Below are positions 1-64,000 of a stretch of DNA of 64,000 nucleotides, one piece after another; within the stretch, counting starts at the first letter, position 1; the number at the start of each line of letters is the position of its first letter. The notes beneath the pieces are model-generated. The model saw only the letters and a list, made by a program, of their open reading frames with translations, had not been told where the DNA came from and ran no database searches. The DNA comes from Phycisphaerae bacterium (lineage in GTDB: Bacteria > Planctomycetota > Phycisphaerae > UBA1845 > PWPN01). The position numbers and the translations under genes are program-made. Where the stretch lies: contig JABRVU010000014.1 in the NCBI GenBank assembly GCA_039961895.1, forward strand, positions 19,019 through 83,018. The letters are read 5' to 3'.

Positions 1-1
1 C

Positions 2-1843
2 CTCCCCAACAACCGCTATCCAACGATGCTTGACGATCTGGAGAGACAAGGACTGGCGGATTTCAATCAAGACGTTGTTCTCGATCCTGTGTGGATTGAC
101 ACCTTCACAAAGAAGTTGCGAGAGACGTTGCATGCCATCGGCAATCCTCCCAACGCGCGGAGCAATGCGCTTGTGCGTAGGGCGGTGGGACTTAGCACAA
201 GGCGGAGTGGTCGGCAAACAGCAGGGAGTCCGGTAGCGGACCTGCTGTGGTCTGGCAATGCGATGGCGAATGCGGCGGTGATCAGAAATGTGCCTGCGAT
301 CAGGCAATACCTTGAGCAGAATGGAATAACCCTGAATCCGTCACAGTGGACCGCTTGGGAGGCCTCGCTAAGCCACCGGCTTCAGACCGTTTGGGGCCCT
401 CCTGGAACCGGGAAGAGCCGGACACTCCGTGCGGTAGTGGTCGGCGCGGTTGTTGACGCGGTGCAACGCAATATCCCTTTGCGCCTTCTGGTCTGCGCTC
501 CCACTTACAACGCCCTTGATAACGTATTGTTGGAATCTGTCGCGGCCATCGGTCAGATGGTTCAGCATCCCGATCTGCGGTGCGTGCGCATCCGCTCCAG
601 TTACCGGCCAATAGACCAGAATATTCCTGCCGGCCTCGATCTGGAATTGAACAAATGGAATCCATCTGTCGCGGTACAGCAGCTACGGCAGCGCTTGCAG
701 AACAGCACGGGCATCACGGTGGTGGGTGCTACCCCTGAGCAGACGCACAACCTTCTGGTGACTGGAAACGCCGCCGCACGTCAGGAATTCTTCGACTGCA
801 TCATTCTCGATGAAGCGTCGCAGGTGGATGTTGCCCATTCGATCCTTCCGTTTGCGTCTCTGGCAGCGGACGGAGTCGTTGTGGTCGCGGGCGATCCAAA
901 ACAATTGCCACCGATCCACCAAACGAAAGCGCCAGTCGGTCTTGAAGCGATGGTCGGCTCGGTCTACAGCTTTTTTGAACAGCTCCACCAAGTTCAGCCC
1001 GCCATCCTGGAAGAGAATTATCGCTCAAGTCGCGTGATCGTCGAGCTTGCCCACGAAGCAGGCTACGACAGATCACTCACGAGTTATTCTCCGGATATGC
1101 GGACTGATATCATCACACCTTTCCCGACGGTTCAACCTCCCGCTGGATGGCCACAGACGCTTTTCTGGACGCCCGAATGGGCATCGCTGCTTGATCCGGA
1201 TGCCCCGGTCAGTTGTTTTGTCTATCCCGAGGGTCGCAGCAGTCAATGGAATCCTTTTGAGGCTGATTCGGTGGCAGCTCTGGCCTTGCTGCTGTATGGC
1301 CGCCTCGGCAACCAGCTCCTAAATGAAAGAGACCCAGCGTCCGGTGCCGCGATAGCCTCATCGCACAGCCCATACGCGATGGATGAATTCTGGCGCAGTG
1401 GGATTGGCATCGTCACCCCACATCGGGCGCAACAGGCATTGATAGTCGCGAGGCTCCAGCAGGTGTTCGGGCCATTAGGCGCTGCAAATCAACTTATCCG
1501 GGACGCTGTAGATACAGTAGAGCGATTTCAAGGGCAGCAGCGTGATGTGATCCTCGCCTCTTTTGCCCTGGGTGACCAGGATGCGATTCAGGATGAGGAC
1601 GAATTCCTGATGAGCCTCAATCGGTTCAATGTGATGACTTCCCGCGCCAGAGCAAAGCTGATCACCCTGGTGACGCAAGAGGTAGTGAACCATCTCTCTG
1701 GCGAACTGGACATCCTCCGTCAGAGCCGGTTGCTGAAGGTGTATGTCGAATCCTTCTGCAACAATTTCCGGCCCATGACTCTGGGCTATGTTACGGCGAA
1801 CGGCGTCCTCCAGGTCGATGGGATGTTCAAGTGGAGACAATGA
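2..1843 (+). CDS. Superfamily-1B helicase (Upf1/DNA2-like, AAA_11/AAA_12 type), 5' end cut by window edge
   Basis: Frame is open from nt 2 with no upstream stop, so the first Met at 26 is probably internal. Ordered SF1 motifs are present: Walker A GPPGTGKS, Walker B ILDEASQ, GDPKQLPP, ENYRS, VERFQGQQRDVIL, NRFNVMTSRARAKL. Confidence 0.85.
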   Translation, partial: LPNNRYPTMLDDLERQGLADFNQDVVLDPVWIDTFTKKLRETLHAIGNPPNARSNALVRRAVGLSTRRSGRQTAGSPVADLLWSGNAMANAAVIRNVPAIRQYLEQNGITLNPSQWTAWEASLSHRLQTVWGPPGTGKSRTLRAVVVGAVVDAVQRNIPLRLLVCAPTYNALDNVLLESVAAIGQMVQHPDLRCVRIRSSYRPIDQNIPAGLDLELNKWNPSVAVQQLRQRLQNSTGITVVGATPEQTHNLLVTGNAAARQEFFDCIILDEASQVDVAHSILPFASLAADGVVVVAGDPKQLPPIHQTKAPVGLEAMVGSVYSFFEQLHQVQPAILEENYRSSRVIVELAHEAGYDRSLTSYSPDMRTDIITPFPTVQPPAGWPQTLFWTPEWASLLDPDAPVSCFVYPEGRSSQWNPFEADSVAALALLLYGRLGNQLLNERDPASGAAIASSHSPYAMDEFWRSGIGIVTPHRAQQALIVARLQQVFGPLGAANQLIRDAVDTVERFQGQQRDVILASFALGDQDAIQDEDEFLMSLNRFNVMTSRARAKLITLVTQEVVNHLSGELDILRQSRLLKVYVESFCNNFRPMTLGYVTANGVLQVDGMFKWRQ

Positions 1844-1847
1844 CCGG

Positions 1848-2813
1848 ATGAGCCGGGACTTCCGCGACATCGATATACTCTCCCACGCCCAAGGGTGTCT
1901 TCTTGGCCAGCTTGCCGGAGACTCTCTTGGTAGTCTGGTCGAGTTTCGTTCTCAGGAGGAAATCCTGCGGGAATACCCGAATGGCGTTCGTGAGCTTGCC
2001 GACGGGGGCACCTGGAACACGATTGCCGGGCAACCGACTGACGATTCCGAGATGGCCCTTTTGTTGGCCCGCCTGCTGGTGGACCAAGGCAGGTACGATC
2101 CCAAGGAAGCCAGAAAAACGTACATTTCTTGGCTGGACTCTGGGCCCTTCGATTGCGGCATGACAGTCTCCAGCGGCCTGCGGGGTCGTCCCAATCCGGA
2201 CAGCCAGGCCAACGGCGCGATGATGCGGATCAGCCCTTTGGGCATCTTCGGAGCGAACCATGACGCTGGGTTGGTTGCCGAGTGGGCACGGCAGGACGCG
2301 GCGATCACCCATCCCCATCCGGTTTGTCAGCAAGCCAATGCAGTGTTCACGATGGCGATTGCCCATGCCATCCGCCAAGGGTGCGATGGCCGAAATCTGT
2401 ACGAGCAGATCGTGACCTGGGCGGAAGACATGAAGGTGAATGGGAGCCTCCTGGAAGCGGTTCGAGGTGCCGCCGAATCACCGCCAGCGGATTATGTCCG
2501 CCAGCAGGGGTGGGTACTGACGGCATTCCGCAACGCCCTGTGGCAGCTTCTGCATGCCACGAATCTGGAGGAAGCCGTTGTGGACACCGTCATGCGCGGG
2601 GGAGACACCGACACCAACGCCGCTATCTGTGGCGCGATTCTGGGTGCCGTGCATGGCCGGGACGCCGTCCCCGGCCAATGGGTCGACTCCCTGCTCAATT
2701 GCCGCCCCGCAGCGGGACAACCGAATGTGCGTCGTCCTCGTCCGGAGTGCTTCTGGCCGGTGGATGCTTTGGAACTGGCGGAGCGACTTCTCAAATCAGG
2801 AGAGGCGCGATGA
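1848..2813 (+). CDS. ADP-ribosylglycohydrolase (ARH/DraG family)
   Basis: Family hallmarks GDSLGSLVEF near the N-terminus, TDDSEMAL, and C-terminal GGDTDTNAAICGAILGA. ATG at 1848 lies 4 nt after the helicase stop; the listed 1788 start overlaps the helicase with non-family sequence. Confidence 0.85.
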   Translation: MSRDFRDIDILSHAQGCLLGQLAGDSLGSLVEFRSQEEILREYPNGVRELADGGTWNTIAGQPTDDSEMALLLARLLVDQGRYDPKEARKTYISWLDSGPFDCGMTVSSGLRGRPNPDSQANGAMMRISPLGIFGANHDAGLVAEWARQDAAITHPHPVCQQANAVFTMAIAHAIRQGCDGRNLYEQIVTWAEDMKVNGSLLEAVRGAAESPPADYVRQQGWVLTAFRNALWQLLHATNLEEAVVDTVMRGGDTDTNAAICGAILGAVHGRDAVPGQWVDSLLNCRPAAGQPNVRRPRPECFWPVDALELAERLLKSGEAR

Positions 2814-3676
2814 GCTTCTCAAAAGATGTCGTCGAGTTGGCCCTTGTCGCTGCAGGACGCTGCTGTTGCATCTGCCACAAGTTCTGTGGCGTCAGGATCG
2901 AGACGCACCACATTCGGCCTGTTTCAAAAGGGGGAGACAACAGCTTCGAGAACTGCATTCCCCTCTGTTTTGATTGCCACGCGGAGGTTGAACACTACAA
3001 CGATCAGCATCCAAGAGGACGTAAATTTTCCGAGAGCGAGCTCCGGAAGCATCGTGACACATGGTTCTCGAAAGTCGAAGAGATGAATACGCTCACGCCG
3101 CCTCCCGGCGATTCACCCCAGGTCATTCAGGCAGTTTCAGGAAATGGCAACATGGTTGCCGGGCGTGATTTGAACATTCGCACCGAACGGGTGGTCCGCA
3201 AAACGGTTGTCCAGACCGATCCGGGAGGCAGGCACATTTCAAACACGACAGCCCGCAAAATCCAGGACCTGGTGAAGGATTATATCGATATCCACACGAC
3301 GGCGGGCAAAGACACACAGCGAGCAGCGCAACGGATTTGGAGCAGCCTGAAGAACGAATTCAACGTGACCAGCTACAAGGAGATTCCCGCCCAGGATTCC
3401 GACCGCGCGATTCAATGGCTTCAGGCCCAGGTCGCCATGGCAAGGCCCAAAATCCGAAGGAGGGCCCCTGATAAGTGGAAGGAGAGTCTATACAAGCCGA
3501 TCTACGCACGCGCGGGCGATCTTGGGATTTCCAAAGAAGATCTCTATCTGCTGGCGCAAGAGCGATTGGCCCTCAAAAAGCCGATTCGATCCCTGAAGGA
3601 ACTGACACAGCGCGATCTTCAGCGGCTTCACCATGTTATGATCTATGAAGTCAAAAAATCCGGGAACAAGCCATGA
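2810..3676 (+). CDS. HNH endonuclease domain protein with unknown C-terminal domain
   Basis: N-terminus CCCICHKFCG...ETHHIRPVSKGGDNSFENCIPLCFDCHAEVEH is an HNH/zinc-finger core. ATG at 2810 overlaps the ARH stop (ATGA). The roughly 200-aa C-terminal part has no motif I recognise. The upstream part of listed ORF 2282..3676 is an out-of-frame overlap with ARH. Confidence 0.8.
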   Translation: MSFSKDVVELALVAAGRCCCICHKFCGVRIETHHIRPVSKGGDNSFENCIPLCFDCHAEVEHYNDQHPRGRKFSESELRKHRDTWFSKVEEMNTLTPPPGDSPQVIQAVSGNGNMVAGRDLNIRTERVVRKTVVQTDPGGRHISNTTARKIQDLVKDYIDIHTTAGKDTQRAAQRIWSSLKNEFNVTSYKEIPAQDSDRAIQWLQAQVAMARPKIRRRAPDKWKESLYKPIYARAGDLGISKEDLYLLAQERLALKKPIRSLKELTQRDLQRLHHVMIYEVKKSGNKP

Positions 3677-3843
3677 AATCTGGTGATTGTCAGGCAGAGG
3701 GATGAAATCCGGGTCAACGCCGCTTCCGCCTCGCCGGGAACGGCCTGATCTTTGATAACCAGTTGATTTGAAGGTTTTCGGTTAACGGCGGGAGAAAGAG
3801 AACGGTTATGAAGAGGGTTGCACACGGGGAGCCAAAATACCCC

Positions 3844-3869
3844 GTCCACCAAGTAGGGTGGACGTTTTG
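3844..3869 (+). terminator. Hairpin plus short T-run (terminator-like)
   Basis: GTCCACC-aagtag-GGTGGAC is a perfect 7-bp stem, followed by GTTTTGG. Confidence 0.45.
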
Positions 3870-3874
3870 GTTCA

Positions 3875-3914
3875 CAGAAGCCTCGAGGCGACCCCTCGGG
3901 GCTTCTGCTTTTTT
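3875..3914 (+). terminator. Rho-independent terminator downstream of the helicase-ARH-HNH operon
   Basis: CAGAAGCC...GGCTTCTG stem with an inner partially paired tcgagg/cctcgg, followed by a T-run (gcTTTTTTgg). Confidence 0.7.
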
Positions 3915-4274
3915 GGCCAGTCCTCGCGGGCATCTGCGCGCTCGCCGTCCTCGTCCCCGCTCTTCACGACCGTCGCCAGAGATCACGAGCGGCGCTCGCG
4001 GCGGCGTCTTCGCGGCCGAGATCGCTCTCTGCGGGCCTCGCCGGGGAGAGAGCGCCAGAGAGCGTTTCACAGGTAGAGATCGCGTTTAGCAGCCGAGGCG
4101 GGTTTGCTGCTAACCCGGCGTCCGCATCCTGGTTCCGATCCCAGTCGGCCCGCTGCGGGCCGCGTGGTTCACAGCCGGAAGGCAGCGCGCGATCGTCCAG
4201 GAGGCCGCCGTCGTGGCCCACGTGGCCGCCCGTGGCGGCAACGCGGACGACGGGGCTGTGGCAGAGGCGCATGA

Positions 4275-7200
4275 CTACGGTGCGGTGTGACCCACTGCGA
4301 CGCCAGGCTGCTCCGCAAGGCTTCCGGCGCCATCGTCACTCATTCTCTCGGCTGGCGCCTCGGTGGGCGGGCCGTCACGAAGGCCCCGGCGTTTCCAAAG
4401 GTAGTAGATCGCCGGATAGACCAAGAGCTCCATCGCGAACGATGTCACGAGTCCACCCACCATCGGCGCCGCGATGCGCTTCATGAGATCCGCGCCCGTG
4501 CCGATGGACCACATGATGGGCAACAGGCCGAGCATGGCCGCAAAGACCGTCATGGCCTTGGGGCGAACACGCTTGACCGCGCCGTGGATGATGGCCTCGA
4601 CCAGGTCCCCTCGGGTGTTGAGGCGCCCCGTCTTCTTGGCCTCGTCGTGTGACAGGTCGAGGAACAGCAGCATGAACACTCCGGTCTCCGCGTCGAGGCC
4701 CATGAGCGCGATCATCCCGACCCACACGGCTATCGACACGTTGTAGCCGAGGAGCCACAGCAGCCAGACCGCGCCGACCGCGGAGAACGGCACCGCGAGC
4801 ATCACGATGGATGCTTTGAACGCCGATTTGGTGTTCATATAGAGCAGCACGAAGATGAGCACGAGCGTGAGCGGCAGGATCAGCTTGAGCCGCTCCTTCA
4901 CGCGCAGCATGTTCTCGTACTGTCCGCTCCAGGTCATGGAGTAGCCGGTGGGCATCTTGACGCTGGCGCCGACGGCCTCCTTGGCGCGCTGGACGTACGT
5001 GCCCACGTCGACCTTGGCCGTGTCGAAATCCACGTAGACGTAGCCTGCCAAGAGCCCGTTCTCGTCGCGGATCATCGACGGCCCTTGTGCGAGCACGACG
5101 TCCGCTATCTCCTCCATGGGGATCTGTCCCTTGCCGCTCGGGAGCGGCAGCAGGACGCGGCGGAGGGCCTGCAAGTCGTCGCGGTAGTCCCTGGCGTAGC
5201 GGACGTTGATGCCGTAGCGCTCGCGACCTTCGACAGTCGTGCTCTGGTTGTCGCCGCCGACCGCAGTCATGACCATCATGTTGGCGTCGTCGACGGTGAG
5301 CCCGTAGCGGGCCAGTTGGTCGCGATTGAGCACGAAGTCGAGGAAGTACCCACCCGCCACACGCTCGGCATAGGCGCTGCGAGTGCCGGGTACCGTGGAA
5401 ACCGCCGCCTCGGTCTCTTTGGCGATCCGCTCGATGGTGGCGAGATCCGCGCCCATGATCTTGATCCCGACCGGCGTGCGGATGCCAGTCGACAGCATGT
5501 CGAGCCGGCCTTTGATTGGCATGGTCCAGGCGTTCGAGATGCCCGGAAGCTGGAGCGCGTGATTCATCTCGTCCTCGAGCTCCGCGTGGGTGATGCGGTC
5601 GTTCCAGAATGGACGCAGGATGCCCTTGGCCCAGTCGGGTGCCCACGACGAGTACCAGCGAGGCTTCTCGCGCCACGCGCTCTCTGGCTTCAGGGTGATG
5701 GTTGTCTCCATCATCGTGAACGGGGCCGGATCGGTGGATGAGTTGGCCCGGCCCGCCTTGCCGAAGACCCGCTCGACCTCGGGGAAGGTCATGAGAATCT
5801 TGTCCTGAAGCTGGAGCGCCTTCTGCGCCTCGGCAACGGACATGCCGGGTTCGACAGCGGACGGCATGTAGAGGATGGTTCCCTCCCGCAGCGGCGGCAT
5901 GAACTCGGAGCCCAGCCGGAGGTAGATGGGTACGGTGCTCGCGACAATCAGGACCGCGACGATGATCGTGGCCTTTGCGTGACGCACCACAAAGCGGCAA
6001 GGCTTCTCATACAGCCAGTGGAGCAGACGGCTGATGGGGTGACGCTCCTCCGACCGGTACTGGCCAACGAAGAGGGCGGTTGCGAGCCAGGCCAGAAAGC
6101 GGGGCCGGAAGCGGAACGGCTCGATACGAGCGAATAGCATGCGAAGCGCCGGGTCGAGCGTGATAGCGAGCACGGCGGCGATGGCCATGGCGAAGTTCTT
6201 GGAGAAGGCGAGCGGGCGGAACAGCCGGCCTTCTTGGTCGACAAGCGTGAAGACCGGCAAGAACGCGACCGCGATGACCAAGAGCGAGAAAAAGACCCCG
6301 GGGCCGACCTCCATGAGCGCTTCCAGTCGCACCTGGTGGAAGTCGCCCTTCTTGCCGTCTTTCACCCAGTGGTAGATCTTATTGTAGGCATTCTCCACCT
6401 CGACAATCGCACCATCGACCAGGACGCCGACGGATATCGCGATCCCCGCGAGCGACATCAGGTTGGCGTTTAGCCCCATGAGCTTCATCGGGATGAAGGC
6501 CAGCGCCACGGACACCGGGATGGTGATGATGGGGATGATCGAGGAGGGGAAGTGCCACAGGAAGATGAGGATGATGATCGAAACGATGATGATCTCCTCG
6601 ATCAGCTTGTGTGTGACCGTCTCGATGGCGCGGTCAATCAGGTCCGACCGATCGTAGGTGGTGACGACTTCCACGCCGGCCGGCAACGAGGGCTTGACCT
6701 CGTCGAGCTTCGCCTTGACTCGATTGATGACGTTGAGCGCGTTCTCACCCTGGCGCATGACGACGATGCCGCCGACAACGTCGCCTTCGCCATTGAAGTC
6801 CGCGATGCCTCGCCGCATCTCGGGGCCGAGGGCAACCTGGGCGACGTCCTTGACGAGGACGGGCGTACCACCATCCGCCCGCAGTACCAGCTTCTCGATG
6901 TCATGGATGTTCTTGACGTACCCACGGCCGCGCACCATGTACTCGCGGCCCGAGAGTTCCACGAGCCGCCCGCCGACGTCGTTGTTGCCTTTGCGGACCG
7001 CCTCGATCACGGCATCGAGGGGGATCTTGTAGGCGGCGAGCGAGTTGGGATTGACGGTGACCTGGTACTGCCGCACCTGCCCGCCTACCGTGGCGACCTC
7101 GGAGACGCCGGGCACGCTCTGAACGGCGTAGCGGAGAAACCAGTCCTGGTAGGAGCGCAGCTCATCGGTCGAGTGCTTCCCGCTCTTGTCGATCAAGGCA

Positions 7201-7622
7201 TACTGGAACACCCAGCCCACGCTGGAGGCATCGGGACCCAACTCGGTCTTCACCCCGGCCGGAAGCTGCGGCGTAATCTTCGACAGGTACTCGAGCACGC
7301 GGGTCCGCGCCCAGTACATGTCAGTGCCGTCCTCGAAGATCACGTACACGTAGCTAAAGCCGAAGTCCGAGAAGCCGCGAATGGCCTTGACCTGCGGGGC
7401 TCCGAGTAGCGCCGTCGTGATCGGATAGGTGACCTGGTCCTCGATGATGTCCGGGCTCCGGTCCCAGCGCGAGTAGACGATCACCTGCGTGTCCGAGAGG
7501 TCGGGAAGCGCATCGAGCGGGATCGTGCGCATCGACCACCAGGCGAAGACCAAGGCAACGATGACCCCTGCGATCACCAGGAAGCGATTCTCAGCCGAGA
7601 AGCGGATGATGCGCTTGATCAT
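4275..7622 (-). CDS. cusA: CusA-type heavy-metal (Cu/Ag) RND efflux pump, inner-membrane subunit
   Basis: N-terminus MIKRIIRFSAENRFLV...PLDALPDLSDTQVIVYS...FGFSYVYVIFEDGTDMYWARTRVLEYL closely tracks the E. coli CusA N-terminus. Length (1115 aa) and multi-TM organisation fit the HME-RND family. Confidence 0.9.
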   Translation of the reverse strand: MIKRIIRFSAENRFLVIAGVIVALVFAWWSMRTIPLDALPDLSDTQVIVYSRWDRSPDIIEDQVTYPITTALLGAPQVKAIRGFSDFGFSYVYVIFEDGTDMYWARTRVLEYLSKITPQLPAGVKTELGPDASSVGWVFQYALIDKSGKHSTDELRSYQDWFLRYAVQSVPGVSEVATVGGQVRQYQVTVNPNSLAAYKIPLDAVIEAVRKGNNDVGGRLVELSGREYMVRGRGYVKNIHDIEKLVLRADGGTPVLVKDVAQVALGPEMRRGIADFNGEGDVVGGIVVMRQGENALNVINRVKAKLDEVKPSLPAGVEVVTTYDRSDLIDRAIETVTHKLIEEIIIVSIIILIFLWHFPSSIIPIITIPVSVALAFIPMKLMGLNANLMSLAGIAISVGVLVDGAIVEVENAYNKIYHWVKDGKKGDFHQVRLEALMEVGPGVFFSLLVIAVAFLPVFTLVDQEGRLFRPLAFSKNFAMAIAAVLAITLDPALRMLFARIEPFRFRPRFLAWLATALFVGQYRSEERHPISRLLHWLYEKPCRFVVRHAKATIIVAVLIVASTVPIYLRLGSEFMPPLREGTILYMPSAVEPGMSVAEAQKALQLQDKILMTFPEVERVFGKAGRANSSTDPAPFTMMETTITLKPESAWREKPRWYSSWAPDWAKGILRPFWNDRITHAELEDEMNHALQLPGISNAWTMPIKGRLDMLSTGIRTPVGIKIMGADLATIERIAKETEAAVSTVPGTRSAYAERVAGGYFLDFVLNRDQLARYGLTVDDANMMVMTAVGGDNQSTTVEGRERYGINVRYARDYRDDLQALRRVLLPLPSGKGQIPMEEIADVVLAQGPSMIRDENGLLAGYVYVDFDTAKVDVGTYVQRAKEAVGASVKMPTGYSMTWSGQYENMLRVKERLKLILPLTLVLIFVLLYMNTKSAFKASIVMLAVPFSAVGAVWLLWLLGYNVSIAVWVGMIALMGLDAETGVFMLLFLDLSHDEAKKTGRLNTRGDLVEAIIHGAVKRVRPKAMTVFAAMLGLLPIMWSIGTGADLMKRIAAPMVGGLVTSFAMELLVYPAIYYLWKRRGLRDGPPTEAPAERMSDDGAGSLAEQPGVAVGHTAP

Positions 7623-9223
7623 GGCTGGTGCCCCCCATGGCTGGGCGCTGCGTCCTGACCAGCCGGAGCTTCCTGGCTCGCGCCCTGTGTGCCGGACGGC
7701 GGAAGTACTCGTGCGCTCTCCGGTTGCTTGCCCACGGCGGGTGACATGGCGTTGAGCGAGGCGCGCAGACGGGACTCCGAGTCGATGAGGAAGTTGGCCC
7801 TGGTGACGACGAGCTCGCCCACTCGGAGCCCACTCGTGACCTCCACGACCGTGCCGTCGGACTGCCCGACCTCGATCTGCCGGGGCTGAAACTTGCCCTC
7901 GCCTTGCGCAACGAAGACGACCTTCGTCGTGCCCGAATCGATGATCGCGTCCGCGGGGACGACGAGCCCCTCGTGCGAGGCGGTCTTCAGTACGACCTCG
8001 CCGAACATCTCGGGTCGCAAGTCACCGCCGGGATTCGGGAACGTGAGGCGGACCTTGACGGTGCGGGTCTGCGGATCGAGGAGCGGGTCGAGGAAGATGA
8101 CCTTGCCCTCGAACGTGCGGTCCGGGAACGCCTTGAGCTTGAGCGTCGCTGGGGTTCCCTCCTTCACGAAGCGCAGCTCGCTCTCGTAGACGTCGGCGAG
8201 CACCCACACCACGCTGAGATCGACGATCTCGTAAGGCATGGCGCCGGCCTCGAGCTTCATCCCTTCGACGACGTCCTTCTTGGTCACGACTCCCGCGGCG
8301 GGCGAATAGAACGTCAGGGTCTTGGTCGGTTGGCCGGTCTCCTCGAGCCGCTGAATCTCGGCCGCGGACACGTCCCAGAGCATTAGACGTCGCCTGGCGG
8401 CGTCGACCAGTGCCTGCCCGCTGCCGCCGGACCCCGCCGTTGCCCCCAGGGTGCCGCGTGTCCTGAGGGCGAGCAGGAATTCGTTCTGCGCCGCGAGCAG
8501 CTCGGGGCTGAACAGCGTGAAGAGAGGATCGCCCCGCTTCACCCGCTTCCCTACGAAGTCGACGAAGATGCGCTCGACGAATCCGCCATTCTTCACATTG
8601 ACGTGGCGGACGCGGGTCTCGTCGATGGCGACGCGGCCGACGGTCCGCACCTGCCCGCCCACCGGTCCTCGCACCACCTCGGCCGTCTTGAGACCGATGA
8701 GCTGTTGGCGCTCGGGGTCGATGCCGATGACGGCGAGGCCCGGCACGGAGGAGCCCCCGCCGCTCACCTCGTCCTCGTACACGGCGACGTAGTCCATCCC
8801 CATCTCGTCCTTGCGTGGGGTGGGTGAGGTCTGCTTCGGGTCCATCGGAGAGCGGTAGAAGGCAATCTTGCGTTTCGCCGGACTGCTCGCCGGCGAAGAC
8901 GTTGGACCTTTCCCCGACTCGACCTTGACGAGCTTCATGCCGCAGATGGGGCAGTCGCCCGGGTGGTCCTGGATGATGGTGGGGTGCATCGGGCACTGGT
9001 ACTGCGCCTTGACGTGAGCGGCTCCCTCGTCCCCCGTTCCGGCTCCCCGCGAAAGGAGAAGGGCCCCGCCGCCGGCCAGCACGGCGCTCACGATGGCGAC
9101 CAGGACGATGGCGGGCCAACCGAACCGACCGCGTCGAGTGGGCGGTGCCGACGGCGGTGTTGCTGCCTCGGGCGCGCGACTTTCCGGAGACTGGACTTCC
9201 GGCGGTTGACCTTCGGTCGTCAT
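7619..9223 (-). CDS. cusB: RND periplasmic adaptor (CusB-like) with N-terminal Cys-rich heavy-metal-binding motif
   Basis: YQCPMHP...GDCPICGMKL metal-binding motif followed by a membrane-fusion-protein beta-barrel/lipoyl-like region. It overlaps the cusA start by 4 nt. ATG at 9223 has an AGGAG-like site upstream; a GTG at 9241 is the alternative start. Confidence 0.8.
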   Translation of the reverse strand: MTTEGQPPEVQSPESRAPEAATPPSAPPTRRGRFGWPAIVLVAIVSAVLAGGGALLLSRGAGTGDEGAAHVKAQYQCPMHPTIIQDHPGDCPICGMKLVKVESGKGPTSSPASSPAKRKIAFYRSPMDPKQTSPTPRKDEMGMDYVAVYEDEVSGGGSSVPGLAVIGIDPERQQLIGLKTAEVVRGPVGGQVRTVGRVAIDETRVRHVNVKNGGFVERIFVDFVGKRVKRGDPLFTLFSPELLAAQNEFLLALRTRGTLGATAGSGGSGQALVDAARRRLMLWDVSAAEIQRLEETGQPTKTLTFYSPAAGVVTKKDVVEGMKLEAGAMPYEIVDLSVVWVLADVYESELRFVKEGTPATLKLKAFPDRTFEGKVIFLDPLLDPQTRTVKVRLTFPNPGGDLRPEMFGEVVLKTASHEGLVVPADAIIDSGTTKVVFVAQGEGKFQPRQIEVGQSDGTVVEVTSGLRVGELVVTRANFLIDSESRLRASLNAMSPAVGKQPESARVLPPSGTQGASQEAPAGQDAAPSHGGHQP

Positions 9224-9237
9224 GGCTTGCTCTCCTC

Positions 9238-10728
9238 TCACATCCCCCCCGACATGGATCGGTCCGCGTCTGAGGCCGATCCGTCGGAAGCGGTCGAGTT
9301 CTTGGGCGCGGCGCTGGTGAAGCCTTGACCGGGCATCGCCGCGCTTCCCATGGCGCTGCCCGCGGAAGTCGCGACCGGGTTGAGGCTCACCTCGTACGCG
9401 GCGATCACGATTTGGTCAGCCGCCGCAAGGGTCTGAAGGTAACCGTCCTCGTCGGCCAACACGCCGGCGTTGGCGTCCAGCACGGAGGCGAAGCTGACCT
9501 TCCCTACTTGGTACTGCGCCAGCGTGCTATCGGCCGTGGCGCGCGATTCCACGAGGAGGCCGTCGTCATAAACGCCTAGGGTGTCCAACAACGCGGCCAG
9601 CGAGGTCAGCCGCTCGCGGACCCTGAGTCGAAGGAGCTGCTCCATGCCATCGACGTTGGCTCGCGCGGCGGCTGCGCGGGCCTCGCCTTCCTCCACTGCG
9701 CGGCTCTGCTTGCTCCCCGCGAAAACCGGAATTGTGCCACCGACGGACAAGAGCCACATCGGCGGGAAGTCGCCCCCGCGAGGCATCACGCCCGCGCTCA
9801 CCACGAGGTCGGGGAAGTAGCTCCGGTTCGCGAGATCCACGGACTTGCCAGCCGCGGTGATGGAGATCCGCGCGGCTGCGAGCTCGGGGCTGCGTGCCAG
9901 CGCGTCGTCGACGGCGCGCTTCTCATCGAACAGCTTCGGCACTCCGAGGTCGACGAGGTGGACCTTCGTTTCGATCAGCTCGTCGAGGGGCCGACCGCGA
10001 AGCCGGTTGAGCCCCTGCACCAGGGTACGCTCTTCGGCCGCAAGCGCGAGACGCCGCTGCTTCAGTCGGCGCAGCTCGAGGCGAGAACGGAGCAGGTCCG
10101 ACTGGGAACCGCCCCCGGCCTCGTAGACGTAACGTGCGACCTCGGCGGACTTCTCCCACAGGCTGGTGAGCCGGTCGAGCAAGGCTATTCGGTCGCGGAC
10201 GAGGAGAAGCCCGACGTACAGGCGCCGAACATCGGCCTCGGTGGACAGCCGCAGTCGCGTGACGCCCAGCCTGCCCTGTCCGACCCCGAGCTCCGCAATG
10301 TCAGATCGGAGGTCTGATTTCCCAGGCCACGGGAAGGTCTGGGAAACCATGACGGAGTAGTAGCTGGTCTCCATCTTGCCGACCTCCCAGCTCGCGAAGC
10401 CATCGTTCTGCACGCCGACCTGGAGCATCGGATCAGGCCATGCCCCGGCCTGCGGCACTCGCGCTCGCTGCGCGCGAACGGTGGCCTCGGCGCCGACGAT
10501 CTCGGGGCGCGCCGACAGGCTCTCGGAGATCAGCAGATCGAGGGTCGGGTCAGACGGAAGGGCGTACGGCGAGGACGTCTGTGCCCGGGCCGGGACTGGT
10601 GCAAAGACGAACACAAGTACCAGCAGCGAAGTCAGCAGCAGGCCGAGGCCATTGGGGCCCACGGTACTTACCGCGCGATCACCTTGGAGCGCACGTCGTT
10701 TGCATTCGTTGGCGGATGAGCTACGCAT
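9238..10728 (-). CDS. cusC: TolC-family outer-membrane efflux protein (CusC-like)
   Basis: Signal-like N-terminus, two-repeat coiled-coil-rich TolC/OEP pattern, and first position in the C-B-A operon. Confidence 0.75.
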   Translation of the reverse strand: MRSSSANECKRRALQGDRAVSTVGPNGLGLLLTSLLVLVFVFAPVPARAQTSSPYALPSDPTLDLLISESLSARPEIVGAEATVRAQRARVPQAGAWPDPMLQVGVQNDGFASWEVGKMETSYYSVMVSQTFPWPGKSDLRSDIAELGVGQGRLGVTRLRLSTEADVRRLYVGLLLVRDRIALLDRLTSLWEKSAEVARYVYEAGGGSQSDLLRSRLELRRLKQRRLALAAEERTLVQGLNRLRGRPLDELIETKVHLVDLGVPKLFDEKRAVDDALARSPELAAARISITAAGKSVDLANRSYFPDLVVSAGVMPRGGDFPPMWLLSVGGTIPVFAGSKQSRAVEEGEARAAAARANVDGMEQLLRLRVRERLTSLAALLDTLGVYDDGLLVESRATADSTLAQYQVGKVSFASVLDANAGVLADEDGYLQTLAAADQIVIAAYEVSLNPVATSAGSAMGSAAMPGQGFTSAAPKNSTASDGSASDADRSMSGGM

Positions 10729-10744
10729 GGCGCCCCTCTTTCGA

Positions 10745-11140
10745 TTACTCGACCACGATCTCGCCCGCGATCATGTCCATCGCGCAGGCGAATCGGACCT
10801 TTCCGGGTTTGGTCGGTGTGAAAGTGAGCTCGACCGCCTTGTTCAGTGGCAACGGCGCGGAAATCTTGAGATCCTTGATGACGATGTCCGTCGCGCAGGT
10901 GCGCTCCACCTTGCGGGTGACAACGAGTTTCACCGGGTGTCCGGCGTGAACCTTGAACGACACGGGGACGAACCCGTCCGCGGTGACCGACAGCTCGACG
11001 ACCTGCTCGTGCCCGGTCGTGGATGCGGCGTGCTGCGAGCGATTGGGCACAGCCTCGGTACGCCCATCTTTGGCGCAAGCCGACAAGGCCAGGGAAGCTG
11101 CGCCGACAATCGCGATGAGTGTCAAGGTGGTCGTTTTCAT
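10745..11140 (-). CDS. Cupredoxin-like lipoprotein (putative periplasmic copper-binding protein)
   Basis: Lipobox LALSAC at the N-terminus. A single beta-sandwich-type domain ends in FACAMDMIAGEIVVE (Cys/Met ligand pattern). It heads the cus operon. Confidence 0.6.
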   Translation of the reverse strand: MKTTTLTLIAIVGAASLALSACAKDGRTEAVPNRSQHAASTTGHEQVVELSVTADGFVPVSFKVHAGHPVKLVVTRKVERTCATDIVIKDLKISAPLPLNKAVELTFTPTKPGKVRFACAMDMIAGEIVVE

Positions 11141-11182
11141 TGGTCGAAACCTCCTGTTTGAGCCGTCCTGCTTGCTTTGTAA

Positions 11183-11198
11183 GCAATCCCCGAGCCAA
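11183..11198 (-). promoter_or_regulatory. Sigma-54 (-24/-12) promoter candidate for the cupredoxin-cusCBA operon
   Basis: Minus strand reads TGGCTCGGGGATTGCT, against consensus TGGCAC-N5-TTGCW with correct GG/GC spacing. It lies about 43 nt upstream of the 11140 start, and a sigma-54-dependent activator is encoded divergently. Confidence 0.6.
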
Positions 11199-11295
11199 TC
11201 CTCTTCTTGGCGTGTTACATTAGCAGTTACGTACTGTTGCGTCGGCGCGTCGCCATCGCGACCTGAGTATTTGCTTGAAAAGCCGGGTCCGACCA

Positions 11296-11308
11296 GTTAC
11301 ATTGTAAC
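11296..11308. promoter_or_regulatory. Perfect palindrome GTTACATTGTAAC (candidate activator binding site)
   Basis: 13-bp palindrome in the divergent intergenic region. Further GTTAC half-sites occur at 11215, 11226 and 11316. Confidence 0.4.
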
Positions 11309-11422
11309 CCTTCGGGTTACCCGATAGCCGTGGTGACCGAAAGAAACCGTGTTGTTTCGAGGAGGTTGAAGTTGGCTCATCGCTTGCTTGGACCATCCAA
11401 TGGGGTCGGCATCGGAGCCGTG

Positions 11423-12874
11423 ATGAAGAACCTCGTGTGGGCGGGTACCGGGCGTCGTCTCTTCGTGGCCTTCGCCTCGTTGATCGCGCTCTACGCGCTG
11501 ACCGCCGGTGTCGCCATTCACGGCCTCGTTCAAATCCACGACGCCTTGAGGCAAACCAGCCATCGGGTCGAGGGGCTGCAACTCTCCCTCGAGCTGGCCA
11601 GCTCGGTACGAGACCAGTACGCCCACATCGCGCACACGATCATCATCGGCGACGACAGCCACCGAAAATACTATGAGGGAGCGGGCGACAAGGCGGCGGC
11701 TCTCGCGCGCGAGATGCGTGGGTTTGCAGTCAGACCCGACGAGCGGCAATGGGTGGCGCGGATCGAGCAAGCGCTCTCCGACATGGATGCATCCTTTCGG
11801 AACCGGATCTTGCCCGGTGTGCTGGCAGGGCAGACCAAGGCGGTTCAGGACGAGCATCGCCAGGTGCTTAGCTCCGCGGCGATAGCGCAGGACAACACGA
11901 GCTACTTGGCCGCCCGCTTCTCCGAGTCTGTCGTCGAGCTTCAAGCTGTCGTTCCAGAGATTCAACGACGGGCGCTCACGTGGGCGATCCTGTTTCTCTT
12001 GATTGCTCCCGCGTTAGCCGCGGTGGCCGGCATCGTCATCGGCCGTTCGGTGGCCCGCCCGATCGCACGGCTCAAAGCGGGAGCGGAGCGGATCGGCGCT
12101 GGCGACCTCGACACGCGGATAGAGGTCGAGTCGCCGGATGAGTTCGGAGCGCTGGCGCGCCAGTTCAACGCGATGGCCGCCTCGGTGAAGGAGCACCAAC
12201 ACCAGCGGTTGCTCAACGAGAAGATGGCGAGCATCGGCAGGCTCGCTGCGGGCGTTGCCCACGAGATCAACAACCCGCTCGGTGTCATCCTCGGCTACGT
12301 TCGGGTTCTCGGCAAGAAGGCCGAGGCCGGTCTCGCCGAGGACCTGAAGGTCATCGAGGCCGAGACACTGCGTTGCAAGGAGATCGTCGACGGCCTGCTT
12401 GACCTGTCAAGGCCGATCAAGCCGGGCAGCAACCTCGTGGACTTGCGGGAGCTCGCCGATGATGTGGCGGCGAGGCTGGCCGATTCGGAGCAGACCAAGG
12501 CTACCTCCATCAACGTCGAGGGAGAGTCCTCGGTGCCAGGCGATGCACTCAAGCTGCGCCAGGTCGTCTTCAATCTCGTGAAGAACGCGGTCGAGGCCGT
12601 CGATTCGGAGGGCCGCGTCGAGGTGCGGATCGTCAACCATGGTGACCGCGCCGAGCTCTCGGTAAGCGACAGCGGACCGGGACTGCCGGACGGTGTTCGT
12701 GAGCACCTTTTCGAGCCGTTCTTCACAACCAAGCAGCGCGGCACCGGACTTGGCCTCGCGGTGTCGCGCGCCATTGCTCGGGCGCACGGGGGAGACCTTA
12801 CGGCCGAAACGCCCGAGCGCGGCGCCCGTCTCGTCCTGCGTCTGCCGCATCCGCCCCGGGGAGGAACGCCATGA
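11423..12874 (+). CDS. Sensor histidine kinase (HAMP, HisKA, HATPase)
   Basis: TM/HAMP region, H-box AAGVAHEINNPL, N-box LVKNAVEA, G-boxes DSGPGL and GTGLGLAVS. The start is uncertain (11330 or ATG at 11423). Confidence 0.85.
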   Translation: MKNLVWAGTGRRLFVAFASLIALYALTAGVAIHGLVQIHDALRQTSHRVEGLQLSLELASSVRDQYAHIAHTIIIGDDSHRKYYEGAGDKAAALAREMRGFAVRPDERQWVARIEQALSDMDASFRNRILPGVLAGQTKAVQDEHRQVLSSAAIAQDNTSYLAARFSESVVELQAVVPEIQRRALTWAILFLLIAPALAAVAGIVIGRSVARPIARLKAGAERIGAGDLDTRIEVESPDEFGALARQFNAMAASVKEHQHQRLLNEKMASIGRLAAGVAHEINNPLGVILGYVRVLGKKAEAGLAEDLKVIEAETLRCKEIVDGLLDLSRPIKPGSNLVDLRELADDVAARLADSEQTKATSINVEGESSVPGDALKLRQVVFNLVKNAVEAVDSEGRVEVRIVNHGDRAELSVSDSGPGLPDGVREHLFEPFFTTKQRGTGLGLAVSRAIARAHGGDLTAETPERGARLVLRLPHPPRGGTP

Positions 12875-14271
12875 CTCGGGCGCGCATCCTTGTCGTAGAC
12901 GACAAGGAGAACATGCTGAAGCTGTTCGCCAAGATCCTGGGCGACGACTGCGAGTTGACAACAGCCGCCGAGGGTGGACGAGCGCTCTCCCTGGTGGAAG
13001 CCCAGGATTTCGACGTCGTGGTCACGGATCTCAAGATGCCCGGTGCGGACGGCCTTGAAGTGCTGAAGGCCGTGAAGCGGCGGCAGCCGGACACCGAGGT
13101 CGTGATGATGACGGCGTACGCAACGGTCAACGACGCGGTCGAGGCGATGAAGCAGGGAGCGTACGACTATCTCCAGAAGCCATTCGACCCGGACGCCGCA
13201 GTGCTCACCGTGACCCGCGCGCTGGAACGCAAGCGGCTGAAGGAGCAGGCCGCCAATCTCCGCAAGGAGCTGCAGTCCCTTCACTCCTTCCACAACATCG
13301 TCGGCAAGAGCCGAGCGATGCAGGACGTGTATCGGCTCCTCGAGCAGGCCGCGGGGCTCGACATTACCGTGCTCATCACCGGTGAGACTGGCACGGGCAA
13401 GGAGCTGGCGGCGCGTGCCATCCACTATCAGAGCGCAAGAAGAGATCGACGCTTCGTTCCGATCAACTGCGGAGCCTTGCCCGCGGAGTTGGTCGAGAGC
13501 GAGCTGTTCGGCCACGCACGGGGCGCGTTCACGGGCGCGGTAGGGGCGAAGCAGGGTCTCTTCGAGGAGGCTGCCGGCGGCACTATCTTCCTCGACGAAG
13601 TGGGTGAGCTACCCCTCGCGGTTCAAGTCAAGCTCAACCGAGCGCTGCAAGAACGAGAGATCCGTCGCGTGGGTGACAACACGCCCACGAAGGTTGATGT
13701 CCGTGTGATCGCCGCGACCCACAGGGATCTCAAGGCCGAGATCCAGACCGGACGCTTCAGGGAGGACCTCTTCTACCGCCTGCATGTCTTCCCCGTGCGG
13801 ATGCCATCGCTCAACGAACGTCGGGAGGATATTCCGCTGCTCGCGGCGCACTTCCTCGACAAGCATGCCCGGTCATTCAAGCGAGCGCTAAAGGGACTGA
13901 CATCAGAGGCATTGCGCGTGCTCAGCGGTTACCGCTGGCCCGGAAATGTCCGTGAGCTTGAGAACGCCATCGAGCGGGCGGTCGCCGTCGCCGCAGGACC
14001 CGAGATGGACGCTGGTGACCTGCCGGCCGAGCTGCGCGAGAGCCAGACCAGCAGCGTGCCGATGGAAGCTCTGGTCAAGCTGCCCTACAAGGACGCGCTC
14101 GAAATGGCGCGCGACCGCTTTTCTCGCGACTACTTGTTCGCTCTGATGCGCGAGTTCGAGGGCAACGTGACCCGGGCAGCGGAGCGCGCCAGCGTCGAGA
14201 GGGAGAGCCTTCACCGCCTGCTCAAGCGTTTCGGGGTACGGTCGGACGACTTCAAGCCGCGGGACCAGTAA
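12871..14271 (+). CDS. Sigma-54-dependent response regulator (NtrC family)
   Basis: Receiver domain (DDKENM...DLKMPG), AAA+ domain with GETGTGKE and the GAFTGA sigma-54 contact loop, and a C-terminal Fis-type HTH. It overlaps the kinase stop by 4 nt. Confidence 0.9.
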   Translation: MTRARILVVDDKENMLKLFAKILGDDCELTTAAEGGRALSLVEAQDFDVVVTDLKMPGADGLEVLKAVKRRQPDTEVVMMTAYATVNDAVEAMKQGAYDYLQKPFDPDAAVLTVTRALERKRLKEQAANLRKELQSLHSFHNIVGKSRAMQDVYRLLEQAAGLDITVLITGETGTGKELAARAIHYQSARRDRRFVPINCGALPAELVESELFGHARGAFTGAVGAKQGLFEEAAGGTIFLDEVGELPLAVQVKLNRALQEREIRRVGDNTPTKVDVRVIAATHRDLKAEIQTGRFREDLFYRLHVFPVRMPSLNERREDIPLLAAHFLDKHARSFKRALKGLTSEALRVLSGYRWPGNVRELENAIERAVAVAAGPEMDAGDLPAELRESQTSSVPMEALVKLPYKDALEMARDRFSRDYLFALMREFEGNVTRAAERASVERESLHRLLKRFGVRSDDFKPRDQ

Positions 14272-14680
14272 CTCGGCCACCGCGACTCAGTCGCTGCTTG
14301 TCCCACCTGGCGATTGTAGTGCGCAGTTCCCGCTCGCTCATCGGCTCGACCCCGTCCACCGACTCGGCGAAGAGGATCTGCTCCTGGATGTCGGGCGCGA
14401 GCAGCGTGAGGTCCATGAGCTGCGTCAGCCTCGCCCGGGTGAGGCCGAGGCGACGGGCGACCTCTGCGCGGTCGCGGGCGACGCCGCGGGCGATGGCGTC
14501 CTCGATCTTGTGGGCGAGCGCGAGCATCACCGCGACGCGCGCCGGGCGGCGGACTGGCTCGGGCGGCGGTTGCGGCGGCCCCTCGACGAAGGTCTTCCCG
14601 TGGCCGCGCTGGGCGCGGTGGAGCTTGCCCTCGAAGATGCGGACGCCCGGGGGCACCTCGGTCGGCTTAGTCTCGTTCAT
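14252..14680 (-). CDS. Small HTH protein co-transcribed with the serine recombinase
   Basis: Motif LGLTRARLTQLMDLTLLAPDIQEQILF is HTH-like and recurs next to recombinases. ATG at 14680 overlaps the recombinase stop (ATGA). The Arg-rich upstream part of listed ORF 14252..14869 overlaps the recombinase gene and is rejected. Confidence 0.6.
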   Translation of the reverse strand: MNETKPTEVPPGVRIFEGKLHRAQRGHGKTFVEGPPQPPPEPVRRPARVAVMLALAHKIEDAIARGVARDRAEVARRLGLTRARLTQLMDLTLLAPDIQEQILFAESVDGVEPMSERELRTTIARWDKQRLSRGGRVTGPAA

Positions 14681-16260
14681 GGCGTCACCTCGACGGCCCG
14701 GGCCACCTCTTCGGCGTCGGCGCCCAGGTCGGTCATGAAGGCGCGGATGTCGCCGTTGGGCTCGTCGACCTCGACGCGCGCCACGACGGCGTGGACCATC
14801 CGCATCCGGTTCTCGGGGCTGAGCGTGTCCCAGACCGTGTCGAAGTCGGCGAGGCACCGCTTCACCCACTCCGCTTCGAGCTCGGTGTCGGCGAGGAGCG
14901 CGAGGCGGCGCTGGACCTCAAGGTAGCGGGCCTCGAGGCGGCCGAGCTGCTCGCCGACCTCCTGGAGCTTGGCGTCGAGCAGGCGGCGCGCGGGCCCGGT
15001 CACGTTGCTCGCGGTTTCGACCAGGCGCTTGCCCTCGGTCGAGACGGCGGCGATCTGGCCCGGTAGCTGCGACCGCTCCTCCTCGAGCGGTCCGCGCTCC
15101 TTCTCCAGCCGCTCCTTGGCGGCCTTGGCGACGGCGGCGGCGAACTTGCCGTCGGCGAGGGCCTCGCGGACGCGCTGGATGACGAAGCCCTCGATCGCCA
15201 TCGCGGGCAGCGGCTTCGAGGGGCAGGCGTCGTTGCCCAGCTTGTCGCGTGTCGAGCATCGGTAGTAGCGGTAGACCTTGCCCGTGGCGCGCCGGTTCGA
15301 GGCCGGCGTGAAGGCCTGCCCGCAGCGGGCGCAGCGCACGATGCCGGTGAGGATGTACTCGGGGTTGCGGCCGTTGCGGATGACGCGGTCGCCGCCCTTC
15401 TCCGCGAGCAGCGCCTGCACCCGGTCGTAGAGCTCGCGCTCGATGATCGCCTCGTGCTCGCCCTCGTAGACCTCGCCCGCGGAGGAGATCAGCCCCGCCG
15501 GCACCGGGCTCTTGAGGATGGCGAGCACCGCGTTCTTCTGCCACTCGCGGGCGCCCCGGCTGTTGCCGTTCGAGGCAACGTGGTGCTTGGTCGAGCGGTG
15601 CTCGGCGTTGAGCGCGGTGGCGACGGCGACCGCGGAGCGCTTGTCGAGGTAGAGGTCGTAGACTCGCCGCACCAGCGCGGCCTCGACCTCGTTCACCACG
15701 AGCTTCTTCTTCTCGACGCTGTAGCCGAGCGGCGGGATGCCGCCCGTCCACTTCCCCTTGCGGCGCGAGGCGGCGATCTTGTCCCTCGTGCGCTCCGCAA
15801 TCATGGATCGCTCAAATTCCGCGAAGCTCATCAGCATGTTGAGCGTCAGCCGCCCCATGGCGTCGGCGGTCGAGAAGTTCTGCGTGACGCTCACGAAGGC
15901 CGCGCCGGCGCGGCTGAAGCGGTCCATCACCTTGGCGAAGTCGAGCAGCGAGCGGCTCAGGCGGTCGACCTTGTAGACGACCACCACGTCGATCTTCCCG
16001 GCCTCGATGTCCTGCAGCAGCCGCGCGAAGGCCGGCCGCTCGAGGTTCGCGCCGGTGAAGCCGCCGTCGTCGTACTTCTCGGCGATGAGCTGCCAGCCGA
16101 GGCACGCCTGGCGGCTGATGTACTGCTCGCAGGCCTCGCGCTGGGCGTCGAGCGAGTTGAAGTCCTGGTCGAGGCCCGCCGACGTCGACTTGCGGGTGTA
16201 GATCGCGCAGCGCCTGACCTCGGGGACCGGCGACGGTGCGGCGGGTCGCTTCTTGTTCAT
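14677..16260 (-). CDS. Large serine recombinase (phage integrase type)
   Basis: N-terminal resolvase catalytic domain CAIYTRKSTS...SLDAQREAC...VVVYKVDRLSRS, then a recombinase domain, a zinc-ribbon (CARCGQAF...YYRC) and a coiled coil. Start taken at MNKKRP. Confidence 0.9.
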   Translation of the reverse strand: MNKKRPAAPSPVPEVRRCAIYTRKSTSAGLDQDFNSLDAQREACEQYISRQACLGWQLIAEKYDDGGFTGANLERPAFARLLQDIEAGKIDVVVVYKVDRLSRSLLDFAKVMDRFSRAGAAFVSVTQNFSTADAMGRLTLNMLMSFAEFERSMIAERTRDKIAASRRKGKWTGGIPPLGYSVEKKKLVVNEVEAALVRRVYDLYLDKRSAVAVATALNAEHRSTKHHVASNGNSRGAREWQKNAVLAILKSPVPAGLISSAGEVYEGEHEAIIERELYDRVQALLAEKGGDRVIRNGRNPEYILTGIVRCARCGQAFTPASNRRATGKVYRYYRCSTRDKLGNDACPSKPLPAMAIEGFVIQRVREALADGKFAAAVAKAAKERLEKERGPLEEERSQLPGQIAAVSTEGKRLVETASNVTGPARRLLDAKLQEVGEQLGRLEARYLEVQRRLALLADTELEAEWVKRCLADFDTVWDTLSPENRMRMVHAVVARVEVDEPNGDIRAFMTDLGADAEEVARAVEVTP

Positions 16261-16934
16261 CCGCGAGCCTCCTCCACCGGCTCGGGCTGCGTGCGGCGCT
16301 GCAGGCCGAAGAACAGGAACCCGTTCCACGGCGTGCCGGTGATCCGCCGCGCGAGCTGCGACAGCGTCTGGTGGCGCTCACCGTTGTACTCGAAGCCGTC
16401 GTCCAGGACCGTGACCCGGTGCTCGACGCCCTTGTGAACCCGGACGATGGTCGCGCCCGGCGGCGGCAGACGCGGGTCGCGATCGGGGTCCGGGACGGGC
16501 ATCGCCACCACGGCCACCGCCATGGGCGCAGGCGTCGCGGTCGGCTGCGGTGTCGCCCGCCAGCGCACGGGCGCCTGCGGGGCCAGTTCCTCGATCTTGG
16601 CCAGCGCGCGGGGCGACAGCCCGCCCTCGGCCAGCTCCTGAATGCGCCAGCCGACCTTCTTGCGCAGGTAGTTCTTGTTGCGGGTGCGGGTCGGCACCCC
16701 GAAGACCTCGCGGTACTTCACCACGAGCTCGCCCACCGTCATCTTCTCCAGCGCGGTGAGCTGCTCGGAGACCGTGGCCGCTGCGGCCCGGGCCTTCCTC
16801 ACCTGTTCGCTCTTGCCCATGTCGGCGCCTCCTTCGCGACGGGGGTTGATGCCGTCGTCGAGGGCCATGAGGGCGTCGGCTCTCTGTGAAGGCAAGGTAA
16901 GAATCTCTGTCAGTTCAGCGGGTTGCGGCTTCAT
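16257..16934 (-). CDS. DUF2924-family protein (recombinase-associated)
   Basis: TVGELVVKYREVFGVPTRTRNKNYLRKKVGWRIQE and the C-terminal GTPWNGFLFFGL are typical of DUF2924 proteins found directly upstream of large serine recombinases. 4-nt overlap with the recombinase start. Confidence 0.7.
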   Translation of the reverse strand: MKPQPAELTEILTLPSQRADALMALDDGINPRREGGADMGKSEQVRKARAAAATVSEQLTALEKMTVGELVVKYREVFGVPTRTRNKNYLRKKVGWRIQELAEGGLSPRALAKIEELAPQAPVRWRATPQPTATPAPMAVAVVAMPVPDPDRDPRLPPPGATIVRVHKGVEHRVTVLDDGFEYNGERHQTLSQLARRITGTPWNGFLFFGLQRRTQPEPVEEARG

Positions 16935-17091
16935 GTTCGCCCCGGACACGCTCGCGTTCCGCGAGCAGGAGATCGACCACCGCGATGGCCAGGACCTCGA
17001 CGATCACCTGCCGGCGCTGTTCGCGCGGCAGCGGCTTGGTCCCGTCGCCGACCGGCGCGGGCTTGTCGTTCGTGATCGGGGCATGCGACAC
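16915..17091 (-). CDS. Hypothetical 58-aa protein (GTG start), not in supplied track
   Basis: Hand translation gives VSHAPITNDKPAPVGDGTKPLPREQRRQVIVEVLAIAVVDLLLAERERVRGEHEAATR, overlapping the DUF2924 start. Position alone supports it. Confidence 0.25.
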   Translation of the reverse strand: MSHAPITNDKPAPVGDGTKPLPREQRRQVIVEVLAIAVVDLLLAERERVRGEHEAATR

Positions 17092-17169
17092 CGTGGTTCT
17101 CCCTTCGAGCGTTCCGAGGGAGAAACGCGGGCCCGGAAGGCCGCCTGGGACAACTCACGAGGTTGGTGG

Positions 17170-17198
17170 TTGACATCCAGGGGGCAAGTGTTTAGTGT
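17170..17198 (+). promoter_or_regulatory. Sigma-70-type promoter candidate for the XRE/ImmA operon with overlapping tandem repeat
   Basis: TTGACA, then a 17-nt spacer, then TAGTGT. The -10 region lies inside the tandem AGTGTTT-AGTGTTT-AGTTCAC. It sits about 60 nt upstream of the 17259 start. Confidence 0.45.
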
Positions 17199-17258
17199 TT
17201 AGTTCACGGTGCGTCCTGGCGGTGCCGCGGACGCCCACAGCAGGAGGAAGAAGAGAAG

Positions 17259-17606
17259 ATGGCCGAGACGCTGGGAGACCGGATCAAGCGACTCCGCAAG
17301 GAGCGCGAGCTTGGTCTGCGCGAGACGGCGGCCAAGGTCGGCATTTCAGCTACGTTCCTGTCGCGGGTCGAGAACAACGCCGAGAAGGCGGCGCCGGGCG
17401 AGGAAGTCATAGGGAAGCTCGCCGCCGTGCTCGGCGTCAAGGCCGACTCCTTGATGCAGCTGGCCGGCCGCGTCGCGCACGACGTCGCTGACGTGATCAA
17501 GTCGGATGCGGGGATGCCCGCCTTTCTCAGGAGAGCGCGCGACGAGGGGGTCTCGTCGGAGGAGCTGATGAAGCTCCTCGACAAGAGCAAGAAGGGGAAG
17601 CGCTGA
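17259..17606 (+). CDS. XRE-family HTH transcriptional regulator (prophage repressor candidate)
   Basis: LGDRIKRLRKERELGLRETAAKVGISATFLSRVENN is a classic Cro/C1 HTH. AGGAGG precedes the ATG. Confidence 0.85.
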   Translation: MAETLGDRIKRLRKERELGLRETAAKVGISATFLSRVENNAEKAAPGEEVIGKLAAVLGVKADSLMQLAGRVAHDVADVIKSDAGMPAFLRRARDEGVSSEELMKLLDKSKKGKR

Positions 17607-17608
17607 GC

Positions 17609-18301
17609 ATGGACATCAAGGTGCCCTTCCGGAAGCCGGCAGAGATCGAGCACATGGTGCTCGACCTCCTGCACAAGTACGCCAAGGCCAAGGGGGCACC
17701 ACCGCGCCCGCCGATCGACGTCGACGACATCGCCGAGAAGTACCTGAAGCTCGACCTCGAGGTGACCGACCTCAAGGAGCTGCTCAAGATGCCCGACGTC
17801 CTCGGGGCGACCTGGCTCGAGGACAAGGTCGTCCGCCTCGACAGCTCGCTCGAAGGCAAGGAGGGACGGCTCGCATTCACCCTCGCCCACGAGATCGGCC
17901 ACTGGTGGATGCACCGGCCCATCATCGAGATGGAGAAGGTGACACTGCCCCTCTACGCCTTCGAGGAGGGCCGGCCCGCGCGGCCCGCCATCGTCTGCCG
18001 CTCGACCAAGAAGGACCCCGCGGAGTGGCAGGCCGACCAGTTCGCGGCCCGGCTGCTCATGCCCGAGGCGGACGTGCGCGCGACGGCCAAGCAGGTGCGC
18101 GGCACGCTGCCCGTGATGATCCCGCACCTCAAGGCGCTCAAGGGCGGAAGCGAGTTCGGCCCCGAGCTGCGCGACTTCGCGAGCGAGGTGATCGCGGCCG
18201 GCAACTTCAGCAACGTGTCCAACCAGGCGATGCGCATTCGGCTCGTCGACCTGAAGCTCGTCGACGACGCGAACGATCCGCAGGGGAGGCTGTTGCTGTA
18301 G
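17609..18301 (+). CDS. ImmA/IrrE-family metallopeptidase
   Basis: HEIGHWWMH zinc motif with downstream EWQADQFAARLLMP. It lies immediately downstream of the XRE gene, the standard ImmR/ImmA pairing. Confidence 0.8.
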   Translation: MDIKVPFRKPAEIEHMVLDLLHKYAKAKGAPPRPPIDVDDIAEKYLKLDLEVTDLKELLKMPDVLGATWLEDKVVRLDSSLEGKEGRLAFTLAHEIGHWWMHRPIIEMEKVTLPLYAFEEGRPARPAIVCRSTKKDPAEWQADQFAARLLMPEADVRATAKQVRGTLPVMIPHLKALKGGSEFGPELRDFASEVIAAGNFSNVSNQAMRIRLVDLKLVDDANDPQGRLLL

Positions 18302-18374
18302 TCGGACGGGTAGTCTTTTTTTGACCGGCGTGTTAACTGTTTAGGTGACAGTTCCGGCCGGACTGGAGGTGCAG

Positions 18375-19616
18375 ATGTCGACGTTCACGCTCAGGAGGTT
18401 CACGAACCAGGAGACGCTCAAGTCCATCCGGACGGAGAATCTGCTCTCCCTGCTCGGCCAGCACAAGGCCTACTTCGCCCGTCGCGGAGTGGCCCTGGCC
18501 AACACCGGGCCGGTGCTCTACGCCGCCGAGGCGACGGGCACCTACGGCGGCAAGGCGGTCCCGCGGCCGGCGCCGGGCGAGCTGGACTACGAGGCGCTCG
18601 CGCACGTCCTGATGACGCCGGACGAGTCGACGCCGCGCGAACTGGTCGACGACCTCTTCTTCGTGGACGAGATGGCGACCCCGGAGGGCATGGACGCGCT
18701 CCGCGAGGAGATCGCCAAGCTCCCGCCCGCGCTCCGCAAGCAGCTCGAGCTGGGGCCGGACCCGACGCCGGCGGACGTGGCGGTCATGGTGCGGCTGCAC
18801 GCACCGGACATCCTGGAGAACAAGCACGCCGAGACGCTCCTCGTGTCGAAGCGCTCCTTCCAGTACTTCCAGCCCGCCAACGGCAACGGCAAGCCCTTCG
18901 CCAAGCCGACCGACAAGCAGCTCCAGACGCTGGAGGCCGTGTTCGACGACGTCTTCGATCAGATGAAGCGCGGCCGGAACTCCAAGGTCTTCGTGTTCGA
19001 CCGTCCCGACGAGGTCTGGATGCTCGTGCGGCACGGCGACCCCTGCAAGCGCGAGGGCGCGCTCAACTCCACGGGCTCGTCGAGCGTCTACTACCGGCCC
19101 GAGGTCTTCGACGTGATCCGGTACGACCGCAAGACCGGCGAGCTGAGCATCAACGCTGGGAGCTGCAAGAAGATCTACGACCTCTACCGCGAGAAGGTCG
19201 GGCTGCACTTCTTCGGCGACGCGCTGCACTTCCCGGCCGGCAAGGCCAAGTTCACGCTCGACCCGCTGCGCGCCGACGGCGAGGACTCCCTGGTCTGCAG
19301 CGACATCGACGGCATGGAGTCGGTGGTGCTCAAGGAGGTGCAGTACTTCTGGGGCGGCCCCGAGAACGAGGTCGAGATCCGCAAGGCCGCCAACGTCTTC
19401 GAGGCGCTCAAGCGGCGCAACCGGACGATCCCGGACAGCGCCCGCATCTCGAAGGCGAAGTTCCAGGTGAAGTTCGCCGACTCCAAGGCGCCGCGCATGG
19501 TGACGGTGTCGAACTCCAACGTCACCTCGTTCACCCGGGACAGCGACGCGTCCTCCGTGGAAACCTGGCTGACGAAGCGGGGCTTCGCCATCGTCGCCGG
19601 TGACGGGGATGCATGA
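18375..19616 (+). CDS. Hypothetical protein (413 aa), no recognisable domain
   Basis: Codon usage and amino-acid composition look coding. GGAGGT lies 5 nt before the ATG at 18375. The minus-strand ORF over the same span is Arg/Gly/Leu-rich GC noise. Confidence 0.6.
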   Translation: MSTFTLRRFTNQETLKSIRTENLLSLLGQHKAYFARRGVALANTGPVLYAAEATGTYGGKAVPRPAPGELDYEALAHVLMTPDESTPRELVDDLFFVDEMATPEGMDALREEIAKLPPALRKQLELGPDPTPADVAVMVRLHAPDILENKHAETLLVSKRSFQYFQPANGNGKPFAKPTDKQLQTLEAVFDDVFDQMKRGRNSKVFVFDRPDEVWMLVRHGDPCKREGALNSTGSSSVYYRPEVFDVIRYDRKTGELSINAGSCKKIYDLYREKVGLHFFGDALHFPAGKAKFTLDPLRADGEDSLVCSDIDGMESVVLKEVQYFWGGPENEVEIRKAANVFEALKRRNRTIPDSARISKAKFQVKFADSKAPRMVTVSNSNVTSFTRDSDASSVETWLTKRGFAIVAGDGDA

Positions 19617-20832
19617 CCTCCTGCGGATCTGGCGGCGTGTCGAATCGCTGCCCGTCACCGCCGGGATCGACGCGCAGTGGGCCGAGGCGCTGGGCGACGA
19701 CCGCCACGTCCTCGCGCCCTACCTGAGGCCGGAACAGCAGCTCGCCACGAGCTATCCCTGCCCGCACCCCGTCCACGATGACTGCCCCCGGCGGGTGATC
19801 CACCATGGCCCTGGGGACATTGTCGCGGTCTGCGGCAACGGGGCGCCCCGGTGCGAGCCGGTGAAGCTCACCCGCGACCAGCTCGTGATCCGCACCCTCA
19901 AGACCAAGGAGTGGATCGCGGCCATCGTCGGCGAGCTGCGCTCGGCCAACGGGCTCGAGGCACTCGACGCCGAGCTGCCCGAAGGCTTGGTCGCGGTAGG
20001 CACGCTCTGCCGCCGCGGTCGCCGCCTCGCGGTGATCTGGGCGCGGCGTGACCATCCCGACATCGAGAACACGGCGCGCGGACTGCAGGGGCCGCTCGGC
20101 GGCCGGGAGCTTCTGGTCCTGCTGCCGCCGGGCGTGCGCGGCGCAACCGACAGAGCCGTCGCGGACGGCGGCATCGTCCTGCTGTCGTCGCCCAAGAACG
20201 ACGACGGCCGCCTTGACCTCGCCCGGGCCCTGGACCTCCTCGACCCGAGCTACCGGGCCAGCCGCACGACGAACCCGCAGGGGATCTTCGACGACGTGCG
20301 CTTCGAGTTCGCTGAGGAGCCCGGCGTCCGCCACGTCGTGCGGATCAACGGTCTGGAGTACGGCGGCTTCCAGAAGAGCGACCTCAAGTTCCTGCGCCTG
20401 CTGCTCCTCGCGGCCCGCCGTCGAGAGGACGCCGACGTCGACGACGGTGGCTGGCTGGAGAAGTTCCGGCTGCAGGGCGACGAGAAGGACCACGACCTCG
20501 AGGACGTGCGCGACGAGCTGCGCCGCCTCGACCACGCTCTCGTGCCCACCGACGACCGGGCGGCCCTGGTGAAGCGGGCTCCGGGCCGCGAGGGCAAGGT
20601 GCGCCTCGCCGTCCCGCCGACCAACATCACCTTCGACGCGAGCCTCGCCAACTTCACCTTCATCGGCGAGCTGCAGTCCAAGTCCAAGACCACCAAGGGG
20701 AAGCCGTCGCCCGGCCAGAAGGCGCGCGCCGAGAACTTCGCCCAGCGCGACAAGGTCGCCAAGAAGCTCCTCGACGACGCCCGCAAGCACGGCGTGCCCG
20801 CACCCACGAAGACCTCGGGGAGGGGGGAGTAA
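19609..20832 (+). CDS. Hypothetical protein (407 aa) with N-terminal Cys/His cluster
   Basis: Overlaps the preceding gene by 8 nt (ATG 19609; GTG 19600 is the alternative). CPHPVHDDCP...CGNGAPRC suggests a zinc ribbon. The C-terminus is Lys-rich. Confidence 0.6.
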   Translation: MHDLLRIWRRVESLPVTAGIDAQWAEALGDDRHVLAPYLRPEQQLATSYPCPHPVHDDCPRRVIHHGPGDIVAVCGNGAPRCEPVKLTRDQLVIRTLKTKEWIAAIVGELRSANGLEALDAELPEGLVAVGTLCRRGRRLAVIWARRDHPDIENTARGLQGPLGGRELLVLLPPGVRGATDRAVADGGIVLLSSPKNDDGRLDLARALDLLDPSYRASRTTNPQGIFDDVRFEFAEEPGVRHVVRINGLEYGGFQKSDLKFLRLLLLAARRREDADVDDGGWLEKFRLQGDEKDHDLEDVRDELRRLDHALVPTDDRAALVKRAPGREGKVRLAVPPTNITFDASLANFTFIGELQSKSKTTKGKPSPGQKARAENFAQRDKVAKKLLDDARKHGVPAPTKTSGRGE

Positions 20833-20946
20833 CCGCTCGCGGGACCCCGGAGCATCGCCCTTCTCCCCCCTTCGACGCCCCCATCCCCCTCACCTCGAAA
20901 GTGACCTCACGACGCTCGCGGAACGGCCGCGGGCAAGGAGGTCACG

Positions 20947-21171
20947 ATGAATCCGAAGCACGACGAAGTCCGCTGCAAGAGCTGCGGCACCCTGCTCGCG
21001 AAGCTCGACGAGACGGGGCTGACCATCAAGCGCGGTGATCTGCAGGCGACGCTGGACGGCGCGTTCCGCGCCACGCTGGTCTGCTACGCGCCCCGCTGTC
21101 GGTCGCTGAACATCCTGAACATCTCGACGGAGCCGAGGGGAGCCCAGGCCCGGGCGGTGAAGACCGCCTGA
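20947..21171 (+). CDS. Com-like zinc-ribbon protein (phage Mu Com family-like)
   Basis: VRCKSCGTLLAKLDETG...LVCYAPRCRSLNIL resembles the Com pattern (RCxxCxxLL...CxRC), with an insertion and CX4C in the second pair. Confidence 0.45.
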   Translation: MNPKHDEVRCKSCGTLLAKLDETGLTIKRGDLQATLDGAFRATLVCYAPRCRSLNILNISTEPRGAQARAVKTA

Positions 21172-21261
21172 GCGCCGCTCCCTGACAACCAACTCGAGCG
21201 CATGACGCCCTGATTCGGTCCTCCGTGAGCGCGCGACGCCCGGCCGGGAAGGCGGGCGCCG

Positions 21262-22020
21262 ATGCGCGCACGTTGGATGGCTCTCCACGAGAGCCTGGTG
21301 CGGTCGATCACGACCCTGAAGGCGGATCAGCAGTTCAAGGCGGCGAGCAAGAGCGACAAGGTCCTGGAGCGGTTCGACGCGGCCGACGCGCTCGTCGCAT
21401 ATCTCACGAACAAGGACGGCGATCGGGACGAGAAGGACCGCATCTACGCGGTTCTCGTCCGCGCGGTGCAGGCGAACGCCGAGTGGCGGGAGCTGGCCTC
21501 GGCGCTGGTGTGGCTCGGGCTCTGGCCCGGCCTCGACGCGATCTACGGCCACCGGCTGCGCGACTTCGCCGGTCGCCCCGACGAGTTGGTCACCGAGATC
21601 AGCTTCATCGTGACCACGACCGTCGCGCGCATCGACCTGTCGGGCGTGAACCGCCTGGCGGCGACGCTGGTGCTCAACGTCGAGCGCGACGTCCGCGACG
21701 CCCTCAAGCGGCGCTGGGCCGACGAGGCCCGCGTGGTCGACGTCGACGACCCCGCCGCCACCGGGCCGGACGAGCACCTCGAGTCGAAGCCGACGATCGA
21801 CGACCGCGAGCTGCCGGTGGACGCGGCGGACCTCCCCGCGGTGCGCGCCTGGCTGACCGGCATCGTCCACGGCGACGCCGACCTGGTCATCGGCGCCGCG
21901 CTCTACGGCTTCGACCTGCACGAGCTCGCCGACGAGCTGGGCATCGGCCACGAGGCCGCGCGCAAGCGATTCCAGCGGGCGATCAAGCGGATACGCGAGC
22001 GCCTCGGGGGATCGCGATGA
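21262..22020 (+). CDS. Phage sigma-70-family-like factor (divergent)
   Basis: The C-terminal LVIGAALYGFDLHELADELGIGHEAARKRFQRAIKRIRERL looks like a sigma region 4 HTH. The central helical region is region-2-like. It is a paralogue of the protein at 32624..33421. Confidence 0.55.
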   Translation: MRARWMALHESLVRSITTLKADQQFKAASKSDKVLERFDAADALVAYLTNKDGDRDEKDRIYAVLVRAVQANAEWRELASALVWLGLWPGLDAIYGHRLRDFAGRPDELVTEISFIVTTTVARIDLSGVNRLAATLVLNVERDVRDALKRRWADEARVVDVDDPAATGPDEHLESKPTIDDRELPVDAADLPAVRAWLTGIVHGDADLVIGAALYGFDLHELADELGIGHEAARKRFQRAIKRIRERLGGSR

Positions 22021-22091
22021 GACCTGTCCCAGTTCGCCCGGGACGGCCGCGTTTCCTGGCCATGAACGGAGCCCACCAGGAGGCAAGCGAG

Positions 22092-22337
22092 ATGTCCCGC
22101 AACCAGACGGAGGGCGGCGCCCTGACCGCGCTGTTCCGCGAGGTCGTGCTGGTGCTCGGCGGCGTGTTCGCCGTGCGCGGCACGGACGACGAGACGGTGC
22201 GCCAGGTCGCCGCCGGGCTCGAGCGGGCGTGGCGGCGGGCGCGGAGCAAGACGCGCTCGAGCACCGACGGCCGCCCCGCTCCCCACCCGGCCATCGCCGC
22301 CCTGCTGCGGCTCACCACCGAGGAGGACCAGGCATGA
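22092..22337 (+). CDS. Hypothetical small protein
   Basis: ATG preceded by AGGAGG. Part of listed ORF 21225..22337, whose upstream portion overlaps the sigma gene out of frame. Confidence 0.4.
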   Translation: MSRNQTEGGALTALFREVVLVLGGVFAVRGTDDETVRQVAAGLERAWRRARSKTRSSTDGRPAPHPAIAALLRLTTEEDQA

Positions 22338-22525
22338 GCGACGAGAAACCGAGCGTCGCCGGCGCGGACGACTACGTGCGGCTGCCCGGCCTGTACAGGC
22401 GCTGGGAGCTCGAACGGGTGATCGAGCCCGGCACGGACTTCCACATCGAGGAGGCGGGCACCGCCTCCGACGGAACCCCGCTCTTCGCCGTGTACCGGCG
22501 GGAGCCCAACCAGAAGGAGGCATGA
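22334..22525 (+). CDS. Hypothetical small protein
   Basis: ATGA overlap with the preceding ORF. Non-repetitive composition (MSDEKPSVAGADDYVRLPGLYRRWELERV...). Confidence 0.4.
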   Translation: MSDEKPSVAGADDYVRLPGLYRRWELERVIEPGTDFHIEEAGTASDGTPLFAVYRREPNQKEA

Positions 22526-22528
22526 CCC

Positions 22529-23257
22529 ATGGCAGCGAACAAGTGGCAGCAGACCGAGGAGATGGCGAAGAAGCACGACCAGGGCTCGAGCACCTGGCTC
22601 AAGCTCGGCAACGATGGGGACAAGGCGGTCGTCGTCTTCCTCGGCGAGCCGTTCCCGCGGGAGGTGTGCTTCGTCGACGGCAAGTACATGCCCTTCGACG
22701 ACAAGCTCAAGGCGCAGGGCCTCAAGCCCTCGCTGCGCGTCGCGCTCAACGTCGTGCTCTACGACACCAAGGAGGTGAAGGTCCTCGAGCAGGGCGTCAC
22801 CTTCTTCAAGGACCTCGTCCGCGTCCGCGAGAAGTACGGCATCGAGCGCTGGGCGTTCGAGATCCAGCGCCACGGCGCCGCCAAGGACCCGAAGACCACC
22901 TACTCGATCCTGCCCGAGCACCAGCTCACCCCGGAGCAGCAGAAGGAGTTCCAGGGGCTGAAGCTCAACGACCTCGACAAGCTCTACGGCGACTCCGAGG
23001 ACTCGTCGTCGCTCGGCAGCTACGACCGCAAGGACGACGGCGTCATCGACGCCGGCACGGCCCAGACCATCGCCACGCAGCTCAAGACGATGCCCCGCGA
23101 GGCCGCCGACCGCTTCTGCAAGAAGTTCGGCGTCACCCGCATCAAGGACCTCCCGGCGGCGCAGGTGGAGAAGGCTCGGGCCTTCGTCGAGGTGCTCGCG
23201 TCGGAGTTCGCCGCGCCCGCGGCGGCGGACAGCCACGAGACGGACCCGTTCGCCTGA
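22529..23257 (+). CDS. Hypothetical replication-module protein (possible ssDNA-binding/OB-fold protein)
   Basis: Good coding composition and an acidic C-terminal tail (ETDPFA), as in phage SSBs. It sits directly upstream of the helicases. No motif was positively identified. Confidence 0.25.
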   Translation: MAANKWQQTEEMAKKHDQGSSTWLKLGNDGDKAVVVFLGEPFPREVCFVDGKYMPFDDKLKAQGLKPSLRVALNVVLYDTKEVKVLEQGVTFFKDLVRVREKYGIERWAFEIQRHGAAKDPKTTYSILPEHQLTPEQQKEFQGLKLNDLDKLYGDSEDSSSLGSYDRKDDGVIDAGTAQTIATQLKTMPREAADRFCKKFGVTRIKDLPAAQVEKARAFVEVLASEFAAPAAADSHETDPFA

Positions 23258-23291
23258 TCACGTTCCCCGCACGGGGACGCGCGAGGAACCG

Positions 23292-25226
23292 ATGACCGAG
23301 TACCTGGAACAGGTCTTCGGGGACGGGGGTCTGCTCGCCCGCCGCTTCCCCGGCTACGAGAAACGCGAGGGCCAGGTGGCGCTCGCCCGTGTGGTCGACC
23401 AGGCCATGCGGGAGGAGCGCCACGCCCTCGGCGAGGGCCCGTGCGGCACCGGCAAGGGCGTCGCCTACGGCGTCCCCGCCGTCTGGCACGCCCGCCACCG
23501 CGACAAGAAGGTGGTCATCGCCACGGCCAACATCGCCCTGCAGGAGCAGCTCGTCCGCAAGGACCTGCCGCTCCTCTCGGAGGTGCTGCCGTGGTCGTTC
23601 ACCTTCGCCCTGCTCAAGGGGAGGAACAACTTCCTCTGCCACGACCGCATGGCCGAGTCGGAGGCCCGGGGCGAGCTCGCCGGCTTCACCTGCGACGACC
23701 TCGACCGCCAGCTCGCCGAGGTGGCGGCGTGGGCCGAGACCACGACGACTGGCGACGTCTCGGAGCTGCCGTTCGTGCCGCCGCCGCAGGTGTGGTCGCG
23801 CTTCTCGGTCGGCTCCGACGACTGCAAGGGCGACGGGTGCCGCTTCCGCGACGCCTGCTTCGCCGAGTGTGCGAAGGCGGCGGCCGCCGAGGCCGACATC
23901 GTCGTCACCAACTACCACCTGCTGTTCGCGCACCTCGCCGTGCGCCGGGAGACGGGCCTGGACCTCGTGCTCCCGGCCTTCGACTACCTGGTGCTCGACG
24001 AGGCGCACGAGGCGGCCGACATCGCCCGGGACTTCTTCGGCTTCACCGTCTCGGAGTTCGTGGCGATCCGCCTCGCGCGCTTTGCCGAGAAGCTCGGCAA
24101 GAAGAAGCTGGCCGAGCGGCTGTGGCACGAGGCCTCCGACTTCTTCGCCGCGGTCGCCGACCACGCCCGCTCGCCGGCGTACAAGTGCCGGCTCAAGCGC
24201 CCGGGCTTCGCGTCCGCGGCGCAGCTCCTCAAGCCCCTCGACGAGCTGGCGGCCGTCGCCGGCCGCATCGAGGAGGACGAGTCGCTCGACAAGGAGGACC
24301 GCGCCGAGGGGCGCATCGCCCGCCGCCAGGCGTCCACGGCGGCTGCGCGCTTGCGCGAGGCGACGGCGCTCTCGAACCCGGGGAAGGTCTACTTCATCGA
24401 CCTCGACCAGAAGGGCCGCGCCAAGCTCGGCGCCAAGCCGGTCCACGTCGCCGACCTCCTGCGCGAGCAGCTGTTCGGCGCCACCGCGTCCGTCACGATG
24501 GTGTCGGCCACGATGACCACGGCCGGCACGTTCGACTTCATCCGCGCCGAGGCCGGGGTGCCCGACGACGCGCTCGAGGTGGTTGCCGACTCGCCGTTCG
24601 ATTTCGAGCACCAGGCGCTGCTGGTCGTCCCGGAGGGCCTGCCCGACCCGCGCGAGCCCGAGTTCGTCGAGGCGGCGGCCGACGCCTTCAAGAAGGTCAT
24701 CGACCTCTGCGACGGGCGCACGCTCGGTCTCTTCACGTCCTACCGCAACCTCAACGCCGTCCACGAGCGCGTGCGCCGCAACGGTCACCGCGTCCTGCGC
24801 CAGGGCGAGCTGCCGCGCACCGAGCTGACCCGCGCCTTCAAGGAGGACGTCGGCTCGGTGCTGCTCGGCACCGAGAGCTTCTGGACCGGCATCGACGTGC
24901 CGGGCGAGGCGCTCACCGGCCTGGTCATCGACAAGCTGCCGTTCCCCAACATGGACGACCCGGTGGTCGACGCCATCTGCGCGGCCGACCGGAACGCCTT
25001 CAACAGCTACCTCGTCCCGCGCGCCATCATCATGCTGCGCCAGGGCGTCGGGCGGCTCATCCGCTCGCAGAGCGACGTCGGGGTGGCGGTCATCCTCGAT
25101 CGCCGGATCGCCGACAAGCCCTACGGCCGCAGGTTCATCAGGAGCCTGCCGCCCATGCTCACCACCCGGAACCTCGACAACATCAGCCGGTTCCTCGCGG
25201 AGGCGTCCGATGCTGGCCCGGGTTGA
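23292..25226 (+). CDS. DinG/XPD (Rad3)-family 5'-3' helicase with Fe-S cluster cysteines
   Basis: Walker A GPCGTGKGVAY, DEAH box LVLDEAHE, and a Cys cluster between motifs I and II (FLCHD...DDCKGDGCRFRDACFAEC). C-terminal motif VILDRR. Confidence 0.85.
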   Translation: MTEYLEQVFGDGGLLARRFPGYEKREGQVALARVVDQAMREERHALGEGPCGTGKGVAYGVPAVWHARHRDKKVVIATANIALQEQLVRKDLPLLSEVLPWSFTFALLKGRNNFLCHDRMAESEARGELAGFTCDDLDRQLAEVAAWAETTTTGDVSELPFVPPPQVWSRFSVGSDDCKGDGCRFRDACFAECAKAAAAEADIVVTNYHLLFAHLAVRRETGLDLVLPAFDYLVLDEAHEAADIARDFFGFTVSEFVAIRLARFAEKLGKKKLAERLWHEASDFFAAVADHARSPAYKCRLKRPGFASAAQLLKPLDELAAVAGRIEEDESLDKEDRAEGRIARRQASTAAARLREATALSNPGKVYFIDLDQKGRAKLGAKPVHVADLLREQLFGATASVTMVSATMTTAGTFDFIRAEAGVPDDALEVVADSPFDFEHQALLVVPEGLPDPREPEFVEAAADAFKKVIDLCDGRTLGLFTSYRNLNAVHERVRRNGHRVLRQGELPRTELTRAFKEDVGSVLLGTESFWTGIDVPGEALTGLVIDKLPFPNMDDPVVDAICAADRNAFNSYLVPRAIIMLRQGVGRLIRSQSDVGVAVILDRRIADKPYGRRFIRSLPPMLTTRNLDNISRFLAEASDAGPG

Positions 25227-26594
25227 TTCCGGCATCCGGCTCACGGCCGCCGACGTGATGCCGAAGCTCGCGGAGCGGCTGCGCCGGGCGCTGTCCTATC
25301 CCAACCCGGCCTACCTCGACCGGCTGCGCCTCGGCCTGTCGGCGCGCGGCGTCCCCGAGCGGCTGTGCTTCCTCGACGAGGATGGCGACGGCCTGCGCCT
25401 CCCGCGAGGGGCGATCGGCACGCTCAAGCGGCTGGCCGCGGTGGACGGCGCACTGGTCGCCTGCGAGGACCACCGGATCGTCCCCGCGGAGCGGCTCCCC
25501 GAACTGCCGTGTCCGCCGCTGCGCCCGTACCAGGAGCGCGCGGTCGACGCGATGCTTCGGATGACCCAGGGCACGGTCGTCGTCCCCTGCGGCGGCGGCA
25601 AGACGCGCATCGGCATCGGGGCGACCTCGCGTCTGCGGACCCCGACGCTGGTCCTCGTTCACACCCTCGACCTCGCCGAGCAGTGGCGCTCGGAGCTGAA
25701 GGCGCTCCTCGGCGTCGATGCCTGCCTCGTCGGCGACGGCGAGGTGACGACCGGGCCTATCACGGTGGCGCTCGTCCAGGCGCTCACCCGGCGCGACCCG
25801 GCCTGGCTCGATGGCTTCCTTGGCGGCTTCGGCCTGCTGCTGCTCGACGAGGCCCACCACGTCGCGGCCCAGGTCTTCCACGAGCTCATCGACCGCTGCC
25901 CGGCCAAGCACCGCTTCGGCCTGACGGCGACGCCCGAGCGGGAGGACGGGCTCTCGGCGCTGCTCGAGCTGTTCCTCGGGCCGCCCGTCGCCGAGGTCAC
26001 GCACGAGGAGCTGGTGGCCGCCGGCGTGCTCAAGCTCCCGGAGATCCGCACCGTCGAGACCGGCTTCGCCTTCCCCTACGCGAGCGCCGAGGACTACGCG
26101 CGCATGCTCGACACGCTGGTGCGCGACGACGCCCGCAACACGCTGGTCGCCGACCTCGTGGCCACCGAGGCGTCGAACGGGAAGTTGTGCCTCGTGCTCT
26201 CGGGCCGCGTGGACCACTGCGAGACGCTCTGCGGGATGCTGCGCACCCGCGGCGTCCAAGCCGAGCTGCTCACCGGCTCGGTCAAGAAGGACCGACGGAC
26301 GGAGCTGCTCGCGGCGGCGCGCGCCGGCCAGGTGCCCGTGCTCGTGGCGACCACGCTCGCCGACGAGGGGCTCGACCTGCCGACGCTGTCGCGGGTGTTC
26401 CTGACGTACCCGGGCCGGGCACGCGGGCGGACGCTCCAGCGGCTGGGCCGGCTCATGCGCACCCACCCGGACAAAGACGACGCCGTCCTGTTCGACTTCG
26501 TGGACCGCAAGGTGCCCGTGCTGCGCCGGCACCACGTCGAGCGGCGGCGGCTCTACGCCGAGATCCTGGGCGCGCAACCGGAGGGCTGCGCCCG

Positions 26595-26598
<4 letters not shown>
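25210..26598 (+). CDS. SF2 DEAH helicase (XPB/Rad25 or type III res-subunit-like)
   Basis: LRPYQERAV, PCGGGKT, LLLDEAHH, GLTATPERED, and C-terminal helicase motifs (VATTLADEGLDLP, GRLMR). Confidence 0.8.
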
Positions 26599-29576
<2,978 letters not shown>

Positions 29577-29622
29577 CCCGTCGTCCTCCCGCCACCCCCG
29601 AAGCCCGACCGACCGCCGACGT

Positions 29623-29915
29623 GCGGAACATGCGGAACATCTGCGGAACATGCCGTCCCAATGTTCCGCAGCCAAAAGCGCAGCAGCGGCGGGCTGTTAG
29701 GTCGGGTTGCGGAACATGCGGAACTTACCCCCCCCTTACTCTTCACACGCGCGCACATATTTATTTTCCTTCTCTCTTCCTCCCGGAAATTTTTCCGCGC
29801 GCACCCGCGAAGATAGGGCCTTGAAGTTCCGCATGTTCCGCACTTGGCGACAAGTGCCCGTAGTTGCTCGACAAAGGCGTGCGGAACATGTGCGGAACAT
29901 GGGCTGATGTTCCGC
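29623..29915. repeat. Iteron cluster (GCGGAACAT x11, both orientations) around an AT/pyrimidine-rich core; candidate phage replication origin
   Basis: Direct copies at 29623, 29632, 29643, 29709, 29718 (variant GCGGAACTT), 29881 and 29892. Inverted copies at 29661, 29824 (variant), 29833 and 29907. The 18-bp blocks 29709-29726 and 29824-29841 are perfect reverse complements flanking the AT-rich tract 29755-29796. Confidence 0.7.
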
Positions 29916-30020
29916 ACCTCCGGGGCTCGGGCCTCCCGCCTCCAATCGCCTGTCCCAGTTCGCTGATCCAGGCCGCGTTTCCTCCACGACGGCGCCCCTC
30001 GGCGCCTCGAGGAGGACCGG

Positions 30021-30578
30021 ATGGCGGCACCCGAGACAGCCCAGCCCGACGACAAGCCCGCGGGGATCACCTGCGAGCAGTACGTCCGCGGCGAGGGCAA
30101 GCGCTGCCGGCACTACCTGCCGAACGGCGCGTGCTCGCTGCCCGGCGAGTTCATGTGCGTCGAGTGGCTGAAGAAGAACGGCCAGCGTCCGCCGGCCCCG
30201 TCCAAGGACCTCTTCGGCAACCCGCTGCCGGACCCGCCCGCCAAGAAGCCGGCGAAGGCCCAGCCCGCGGTCGCTGAGAAGCCGGCCGTCAAGGTCGAGC
30301 AACCCGCCGACGTCGAGCCCACGCCCACGCCCCGTCGCGGCCTGACCACCGAGGACATCGAGTCGTTCAAGGCGCTCGGCGTCGAGGTCTGCGTCCGCTC
30401 CGACGACTACGGCGACCTCTGGCTCGTCCCCGCCTACACCGGCCAGCCCCGCAAGGAGATCACGCCCGAGCACCTGGCGACCATCGCCCGGGTGCTCGAC
30501 GCATTCCCCGGGTCGCGGGTCGTGGCCTTCGACAAGAAGCCGCCGGCCGAGCCGGCGAACGAAGGGAGCCCCGCATGA
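30021..30578 (+). CDS. Hypothetical protein with N-terminal 4-Cys cluster
   Basis: [34 protein letters not shown], then a Pro/Ala/Lys linker and a globular C-terminal domain. First gene after the iteron region. Confidence 0.5.
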
Positions 30579-31753
30579 CCCAGTTCAAGAACGACCACCT
30601 CAGCTTCAGCCGGCTGACCCGATACGAGTCGTGCCCGCTCTCGTACCGGCTGCACTACATCGACAAGCACCAGCCCGAGCCCGGCATCGCCCTGCGTTTC
30701 GGCAAGGTCATCCACGCGGTCCTCGAGCGACTCGTCCGCGAGGCGGTCGACGACGAGCGCAGCGGACCGCTCTCCGAGGACCGGGCGCTCACGGTCTTCC
30801 GCGACGCCTGGACCGCCGACGGCCTCACCGGCATCGAGCTGTTCCAGGAGGGGATCGAGATCCTGCAGCGGTTCGTCCGCGAGCAGGGCGTGATCGAGCA
30901 CCGGGACGTCCTGGCGGTCGAGAAGGAGTTCCGGCTGCCGGTCGGGCCGTTCACCGTGCTCGGCTTCATCGACCGCGTTGACTGCGTGGACGACGAGACG
31001 GTCGAGGTCATCGACTACAAGACCAACCGCCAGCTCTTCACCCGCGACGAGCTCGACACCAGCCTCCAGATGAGCCTGTACCACGTCGCGGCCCGCAAGC
31101 TCTGGCCGTGGGCGAAGAAGGTGAAGCTCACCTTCTGGATGCTGCGCCACGGGGTCCGCCAGGAGACCGAGCGCACGCCCGAGCAGCTCGACGCCGCGCT
31201 CGCCTACGTGGAGACGCTCGGCAAGCAGACCGAGGTCGCCACCTCCTTCCCGGCCCGCCTCAACACGAACTGCCCGTACTGCGACCACCGGGCCGGCTGC
31301 CCCGCCTACGCCGAGGCGCTCAAGGGCACGCGCGACTTCGTCTGCCCCGACCTCGCCGACCTCGAGGCCGTGGCCAAGGAGCGTGAGGAGGTCGCCCGGC
31401 TCGCGAAGGTCCTCTACGCCCGCAAGGAGGAGCTCGAGGCGGTGCTCAAGGCCCACCTCAAGGAGCAGGAGGAGCTGGTCCTCGGCGGCGTGAAGTACCG
31501 GATGTTCAACGCCACCAAGCTCGAGTACCCGCTCGCCGCCACCATCGAGAAGCTCGGCCAGGCGACGGGCAAGGCCTGGAACGACCTCGTCGGCGACCTC
31601 GCGGTCATCGACAACAAGGCGCTCGAGGACCTGCTCAAGAAGCTCGCGAAGCAGACCGACAAGAACCGCGTCGCGCTGCTCAAGGCCGAGCTCGAGGCCG
31701 GCGCCCGCAAGACGCAGATCCCGAGGTTCTGGGCGAAGGAGGTGTCCGCGTGA
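30575..31753 (+). CDS. PD-(D/E)XK nuclease (RecB/Cas4-like, with C-terminal Cys cluster)
   Basis: N-terminal [17 protein letters not shown], core GFIDRVD...VEVIDYKT (D...D/E-x-K) with QMSLY, and C-terminal [11 protein letters not shown] as in Cas4/AddB Fe-S nucleases. Confidence 0.7.
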
Positions 31754-32292
31754 ACGCCTCCCTCGAACAGCTCCTCGCCAACCTCCAGTTGGACGAGCGC
31801 GCGGTCGCCGAGGCCGCTCTCGTCCGGCTCGACCAGGGGCGGCCGGTCTACGGCCCGTGGCGGATCGACGACGGCCGCGACTACCCGAAGGAGGCCTTCG
31901 CCGAGGTCATCGACGCGCTCCACTACTGCGCGGCCGAGCTGGTGCGCCTCCGTCGCGCCCGGCCTCGCCCCGAGGGACGTCGGCTGCGCGTCTACGTCTG
32001 CCACCCGTTCGGCGGCGACCCCGAGGGCAACGCCCGCAAGGTGAAGGTCATCTGCCGCGCGGTCGTCGAGGGCGGCCACCTGCCGATCGCCCCGCACATC
32101 TACCTGCCCGCGTTCGTGGATGAGCGCGACGAGCGAGACCTCGCCATCACGCTCTGCCTCGAACTGGTCGCGGTCTGCGACGAGCTGCGGGTCTACGGCG
32201 GCACGGTCACCGGCGGGATGCGCCGGGAGATCGACCGCGCCGAGGCGCTCGGCATCCCCGTCCGCTTCGTCGCCCCGGAGGCCCGGTCATGA
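31750..32292 (+). CDS. DUF4406 / nucleoside 2-deoxyribosyltransferase-like domain protein with extra N-terminal domain
   Basis: The C-terminal roughly 105 aa ([15 protein letters not shown]...[22 protein letters not shown]...[23 protein letters not shown]) match the pattern I recall for this phage family. The N-terminal roughly 65 aa are separate. Confidence 0.5.
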
Positions 32293-32627
32293 GCGGCGCG
32301 CACTCCAGACGCAAAGGGGCCGAATGGGAGCGCGAGCTGGTCCACCGCTTCCGCGAGGCCATGCCCGACGCCGAGGTGAAGCGCGGGCTCCAGTACCGCT
32401 CGGGCGAGGAGGCGCCGGACGTGGACGTCCCGTGCTTCTTCGTCGAGGCCAAGCACCACCACCGCACCAACGTCCGCGCCGCCCTCGAGCAGGCCACGGT
32501 CGCGTCGCCGAAGGGACGCTGGCCGATCGCGGTCTGCAAGGACGACCGCAAGTCGCCGCTCGTGGCGATGGACCTCGAGGACTTCCTCGACCTCCTCGCC
32601 GAGTGGTGGAGGGGGTGCCGCAGGTGA
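32289..32627 (+). CDS. Small PD-(D/E)XK endonuclease (Holliday-junction resolvase-like)
   Basis: RRKGAEWERELVHRF...DVDVPCFFVEAKHH has the G-x-x-E, D and E-x-K arrangement of Hjc/RecU-like resolvases. 112 aa. Confidence 0.55.
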   Translation: MSGAHSRRKGAEWERELVHRFREAMPDAEVKRGLQYRSGEEAPDVDVPCFFVEAKHHHRTNVRAALEQATVASPKGRWPIAVCKDDRKSPLVAMDLEDFLDLLAEWWRGCRR

Positions 32628-33421
32628 GCAGCACCTTCCGGGCGACGTTCGACGCCATGCGCACCGAGGTCGGGACCGGCTCGTGCCGCGAGTTCGACGA
32701 GGCGAAGCCCCGTCACCGCTGCCTCGCCCGGCACGCGACGGTCCTCTCGGTGCTCGCCGCCATGAGCGACGAGTCGCCCGCCGGCTGGGTCGAACGCGAG
32801 GCGCTCACCCGCGCCCTCATCGCCGAGCACCAGGCGACCTCGAGGTCGTTCTGGGCGTCGGCGTTGCTCGTCGCCTACTACCCGATGCTGAGCCGCCTCC
32901 GTCATCGGATCTGGGGCGAGGCGCTCGACCGCGACGACCTCGACCAGCTCGTCATCTCCTGCTTCCTCCAGGTCGTCGCCTCGTTCCCGCTCGCGGAGGT
33001 CACCGATCGCACCGCGCTCAGGCTGCGGCAGCGAACCGAGCGCCGCGTGTTCAAGGCCGTCCGGCTCGAGCAGCAGCTCCAGCGCGACCGCGCCGAGCTG
33101 GACGAAGCCGCGGAGCCCTCGGTCGCCCCGTTCGACGAGGAGCAGCCCGAGGCGACACCGGAGACCGACCCCGAGGAGACGGTGGCGATGCTCATCGACC
33201 TCGCGGGGCAGCACCTGCCCGGGCAGAACCTCGACCTCGTCGTCGCGACCATCCTGAAGCGGGAGCGGCTGCGCCACTACGTGAAGCGGGTCAACGGCGA
33301 CGAGCAGCCGCACGAACGGGTCTACCAGCGGCTCAAGCGCCGCCGCACCCGCGCGGTCAACCGCCTGCGCGACCTACTCGAGTCCGCGCTCGGTCCCCGT
33401 TCCGACTCCTGCGCCCTTTGA
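32624..33421 (+). CDS. Second phage sigma-70-family-like factor (late-gene regulator candidate)
   Basis: GTG start overlapping the previous stop (GTGA). Helical core SFWASALLVAYYPMLSRL...DDLDQLVISCFLQVV parallels the 21262..22020 protein. The basic C-terminal helix YQRLKRRRTRAVNRLRDLL is region-4-like. It sits just upstream of terS. Confidence 0.45.
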   Translation: MSSTFRATFDAMRTEVGTGSCREFDEAKPRHRCLARHATVLSVLAAMSDESPAGWVEREALTRALIAEHQATSRSFWASALLVAYYPMLSRLRHRIWGEALDRDDLDQLVISCFLQVVASFPLAEVTDRTALRLRQRTERRVFKAVRLEQQLQRDRAELDEAAEPSVAPFDEEQPEATPETDPEETVAMLIDLAGQHLPGQNLDLVVATILKRERLRHYVKRVNGDEQPHERVYQRLKRRRTRAVNRLRDLLESALGPRSDSCAL

Positions 33422-33451
33422 CCCTCCGGGAGCCCCGCGCGGAGGAACGCA

Positions 33452-34216
33452 GTGACCAAGAAGAACACCGACGCCGAGGCGAAGAAGAACGGCCGCCCGC
33501 GCAAGGGCGACGGGCCGAAGGTGAACTACGACGAGCTGGACCGGATGCTCGTGCTCGGCGAGCTCGTGCCCTCTCCCGACGGCGGCGAGCCCGCCGTGAA
33601 CTACCCCTCGTACCGCGAGCTGGCGAAGCGCTATGGCGTCTGCCACAGCGTCGTCGCGGACTACGCCAAGAAGCACGACTGCCTGCGCCGGCGCGACCGC
33701 GCCCGCGAGCGGCTGCTGGCGAAGACCGAGGAGAAGCTCCTCGAGCTGCGTGCCGAGGCCATCGCGTTCTCGAAGGAGGACGCCGTCGCCACGATCGACG
33801 AGTACCTGATCGCGTTCCGCGAGGCCGTCGCCGAACGCAAGGTGCGGGTGGACAGCCCGAGCGACTTCAACATCATGCTGCGCCTCAAGGAGTTCATCCT
33901 GGGCGGCGCTGACTCCCGCCAGGAGGTCCACGCGGCGCTGTCGCTCGAGGAGCTGCAGGCCCGCCACCGCGAGATGCTCAAGGCGGTCGAGGACGCGAGC
34001 GAGGACGAGCGGGGTAGCACTCTCGGCGCCGCGAAATCGCTCGCCGCTGGTGAACAGCGGGAGGACGACAACCCCCCGCCTCCCTCCCTCGCGACTGGCC
34101 CGGGAGAACCGCACGGTCGGCCCGGGCCCGACGCGCAGCAGACACCGCCGGACGGCGACGACGAGGCCGCCGTCGCGGCCCACGTTGGCCCGAGTGGCGA
34201 CGAGGAGGAGCCGTGA
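33452..34216 (+). CDS. Terminase small subunit candidate (HTH protein)
   Basis: N-terminal basic region plus HTH (SYRELAKRYGVCHSVVADYAKKH), a coiled-coil middle and an acidic tail. It is the last gene before the terL region. The call rests on position and architecture only. Confidence 0.45.
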   Translation: MTKKNTDAEAKKNGRPRKGDGPKVNYDELDRMLVLGELVPSPDGGEPAVNYPSYRELAKRYGVCHSVVADYAKKHDCLRRRDRARERLLAKTEEKLLELRAEAIAFSKEDAVATIDEYLIAFREAVAERKVRVDSPSDFNIMLRLKEFILGGADSRQEVHAALSLEELQARHREMLKAVEDASEDERGSTLGAAKSLAAGEQREDDNPPPPSLATGPGEPHGRPGPDAQQTPPDGDDEAAVAAHVGPSGDEEEP

Positions 34217-34249
34217 AGGCCTGGCGGCCAGGCCCGATCGCCGGCGCGC

Positions 34250-34284
34250 GTACCGCCGAGAAGAGCAGAAAGCGGCGGTTCGCC
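34250..34284 (+). repeat. Repeat copy A (GTACCGCCG...AAGCGGCGGTTCGC)
   Basis: A roughly 35-bp imperfect direct repeat of 35249..35284. The cores AAGCGGCGGTTCGC at 34270-34283 and 35270-35283 are identical. Confidence 0.7.
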
Positions 34285-34347
34285 GCGCGGGCGGCTCGCA
34301 GGAATGCGGAGTTGCGGCGCGGAGTTGGCGCGCCCCTCGCGGTGGCC

Positions 34348-34359
34348 AACCGCCGCTTT
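34348..34359 (-). repeat. Inverted copy A' of the core (AACCGCCGCTTT)
   Basis: Reverse complement of AAAGCGGCGGTT at 34269-34280, read directly. Confidence 0.65.
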
Positions 34360-34587
34360 CCTCTGCGTTTCGCGGGCGGGTGGTCCCTCGGAGGTCATCA
34401 TGCCTACCTCTGCCCACAGCCGGGGGGAGGGTCGGATTTTCGTGCCGGGCAGCCCGCTGGCTCGGATGCTCGTTCCCCATCCCGAGAAGGCCAGATCCGG
34501 GAAACCGAACGGGGTGCCCCCGGACAACCGAGCGGGCGGTTCCCGGTGGCCGTGTTCGGTTTCGAGGTGCAAGTAGGTCCCCGGTAC

Positions 34588-35205
34588 TCAGCAGGGCAGG
34601 TCGCGGACGGCGCGGACGAGGTCCTCGTCGGAGGGATGGGCGTAGATGGACGTGGTCAGGATCGACTTGTGCCGTGCGAACCGCTGGGTCATCCGGATGT
34701 CCTTGGTGCGGCGGTAGAGCGTCGAGCAGGCGCTGTGCCTCAGCGAGTGGAACGAGAGGTGCCGCTCGAACCCGGCGCGCTCCTGCCAGGTCGTGAAGTT
34801 CTCCCGGAGCTGCCGGCTCGACAGGCGCTTGCCGAGGCGGCTCACGAAGACGGGCGCGTCCGGGGCGAGGCTCTCGCCCTGGTGCCGTTTCCAGGAGCGC
34901 AGCTTCTCCAGCTTCGCCCGCACGAGGTCGGGGAGCACCACCTCCTGGATCGCGGGCTCGTCGGCGCTGCGCTTGAACACCCGCAGGGTCACCCGCCGCT
35001 TGGCGCGGCCCTCGTCGTCGAAGACGTCGCCCATGTCGAGGGCGAGCAGCTCGTGCTCGCGCAGGCCCGTGCCCAGCGCGAGGCTGATGATCACGTGGTC
35101 GCGGAAGCCGTCGCGGTGCTCGCCCGTGACCTTGAGCAGGAGCTTCTGCTCGAGGTCGGTGAGCGTGCGCGGCGGCTTGGCGATGGCATCGGCGTACGCG
35201 GTCAT
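34588..35205 (-). CDS. Short tyrosine recombinase (catalytic domain only, FimB/FimE-sized)
   Basis: [12 protein letters not shown] (Arg), HSLRHSA (His-x-x-Arg), [12 protein letters not shown] (His...Tyr). 205 aa from the ATG at 35205, which is preceded by GGAGGTG. There is no room for an N-terminal core-binding domain. Confidence 0.85.
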
Positions 35206-35248
35206 GGGTTCACCTCCTGGCCGTTCGTCACGCTCCCATACAGGCGTC

Positions 35249-35284
35249 GTACCGCCGCAAAGGCAAGGCAAGCGGCGGTTCGCG
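35249..35284 (+). repeat. Repeat copy B (GTACCGCCG...AAGCGGCGGTTCGC)
   Basis: Direct repeat of copy A, located between the recombinase start (35205) and the terL start (35298). Confidence 0.7.
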
Positions 35285-35297
35285 CGGCGGTGAGGTC

Positions 35298-36734
<1,437 letters not shown>

Positions 36735-36738
36735 GAGG

Positions 36739-37458
36739 TCAATCGTCGTGGCAGGCGCCGCCGCAGCCGCAGTCCTCGCCGCGCCAAGCCTCACGGCCTT
36801 CGGCGACGAGGAACCAGGTCATGCCGAGCGCGGCCACCGGGTCTGCCCACCACCAGCCGAGGGCGGCGTTCAGAGCGATGCCGACAAGAGTGATCAAGGA
36901 CAGCCAGAAGCATGCGGTCGTCTGAAACGAATCAGCCTCCAGCGCCCGGCTTCCCAGGCGGCGGGCGGTCCTGCGCTTCGCACGCGCCAGCCACCACATC
37001 ACGGTAAGGGACAACGACGTGATGGCGATGCCGACCAAGGAAGGCTCGGGCCGCTCCCGCGTGATTAGTGCCTTGGTCGCGTCGAACGCGACGTAGGCCG
37101 CGAGCAGGAACAGCGAGAGCCCGACGAGCTTGTGCGCCCGCTGGTCCAGCCGATCGACCTCCTCGGGGTCACGCGCCCGGCGCTCGGCGCGCAGACGCCA
37201 GATCAAGATCAGGCCCGACGTCGTTTCGACAAAGCTGTCGATGCCGAAGCCGAGCAACGCCACGCTGCCGGCGGCCAGGGCGGCGGCGACGGAAACGACG
37301 CCCTCGACGATGTTCCAGCCGACGGTCAGGTACTCGAGTCGCAACCCTTGTTTCACCAGCGCCGGCCTCTCGGAACCGTGGCAGCCGGACGCGCACTGGC
37401 AATTGGAACCCTCGGCGATGCCGGTGCCGGGAGCCTCGTTGCCGCGCTCCTCAGGCAT
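36739..37458 (-). CDS. Cation-efflux (CDF-like) membrane protein with Cys-rich termini
   Basis: TM core LEYLTVGWNIVEGVVSV...GFGIDSFVET, N-terminal CQCASGCHG, C-terminal CGCGGACHDD. Its stop lies 4 nt from the convergent terL stop. Confidence 0.65.
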   Translation of the reverse strand: MPEERGNEAPGTGIAEGSNCQCASGCHGSERPALVKQGLRLEYLTVGWNIVEGVVSVAAALAAGSVALLGFGIDSFVETTSGLILIWRLRAERRARDPEEVDRLDQRAHKLVGLSLFLLAAYVAFDATKALITRERPEPSLVGIAITSLSLTVMWWLARAKRRTARRLGSRALEADSFQTTACFWLSLITLVGIALNAALGWWWADPVAALGMTWFLVAEGREAWRGEDCGCGGACHDD

Positions 37459-38362
37459 GGGCGCTCCCTTCGCAGTCCGCGGTCAAGCAGCCTTCACTCG
37501 CGACCTCGACCTGCAGCGTGACGTGGCCAATCTCGAACTTCGCCTCCAGGGTCGCCAGCACGGCCATCCGAAGCGCGGCCACATCGGCCCCGGCGCCGAC
37601 CACGAGGTGCGCCGTCAGCGCCGGCTCCCTACTTCCGAGCGACCACACATGGAGATCGTGAACGGACACGACGCCCGGCTCGGCGAGCAGCGCGCTACGG
37701 ATGCGGTCGAGAGAGAGATGCCCGGGCACGCCCTCCATCAGGATGTGCCCGGCCTCGCGCACCAGAATCCAGGTCCGGGGCAGGACCCACAGGCTGATGA
37801 GCACCGCGATGAGCGGGTCGGCGACGGTCCACCCGGTTACCTTGATGACCGCCGCCGCGATGATCACGCCGACGGAGCCGAGCATGTCGCTCCAGACCTC
37901 GAGGTAGGCGCCCTTCACGTTCAGGCTCTCCCCGCTGCCGGACTTCAGCAGCAGCATCGAGACCAGGTTCACGACCAGCCCGCCGACCGCGATGACGAGC
38001 ATGCCGGTCGATGCAATCGGCGACGGCGTGCGGAACCTGCCGACGGCCTCCCAGAAGATGTAGCCGGCCACCACGAAGAGGAGCACTCCGTTGATGAGCG
38101 CCCCGAGCGCCTCCATGCGCGCGTAGCCGAACGTGCGCTTGGCGTCCGGCGGCCTGCGAGAAAGCCGAACCGCCACGAGCGAGATCACCAACGCGAACAC
38201 GTCCGTCGCCATGTGCGCCGCGTCCGAGATAAGGGCCAAGCTGTTCGTGAGCAGCCCGCCCACGACCTCGGCCACCAGGAAACCGGCGGTCAGACCGAAC
38301 GCCCACCAGAGGGGGCGCTCGTGCTTCACCTCCGCGCGGTGATGTTCGTGTTCTCCGCTCAT
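37451..38362 (-). CDS. czcD: CzcD/ZitB-type cation diffusion facilitator (Zn/Co/Cd efflux)
   Basis: His-rich N-terminus MSGEHEHH, signature LTNSLALISDAAHMATD, six-TM pattern and a C-terminal cytoplasmic domain (VHDLHVWSL). Confidence 0.85.
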   Translation of the reverse strand: MSGEHEHHRAEVKHERPLWWAFGLTAGFLVAEVVGGLLTNSLALISDAAHMATDVFALVISLVAVRLSRRPPDAKRTFGYARMEALGALINGVLLFVVAGYIFWEAVGRFRTPSPIASTGMLVIAVGGLVVNLVSMLLLKSGSGESLNVKGAYLEVWSDMLGSVGVIIAAAVIKVTGWTVADPLIAVLISLWVLPRTWILVREAGHILMEGVPGHLSLDRIRSALLAEPGVVSVHDLHVWSLGSREPALTAHLVVGAGADVAALRMAVLATLEAKFEIGHVTLQVEVASEGCLTADCEGSAHA

Positions 38363-38400
38363 GCGTACCACCTTCCTCCGTTCGCTCCGGGACGGCTCGC

Positions 38401-38889
38401 TCACCGCCCGTCGGAGCGTTCCGGAGCCGGGGCAGTTGTCCTCGCCACGTTCTCACCGCAGTCGAAGGTGCCGTCCACGGCCGTGCAGCCGCTGTCGTGG
38501 ACCGCCAGCATGAGCCGGGAGCTGCCCGCCGGCACCGCCTTGAGTTTCGTGCGAAACGAGGCGCCGTACCAGCCGTGCTGCTTGGGGCTCGTGCTCCGCT
38601 TCAGGGGCAGGCTTTCGGCCAAGAGGTCCTGCCCTTGCCGGTCCTTGATCGCCACGTCGACGTGCTCGTCCCGCACGCAGTACCCGTGGCGATGCTCTAC
38701 CTTGCCGTAGACGACGAGCTCGCCCTCGTCCTCGTCGGCACGCACGTAGGTGATGCGGTGGAAATCGCTCTCCGCGACGCTCACCACGAGCTTCGAGTCG
38801 TTGGACACGTAGGGGAGCGTCGTCGCGCATCCCCCCAGCGCCACGGTCACCGCCGCCGCACCGAGCAAACGAAATTTCAGTAGATCCAT
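38401..38889 (-). CDS. Lipoprotein of unknown function
   Basis: MDLLKFRLLGAAAVTVALGGC lipobox. The listed 344-aa ORF extends upstream through Arg-rich sequence overlapping the ICMT gene and is rejected. Confidence 0.55.
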   Translation of the reverse strand: MDLLKFRLLGAAAVTVALGGCATTLPYVSNDSKLVVSVAESDFHRITYVRADEDEGELVVYGKVEHRHGYCVRDEHVDVAIKDRQGQDLLAESLPLKRSTSPKQHGWYGASFRTKLKAVPAGSSRLMLAVHDSGCTAVDGTFDCGENVARTTAPAPERSDGR

Positions 38890-39515
38890 GGAATGTACCT
38901 CCAGCTTCTGCCGGCGTAGGCGCGATATGCCTCGCCGTGCATATTCACCAGGTGCTCCTCCTCGGCGCGCACCTGGAGCTCCATCACGACAAAGAACAGG
39001 ACCGCGAAGCTGGCGACCAGCGTCGTCGGCCAGATGATCCACAGGCCCAGATTGACCAGATGCAGACCGAGGTACGTGGGATTGCGAACGCGGCGATAGA
39101 TGCCGCCGGTCACGAGGTCCGTGCGGCGGTCGACATCGATGCCGACCCGCCACGCGGAGCCCATCGTCGCCTGCGCGGCCGCGCACACGGCAAGCCCCGC
39201 GACACCAAGGACGGCCCCGGCCACGTCGAACCACCAGGGGTCGAGCGCGGCCACCCGCACCAAGGGCGGCCAGGCGTCGGGTGCCCCCGCGTGAAGCCCG
39301 ATGACGAGGACGACCAGGCCGGTCATGACTCGCAAGAGTCTCGCGAAGTACCGCTGCACCGGCGTCGTCGCCATGTGGATCACCTCGGGGTCGACGCCTG
39401 TACGACGCCGGTCGCGGTGTCGCTTCAGTCGCCACAGTGCCAGGTAGCCGACGAAGAGCGACACCACCTCAGCGGCTTCGACGAGACGGTGCGTGGTCAT
39501 GGCCGGCCCCATCAC
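38877..39515 (-). CDS. Isoprenylcysteine carboxyl methyltransferase (ICMT/PEMT) family membrane protein (CzcN-like)
   Basis: GGIYRRVRNPTYLGL...VRAEEEHL...YRAY family signature with multiple TM helices. Confidence 0.75.
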   Translation of the reverse strand: MMGPAMTTHRLVEAAEVVSLFVGYLALWRLKRHRDRRRTGVDPEVIHMATTPVQRYFARLLRVMTGLVVLVIGLHAGAPDAWPPLVRVAALDPWWFDVAGAVLGVAGLAVCAAAQATMGSAWRVGIDVDRRTDLVTGGIYRRVRNPTYLGLHLVNLGLWIIWPTTLVASFAVLFFVVMELQVRAEEEHLVNMHGEAYRAYAGRSWRYIPWIY

Positions 39516-39841
39516 ACCGCACCCGCACCGCGCTCGCCGGTGCGGATCTTCACGACGTCCGCGACGTCGTAGAGGAAGATCTTTCCGTCGCCCGCGAGCC
39601 CGGTGCGGGCGGCTCGGGCGATGGTCTCGATCACCTTCTCAACGAGCGCATCCGGAACGACGACCTCGAGCTTGGCCATCTTCGCCTCGCCGGTGAGGTC
39701 GGGAGTCTCGCCGCCGGGGTCGTTACGGTTGAAGCCGTAGACCATCGACATGGTGATGCCCGGCAGGTGCGGCAGCTCCTGGAGGCTGTCGATGACCTTG
39801 TCGAGCATGTTGCGCTTCACGATCGCTTTGATCTCCTTCAT
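39512..39841 (-). CDS. P-II (GlnB-like) family protein
   Basis: MKEIKAIVKR...GITMSMVYGF...LEVVVPDALVEKVIETIARAARTGLAGDGKIFLYDV...IRTGE tracks GlnB end to end. Confidence 0.8.
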   Translation of the reverse strand: MKEIKAIVKRNMLDKVIDSLQELPHLPGITMSMVYGFNRNDPGGETPDLTGEAKMAKLEVVVPDALVEKVIETIARAARTGLAGDGKIFLYDVADVVKIRTGERGAGAV

Positions 39842-39850
39842 GGCCGTCTC

Positions 39851-42800
39851 CTACAGCTCGACGCCGGCCTTGGCCGGTGCGAAGCGGGTTGCAAACAGTG
39901 AGTAGATGGTGGGCAACACGATGAGCGTCAGCAGCGTCGAGGTGACGAGGCCGCCCATGACCACCACCGCGAGGGGCTTCTGGATGTCCGCCCCGGAGCC
40001 GGTCGCGTAGAGCATCGGCAGGTGGCCGATGAAGCTCGTGAGCGCGGTCATCAGCAGTGGCCGGAAGCGGAGGTCACAACCCTTGGTGACCGTGTCCGCC
40101 ACCGACTCTCCCTGCTCGCGGAGCTGACGGAAGAAGGCGACGAGGACCACGCCGTTCTGGACCGCGATGCCGAGCAGCACGATGAAGGCGACCGCCGCGG
40201 ACACCGAGACCGGCATCCTGAACGCCACCACCGCGATGACCCCGCCGACGAGCGCGAACGGCAGGTTGAGCAAGACCAGCAAGGCGTTCCAGATCGATCC
40301 GAGCGCCATGTAGAGCAGCACCATGATCAGCAGGAGCGCGATCGGCACCACGATGGCGAGCTGACGCATGGCCCGTTGCTGGTTCTCGAACTGCCCGCCG
40401 TACTCGACGTAGTAGCCGGACGGCAGCTCCTTCACGAGCGGCGCGAGCTTCTGCTGAACCTCGCCCACGAAGCCACCGAGGTCGCGGCCGCGGATGTTCG
40501 CCTCGGCCACCACCCGCCGCATGCCGTTCTCGCGGCTCACCTGCGCGGGCGCCTCCACAACCTGGAAGTCGGCAATCTGCGCGAGCGGCACGCGCTCGCC
40601 GCCGGGGGCCGTGACCAGCAACCGCTCGAGCTCCGGGATGTCGCCGCGGGCCGACTCCGGGAACCGCACGACCACCGCAAACCGGCGCTGCTCCTCGATC
40701 AGGGTCGTGGCCTTCTTGCCCGCGACAGCCGTCTCGATGACGGCGTTGACGTCCCCGATCTTGATGCCGTGCCGCGCCACGGCCTCCCGGTCGATGACCA
40801 CGTCGAGCTGGGACATGCCCGACACCTGCTCGACCTTCACATCCCGCGCTCCCTCGATGCCGCCCAGGGTCGCGGCCGCGCGGTCCGCGAACTGCTTGAG
40901 CACGGCGAGGTCGGGCCCGAAGACCTTGATCGCGAGGTCACTCTTCACGCCCGAGATGAGCTCGTTCACGCGCAGCGCGATGGGCTGCGAGAAGGAGAAG
41001 CGCAGACCCGGGATCTCGGCGAGGTCCTTCTGGATGGCCTCGACCAGCTCGGCCTTGTCGCGCCCGGTGCCCCATTGCTTGCGGGGCTTGAGCATGATGA
41101 AGACATCAGTCTGCTCCGGGCCCATCGGGTCCTCGGAGATCTCGGCCCGCCCGGTCTTGCTCACCACCGTTTCGACCTCGGGGAACTTCCGCAGGCGCTG
41201 CTCCATGAACGTCGCGACCTTGACCGAGCCGTCGAGCGAGGCGTTCGGGTGCCGCACCACGTTGACGGCAATCGATCCCTCATCAAGATCGGGCATGAAC
41301 GTGGTGCCCATGAACGGGAGGAGCGCCAGGGAAGCAACGAGCACGCCGCCCGAGATTCCGAGGGTCACCGCTGGGCGCCGCACGGCGCGACTGAGTAATC
41401 GCACGTAGGCCCTGTGGAAGCGGCGGATGAAGCCGAACTCCTTCTCCGGGACCTGCTTGAGGAAGACATCGGAGAGGACCGGGATGACGGTCAACGCCAC
41501 GACGAGCGACACCAGGAGAGCGATGAGCATCGTCGCGGCGAGCGGGGCGAACATCTTCCCCTCGATGCCCTGGAGCGTGAACAGCGGCACCAGGATGATC
41601 GCGATGATGAGCACCGAGAAGGCGACCGGCCTCGCGACCTCGACGAGAGCCTCGGCCACCACCCGGCGCTTGTGTTCCTTCTCTGTCCGGTGCGCCAGAT
41701 GCCGCCGGATGTTCTCGACCACCACGATCGACGCATCGACCACCATGCCGACGGAGAACGCGAGGCCGCCCAGGCTCATCAGGTTCGAGCTGATGCCCGC
41801 CGAGCCCATGAAGATGAAGCTCACCAGGAAGGTCAGCGGCAGTGAGAACACGACGATGAGCGCGGTCCGGAACTCGGCGACAAAGAGGAAGAGGATGAGA
41901 ATGACGAAGATGCCACCCTCGAGCAGCGCGTCGACCACGGTCTTGATGCACGCCTCGATGAGCGAGGTCCGGTCGTAGAAGACGTTGAGCTTCACCCCCT
42001 CGGGGAGCGTGCCCTGGATCTTGCCAATCGACTCCTTGACCCGGCTCACGACGTCCCCTGAGTTCGCGCCCTTGAGCATGATGATCATGCCCGCCACCGC
42101 CTCGCCCTCGCCGTCGCGCGAGACGGCGCCCTGTCTGGGCTCGGCGCCGATGACGACGTCGGCGACGTCCCTCAGGTAGACCGGCGAGCCGTCCTTGGAC
42201 TTGAGGACGATGCGCTCGATGTCGGGGATGTCCTTCATCAGGCCCACGCCGCGCATGTAGAGCTGCTCCCAGCCCCGCACCACGACGCCGCCGCCCGCGT
42301 TGGCGTTCCCCTGCTCGACCGCCTCGACGACCTCGTTGACCGTGAGGTCGTACTTGAGGAGCTTCTCGGGCGAGATCAGCACCTGGTACTGCTTGACCTC
42401 GCCGCCGAAGCTGTTGACCTCGTTGACCCCTGGTATGGGCTTGAGCAGCGGCGCCACGATCCAGTCCTGGACCGTGCGCAGCTCCATCGCGCTCTTGCCT
42501 TCTCCCTCCAGCGTGTACTGGAGGATTTCACCAAGACCCGTGGAAATCGGGCCGAGCTCGGGCTCGACGCCAGGGGGGAGCTCCTCGCGCGCCATGCTGA
42601 GGCGCTCGAAGACGACTTGCCGGGTCCAGTAGGTGTCGACGCCGTCCTCGAAGATGATGACCACCTGCGACAGCCCGGCCTTGGAGAGCGAGCGTACTTG
42701 CTTCACGCGCGGCAGGCCTCGCATGACCTGCTCGATCGGGTAGCTGACGCGCTGCTCCACGTCGACGGCGGCCAGCCCCGGAGCCTTCGACAGGATCATG

Positions 42801-42934
42801 ACCTGGGTGTTGGTGACGTCGGGGAATGCATCGATCGGCAGGTGCAGCCACGCCATCACGCCCGCCGCAATGAGGACCGCGGTGGCGAGGAGCACGAGGA
42901 GACGGTTCTTTAGCAAAAAGGTGATCTGTTTCAT
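39851..42934 (-). CDS. czcA: CzcA-type heavy-metal RND efflux pump
   Basis: LPIDAFPDVTNTQVMILSKAPGLAAVDVEQRVSYPIE...GLSQVVIIFEDGVDTYWTRQVVFERL follows the CzcA N-terminus. 1027 aa, 12-TM layout. Confidence 0.9.
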   Translation of the reverse strand: MKQITFLLKNRLLVLLATAVLIAAGVMAWLHLPIDAFPDVTNTQVMILSKAPGLAAVDVEQRVSYPIEQVMRGLPRVKQVRSLSKAGLSQVVIIFEDGVDTYWTRQVVFERLSMAREELPPGVEPELGPISTGLGEILQYTLEGEGKSAMELRTVQDWIVAPLLKPIPGVNEVNSFGGEVKQYQVLISPEKLLKYDLTVNEVVEAVEQGNANAGGGVVVRGWEQLYMRGVGLMKDIPDIERIVLKSKDGSPVYLRDVADVVIGAEPRQGAVSRDGEGEAVAGMIIMLKGANSGDVVSRVKESIGKIQGTLPEGVKLNVFYDRTSLIEACIKTVVDALLEGGIFVILILFLFVAEFRTALIVVFSLPLTFLVSFIFMGSAGISSNLMSLGGLAFSVGMVVDASIVVVENIRRHLAHRTEKEHKRRVVAEALVEVARPVAFSVLIIAIILVPLFTLQGIEGKMFAPLAATMLIALLVSLVVALTVIPVLSDVFLKQVPEKEFGFIRRFHRAYVRLLSRAVRRPAVTLGISGGVLVASLALLPFMGTTFMPDLDEGSIAVNVVRHPNASLDGSVKVATFMEQRLRKFPEVETVVSKTGRAEISEDPMGPEQTDVFIMLKPRKQWGTGRDKAELVEAIQKDLAEIPGLRFSFSQPIALRVNELISGVKSDLAIKVFGPDLAVLKQFADRAAATLGGIEGARDVKVEQVSGMSQLDVVIDREAVARHGIKIGDVNAVIETAVAGKKATTLIEEQRRFAVVVRFPESARGDIPELERLLVTAPGGERVPLAQIADFQVVEAPAQVSRENGMRRVVAEANIRGRDLGGFVGEVQQKLAPLVKELPSGYYVEYGGQFENQQRAMRQLAIVVPIALLLIMVLLYMALGSIWNALLVLLNLPFALVGGVIAVVAFRMPVSVSAAVAFIVLLGIAVQNGVVLVAFFRQLREQGESVADTVTKGCDLRFRPLLMTALTSFIGHLPMLYATGSGADIQKPLAVVVMGGLVTSTLLTLIVLPTIYSLFATRFAPAKAGVEL

Positions 42935-42949
42935 GGCGATCTCCCTTCT

Positions 42950-44272
42950 TCAGTCCGCGCATCCCGCGCCCATCTTCGAGCGCAGGACGTCGGACTTCAT
43001 GAGGAAGGCGCCTTCGGCCACGACGACCTGCGACGGCTCGACGCCCTTCTTGATTTCGGCCCAGCCGGCCCACCGCCGTCCCACGACGACGGGGCGCCGG
43101 ACGTAGTAGTCGCCCTGGTAGTGGACGAATACGAACGAGCGGCCCTCGTCCTCGAGGACGGATTGCCTCGGCAGGGCCATGGTCTCCTCCGTGCCCGGCA
43201 GGAAGACCTTGACCGCCGCGAACATCCCCGCGAGCAGGCGGCCGTCCTCGTTCTTGACCTGAACTCGGACCTTGACCGTCCGCGAGGACTCGTCCATTGC
43301 CGGGCTGACCAGATCGACCGTTCCGGCGAACTCCTCGCCCGGGTAGGCCTTGACCGAGATCGTCGCCGCGAGCTTCTGGGCGGCCTGGCCCTTCTTCACC
43401 GCGGCGATGTCCCGCTCGTACAGATCGGCCCAAACCCAGACCGCCGTGTTGTCGCCCACGGTCAGGAGCGCTTCCTCCGTCTTGGCCACCTCGCCGGACA
43501 CCGCGTGCATCACCAGCACCGTGCCGTCCATCGGCGCTCGCAGGACGATGCGCCCGCCCTCGGTCCCTCCCGTACCGAGGCGGTTGAGCTTGCTACGCGC
43601 GCCCGTCGCGCGGATCTCGGCCGCCTCCAGTTCCTGCTTCGCCTGGAGGTACTCCTTTTCGGAGGAGATGTTCTCCTTTCGCAGCTCGGACACTCGCTCG
43701 AAGTTGCGGCGCGCGAGGGTCAGCATGCCTTGCGCTTCGAGGTAGGCGGCTTGCCCTTCGCCGACCGCGACGCTCTCGATCTCGAGGAGCGGCTGCCCCT
43801 TCTTGACCTGATCTCCGAGCGCGACGTGGACCGTCTTGATGATGCCCTCGACCTGCGTGCTCACGTGGCCGACCCGTCGCTCGTCGAAGCGGACCTCGCC
43901 GGTGAGCGCAATCGGCACGGCGACCTTCTGCCGTTCGGCCTTGGTAGTGGTGAAGAGGCCACCCTGCGTCAGGGAAGCGGGAGCACGAACGAAGCCCGTC
44001 TCGTAGCGGCACTCGTCGCACTCGTAGGTCTTCTTCTTGTGCTCGCAGGTGAGACCGACCAGCTCGGGGATCGGCCGGTCCAAATCCGAGGGCTCCTTGC
44101 CCTCGGGGCCCTCGCCGTGCTCGGCATGGCCTCCTTCGCCCTCGTGGGACGCATGGTCGTCGGCTTTCGCCGCCGGAACAGGCGTACCTTCGGCCGGGTT
44201 CTTCTTGTTGCAGGACGCGCTCGCGGCCACCAGGGCCAACGAGAAGACTAGGATGAAGATGCGGCTGTTCAT
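42950..44272 (-). CDS. czcB: RND periplasmic adaptor (CzcB-like) with His-rich N-terminal region
   Basis: HASHEGEGGHAEHGEG, a CEHKKKTYECDEC motif, then membrane-fusion-protein domains. Confidence 0.8.
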   Translation of the reverse strand: MNSRIFILVFSLALVAASASCNKKNPAEGTPVPAAKADDHASHEGEGGHAEHGEGPEGKEPSDLDRPIPELVGLTCEHKKKTYECDECRYETGFVRAPASLTQGGLFTTTKAERQKVAVPIALTGEVRFDERRVGHVSTQVEGIIKTVHVALGDQVKKGQPLLEIESVAVGEGQAAYLEAQGMLTLARRNFERVSELRKENISSEKEYLQAKQELEAAEIRATGARSKLNRLGTGGTEGGRIVLRAPMDGTVLVMHAVSGEVAKTEEALLTVGDNTAVWVWADLYERDIAAVKKGQAAQKLAATISVKAYPGEEFAGTVDLVSPAMDESSRTVKVRVQVKNEDGRLLAGMFAAVKVFLPGTEETMALPRQSVLEDEGRSFVFVHYQGDYYVRRPVVVGRRWAGWAEIKKGVEPSQVVVAEGAFLMKSDVLRSKMGAGCAD

Positions 44273-45573
44273 TTGGGCTCCTCTCCGACGAGCGCGCCGA
44301 GGCGGCTGCAGTCGATCTGGGCTTGCGCGAGCGCGCTCAGGTAGAGGCGGCGCGAATCAAGCAAAGTGCGGCGGGCATCGATGACCTCGAGCAGGCTCGC
44401 CTCGCCGAGTTGGTACGTCTTCTCCATGGTTGACGCCGCTGTCTCGGAGCGCGGCACCACGTTGTTCCTGAACCGTGTCGCGGTCGCGACCGACGCTTGG
44501 CAAGCCGCCTGGGCGTCGACCACGGAGGCCTGAAGCTCCAGGCCGGTGGCCTCGGCATGTTTGCGGCTGGCGGCCAGTCTGGCTTCCGCCTGGGCGATGC
44601 GACCGGAGTTCCAGTTCCAGAGCGGCAGGTCGACCGTGAGCCCGACACCGTAGGCCCGCCGGTCCAGCTCGTAGCTCGTGAAGCCCGTAAGACCGAACGC
44701 GGGCACGCGAGCCAGCTTCTCGGTGTCGAGCTCGGCCTCGAAGAACCGCGTCCGCGCCCTGGCGACTGCAAGGGACGGATGGGCGATCCGCGCCTTGGAC
44801 AGGGCCGCGTCGCGATCGAGCGCCACCGGGAGACTATCGAGATCGGCGGTCAGCACCAGCGTCTGTCCCGCGGGTACGCCGAGCCATAGCGCGAGCTCGG
44901 CGCGACGGGCCTTGAGCGAGACGCGCGCCGCCTCGAGCTCGCTCGTGACCTTCTCGAGCTCGATCTCGACCCGGGTCGCCTCGACGGGGCGGACCTCGCC
45001 CTTCTCCACTCGCTTCCTCACGGTTTCGACGAGCGCCAAGGTCTGCGCCTCGAGCGCCTCGAGGGATGCGACCCTGGCCTGTTCGTAGGCGAGGTTCCAG
45101 AACAGGGTCCGGAGCTGGAGCAGGACGTCCCGGCGCAGCGCCTTGGTTTCGGCCAGGGCGACGTCGACCTCTGCCTCGGCCGCGCTGATGCGCGACCCGC
45201 GCTGCGCGATCCAACCCAAGGGGATGGTCACGGCGAGGCCCCACTCGACACGGGAGGCGCCACCGGTCCTGGCGACGCCCTGGCCGACGTTGCCTTCCAG
45301 GGTCGGGTTGGGCACGGCGCCAGCGGCGTCGACGCCGCCCCGCGCGGCGTCGACCTGGAACTTGCCCGCGGAGAGCCGCGGGTGCTGATCGACCAGGCGG
45401 ACGACGTCAGGCCAGGTCAGGTTGACGGTTGCGGACGAACCGTCCGCGATTTCGGCCGGCGGAACCGAATCGGGCTGACCCGGGCCGGCCATCGCCGGGC
45501 TCGCCGAGAGGAGAACTACAAGTAGGAGCTGACCGCGCCTCCAGCGGGAGGCGCGTTTGAGAACGCAATGCAT
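44269..45573 (-). CDS. czcC: TolC-family outer-membrane efflux protein (CzcC-like)
   Basis: Signal peptide (LLLVVLLSASPAMA), TolC-type repeats, and a 4-nt overlap with czcB. Start taken at MHCVLK. Confidence 0.75.
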   Translation of the reverse strand: MHCVLKRASRWRRGQLLLVVLLSASPAMAGPGQPDSVPPAEIADGSSATVNLTWPDVVRLVDQHPRLSAGKFQVDAARGGVDAAGAVPNPTLEGNVGQGVARTGGASRVEWGLAVTIPLGWIAQRGSRISAAEAEVDVALAETKALRRDVLLQLRTLFWNLAYEQARVASLEALEAQTLALVETVRKRVEKGEVRPVEATRVEIELEKVTSELEAARVSLKARRAELALWLGVPAGQTLVLTADLDSLPVALDRDAALSKARIAHPSLAVARARTRFFEAELDTEKLARVPAFGLTGFTSYELDRRAYGVGLTVDLPLWNWNSGRIAQAEARLAASRKHAEATGLELQASVVDAQAACQASVATATRFRNNVVPRSETAASTMEKTYQLGEASLLEVIDARRTLLDSRRLYLSALAQAQIDCSRLGALVGEEPK

Positions 45574-45689
45574 CTTCGAATACCTGCCTTTCGATGACGC
45601 CCGCGAGGGACGTCCGGGTTGCGCCAAGCCATCGGCTCGCGTTGCACGGGGGCACGCGAGCGCAACGGCGCCTTCTCAAAGGGAAGGCG

Positions 45690-46022
45690 TTAGGCGCGGG
45701 GCGGGTGGAAGATGCGGAAGTGGACGTCCTTCGGATGAAGGTCGTCGTACACGCTCAGATTCAGCTCATCCGAGTCGGGAGGAGCTGGCGCGAGCTGCTG
45801 CGGGACAAACAGGGTCGTGGCCGCGTGACCCGGACAGCAGGTACACGCGCAGGCCGGGCCGCAGGGATGGCCCTTGTCGTCGGGATCGGGACAGGGCGAG
45901 CCCTCGGTGTGGCTGATCTGATCCCCGCTCGCCCAGGATCGCAGCACCTCGCCCGCGGTCGCCGAAACCATGCCGGCGACGAAGACAAAGAGGACGAGAA
46001 CGGCGACACGCTGGAGTTTCAT
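45690..46022 (-). CDS. Small secreted Cys-rich protein (CzcI-position, putative metal-binding)
   Basis: Signal/anchor MKLQRVAVLVLFVFVAGMVSA, then CPDPDDKGHPCGPACACTCCPGH. It lies between arsR and czcC. Confidence 0.5.
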   Translation of the reverse strand: MKLQRVAVLVLFVFVAGMVSATAGEVLRSWASGDQISHTEGSPCPDPDDKGHPCGPACACTCCPGHAATTLFVPQQLAPAPPDSDELNLSVYDDLHPKDVHFRIFHPPRA

Positions 46023-46432
46023 GCGCGCGCCCCCTGTTCTGCCAGGTGGCGTGCGCAGTCGTCGAGAAGAGAGACGATGAACGGCGAGTGGAGCGAGTAG
46101 TGGACGAGCTTGCCCTCGGACCGCGAGCGCACGATGCGGAGATCCTTGAGCTGGTGGAGCTGGTGCGAGGTCGCCGAGACCGACAACCCGACCGCCTCGG
46201 AGATCTCACAGACGCACATCTCGCCGCTGGCGAGCGCCCTGATCAGCCGCACGCGGGTCGGGTGCGCGAGCATCTTGAAGGTGTCGGCGATCTCCTGCGC
46301 CTGCTCACTGGGCGGAAGCGCGGCCCTTCCGCGACGCACGCGCTCCTGGTCCACGGAGAAGACACCACAATGCTCGTCCGCACCGGCCTTGCCGTGCGTT
46401 CTTGCGAGTGCGGCTGTCTTCCTTCGTGCCAT
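46019..46432 (-). CDS. ArsR/SmtB-family metalloregulator
   Basis: FKMLAHPTRVRLIRAL...EMCVCEISEAVGLSVSATSHQLHQLK is the ArsR winged HTH, with the CVC metal site. Confidence 0.85.
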   Translation of the reverse strand: MARRKTAALARTHGKAGADEHCGVFSVDQERVRRGRAALPPSEQAQEIADTFKMLAHPTRVRLIRALASGEMCVCEISEAVGLSVSATSHQLHQLKDLRIVRSRSEGKLVHYSLHSPFIVSLLDDCARHLAEQGARA

Positions 46433-46616
46433 GAGCGATTCATTACCTCACTTGAGCAAGTATAGAAACGTTCTGCCTGCTTGTCAACCCATTCCAGTCC
46501 AACCCGTCGATTTGGCCAGGGTTTCAACCGCGGCGGGCCTGGGAATATTCCCGCCTCTGTCCCCGCTTCGACCGCCCGCGGCTTTGCCTCTCCGGAACCA
46601 CTCAGGGAGGCGACCC

Positions 46617-46787
46617 ATGAAGTCCTGGTACGAGAGCAAGACGATCTGGTTGGGCCTGGCGACTATCGCGACCGCGGTGGTGTCGGCGGTGGCGGGCGGC
46701 GCGGGCTGGCAGCAGGCAATCCTCGCCGCCGTCGGCGCAGCGAACATCTTCCTGCGCACGCAGACCGACAAGCCGGTGGGGAAGTAG
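46617..46787 (+). CDS. Small membrane protein (56 aa)
   Basis: GGGAGG lies 6 nt before the ATG. MKSWYESKTIWLGLATIATAVVSAVAGGAGWQQAILAAVGAANIF has two hydrophobic helices. Confidence 0.45.
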   Translation: MKSWYESKTIWLGLATIATAVVSAVAGGAGWQQAILAAVGAANIFLRTQTDKPVGK

Positions 46788-46928
46788 CTGTCCCCGTCGT
46801 CGCGTGACGGTGCTTTGCACTCACGGAGGCGGGGCGGTGGACCCAGGCCGGTTCACGATCCCGTGGGCTCCCAGACCCGGCGACAAGGGTTGACCGGCCC
46901 CGCCTCCACTTGCTCGGGAGAGCCCGCG

Positions 46929-47134
46929 ATGGAGCGCACGCTGCACGTCTTCGTCATCCCCAACGGCCAGCCGCCGGCCGGGCCGCCCAAGCCCGCCCGC
47001 GCGCTCACGGTCGCGGCCCCGAGCCTCGACGGGCTGCGCGAGGCCGCCCGCGAGAAGCTCGCGGCCGAGGGCTACCGCGTCCGCTCGCTGTCGTTCGGTC
47101 CGAAGGGCCTCGTCGCCTACGTCGAGGCCGCGCG

Positions 47135-47138
<4 letters not shown>
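46929..47138 (+). CDS. Hypothetical small protein upstream of portal
   Basis: ATGA overlap with the portal start. Composition is plausible. Confidence 0.4.
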
Positions 47139-48950
<1,812 letters not shown>

Positions 48951-48964
<14 letters not shown>

Positions 48965-49208
48965 CCTCCAGCGAGCCTGGGTCCGCCAGGCCGAGCTCGA
49001 CGCCGAACGGGGCGTGATCGAGTGCCGCGTGTGCAAGGCGCGGGTCGGCCTCGACCAGGCGATCACGATCTGGCGCAACGGCACGCTCGTCTTTGCGGTC
49101 TGCGACGGCTGCGCCGCCGACCACGAGATCCTCATGCGGCCGACCGAGGCCGGCATCGAGGTTCGCGGACGCGCCCGCCACCCGGTCGCCATCACGGGAG
49201 GCGGGTGA
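48951..49208 (+). CDS. Small zinc-ribbon protein
   Basis: CRVCKARV...CDGCAADH (CxxC...CxxC). Overlaps the portal end by 14 nt. Confidence 0.4.
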
Positions 49209-49210
49209 CC

Positions 49211-49516
49211 ATGAGGCTCCACGTCACCGACCGCCGCCCCTGCCGCCTCGAGCGCGGCGACCTGCGCCGCGTGCCGCAGAACCCCCTGTCCGGCATCGTC
49301 GGCTACCACGTCTGCTGCCTGCGCTGCGGCTTCGTGACCGTCGCCCTCAACGGTAGCGATGGGCTGGTCATCACCGAAGCCGAGGAGAACGGCTCCCTGC
49401 TCGTGAGTTTCTCGCGGCCGGTGCGCTGCACCTACTGCGCTGTGCTCGTCCACCTCGACCGTGGCGAGGCCACCCTGGAGGAGGACGCGAATGTGCGTCA
49501 GGTGCGCTACCGCTGA
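49211..49516 (+). CDS. Small zinc-ribbon protein
   Basis: CCLRCGF...CTYCAV (CxxC...CxxC). The start lies 2 nt after the previous stop. Confidence 0.4.
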   Translation: MRLHVTDRRPCRLERGDLRRVPQNPLSGIVGYHVCCLRCGFVTVALNGSDGLVITEAEENGSLLVSFSRPVRCTYCAVLVHLDRGEATLEEDANVRQVRYR

Positions 49517-50573
49517 CGACCTCGCCCTGGTCGCCGAGGCCCGCGACGTCGCCGATGCGCTCCTCGGCCGCTACCTGCGGCTCGACGTCGCCAAGGCCAT
49601 GAACCTCGGGACACCGGGCGGCTTCGACCGCGCTGTGGTGCGCCTCGCCCGCCTTCTTCAGGGCCGCGCGGCCGACTCCGATCACGCCGCGGTCAAGGCG
49701 GCGGTCGAGGTCCTCGACGTGGACTGGCATCGCACCACGGTCGAACAGCGTCGCTCGCTCATCTCCCGCGCGCTGGAGGCGTCCGGTCGCAAGACCAAGG
49801 ACGTGCCGGCCAAGGTCCAGACCGTCTTCGGGAACGCGGCGACCGAGGTGGTGCGCGCGACCCGGGACGGGGCTCGCCGCGACCAGAAGCTCGCTATCGG
49901 CGCTGACTTCAACGCCGTCGACCAGCGGGTGATCCGTCATCTCCGCTCCAGCCAGGCTAACTACGTCCGCGACGAGTACGGCCGCCGGCACGACGCGTTC
50001 GGCGAGGAAGCCCGGCGCATCGTCTCCGAGGGGCTCGAGTCGGGCCTGGGCCGGGACGACATCGCCGAGGACCTGGCGGAAGCCGCCAAGGGCATCATCG
50101 CCGGTCGCTCGCCGGCCTACTGGGATGTCGTGGCCGGGTCGTTCGTCGGCCGCGGGCGGTCGTTCTCCCAGCTCTCGGCCTACGCGGAGGCGGCGGTCAC
50201 CCGCTACCGCATCGTGGCCGTGCTGGACGAGGTGACCACGCCCACCTGCCGGTTCCTCGACGGCAAGACCTTCTCGGTCAGCCGCGGGCTCGAGCTGTTC
50301 GACCGGGTGGAGGCCAACCCGGACAGCATCGAGGAACTGAACCCCTGGGTGCGGGACACCGTGGACCCGGCGACCGGCAAGCGGTCGCTGTCGATCGAGC
50401 GCGGCGGCGAGCGGTACTCCATCGCCGACATCGTGCGCTCGGGCGTCGGCGCCCGTGACGACCGCGGGGAGTTCTCGCGAGGCCTCGGCGAGCGCGAGCT
50501 GGGCGACCTCGGAATTGGCTTTCCGCCCTACCACGGGCTCTGCCGCACCACGACCGTGGCCGAGGTCGAGTGA
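49491..50573 (+). CDS. Phage head morphogenesis protein (Mu F / SPP1 gp7 family)
   Basis: VLDEVTTPTCRFLDGKTFSV is the family signature (D..T...C..LdG). AGGAGGA precedes the ATG at 49491. Confidence 0.7.
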   Translation: MCVRCATADDLALVAEARDVADALLGRYLRLDVAKAMNLGTPGGFDRAVVRLARLLQGRAADSDHAAVKAAVEVLDVDWHRTTVEQRRSLISRALEASGRKTKDVPAKVQTVFGNAATEVVRATRDGARRDQKLAIGADFNAVDQRVIRHLRSSQANYVRDEYGRRHDAFGEEARRIVSEGLESGLGRDDIAEDLAEAAKGIIAGRSPAYWDVVAGSFVGRGRSFSQLSAYAEAAVTRYRIVAVLDEVTTPTCRFLDGKTFSVSRGLELFDRVEANPDSIEELNPWVRDTVDPATGKRSLSIERGGERYSIADIVRSGVGARDDRGEFSRGLGERELGDLGIGFPPYHGLCRTTTVAEVE

Positions 50574-50624
50574 CCGTGTCCCCGTTTTGAGCATGCCCGG
50601 CTTTGCCCATGCGGAGGTGAAGCC

Positions 50625-50823
50625 GTGTCCGAAGGCGCGACCGACAAGAGCACCGCGAAGGCCCAGCCGGACCTGAAGTTCCGGCTCGCGGCCGTCCGCG
50701 ATCGGTGCGCCGTCCTGCGAGGCCGCAAGCCCGCCGCCAAGGACGACGGCACCGCCTGGCCGCGCGACCTCAACGCCACCGGCCAAGATGGCACCTGGGG
50801 CAACGACCCCGTGGAGGTCCGGG

Positions 50824-50831
<8 letters not shown>
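50625..50831 (+). CDS. Hypothetical small protein
   Basis: GTG start preceded by GGAGGTG. Overlaps the next gene by 8 nt. Confidence 0.35.
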
Positions 50832-53984
<3,153 letters not shown>

Positions 53985-53988
<4 letters not shown>

Positions 53989-54854
53989 GCACGGCCAAGC
54001 AGGACGACAGCATCCACCGCCTGCTCGACATCGTCGTCGAGGAGGTTTCGCTCGTGGACCGGGCGGCGAACAAGCACCGCTTTCTCATCGTGAAGAGGAG
54101 TGACCCCATGGAAGAGAACCACGCCGACAAGGCAAAGACCCCCGATGGGGAGGCGGCTCCGACCGCGAAGCAGACGCCTCCCGAGAATCCTGCCCCCGAG
54201 GCCGAGACCACCGCGCCCGCGGACACCGGCGGACCGCCCGACAGCAGCATGCTGGAGGCGGCCGTGCAGGCGCTCGAGCGGCTGACCGAGACGGTCGAGA
54301 CGCTGGGTGCGCTCGCCCGCGGCGACGCCCGCCTCCAGATCGGAGAGATCGCCGCGGAGCTGCGCGCGCTCGCGGATCGCCTGGTGGAGTCGGCCGGCGC
54401 CGAGCCCGCGCCCCCGCCCGAGCCGGAAGGCGACCTGGCGGTCGTCATCGAGTCGGTGCGGGCGACCCTGCAGCAGATCGGCTCGCTCATCGACGCGAGC
54501 AAGGCCGCGCCCGCGAAGACGAAGCCCAAGTCGGACGCGGCTCCCGACGCCAAGGACAAGAACGAGAAGCGCGACCCCGAGCCCGGGGACGTGACCGCGT
54601 CTCCCCCGCAGGACGACCCGCTCCGCAAGGACCTCTCGGGCCTCACCGACTCGGTGAGGAAGCTAGTCGAGGCCCTGAAGGAGCAGGCGCAGCGGCTCTC
54701 GAAGCTAGAGAAGCGCTTCGGGCTGCCGAACAGCGCGCCCGCGCGGGAGGAAGGCAACCGGCCGGAAGACGAGGAGGTGGGATGGCCCATGGACCTCAAC
54801 CGGCCCTTCGACCGGGAGAACGTCGACAAGGCGGTCTCCTTCCACGACCTGTGA
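53985..54854 (+). CDS. Scaffold-like protein
   Basis: ATGA overlap with the upstream gene. N-terminal [18 protein letters not shown], then a Pro/Ala/Glu-rich and coiled-coil sequence. It lies directly upstream of the major capsid gene. Confidence 0.5.
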
Positions 54855-54895
54855 GCCCCGGTAGCCAGACGCCGGCAAAGACAAGGAGCGAACCC

Positions 54896-55834
<939 letters not shown>

Positions 55835-55846
55835 GCGAGGTGAACG

Positions 55847-56215
55847 ATGGAAACCATGCTCGTCAGGCTCAAGCCCCTGGACCCGCGTCGCGGCCACGTG
55901 CTGCGCCGGTACACCTACCAGGGGATCAAGTTCCACGAGGAGCGCGGCTGGTACCGCGTGGCCAAGGCCGTCGCGGACTACCTGCGCTCCGTCCACCAGC
56001 AGCCGGCCGACCCGCACTCGCCGCTCGCCTTCGACGTCTGCACGGAGGAGGAAGCGCGCACCGCGGAGGCCAAGGAGAAGGAGGCGCAGAACGCCCGCAA
56101 GACCGCGGCAGACGACATCAAGCTGTCCGTCGCGCGTCCGGCGGGGGCGGTCACGACCTCCGACCTGCCCGAGGCTCCGAAGGACGACAGGAAGCCGAGG
56201 AAGGACCGGGGCTGA
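55847..56215 (+). CDS. Hypothetical head-module protein
   Basis: Coding-like composition with a Lys/Glu-rich C-terminus. Position only. Confidence 0.4.
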
Positions 56216-56216
56216 G

Positions 56217-56852
56217 ATGTACGCGACCGTCGCCGACCTGCGCGCGGAGGGGGTCACCGTGGCCATGGCCGCGGACGACCGCCTCGCCTCGCTCATCGAG
56301 GAGGCGGGAAGGACCATCGACCGGATCACCGGCTGGTTCTTCGAGCCGCGCGCCCGGACCCTCGCACTCGACGGCCGGGGACACCCGACCATCGAGCCGC
56401 CGGTCCCGCCCATCCGGCTCGACCGGCTGGCGGTCGGCGACACGGACCTCTCGCTCTCGCCCGACGACCTCGTGGTCGTGGGCTCTCCGGTCAACCCCGG
56501 CTTCGATGCTCCGCGGCTCACGCTGCGGCGCTGCCGTTCCTTTCCGCGCGGCCGGGGCAACGTCACGGCCGAGGGGCTGTGGGGCTTCACCGAGCCCGAC
56601 GGCACCGCCGAGGGGCGCACGCCGCTCGAGATCCGCAGGGCCTGCATGCTGCTCGTCCTGCGCCTCCTGCACCCGCTCGCGGGCGAGGCCTCCACCGACG
56701 CCCGCAACCGCTGGCGCATCCTGGAGGAGCGCACCCGCGACCAGAGCTACCGGCTCGACGGCGTGAAGGAGACCGGCCCGTTCACCGGCGACCCGGAGCT
56801 CGACGGCGTCCTGCTGCGCTACCGCCGGCCCGCCGGCATGGGGGCGGCGTGA
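56217..56852 (+). CDS. Hypothetical virion protein (possible head-tail connector)
   Basis: The N-terminus [13 protein letters not shown]...[18 protein letters not shown] resembles gp6-like connector N-termini. Weak. Confidence 0.3.
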
Positions 56853-57388
56853 TGCGCGGGCGGCTCATCTTCCCGTTCCTGGCCGAGCTGCACCGGCTCG
56901 ACACCCGCGCCACGGCCGAGGCCGACCCGGACGGCGCGGGGCCGCTCGCCGGCGGCTACGACCCCGACTTCAAGGAGTCGGTCCTCGTCGACCGCGACGA
57001 CGACGGCGTGGGCGAGCGTGTCCGCGCCGAGCACCCGGCCGTACGGCTGCCCTGCCAGGTCGAGCCCGAGGCCTTCGACGCCCTGCGGATGTTCGCCGCG
57101 GGCAACAGCCCGAAGTCGCGGCTCGAGCTGGTGTTCCACTTCGCCGACCTCGAGCGCGAGGGGCTGGTCGACGCCGCGAGCGGGGATGCGCTTCTGCGTC
57201 CCGGCGACCGCCTCCACGCGCTCTACGACCGCGACGGCGCGCTGGTCCAGGCGATCCGCACGCCGCCCGGCCTCTACGCCACCGAGGCGCGGCCCATCGG
57301 CTTCGGCCTCCACATGGCGAGGCCGCACCGCAACCTCCTGCTCGTCACCTTCGGCGACCGGCAGGTAGCCACCGGGAGGGTCCAATGA
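56852..57388 (+). CDS. Hypothetical virion protein (possible head-tail adaptor)
   Basis: Start overlaps the previous stop (TGATG). Position only. Confidence 0.3.
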
Positions 57389-57648
57389 GAGAGGTCTTCT
57401 TCCTGCTGGCGTTCCTCACGCCCCAGCTCTGCTCCTGCGTCCCGGTCTGCGACACCAAGGAGACGCGCTGTAACGGCTCGCTCGTCGAGACCTGCGACTC
57501 GAACGGTCAGTGGCAGCAGGTCATGAACTGCGCCGAGGTCATCGGCGGTGACGGTGCTGCCTGGTCGTGCTGCCCGGCCCGCGAAGGCGACGCCGGCCTC
57601 GTGCACGCCTGCCTGCCCGCCGACGAGTGCACCGGAGGCGGCCGATGA
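57385..57648 (+). CDS. Small Cys-rich protein with hydrophobic N-terminus (10 Cys in 87 aa)
   Basis: [22 protein letters not shown]..., with cysteines counted by hand. 4-nt overlaps on both sides. Confidence 0.45.
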
Positions 57649-58276
57649 ACGCCGAGCCCAAGGCCATCGGCCATTCGCCGCTCACCGGCGCCGAGGCGTC
57701 GGAGCTGGTGCGCGCCTTCTGGGACTTCATGACCCGCGAGTACGGCACGCGCGCCATCGCCAAGGCGAACGCCGTCGAGATGAAGCTCGCGGCGCAAGCC
57801 CTCGGGCTCATGGGCGTGCTCGACGCGGAGGCGTTCCTGCGCGGCTGCACGACCACCATCGGTCGGCGCATCTACGTGCCGTTCGAGCCCGGGCGCGAGG
57901 ACGGCGGCTGGAGCCTCTGGGGCCAGCTCGCGGTCTGCGTCCACGAGCACCAGCACGTCGAGCAGCTCGACCGGGACGGGTGGCTCAAGTTCGCGGGCAA
58001 GTACCTGCTGTCGAGCGCGGGCCGCGCCGCCTACGAGGCCGAGGCGTACCGCTGCGACCTGGAGCTGCACTTCTGGCGCACCGGGGAGGTGCTCGACCCG
58101 AGATCGCTGGCCGCCAAGCTCAAGCACTACGCCTGCACCTCGACCGACATCGAGGTCGCGGAGAAGGCGCTCACGATGTCCGCGGCCACCGTCCGCCGGG
58201 GCGGGATCGTCAACCGCGCCTCGCAGAAGGCCATCGCCTGGCTCAACGTCCACGCGCCAGCCCTCAAGGAGCGCGC

Positions 58277-58280
<4 letters not shown>
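57645..58280 (+). CDS. Hypothetical protein with HExxH motif
   Basis: [17 protein letters not shown]. No other family feature recognised. Confidence 0.4.
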
Positions 58281-58869
<589 letters not shown>

Positions 58870-58870
<1 letters not shown>

Positions 58871-59772
58871 TGGCGAGCCCGACCATCACCTCCATCGGCC
58901 CGACCGCCGGTCCCGCGAGCGGCGGCGATCTCGTGCGCCTGCGCGGCGCCGGGTTCGCCGCGCGTGTGCAGGTCCTGTTCGGCGGTGTCACCGCGACCGT
59001 GCTCGGCGTCCGGGAGGAGAGCGGCGAGTCCTTCGTCGACCTCCGCACGCCGGCGCACCCGCCCGGCGCCGCCGAAGTCGCGCTCAGGAACCTCGATACG
59101 GACGGCGTCCCCGTTCCCGGCGAGGAGACCAGCCTCGCCGCCGCGTACCGCTTCCAGCGGACGCCGATCGTGCGCGAGGCCGACCTCACCCGGGTCGTCC
59201 GCGCGCTCCTGCGCGAGCTCAAGCGGCAGGTCATCGAGAACGTGAGCGCCTCGGTGGCGCTCGACTACGACGACACGCCCTCGGACGGGCTGAACGTCGT
59301 GGCCATGGCCAAGCTGCCGTCGCTTGTCCTGTCCGGCCCCCGGCTCGTCGAGAACCGCTTCTTCTCGACCAACGAGCCGCACGAGGACCCGGTCGCCGGA
59401 CCATCGGGACCGGAGCTTCAGCGCCGCCGGCCGCCGTTCACCGTGGACCTCGGCTTCACCATCACCGCGGCTTCCGATCGGACGGTCGAGCTGCTGAACC
59501 TGCTCGCCGCCACCGCGACCTTCCTCAACCTCAACCGCTGGCTCGTGCTCGACCGCGACCCCGCCGACCCGGCCCTCGGCGCCGTGCGCTGGGAGATGGA
59601 CCCGGACGGCGAGGTCCGCACGAAGCTCGACGGCGAGGGCGAGGTGCGCGTCTTCACCGCCGGCCTGGTCGTGCGCGGCTTCGACATCGACGAGGGCCTG
59701 CCCGCCGACATCGGCAAGGCCGTCGCCGAGACCGAACTCGACCTGGGCGGCGTCCCCGGAGGAACCCCATGA
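58870..59772 (+). CDS. IPT/TIG (Ig-like) domain protein of the tail module
   Basis: [26 protein letters not shown]...[13 protein letters not shown] is the IPT/TIG signature. The C-terminal roughly 200 aa are unknown. Confidence 0.5.
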
Positions 59773-60085
59773 CCGTCACGATGACCAACACCAGCGGCCG
59801 CCTGAAGACCTTCACACTGCCGCACGAGAGCTTCTGCGCGGCCCGAGGCCGCTGCGCCTGCGCCATGACGCCCGGCCGCGACCCGAGGCGGGTGCCCTCG
59901 TCCCTGACCCTGGCCGCCGAGGCACGGCTCGAGGGCGTGGACGAGGCGGTGCTCGCCGTCCCCGAGGTCGACCGGGCCGTGCGCGCGGGCGAGCTCCGCG
60001 TGGAGCGCAAGCCGCCGGCCCCGCAGAGACCCGTGAACCCCGACCCCAACAACCGCCGCGCCGGCAAGAGAACGCGAGGTGATGC

Positions 60086-60089
<4 letters not shown>
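59769..60089 (+). CDS. Hypothetical small protein
   Basis: 4-nt overlaps on both sides. Position only. Confidence 0.35.
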
Positions 60090-62299
<2,210 letters not shown>

Positions 62300-62313
62300 G
62301 GAGGTGAACGAAC

Positions 62314-62775
<462 letters not shown>

Positions 62776-62778
62776 ACG

Positions 62779-63318
62779 CTATCTGTCCAGAAGGCGGTCG
62801 AGATTCTCAGGGTCTACGCCGAATGCGGCTGCCACGCTGCGCACGCCGTCGAACCAGCCTGCTCCATGACCCTTGTCGCTCATCGAGCCATCAGGACGTC
62901 GGCGACCTGGTTCCTTGGGGCTCCAGCCGCGATGAACGTCGTCGGACACCTGGTGGACGAACTCGTGCCAGAGTTCGATCCGCCACATCGGCCACTCGAC
63001 GCCGTACTTGGACCACTCGGCCGGCGGGAAGTCGAGATCGTGCGAAGGCCAGTCGTCCCCGTCGCAGAGCGGCAGAATCATGATGCGCTTGCAGCCCGAA
63101 TAGCAGGGGGTAGCGTTCCTCAACGGAGAGCCAAGAGGCGTCGCTTCCTCGGCCGCAGCGTTCTCATCTGCCTGGTAGATGTCGAGGGGAACGGCCTGAA
63201 GTCCGAGCTTCTCCCGGAGGCGTTCGTACTCTCCCCGAATCACTGTCGCCGCGATGTGCAGGTCGCCTGCCACGAGGGGAATGTACGCCCGCGACGATTG
63301 CAGCGTCCATGTCCCCAC
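62779..63318 (-). CDS. Opposite-strand moron: hypothetical protein with HExxH motif
   Basis: This is the only minus-strand gene in the head/tail module. [16 protein letters not shown] contains the motif. Composition is coding-like (Trp/Asp-rich, not Arg/Gly noise). Confidence 0.55.
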
Positions 63319-63377
63319 TGCGCCCTCGGCAGGCTTTGCCCTCCTGGGAGACCTGAACCCCAGGAGGAGCCAAGACC

Positions 63378-64000
63378 ATGTCGAACACCATCACCTGCCC
63401 CTCGGGCCTCGTCGGCCGAATCCGGGGCATGAAGGCCCGCGAGGAGCGCGTCCTCGCCGACCGCAAGCTCGCCCGCAGCGGCGCCCAGCTCGAGCAGATC
63501 CTGGCCGCGTGCTGGGAGGAGACCCTCGACCCCGAACCCTACGACTTCGGCGAGCAGCCGATCGACTGGGGCAAGGTGCTGCAGGGCGACCGCTTCTTCG
63601 CCATGCTCCAGATCCGCGTCCTCTCCTACGGCGCGGACTACGCGTTCTCGGTGGCCTGCGAGAACAGGGGCTGCCGCGCCCGCATCGAGTGGGAGCTGGA
63701 CCTGCGCGACCTGCCCGTGCGGACGCTGTCCGGCGAGAGCCGGGCCGCCTTCCTGAACGGGAACCGCTTCGAGACGGTGCTGCCCGACGCCGGCCGCAAG
63801 GTCGTCTTCCGGCTGCTGACCGGCGCGGACGAGCGGCGCATGGCCGCGCTTCGGCGCGCCGCCGGCGAGCGCCCGATCACCACGCTGCTCGGGTTCCGGC
63901 TGGAGTCCATCGACGGCGTCGAGCCCCGCGACAAGCAGCGCTTCATCGAAGACCTGGGCATGGCCGACGTCACGTTCCTCCTCGGCGAGTTCGACCGGGT
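63378..64000 (+). CDS. Tail-module protein (possible tail assembly chaperone), 3' end beyond window
   Basis: Not in the supplied track because there is no stop inside the window. Hand translation from the ATG at 63378 (AGGAGG upstream) gives [30 protein letters not shown]..., open to nt 64000. The listed minus ORF 63638..63973 is its antisense shadow. Confidence 0.5.

Follow-up and report, generated by a model that had tools for sequence, protein, structure and literature searches.

What is a gene for a tyrosine recombinase doing between the two terminase genes of a phage, on the strand opposite to both? In the window, the stretch of 64 kb of DNA that was analysed, a terS-like ORF (33452-34216, + strand, 254 aa) is followed by terL, which encodes the terminase large subunit (35298-36734, + strand; Terminase_6N and Terminase_6C domains, PHROG terminase families, 37% identity to Brevibacillus phage Emery's terminase). 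Based on the ORF calls, the gap between the two genes is 1081 bp long, of which 371 bp are non-coding, and it holds rec (34588-35205, - strand, 205 aa counted from the ATG). The first-pass annotation of this DNA had described a gap of 1.08 kb with a 205-aa minus-strand recombinase and about 370 bp of non-coding sequence, as we measured, and had read it as a deletion/inversion switch or a parasitic mini-element. The feature is not a phase switch. The reading that we favour, at a probability of about 45% and on sequence evidence, is that Rec would act in a Cre/lox-like manner on identical sites of different genome copies.

The arrangement of the locus is constant among its relatives. The order terS-like gene, non-coding module, rec on the opposite strand and terL is found in all 55 related loci that have a terL homologue, and in every one of them rec points away from terL and towards the terS-like gene. 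Among the loci found from terL at 60% identity or more, rec is present in 8 of 8 (viral loci); no terL relative without rec was found at 55% identity or more, while terL relatives at <35% identity have no rec. The identities of Rec and TerL are correlated (r = 0.81). The comparison of related prophages, proposed earlier as a check, thus finds the cassette always present (55/55), which together with the 8/8 loci and the correlation argues against a parasitic mini-element. We conclude that rec and the motifs around it are a fixed, conserved part of a large myxobacterial prophage family, which includes the prophage of Myxococcus stipitatus (CP102770, at about 2.006-2.019 Mb). The cassette from U1 (the leftmost site described below) to rec also occurs on two 4.4-kb contigs (L013 and L017), where it lies beside AbiE genes with no recognisable terS or terL, and in a third locus (L012) cargo encoding an RHS toxin and RhuM is inserted on the other side of rec, so that terL has perhaps merely been displaced there. 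In these three cassettes homology starts exactly at the outer arm of U1. A Rec paralogue resides in a 4.1-kb mobile element, whose repeats bear a similar (T/A)AATGCCG motif. A true HNH insertion nearby is polymorphic in one relative (L114), unlike rec.

Rec has a catalytic domain only. Its sole Pfam match is PF00589 (E = 2.5e-26), which covers residues 37-215 of the 227-aa ORF counted from a TTG start, or about residues 15-193 of the 205-aa protein, so that about 14 residues precede the match; we found neither an N-terminal core-binding (clamp) domain nor a second domain in Pfam. The catalytic residues R49, K78, H153, R156, H179 and Y188 are invariant in 23 sequences with 68-100% identity. There are more than 1200 homologues, mostly in Myxococcota prophages from soil, sludge and sediment metagenomes, and most among the matches listed are 204-205 aa long. 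The best models are XerA, XerC and XerD (about 81-82 bits for XerA and XerC), although the top Xer score, 81.9 bits, is far below the cut-offs of 220-335, and the matches to PDB entries (XerA 5hxy, XerD 1a0p and XerH 5jjv; E values of 1e-7 to 1e-4) include the catalytic domain only. Integron integrase models score 36 and 27 bits (cut-offs 265 and 435). The earlier description of Rec as FimB/FimE-like holds for its size class and for the lone catalytic domain, but does not extend to its sequence, as Rec reaches 43.7 and 34.8 bits with the NCBIfam invertase models PRK09871 and PRK09870, whose cut-offs are 222 and 221. An AF2 model of Rec had a pLDDT of 60, too poor for a fold search. Judged by its sequence, rec encodes an active, Xer-like, catalytic-domain-only tyrosine recombinase.

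Is Rec simply the integrase of the prophage? An integrase with an adjacent attP has its site split in lysogens and its gene at the prophage end. Here the block from the terS-like gene through the module and rec to terL runs without a break within chromosomal contigs of 1.3-10 Mb (L001, L020, L025, L030, L037 and L059), and the window's prophage carries a large serine recombinase with DUF2924 (14677-17003; serine recombinase 14677-16377). Because the locus is uninterrupted in integrated prophages, and because the prophage has its own serine recombinase, we rejected this role for Rec. Similarly, U1-U2 is not the attP of the serine integrase, since the site is intact inside integrated prophages. 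An 'integrase' near the terminase genes of phage Emery has a generic 26% identity to Rec and two domains; we regard it as a lead, not as evidence.

The motifs in the gap form a small and specific set. The core AAGCGGCGGTTCGC had been noted in two direct copies 1000 bp apart (34270-34283 and 35270-35283) and one inverted copy, and the latter has one mismatch (34345-34358); these are the only three matches in the whole 64 kb, all within the gap, whereas 0.10 are expected and 0 of 100 shuffles reach three. The longer imperfect repeats around the cores are also real (repeat families D5 and D11, with offsets of 1000 and 999 bp), and the 1000-bp spacing is incidental, ranging from 990 to 1000 bp in close relatives. 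No hidden gene runs over the repeats: the + strand ORF at 34213-35301 is the antisense shadow of rec, and indels in the gap among relatives are not multiples of 3, which places the repeats outside any missed coding sequence. We infer that the cores are 13-bp recombinase-binding arms and that Rec binds them; the arms could be bound instead by the TerS-like protein or another DNA-binding protein.

These arms are arranged in three sites, all without a strand of their own. U1 (34249-34282) is a complete lox-like site, made up of the outer arm CGTACCGCCGAGA (34249-34261), the 8-bp spacer AGAGCAGA (34262-34269) and the inner arm AAGCGGCGGTTCG (34270-34282); its arms agree at 9 of 13 positions, and in the window's lineage the three bases of the outer arm next to the spacer consistently break the symmetry. 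At U2 (34346-34358) there is a single inverted arm, CCAACCGCCGCTT, whose would-be partner across 8 bp (TCCTCTGC) matches at only 6 of 13 positions. In the L025 and L007 lineages the roles are reversed, U2 being the complete site and U1 the lone arm. With a good palindrome defined as at least 9/13 arm matches, each genome has exactly one complete palindrome, and the spacer is 8 bp in 28 of 28; matches rise to 12/13 in three relatives (L007, L059 and L081). The inner arms face inward and lie 77-78 bp apart, start to start, in nearly all lineages (57-100% Rec identity), with 77 bp from the U1 inner arm to U2 in the window. The stretch between them (34283-34345) is conserved in length; it holds two GGAGTT(G/A)CG-like copies (GGAGTT at 34308-34313 and 34321-34326) and the sequence GGAGTTACG, which is conserved in alignments of relatives. 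A terminator scan flags hairpins at U1 (- strand) and U2 (+ strand), and we rejected intrinsic termination as a general explanation because the upstream hairpin half is not conserved in two relatives (L019 and L025). A palindrome containing AAGCGGCG in another relative (L009) is a genuine terminator, unrelated to the arms.

The third site, U3 (35248-35282), lies over the promoter-like region of rec and consists of the arm CGTACCGCCGCAA, a 9-bp spacer AGGCAAGGC and the arm AAGCGGCGGTTCG, which stops 15 nt short of the terL ATG. The promoter-like elements span 35235-35266 on the - strand: CCCATACAGGC (35235-35245) holds TGTATG on the rec strand, and AGGCAA (35261-35266), which is TTGCCT on the rec strand, is 18 nt upstream of the TGTATG element. 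Nearly every rec-terL gap retains the sequences CATACAGGC/CATGCACGC and GGCAAG/GCAAG, rec-only contexts included. A sigma-70 scan with the E. coli consensus found no promoter here, and it is conservation that points to a rec promoter. The U3 spacer includes the -35-like hexamer, and in the lineages that have it U3 is most likely an autoregulatory operator. An arm-like copy at U3 is present in 15 of 26 non-redundant lineages; in the other 11, the Myxococcus group among them, unrelated palindromes take its place. Related phages thus carry the recombinase without the terL-side repeat, an outcome that the first-pass annotation had itself set against its model. The variable bases of U3 fit U1 and U2 of the same genome slightly better than those of permuted pairs (p ~0.04, with no phylogenetic correction), and any covariation between variable bases of the arms and Rec or TerS is inseparable from shared ancestry. 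Cargo accumulates in the rec-terL gap of some relatives (L009, L012 and the L058 group), and we considered integron-like capture at U3. Inspection of this cargo by eye found no attC-like repeats, and the idea is weakened because the promoter boundary itself predicts a break of homology past GGCAAG.

The remainder of the non-coding module is conserved as well. Among the non-coding elements, a G-block, GGGGGGAGGGTCGGATTTTCGTG (34422-34444, + strand), is the best conserved in alignments of 35 non-redundant modules, and in relatives a small dyad, such as TCCGAcTTTCGGA, follows the G-run. A set of unstranded iterons (34501-34563) comprises two direct copies, GAAACCGAAC (34501-34510) and GACAACCGAGC (34523-34533), and one inverted copy, GTTCGGTTTC (34554-34563); the 10-bp inverted repeat of GAAACCGAAC with GTTCGGTTTC, already recognised in the first pass, is exact. 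Taken by itself, the iteron 10-mer is no rarer in the window than expected by chance (7 matches with up to one mismatch, versus 3.65 expected), and its significance comes from its conservation in relatives. There it occurs as ACCGAAC, AGTGACC, ATTGAAC or TGTCCAC, depending on the lineage, with direct and inverted copies changing together; since the direct copies also co-vary, the iterons appear to be protein-binding sites rather than an RNA stem. Indeed, a structured RNA was rejected: there was no meaningful Rfam match, folding z-scores were -1.57 and +0.10, and the RNAalifold consensus fold of the 35 modules contains only the iteron pair. The module ends in a near-invariant tail, TGCAAGTAGGT (34568-34578, + strand).

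The position of this module suggests what it may serve. In three relatives (L062, L063 and L068) the complete module with its arms is found upstream of terS, which separates it from rec; the distance between the arms is 111-112 bp, a gap of 25 bp is left between terS and rec, and the TGCAAGTAGGT tail is ~65 nt upstream of the terS-like start codon in L063 and ~14 nt in L068. Thus, the module travels with terS, and for this reason the G-block and iterons are probably a packaging or regulatory site. More specifically, the G-block, iterons and TGCAAGTAGGT tail probably make up a terminase recognition site, a late-gene control region or both. No contig ends at the G-block, an uninformative proxy for cos. 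The terS-like gene is a putative small-terminase gene, assigned from its position only. Its 254-aa product has an N-terminal helix-turn-helix, long helices and a disordered acidic tail, with a weak match to HTH_50 (E = 0.001, under the Pfam cut-off), none to the TerS models of Pfam or NCBIfam, and membership in PHROG 32085, which has no assigned function; the top PDB match of its AF2 model, the Bacillus cereus prophage protein 2ao9, is non-significant (E = 0.59). Directly 3' of its stop codon is the hairpin GGCCTGG-CGG-CCAGGCC (34218-34234, + strand), present as first described, which lacks a T-run and is only partly kept in relatives at 92-93% (GCCCATG..., GCCCTGG..CCAGCCC). A 264-aa protein upstream of terS looked sigma-like by eye and was dropped, with no Pfam or PDB support.

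We propose that the gap combines rec with a cis-acting module of ~345 bp, both of which would be conserved parts of the packaging region of Myxococcota prophages. A promoter-like region of its own would drive rec in the direction opposite to the late genes. U1 would serve as the single complete 13-8-13 site, with the geometry of loxP or FRT, U2 as an unpaired accessory arm kept in phase at 77 bp from the inner arm of U1, and U3, over the -35-like element, as an autoregulatory operator. Because the spacer differs among the three copies, we do not expect Rec to cut out or invert its own cassette; exchange would instead take place between the complete site and an identical one on another genome copy. 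The outcome would be circularisation of terminally redundant DNA, or interconversion of monomers and multimers, beside the packaging site; we assume that an integrating phage is under selection to cyclise its DNA or to handle multimers. In linking the arms to Rec rather than to terS, we counted the L013 and L017 cassettes, the (T/A)AATGCCG element and the position of U3 over the rec promoter-like region; against the proposal we counted the travel of the module with terS, the 9/13 match of the U1 outer arm, the lack of a core-binding domain and the lineages without U3.

If the arms are recombination sites, exchange within the cassette has to be considered too. In the model of the first-pass annotation, recombination of U1 with U3 would delete rec, or recombination of U2 with U3 would flip it, switching read-through from terS to terL; direct and inverted arm copies do flank rec, which is antisense within a packaging operon. 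We consider this switch very improbable. Tyrosine recombinases require matching spacers, and the spacers of U1, U2 and U3 differ in sequence and length (8, 8 and 9 bp), so that exchange among the three is not expected; moreover, U2 has no partner arm, and Myxococcus-type lineages lack U3 altogether. Orientation of rec is constant in 55 of 55 loci, no inverted, deleted or rec-less form was found in about 60 related loci, and 25 assemblies with an identical or 99% Rec had no alternative configuration (rare variants would escape assemblies). Data sets that contain this exact phage include SRR28719891, SRR24283745, SRR25844856 and JGI 3300021969. The U1 spacer and inner arm recur in six metagenome contigs whose wider flanks differ, and all six run into the U1-type flank, not the terL flank. 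A mobile origin of the cassette is improbable too, if less so: the segment from U1 to U3 would be, or would have been, a selfish unit that entered the ancestor of the clade site-specifically and was then inherited vertically, leaving the flanking direct repeats as att-like scars. Homology begins exactly at the U1 outer arm in four contexts, the cassette also occurs apart from recognisable terS and terL genes (L012, L013 and L017), Rec has paralogues in a bona fide mobile element, and in the window's lineage both arms are common to U1 and U3. However, no terL relative has an empty site, Rec co-diverges with TerL, the right boundary falls at the -35-like element, at which conservation would stop in any case, the cargo in L012 may simply have displaced terL, and U3 is missing in the 11 lineages noted above.

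A larger share of our doubt concerns which protein binds the arms. The arms, G-block and iterons may together be a packaging site (cos or pac), a late control region or both, bound by the terS-like HTH protein or another phage regulator, with Rec acting on some other target; the arm copy at the rec promoter would then let a packaging or late regulator shut rec off. Movement of the module with terS fits this arrangement, as do the two inverted arms at a fixed 77-78 bp around a conserved centre, which resemble a bent nucleoprotein site, the iterons, which co-vary like protein-binding sites, and the lone arm and U3, which are incomplete as recombination sites. We nevertheless hold it to be rather unlikely, as the exact 13-8-13 palindrome seen in all lineages is the mark of a simple tyrosine recombinase site, the U1-to-rec cassette persists beside AbiE genes where neither terS nor terL is recognisable, and the 254-aa protein is only putatively a small terminase. 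It is doubtful, and no likelier than a mobile origin, that Rec works in packaging itself, fusing monomer circles at U1 or nicking or processing adjacent DNA, analogous to the HNH proteins that assist HK97-type terminases. This role would explain why rec is strictly linked to this terL clade and the module, and why module and rec are kept together in the small, perhaps satellite-like, L013 and L017 elements; tyrosine recombinases also occur in the structural modules of other phages (PMC9703825). On the other hand, rec is unlike a late packaging factor because it is antisense to the late operon with its own promoter-like region, and no contig ends at the G-block.

The Cre/lox-like reading has precedents among known systems, each of which differs from this locus. 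Like Cre/loxP and FLP/FRT, the locus has one recombinase gene beside one 34-bp 13-8-13 site with an asymmetric spacer, and like Cre/loxP of P1 it belongs to a temperate phage with the site near packaging genes; loxP lies close to pac in P1, hence within the terminal redundancy, and Cre/loxP handles circularisation and multimers of P1 DNA, as TnpI/IRS-type resolution does for transposons. Cre, FLP and Xer proteins clamp their sites with an N-terminal core-binding domain, which Rec does not have (205 aa, versus 343 aa for Cre), and beyond the catalytic fold there is no detectable sequence relationship of Rec to Cre or FLP. FRT has an extra third arm; here the extra lone arm is 77-78 bp away, and some lineages have a further copy in the promoter-like region. 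The window's phage integrates by a serine recombinase, while P1 lives as a plasmid. In TnpI/IRS (Tn4430, Tn5401), a core inverted-repeat site has one-sided extra binding repeats and the sites lie at the recombinase's own promoter, through which TnpI reportedly regulates itself (work of Vanhooff/Hallet and of Baum). This arrangement matches U1, U2 and U3 in layout, but TnpI has two domains and about 284 aa, its accessory repeats abut the core instead of lying 77 bp and ~1 kb away, and it belongs to a transposon rather than to a phage packaging module.

The FimB/FimE proteins share with Rec a size of ~200 aa, the lone catalytic domain and nearby inverted copies of a short motif, but here there is no invertible segment (one orientation in the 55 loci), the inverted copies have different spacers, and Rec scores higher with Xer models than with invertase models. 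Xer proteins are the best sequence and PDB matches of the Rec catalytic domain and act on identical sites of two genome copies; they differ in that Rec is under the family cut-offs, lacks the core-binding domain, has a 13-8-13 rather than an 11-6-11 site, and is phage-borne with no FtsK-type control. For the packaging-site alternative, the closest likeness is lambda cosB (R3-I1-R2-R1) with gpNu1, in which repeats in two orientations, two of them at a fixed distance, lie by the small-terminase gene; there is no homology, and we know of no small-terminase sites that are 13-8-13 palindromes. Tyroviruses, phage Perkons and the Lactococcus 949 group carry, within their structural modules, tyrosine recombinases whose role is unexplained (PMC9703825). 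One of these recombinases, gp50, resembles Rec in that packaging and structural genes surround it and a short inverted-repeat site lies beside the gene, but that site is 11-6-11, its hosts are Bacillota, and gp50 is suggested to be co-transcribed with the structural genes, whereas rec is antisense (PMC9703825). A phage protein of recombinase fold that acts by binding repeated DNA sites, as we suggest for U3, has a precedent in YopR (MrpR), the SPbeta repressor; YopR retains 3 of 7 catalytic residues and has no recombinase activity in vitro (bioRxiv 10.1101/2022.10.21.513154), while all the catalytic residues that we checked are invariant in Rec.

If Rec does act on a 34-bp 13-8-13 site with no core-binding domain, it would be the smallest Cre-like system known, and the way in which a lone catalytic domain clamps its site and achieves synapsis would be of mechanistic interest. 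Such a system would also be a compact tool for genome engineering in high-GC bacteria, and a concrete case for the recombinase genes that other phages carry in their structural modules. Should the arms be sites for a terminase or a regulator instead, the locus would provide an unusually well-defined packaging or late-control site. To our knowledge, this phage group has no model system and the family of more than 1200 Rec homologues no characterised member. A further possibility, which we think unlikely, is that Rec and its lox-like site are an obligatory packaging component of this phage clade, in a form of recombinase-assisted packaging in which Rec would fuse or cut genome copies at U1 and the terminase would act at the adjacent G-block and iteron site. 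If true, this would account for the repeated presence of such genes in structural modules of phages that are unrelated.

The tyrosine recombinase gene rec (34588-35205, minus strand, 205 aa) lies between a terS-like ORF (33452-34216, plus strand, 254 aa) and terL (35298-36734, plus strand; Pfam Terminase_6N and Terminase_6C), within a prophage contained in the window (G+C 68%). From left to right, the prophage carries a large serine recombinase gene (Resolvase, Recombinase and zinc ribbon) with its adjoining DUF2924 partner (14677-17003), an M78-peptidase/HTH immunity pair next to these, genes for a helicase, a DnaG-type primase, a PD-(D/E)XK nuclease, a DUF7768 protein and a RusA-like resolvase, then the terS-like gene, rec and terL, ∼10 kb of metal-efflux cargo (36735-46800), and the portal gene (46808-48964), followed by further structural genes. 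The serine recombinase, at the left end, is probably the real integrase; thus, the phage already has an integrase, and rec sits mid-genome. The cargo between the terL stop (36734) and the portal gene (46808) includes two cation-diffusion-facilitator genes, a P-II protein gene and RND CzcCBA-type efflux genes; in relatives L001 and L002 terL runs directly into the portal region without this cargo, and a second RND/CusB/OEP set is located outside the prophage (4275-10770). One 1104-aa ORF (50677-53988) joins a D12-class N6-adenine methyltransferase to an XkdF-type phage serine protease domain. The small-terminase identity of the 254-aa protein is unproven; its helix-turn-helix match in a profile search is sub-threshold, it is assigned to a PHROG of no known function, and its best fold match is 2ao9, a B. 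cereus prophage protein (E = 0.59).

Rec consists of a tyrosine-recombinase catalytic domain only (PF00589, E = 2.5e-26). Residues R49, K78, H153, R156, H179 and Y188 are invariant in 23 Rec sequences (68-100% identity) and Rec is, judging by its sequence, an intact, Xer-like enzyme. Among curated models, XerA, XerC and XerD score best (∼69-82 bits versus cut-offs of 220-335 bits), and PDB matches to XerA, XerD and XerH cover the catalytic domain alone; the AlphaFold model is of low certainty (pLDDT 60). The first-pass annotation had likened Rec to the Fim invertases, a likeness that holds for size only: FimB/FimE-type models score 44 and 35 bits, far under their cut-offs (range 220-335) and lower than the Xer models. 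Fim, Xer and integron thresholds are all missed and the clamp (core-binding) domain is absent; by these profile comparisons, Rec belongs to no curated family.

The repeats reported earlier around rec are real. The motif AAGCGGCGGTTCGC occurs at 34270 and 35270, with an inverted one-mismatch copy at 34345-34358, and these are the sole hits in 64 kb, compared to 0.10 expected; the longer imperfect repeats, a 10-bp inverted pair (34501/34554) and a hairpin (34218-34234) are also present. The repeats do not fall in a missed protein-coding gene: the non-coding 371 bp holds none, since the long plus-strand ORF is the antisense shadow of rec and the indels of relatives are not multiples of three. Alignment of the terS-rec gap of relatives defines a conserved module of ∼345 bp, the left part of which contains two 13-bp arms facing each other (consensus AAGCGGCnnTTCG), and the starts of these inner arms are separated by 77-78 bp in nearly all lineages (Rec identity 57% to 100%). 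In each genome exactly one inner arm has an outer partner across a spacer, and this spacer is 8 bp in 28/28 cases with at least 9/13 complementary arm positions; several lineages have near-perfect palindromes, such as L007 (arms CGAATTGCCGCTT and AAGCGGCAATTGG around TGATGGAG). loxP and FRT share this 13-8-13 layout. The complete site of the window is U1 (34249-34282), with arms CGTACCGCCGAGA and AAGCGGCGGTTCG (9/13) around the spacer AGAGCAGA, while U2 (34346-34358) is a lone arm with a would-be partner that matches at 6/13; these roles are exchanged in Myxococcus-type lineages. U3 (35248-35282), previously listed as the second direct copy, has both arms (10/13) and a 9-bp spacer, AGGCAAGGC. 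An arm-like 11-mer within rec (ACCCGCCGCTT, one mismatch; 34991-35001, plus strand), which encodes a conserved AKRR there, is probably a coding coincidence.

The remainder of the module, to the right of U2, comprises a G-block that hardly varies, GGGGGGAGGGTCGGATTTTCG (34422-34444; in relatives a small dyad comes after it), a set of iterons (GAAACCGAAC, GACAACCGAGC and inverted GTTCGGTTTC), and a conserved tail motif, TGCAAGTAGGT (34568-34578). The iterons switch type together from lineage to lineage (ACCGAAC, AGTGACC, ATTGAAC and TGTCCAC types), and since the direct copies co-vary with the inverted one, base pairing cannot explain the change. A structured RNA was ruled out on this ground and because an Rfam search of the gap gave no match and folding z-scores were weak (−1.57 and +0.10). 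Together with a consensus fold of relatives' modules that retains the iteron pair only, these results argue that the G-block, iterons and tail are protein-binding DNA sites, not RNA. In three relatives (L062, L063 and L068) terS abuts rec (25-bp gap) and the entire module lies directly upstream of terS; in L068, ∼14 nt separate the tail motif from the start codon of terS. The module thus moves together with terS, which would be expected of a cos/pac site or late control region.

Two blocks in the rec-terL gap, CATACAGGC (or CATGCACGC) and GGCAAG, are kept in nearly all lineages and persist even where rec stands in other contexts. On the rec strand the order is TTGCCT, 18 nt, TGTATG, a short leader and a GGAGG ribosome-binding site. 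We infer that TTGCCT-18 nt-TGTATG is a putative rec promoter; a scan for E. coli-consensus promoters detected none in this region. The −35-like hexamer lies between the arms of the U3 palindrome. In 15 of 26 non-redundant lineages an arm-like copy can be recognised at this position, and U3 is missing in ∼40%, with unrelated palindromes there in the Myxococcus group and others; the variable bases of U3 fit U1/U2 of their own genome slightly better than permuted pairs (p ∼0.04, phylogeny-uncorrected). The rec-terL gap is also a cargo hot spot in L009 (a 1.6-kb ORF), L012 (an RHS-repeat toxin and RhuM) and the L058 group (L051, L058, L060, L064-L067), with a DUF2924/RHH protein in L060.

Rec has >1200 homologues, most of those listed being 204-205 aa with 60-99% identity, the majority from genomes and MAGs of Myxococcota, Myxococcus stipitatus and Haliangium ochraceum among them; no close homologue was found in cultured phages. 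Among cultured phages, Brevibacillus phage Emery (KC595516.1) has the closest TerL (37%); at its genome end (36-3158), a tyrosine ‘integrase’, gp1 (290 aa), lies directly beside gp2 and terminase gp3. Among 86 loci with near-complete rec, 55 had terL (counted at ≥55% identity), and in 55/55 terL is divergent from rec (gaps mostly 78-108 bp) and the terS-like gene convergent with it. In the search from terL, rec occupies the same place in 8/8 viral contigs with sufficient flank (terL ≥60% identical), and terL relatives below 35% identity lack rec there. Pairwise identities of Rec and TerL correlate (r = 0.81), 25 independent assemblies with identical or 99%-identical Rec share one configuration, and no rec-less, inverted or otherwise rearranged locus was found among the loci and assemblies compared. 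By contrast, a genuine selfish element, an HNH/NUMOD4 homing-endonuclease gene, is polymorphic a few genes upstream: it lies between the DUF7768 and RusA-like genes in the 99% relative L114 (about 3963-4546 in window orientation), corresponding to a position between 32299 and 32328 in the window, which is without it. Because of the fixed synteny, set against this polymorphic insertion, the cassette, on comparative grounds, has long belonged to the packaging module and been inherited vertically, and is not a recent parasite; the suggestion of a parasitic mini-element finds no support. Five independent contigs with Rec identical to that of the window (L118-L122), one of which recurs in 18 samples, all end ∼360-590 nt into terL, which suggests a strain-level mosaic boundary within terL.

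The same comparisons weigh against the proposal that Rec excises or inverts the cassette to control read-through into terL, since only one configuration is seen. Strand exchange by tyrosine recombinases runs across the spacer, and the spacers of the two sites must match, but those of U1 (AGAGCAGA), U2 (TCCTCTGC, or GCAGAGGA on the other strand) and U3 (9 bp, AGGCAAGGC) are unlike; moreover, U2 has no partner arm, not every lineage has U3, and 6/6 metagenome contigs with the U1 spacer plus arm run into the U1-type flank, not the terL flank. We leave this switch a very slight chance, because assemblies cannot exclude rare events.

A separate consideration is which protein binds the arms. From sequence comparison, we put the probability that it is Rec at roughly 45%. 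The 13-8-13 geometry and the arm copy on the rec promoter-like region count for Rec, as does the persistence of the U1-to-rec cassette as a block beside AbiE toxin-antitoxin genes in two contigs of 4.2-4.4 kb (L013 and L017), neither with recognisable terS or terL, and the similar (T/A)AATGCCG motif shared by terminal and sub-terminal repeats of a 4.1-kb mobile element with a Rec paralogue. Binding by the terS-like or another protein, which we consider rather improbable, would fit a module that follows terS, a fixed-phase arm pair with a conserved centre that recalls lambda cosB, and the lack of a core-binding domain in Rec. In L013 and L017 homology begins exactly at the U1 outer arm, and the block, including the G-block region, is bordered by the AbiEi/AbiEii pair on one side and by a different integrase gene on the other; the block may be a remnant, or else a satellite-like element with a helper phage's packaging region. 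The 4.1-kb element (L052, 3859-7947; empty site L089, 3481/3482; also in L050, L056 and L061) is inserted in a resident rec at the H-x-L-R-H active-site codons and carries 25-bp terminal inverted repeats (TTATGCCGACCTCCCGGTAATGCCG), the paralogue (∼62% identical) and another, full-length tyrosine recombinase; thus, members of the Rec family are also found in mobile DNA with the phage rec gene as its target.

In the most likely mechanism, each functional step of which we infer, Rec binds the arms. U1 could synapse only with an identical U1, which would lie at the opposite terminus of a chromosome with redundant ends, on a sister copy or in a dimer, or in a co-infecting genome, and this would circularise the DNA or interconvert monomers and multimers beside the packaging site, as Cre/loxP does in P1. 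U2 would be an accessory arm, and through U3, as its operator, rec would be autoregulated, an arrangement resembling TnpI/IRS systems, in which core-plus-accessory repeats overlap a promoter. Expression of rec from its own promoter-like region would oppose late transcription, consistent with an early or constitutive function; since rec is antisense to the late genes, late transcription into terL must cross it in antisense.

Tyrosine recombinases with adjoining inverted-repeat sites have been noted in phage structural modules (Tyrovirus gp50, Perkons, Lactococcus 949 group), their role unexplained (PMC9703825). YopR of SPbeta is a recombinase fold turned pure DNA-binding repressor that has lost most catalytic residues (bioRxiv 10.1101/2022.10.21.513154), whereas Rec retains them. 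The way of working proposed for Rec and U1 is that of simple Cre/FLP-type systems, although Rec lacks their clamp domain. The cassette is very unlikely to be the proposed phase switch; its moderate interest is as a minimal recombinase/site pair that is widespread and has yet to be characterised.

Follow-up and report, generated by a model that had tools for sequence, protein, structure and literature searches.

A complete metal-efflux operon of apparent chromosomal origin at an accessory hotspot of a Myxococcota-type prophage

In the window, i.e. the whole stretch of 64,000 nucleotides analysed here, the terL and portal genes of a putative temperate phage are separated by a ten-gene metal-efflux operon, which appears to have been captured whole from a host bacterial chromosome and occupies a standing accessory hotspot of the phage family. 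We consider it quite probable that this explanation, including metal tolerance conferred on the lysogen, is correct as a whole.

Prophage backbone and integration site

Judged from its sequence, the element is a contractile-tailed temperate phage integrated in a Myxococcota-type host; it spans at least 58 kb and begins on the left near 14257. There, homology with two empty-site contigs (L136 and L137) ends after GACTTCAAG; in both, a 95% identical response-regulator gene precedes further chromosomal genes, that of pyruvate kinase first. The backbone features referred to below are as follows:

14250-14260: left prophage/host junction (attL crossover region), in the last 3-4 codons of a host sigma54 response-regulator gene
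14677-16260, minus strand: large serine recombinase, likely the integrase (Pfam Resolvase, Recombinase, Zn_ribbon_recom)
33452-34216, plus strand: 254-aa backbone protein, conserved in relatives (phrog_32085, E = 1e-64; weak HTH_50)
34588-35271, minus strand: small tyrosine recombinase, catalytic domain only (Pfam Phage_integrase, E = 2.5e-26)
35298-36734, plus strand: terL (Terminase_6N/6C, PHROG terL families), with its stop codon bounding the hotspot on the left
46557-46588, plus strand: promoter-like element CTGTCCCC-N16-GCTTTGCC, directly adjoining the right end of the cargo, ahead of the 56-aa gene
46617-46787, plus strand: 56-aa hydrophobic backbone protein (77-79% identical in L007, L008 and L055)
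46929-47138, plus strand: 69-aa backbone protein preceding the portal gene (phrog_15834, E = 1.5e-15)
47135-48964, plus strand: portal protein (PF04860, phrog_12)

The serine recombinase gene is followed by a DUF2924 gene and by an XRE repressor with an M78 peptidase. The end of terL at 36734 and the start of the portal gene at 47135 agree with the original prediction. This is not the case for terS, which had been placed directly beside terL: the upstream neighbour of terL is the gene of the small tyrosine recombinase, and the 254-aa protein is a candidate small terminase. The recombinase gene faces away from terL, is conserved family-wide and lies a median of 20 bp from terL (64 loci); its product gives Xer-, integron-integrase- and invertase-like NCBIfam matches, all below cutoff. 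A conserved, covarying non-coding element of 370 nt is found at 34217-34587.

An HK97-type major capsid protein, terL and portal were identified by Pfam and PHROG, together with sheath (phrog_15814, 17610, 23) and gp19 tube proteins; PhageMin_Tail, GPD, base_V, gp25 and Baseplate_J occur further right on the same contig. From the serine integrase and replication genes to those of the head, sheath, tube, tape measure and baseplate, the prophage looks intact. Some relatives are multi-copy within a single MAG, which may hint at a link with the Mx-alpha prophage of Myxococcus xanthus.

Gene content of the cargo operon

Ten contiguous minus-strand genes, all intact (Pfam, NCBIfam), lie between the terL stop (36734) and the portal start (47135), as predicted, in the order arsR, DUF6660, OMF, MFP, HME-RND permease, P-II, ICMT, lipoprotein, CDF and CDF. 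All ten ORFs keep a coding GC3 signature. From left to right, the cargo comprises:

36735-46552, minus strand: the cargo as a whole, a metal-efflux operon of apparent host origin (9,818 bp; bounds from homology of relatives)
36739-37458, minus strand: CDF-family transporter, 239 aa, with Cys-rich termini (PF01545, 60.9 bits)
37451-38404, minus strand: CDF transporter with ZT_dimer, ZitB/CzcD-like (PF01545, PF16916; TIGR01297, 296.7 bits)
38401-38889, minus strand: lipoprotein, 162 aa, lipobox LGGC (gene call, frame and GC3 check)
38877-39515, minus strand: ICMT/PEMT-family membrane methyltransferase, CzcN-like (PF04191, PF04140)
39512-39841, minus strand: P-II family protein (PF00543, E = 5e-19)
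39851-42934, minus strand: HME-RND permease of the CusA/CzcA family, ZneA-like (TIGR00914, 1142 bits, cutoff 701)
42950-44272, minus strand: MFP periplasmic adaptor, CzcB-like (HlyD_D23; RND_mfp, 179.5 bits; BSH_CzcB, CzcB_C)
44269-45627, minus strand: OMF, CzcC-like (PF02321, two repeats)
45690-46022, minus strand: DUF6660 small Cys/His-rich protein (PF20365, 27.9 bits)
46019-46432, minus strand: ArsR/SmtB metalloregulator (HTH_5; NF033788, 88.9 bits, cutoff 55)
46459-46487, minus strand: sigma70-like predicted promoter of the operon, TTGACA-17-TATACT (11/12 consensus match, the only such match across 13.3 kb)

The 37451-38404 CDF transporter scored 273 bits with the ZitB model, under the model cutoff, and the adaptor 178 bits with the CzcB/NccB model TIGR00999, which requires 319. 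For the OMF gene, automatic gene calling gives a start at 45492 instead (407 aa). An ORF at 38453-38830 was rejected as a wrong-frame shadow of the lipoprotein gene, the true frame of which (38401-38889) is indicated by GC3 and the lipobox. Reading of the sequences revealed a hydrophobic segment at the N-terminus of the DUF6660 protein and, in the regulator, a CVC motif (EMCVCEI) in addition to the winged HTH_5 domain, which scores above cutoff.

The permease belongs to the HME-RND family and is adjoined by MFP and OMF genes, so the predicted presence of a complete tripartite HME-RND pump, two CDF transporters and a regulator as cargo within one phage element is supported. Among solved structures the permease best matches ZneA (PDB 4k0e, 712 bits), with 627 bits for CusA. 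Its TMH4 motif is SVGMVVDASIVVVEN, aligned to DFGIIVDGAIVVMEN in ZneA and AVGAMVDAAIVMIEN in CusA. CusA carries a methionine triad in its periplasmic cleft (M573/M623/M672); at the two positions compared, M573 (LLYMPS) and M623 (PLEMVE) align to non-Met residues of the permease. The canonical DFG-X3-DGA-X3-VEN, reportedly given by Nies in 2003 as the TMH4 motif of CzcA-type (HME1/2) pumps, is also absent from the permease, which lacks the first Asp and reads SVG-DAS-VEN. The substrate is consequently uncertain, and the protein is better named a ZneA-like HME-RND permease than CzcA sensu stricto. The earlier label "czc-type" is accordingly an approximation, right as to the CusA/CzcA family, in which ZneA is closest, but not borne out by the motif.

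Boundaries of the cargo

The bounds were set by comparing about 80 related Myxococcota loci, which fixed them at 36735 and 46552. On the left, terL homology with L004, L010, L065, L068, L072 and L075 stops at 36732-36735, and the closest of all relatives, L004 (terL 97% identical at the amino acid and 90.5% at the DNA level), parts from the window sequence precisely at the terL stop, after which it has an AbiEi gene. The empty-site relative L008 has its own terL stop joined straight to the homologue of window position 46553. The right end had been placed at 46616; according to the homology with relatives, 46553-46616 is backbone, made up of the promoter-like element and the RBS of the conserved 56-aa gene.

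The convergent stop codons of terL (36732-36734) and of the first CDF gene (36739-36741) are 4 nt apart with no terminator between them, as originally noted, and mutual interference of the two transcription units may therefore occur. No direct or inverted repeats were found flanking the cargo and there is no transposase among its ten genes (Pfam); target-site duplication, terminal inverted repeats or attC-like sites and an internal transposase, which would characterize a transposon or an integron cassette, are thus missing. The composition of the cargo is distinct, with a G+C content of 67.3% versus 70.4-70.6% in the backbone and a GC3 of 0.886 versus 0.957 (Mann-Whitney p = 4e-5).

All the sequences compared are metagenome assemblies, and such a composition would also be expected if a chromosomal czc operon of a co-occurring bacterium had been misjoined into a phage contig. 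CzcA copies at 89-98% identity are plentiful in metagenomes and several contigs end within the cargo, which suggests that near-identical chromosomal copies co-occur and could mislead assemblers. However, the left junction was seen in three assemblies (SRR28719891, SRR28525168 and SRR13594152) and the right one in five (SRR28719891, SRR28525165, SRR28719890, SRR28525167 and JGI 3300021949), including the unrelated run SRR13594152 and the JGI assembly. The repetition of both junctions in independent assemblies, a single 98-kb contig that spans everything and a comparable cargo in the terL-portal gap of another phage (L055) make a chimera very unlikely. An identical portal protein was found on 12 contigs, each time beside arsR.

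The terL-portal hotspot in related phages

In 54 related loci terL, a variable gap, portal, MuF and MTase-protease genes follow in the same order and on the same strand. The gap ranges from 2 to 8,946 bp (median 1.46 kb) and holds unrelated cargo, whereas the neighbouring junctions are tight (int-terL at most 606 bp, portal-MuF at most 812 bp); the assumption that terL and portal are normally adjacent does not hold for this family. The original prediction had also considered that the two blocks might come from different degraded elements, here flanking a chromosomal metal island, as might be thought from the 10.4 kb with opposite-strand genes that lie between them. This is exceedingly improbable, as the 54 loci preserve the arrangement, both sides are similarly close to the same relatives (e.g. 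in L008, terL 81% and portal 80%) and the empty site of L008 joins them directly.

The hotspot contents of the relatives amount to 139 ORFs with 117 Pfam families. The cargo includes AbiE, TOTE, CHAT, Schlafen, MMPL, P-type ATPase and methyltransferases, as well as Kef-type exchangers and Na/H exchangers with TrkA domains. In L055 a second czc-like operon is present at the same site of a different phage; its identity to the window cargo of only 33-76% points to an independent acquisition. With conserved flanks, variable content, and cargo that has its own predicted promoter and a distinct composition, the terL-portal junction is a family-wide accessory hotspot. Content also varies at MuF|MTase and at tube|baseplate, and both of these sites likewise closely precede copies of the promoter-like element.

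In its family form this element is TGTCCCC-N17-CTTTGC, with the 17-nt spacer in 28 of 38 copies; family-wide, 38 copies are on the plus strand and one is on the minus strand. Further copies in the window (33391, 46788, 50576 and 63309) are all intergenic and on the plus strand. An RBS and a start codon closely follow the element, also at non-variable positions such as 33391; its distance from the portal gene does not change with the size of the cargo, which always lies upstream of the element. Its position, strand and spacing suggest that it acts as a promoter of the portal unit, and the site may tolerate cargo because this unit is preceded by a promoter-like element of its own. The insertion had been regarded as odd and possibly inactivating. 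Given a standing hotspot shared by 54 relatives, it is not a disruptive one-off; the portal unit retains its own promoter-like element and the prophage otherwise looks complete.

Could the small tyrosine recombinase exchange cargo site-specifically at the TGTCCCC...CTTTGC elements, in an integron-like manner? The two would then form a dedicated cassette-exchange platform within the structural operon, which recruits host operons, and the 370-nt non-coding element could help to control it. Almost every relative has the recombinase gene next to terL, its weak Xer, integron-integrase and invertase-type matches would fit such a role, and cargo boundaries coincide with the repeated element, several copies of which lie between cassettes in the hotspots of some relatives. 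On the other hand, the cargo lacks flanking direct or inverted repeats, and the element, rather than forming an inverted-repeat core site, occurs on one strand, before an RBS and start codon, and at the non-variable position 33391 as well. Moreover, L088 and L091 have empty sites though the recombinase is present, and the two other hotspots are far from it. We consider both this mode of exchange and the platform as such quite unlikely. The turnover of cargo here is most readily accounted for by illegitimate capture and subsequent homologous recombination within the conserved genes on either side, terL and portal.

Origin and integrity of the operon

Chromosomal operons that share the gene order of the cargo encode CzcA homologues 91-94% identical to the permease, and some of these operons adjoin the genes of ribosomal protein S1, IspH and Cmk. 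The chromosomal arsR promoter of L121 is nearly identical to that of the cargo, and the upstream region is conserved in L121 and L116. In L116 the chromosomal homologues of the 36739-37458 CDF transporter and of the lipoprotein are 83% and 64% identical, respectively. The shared gene order, CzcA identity and arsR promoter show that the cargo comes from a host bacterial chromosome.

The czcA gene of L055 appears frameshifted, so such cargo can decay, and the non-canonical TMH4 motif of the permease might likewise be taken as a sign that the operon is an inert passenger heading for decay, with no metal phenotype in the lysogen. This reading is unlikely, though, since the ten ORFs are intact with a coding signature, the native promoter is kept and conserved, exact proteins recur in several samples and the same TMH4 variant is invariant or nearly so in nine aligned chromosomal homologues.

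Discussion

Our interpretation is that the phage family keeps a permissive hotspot right after the terL stop, upstream of the element preceding the portal unit, and that the efflux operon would have entered it whole, own promoter included. In the lysogen, the ArsR/SmtB repressor would silence the TTGACA-17-TATACT promoter and release it on binding a divalent thiophilic metal, probably one of the Zn/Cd/Pb/Co type. Derepression would switch on transcription of the ten genes, in antisense orientation to the phage late genes; the CDF pair would carry cations from the cytoplasm to the periplasm and the tripartite RND pump would expel them across the outer membrane. The outcome would be lysogenic conversion to metal tolerance, and the trait may be transmissible with the phage.

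The operon resembles CzcCBA/ZneCAB of Cupriavidus metallidurans in its tripartite OMF-MFP-RND organization of the CusA/CzcA family, its CDF partners and its ICMT-family protein. It differs by the ArsR/SmtB regulator (in CzcCBA, the two-component system CzcRS), by the additional P-II protein, DUF6660 protein and lipoprotein, and by SVG-DAS-VEN in TMH4 in place of the DFG-DGA-VEN of CzcA.

Prophage hotspots and morons, e.g. the P2/P4 antiviral hotspots (PMC9122126), are also fixed sites between core genes with unrelated, fast-turnover cargo, and the same pattern of fixed position and swappable cargo was described for hyper-variability hotspots in phage genomes (bioRxiv 10.1101/2024.10.15.618418). 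The terL-portal site is similar in that much of its cargo is defensive (AbiE, TOTE) and that the cargo has its own promoter and a composition unlike the backbone. Unlike these hotspots, it is situated within the packaging/head module of an uncultured Myxococcota phage lineage, a promoter-like element specific to the family closely follows each site, and the cargo in the window is a ten-gene metal-efflux operon rather than a defence system.

A complete RND pump plus two CDF transporters as cargo within the packaging/head operon of a phage had been called very unusual; the completeness stands, but there are precedents for phage-borne RND systems. The Burkholderia phage vB_E427 (PQ789820.1), a deposited complete genome of the unrelated Mu-like type, has adjoining genes for an MFP and an HME-type RND permease, the latter with 43% identity across 94% of the query. 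Its RND cargo follows the Mor/early region rather than lying between terL and portal, and neither arsR nor CDF genes are annotated beside it. A second phage-borne RND system is on a viral contig of Huang et al. 2021 (PMC8240259), who reported metal-resistance genes in lysogenic viral contigs of Cr-contaminated soil. That survey-level annotation comes without insertion boundaries, empty-site comparison or donor operon, all three of which are resolved for the window locus. On the sequence evidence, the locus appears to be a clean, not an unprecedented, case of phage-borne metal resistance.

No current view is overturned by these results. The locus is unusually well resolved, with a complete self-regulated ten-gene efflux system, base-precise bounds, an empty-site relative, a donor operon type and a second acquisition, and it therefore offers a directly testable case for the spread of metal resistance by lysogenic phages, which surveys have claimed. 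In addition, a large uncultured Myxococcota prophage family has at least three cargo-permissive sites in its head/tail operons, each just upstream of the promoter-like element, and these sites are a place to mine defence and ion-homeostasis genes.

Gene content and borders of the metal-efflux cargo

Genes were called by codon-position G+C (about 70% G+C in the window), and the calls were then checked against profile libraries. They bear out the original prediction that ten contiguous minus-strand genes separate terL from the portal gene, and that the convergent stop codons of terL and the first CDF gene lie only 4 nt apart with no terminator between them. Antisense read-through into terL is therefore possible. 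A terS gene had also been placed next to terL; the neighbour directly upstream is instead a minus-strand gene for a small tyrosine recombinase (34588-35271). The gene order is as follows:

Genes from terL to the portal gene (coordinates, strand, product)
35298-36734, +, terL (Terminase_6N/6C; PHROG terL families)
36739-37458, -, CDF (cargo)
37451-38404, -, CDF with ZT_dimer (cargo)
38401-38889, -, lipoprotein (cargo)
38877-39515, -, ICMT/PEMT (cargo)
39512-39841, -, P-II (cargo)
39851-42934, -, RND permease (cargo)
42950-44272, -, MFP (cargo)
44269-45627, -, OMF (cargo)
45690-46022, -, DUF6660 (cargo)
46019-46432, -, ArsR (cargo)
46617-46787, small conserved backbone gene
46929-47138, small conserved backbone gene
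47135-48964, +, portal gene (PF04860)

All ten cargo genes are intact, and the lipoprotein is read in a frame different from that of the most obvious ATG ORF.

In L004, the closest relative among the loci compared with the window, DNA homology (90.5% over 3.1 kb) stops at 36732-36735, i.e. at the terL stop codon, and it likewise runs out there in L010, L065, L068, L072 and L075. In L008, sequence homologous to the window from 46553 onward directly abuts the terL stop, which, together with the loss of homology at that codon, defines the cargo as 36735-46552 (9,818 bp). Homology in L007 and L055 picks up again at 46556-46557. The cargo differs from the backbone, i.e. the phage genes outside it, in G+C (67.3% versus 70.4-70.6%) and in GC3 (0.886 versus 0.957, p = 4e-5). 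A search of the cargo ends revealed no direct or inverted repeats and no target duplication, and no transposase was present among the profile matches of the ten genes.

Three assemblies show the left junction and five show the right one; they come from different runs and a JGI metagenome, which argues against a chimera. Several contigs end within the cargo, as would be expected if the same communities also contain chromosomal copies that are nearly identical.

The terL-portal site in related phages

About 80 related loci, with terL identities of 57-97%, were retrieved by scanning IMG/VR and species-representative genomes. Nearly all belong to MAGs of Myxococcota (Polyangia, Myxococcales, Archangium, Haliangiales). 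The exact terL is present only in SRA-derived assemblies. No close isolated phage was found, the best matches being 37% for terL (Brevibacillus phage Emery) and 34.5% for the portal protein.

The assumption that terL and portal genes are normally adjacent does not hold in this family. Among 54 relatives with both genes, the distance between them ranges from 2 to 8,946 bp (median 1,459 bp), exceeding 1 kb in 32 and 3 kb in six, and the gaps hold unrelated cargo. By contrast, the neighbouring gaps are tight, with a median of 20 bp between recombinase and terL and at most 812 bp between portal and MuF genes. The 139 ORFs taken from the terL-portal gaps matched 117 different Pfam families, including:

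Cargo of the terL-portal site in relatives
AbiEi/AbiEii (AbiEi models match up to 10 of the 139 ORFs)
TOTE AEP-helicase
CHAT and Schlafen/AlbA_2 proteins
Na+/H+ exchangers with TrkA domains (L007, L014)
MMPL transporter, P-type ATPase, methyltransferases and NadA

On these comparisons, the terL-portal site is a family-wide cargo hotspot. L004 carries an AbiEi gene in place of the CDF gene of the window, so the cargo was swapped while the two backbones diverged by only about 10%.

Two further variable sites were observed in L041, L047 and L130. One lies between the MuF gene and the methyltransferase-protease gene (window 50573-50788) and reaches 6.2 kb in L041, while the other follows the tail tube gene (window 62775-63309) and holds a ScoMcrA-like (ScoMcrA_N) gene in L130. 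In the window, the latter is occupied by:
62779-63318, -, 179-aa ORF

A promoter-like element at the right edge of the cargo

The sequence CTGTCCCCG at the right cargo boundary was considered as a recombination site. The exact 9-mer occurs just twice in the window, which is not significant alone, and its extension gave a bipartite, strand-specific, promoter-like element located upstream of several genes; the att-site reading was thus dropped. The copies in the window are:

46557-46588, +, CTGTCCCC-N16-GCTTTGCC, immediately right of the cargo
33391, 46788, 50576 and 63309, +, similar copies, intergenic

All five lie 6-30 nt upstream of a GGAG-type RBS. In 1.14 Mb of family loci (L004-L092), the strict pattern TGTCCCC-N13-19-CTTTG[CG] was found 38 times on the phage-sense strand versus once on the other, and 28 of these 38 copies have a 17-nt spacer. 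In many loci a looser pattern keeps a constant distance to the portal start, irrespective of gap size: about 340 nt where the clade has the 69-aa gene, and about 30-50 nt elsewhere. Each of the three variable sites is situated directly upstream of a copy, which marks the right edge of the cargo.

In geometry and strand bias the element resembles a family-specific promoter, one that would be served by an activator or a non-sigma70 holoenzyme. Transcription of the late genes downstream would then be re-initiated there and inserts upstream of the element would not cut them off, which may be the reason why the site tolerates cargo.

Origin of the cargo

The CzcA of the window has thousands of homologues, 120 of them at 80-98% identity, and those that were located are chromosomal. 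One (94%) adjoins cmk, ispH, rpsA and sppA. Another (91%) belongs to a metal island in which the genes run arsR, DUF6660, OMF, MFP, RND, P-II, lipoprotein, CDF, CDF, VKOR/DsbA, ICMT and DUF302. The other cargo proteins share 64-85% identity with chromosomal copies, and the small DUF6660 protein 43-57%. The arsR upstream region is nearly identical in the chromosomal locus L121. This includes TTGACA-17-TATACT (46487-46459, -), for which 13.3 kb of sequence holds no other sigma70-like match of comparable strength. The occurrence of the same operon on chromosomes and this shared upstream region indicate that the phage captured a complete native operon with its promoter.

A second phage, L055 (terL 78% identical), carries cargo at the same site: DUF302, CDF, ICMT, lipoprotein, RND, MFP, OMF, DUF6660 and arsR. 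It shares 33-76% identity with the window cargo and has a different left junction. Common descent of the two was ruled out, as the window CzcA is 91-94% identical to chromosomal operons versus 56-57% to that of L055; we therefore read L055 as a probable independent acquisition of the same operon type. The L055 czcA (5739-8778) appears frameshifted, since query residues 4-658 align in one frame and 664-1023 in another; it is either a pseudogene or misassembled. IMG/VR was scanned twice with sequence patterns and revealed no relatives of the window CzcA, a weak negative given the low sensitivity of these scans.

The pump and its regulation

The permease scored 1142 bits against the CusA/CzcA family model (cut-off 701), in keeping with the original "czc-type" label. 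That label needs qualification, since the closest structural match was ZneA (712 bits, versus 627 bits for CusA), and TMH4 reads SVGMVVDASIVVVEN rather than DFG-DGA-VEN, the canonical motif of CzcA-type pumps. At least two of the three positions of the CusA methionine triad (M573 and M623) are not conserved. The permease is a ZneA-like HME-RND protein, probably for divalent cations, which is as far as its sequence allows the assignment to go.

One of the two CDF proteins resembles ZitB/CzcD, and ArsR has a CVC motif in alpha3. A likely working model is ArsR-controlled metal efflux, in which metal binding would free the promoter from ArsR, the ten cargo genes would be transcribed antisense to the late genes, the CDF proteins would move cations into the periplasm and the RND complex would carry them out through the outer membrane.

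The prophage and its surroundings

The element is an integrated, apparently complete temperate phage, the right end of which lies outside the region covered. Its modules are as follows:

Phage modules
Large serine recombinase, DUF2924, XRE repressor with M78 peptidase
Replication-type: helicases, primase, PD-(D/E)XK nuclease
Head: terL, portal, MuF-like protein, HK97-type capsid protein
50788-53988, +, three D12 methyltransferase repeats fused to an XkdF-type protease (1,066 aa)
Tail: sheath and tube in the window, with the tape measure and baseplate genes following to the right on the 98-kb contig

The fusion of D12-class N6-adenine methyltransferase repeats with the XkdF-type head-maturation protease is conserved family-wide, with a varying number of repeats.

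Directly left of the prophage, the host chromosome (4275-14271) carries a second heavy-metal system. Its genes encode a CusA-like RND permease (TMH4 SVGVLVDGAIVEVEN), an OMF and a CusB-like, HMBD-containing adaptor, as well as a cupredoxin and a two-component pair of histidine kinase and sigma54 response regulator. This block was considered as phage cargo, as all contigs with the exact response regulator carried the recombinase. A strain with a 95%-identical regulator rules this out: it has the same Cus-like RND, cupredoxin and two-component block, and pyruvate kinase and further chromosomal genes come next. Its homology to the window ceases near 14257, inside the final 3-4 codons of the regulator, and the left prophage end was therefore placed there. 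The attB lies in these final codons, and the insertion alters just the last 3-4 residues.

The leftmost part of the window (1-4270) has a lower G+C (58%) and contains a superfamily-1 helicase-like ORF (26-1843), an ORF with an HNH-like Cys/His motif and an ORF (1788-2813) resembling, by eye, ADP-ribosylglycohydrolases; this part could represent a small mobile or defence island. Neither the tRNA nor the Rfam scan gave a match.

The small tyrosine recombinase (205-227 aa, catalytic domain only) stands back-to-back with terL in nearly all relatives, despite the large serine integrase of the phage. Its size and weak matches resemble the Xer and FimB/FimE-type invertase families. Between its stop codon and an HTH gene lies:
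34217-34587, +, non-coding stretch of about 370 nt

This stretch is conserved block-wise among relatives with terL just 75-80% identical. One helix (ACCGCCG/CGGCGGT) shows compensatory CG<->UA changes in 9 of 25 sequences, compensatory changes also occur in a second (GAAACCGAAC/GTTCGGTTTC), and the G.U wobbles are consistent with the + strand. Given a third complementary segment, AACCGCCGCTTTCC, the stretch may also pair in alternative ways and form a terminator-like hairpin. It has no Rfam match and, lying next to terL, may be either a structured RNA or a DNA structure of the pac/cos type.

Several MAGs carry between two and five distinct copies of phages from this family (L039, L045, L056, L064 and L070 in MAG SKS1.bin3; L037/L044; L021/L079), a situation reminiscent of Mx-alpha, the multi-copy prophage of Myxococcus xanthus; no link to Mx-alpha was established from the literature.

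Comparison with known systems

Hotspots of accessory and defence genes in phages are already established (PMC9122126; bioRxiv 10.1101/2024.10.15.618418), and Co/Zn/Cd RND components have been reported on viral contigs from contaminated soil (PMC8240259). The permease is matched by 54 of 50,697 deposited phage records, most of them metagenomic or doubtful. The Mu-like Burkholderia phage vB_E427, deposited as a 'complete genome', encodes an adaptor and an HME-type permease 43% identical to that of the window.

Both the gene calls and the junctions confirm that the terL-portal interval holds metal-efflux cargo, and this cargo is part of one phage. Its interpretation as an odd insertion did not stand, as the site is, by comparison with relatives, a hotspot of the whole family. 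What is new here is the resolution, namely the boundaries, the empty site, the donor and the recurrence, as well as the description of a hotspot architecture in an uncharacterised family of Myxococcota phages.
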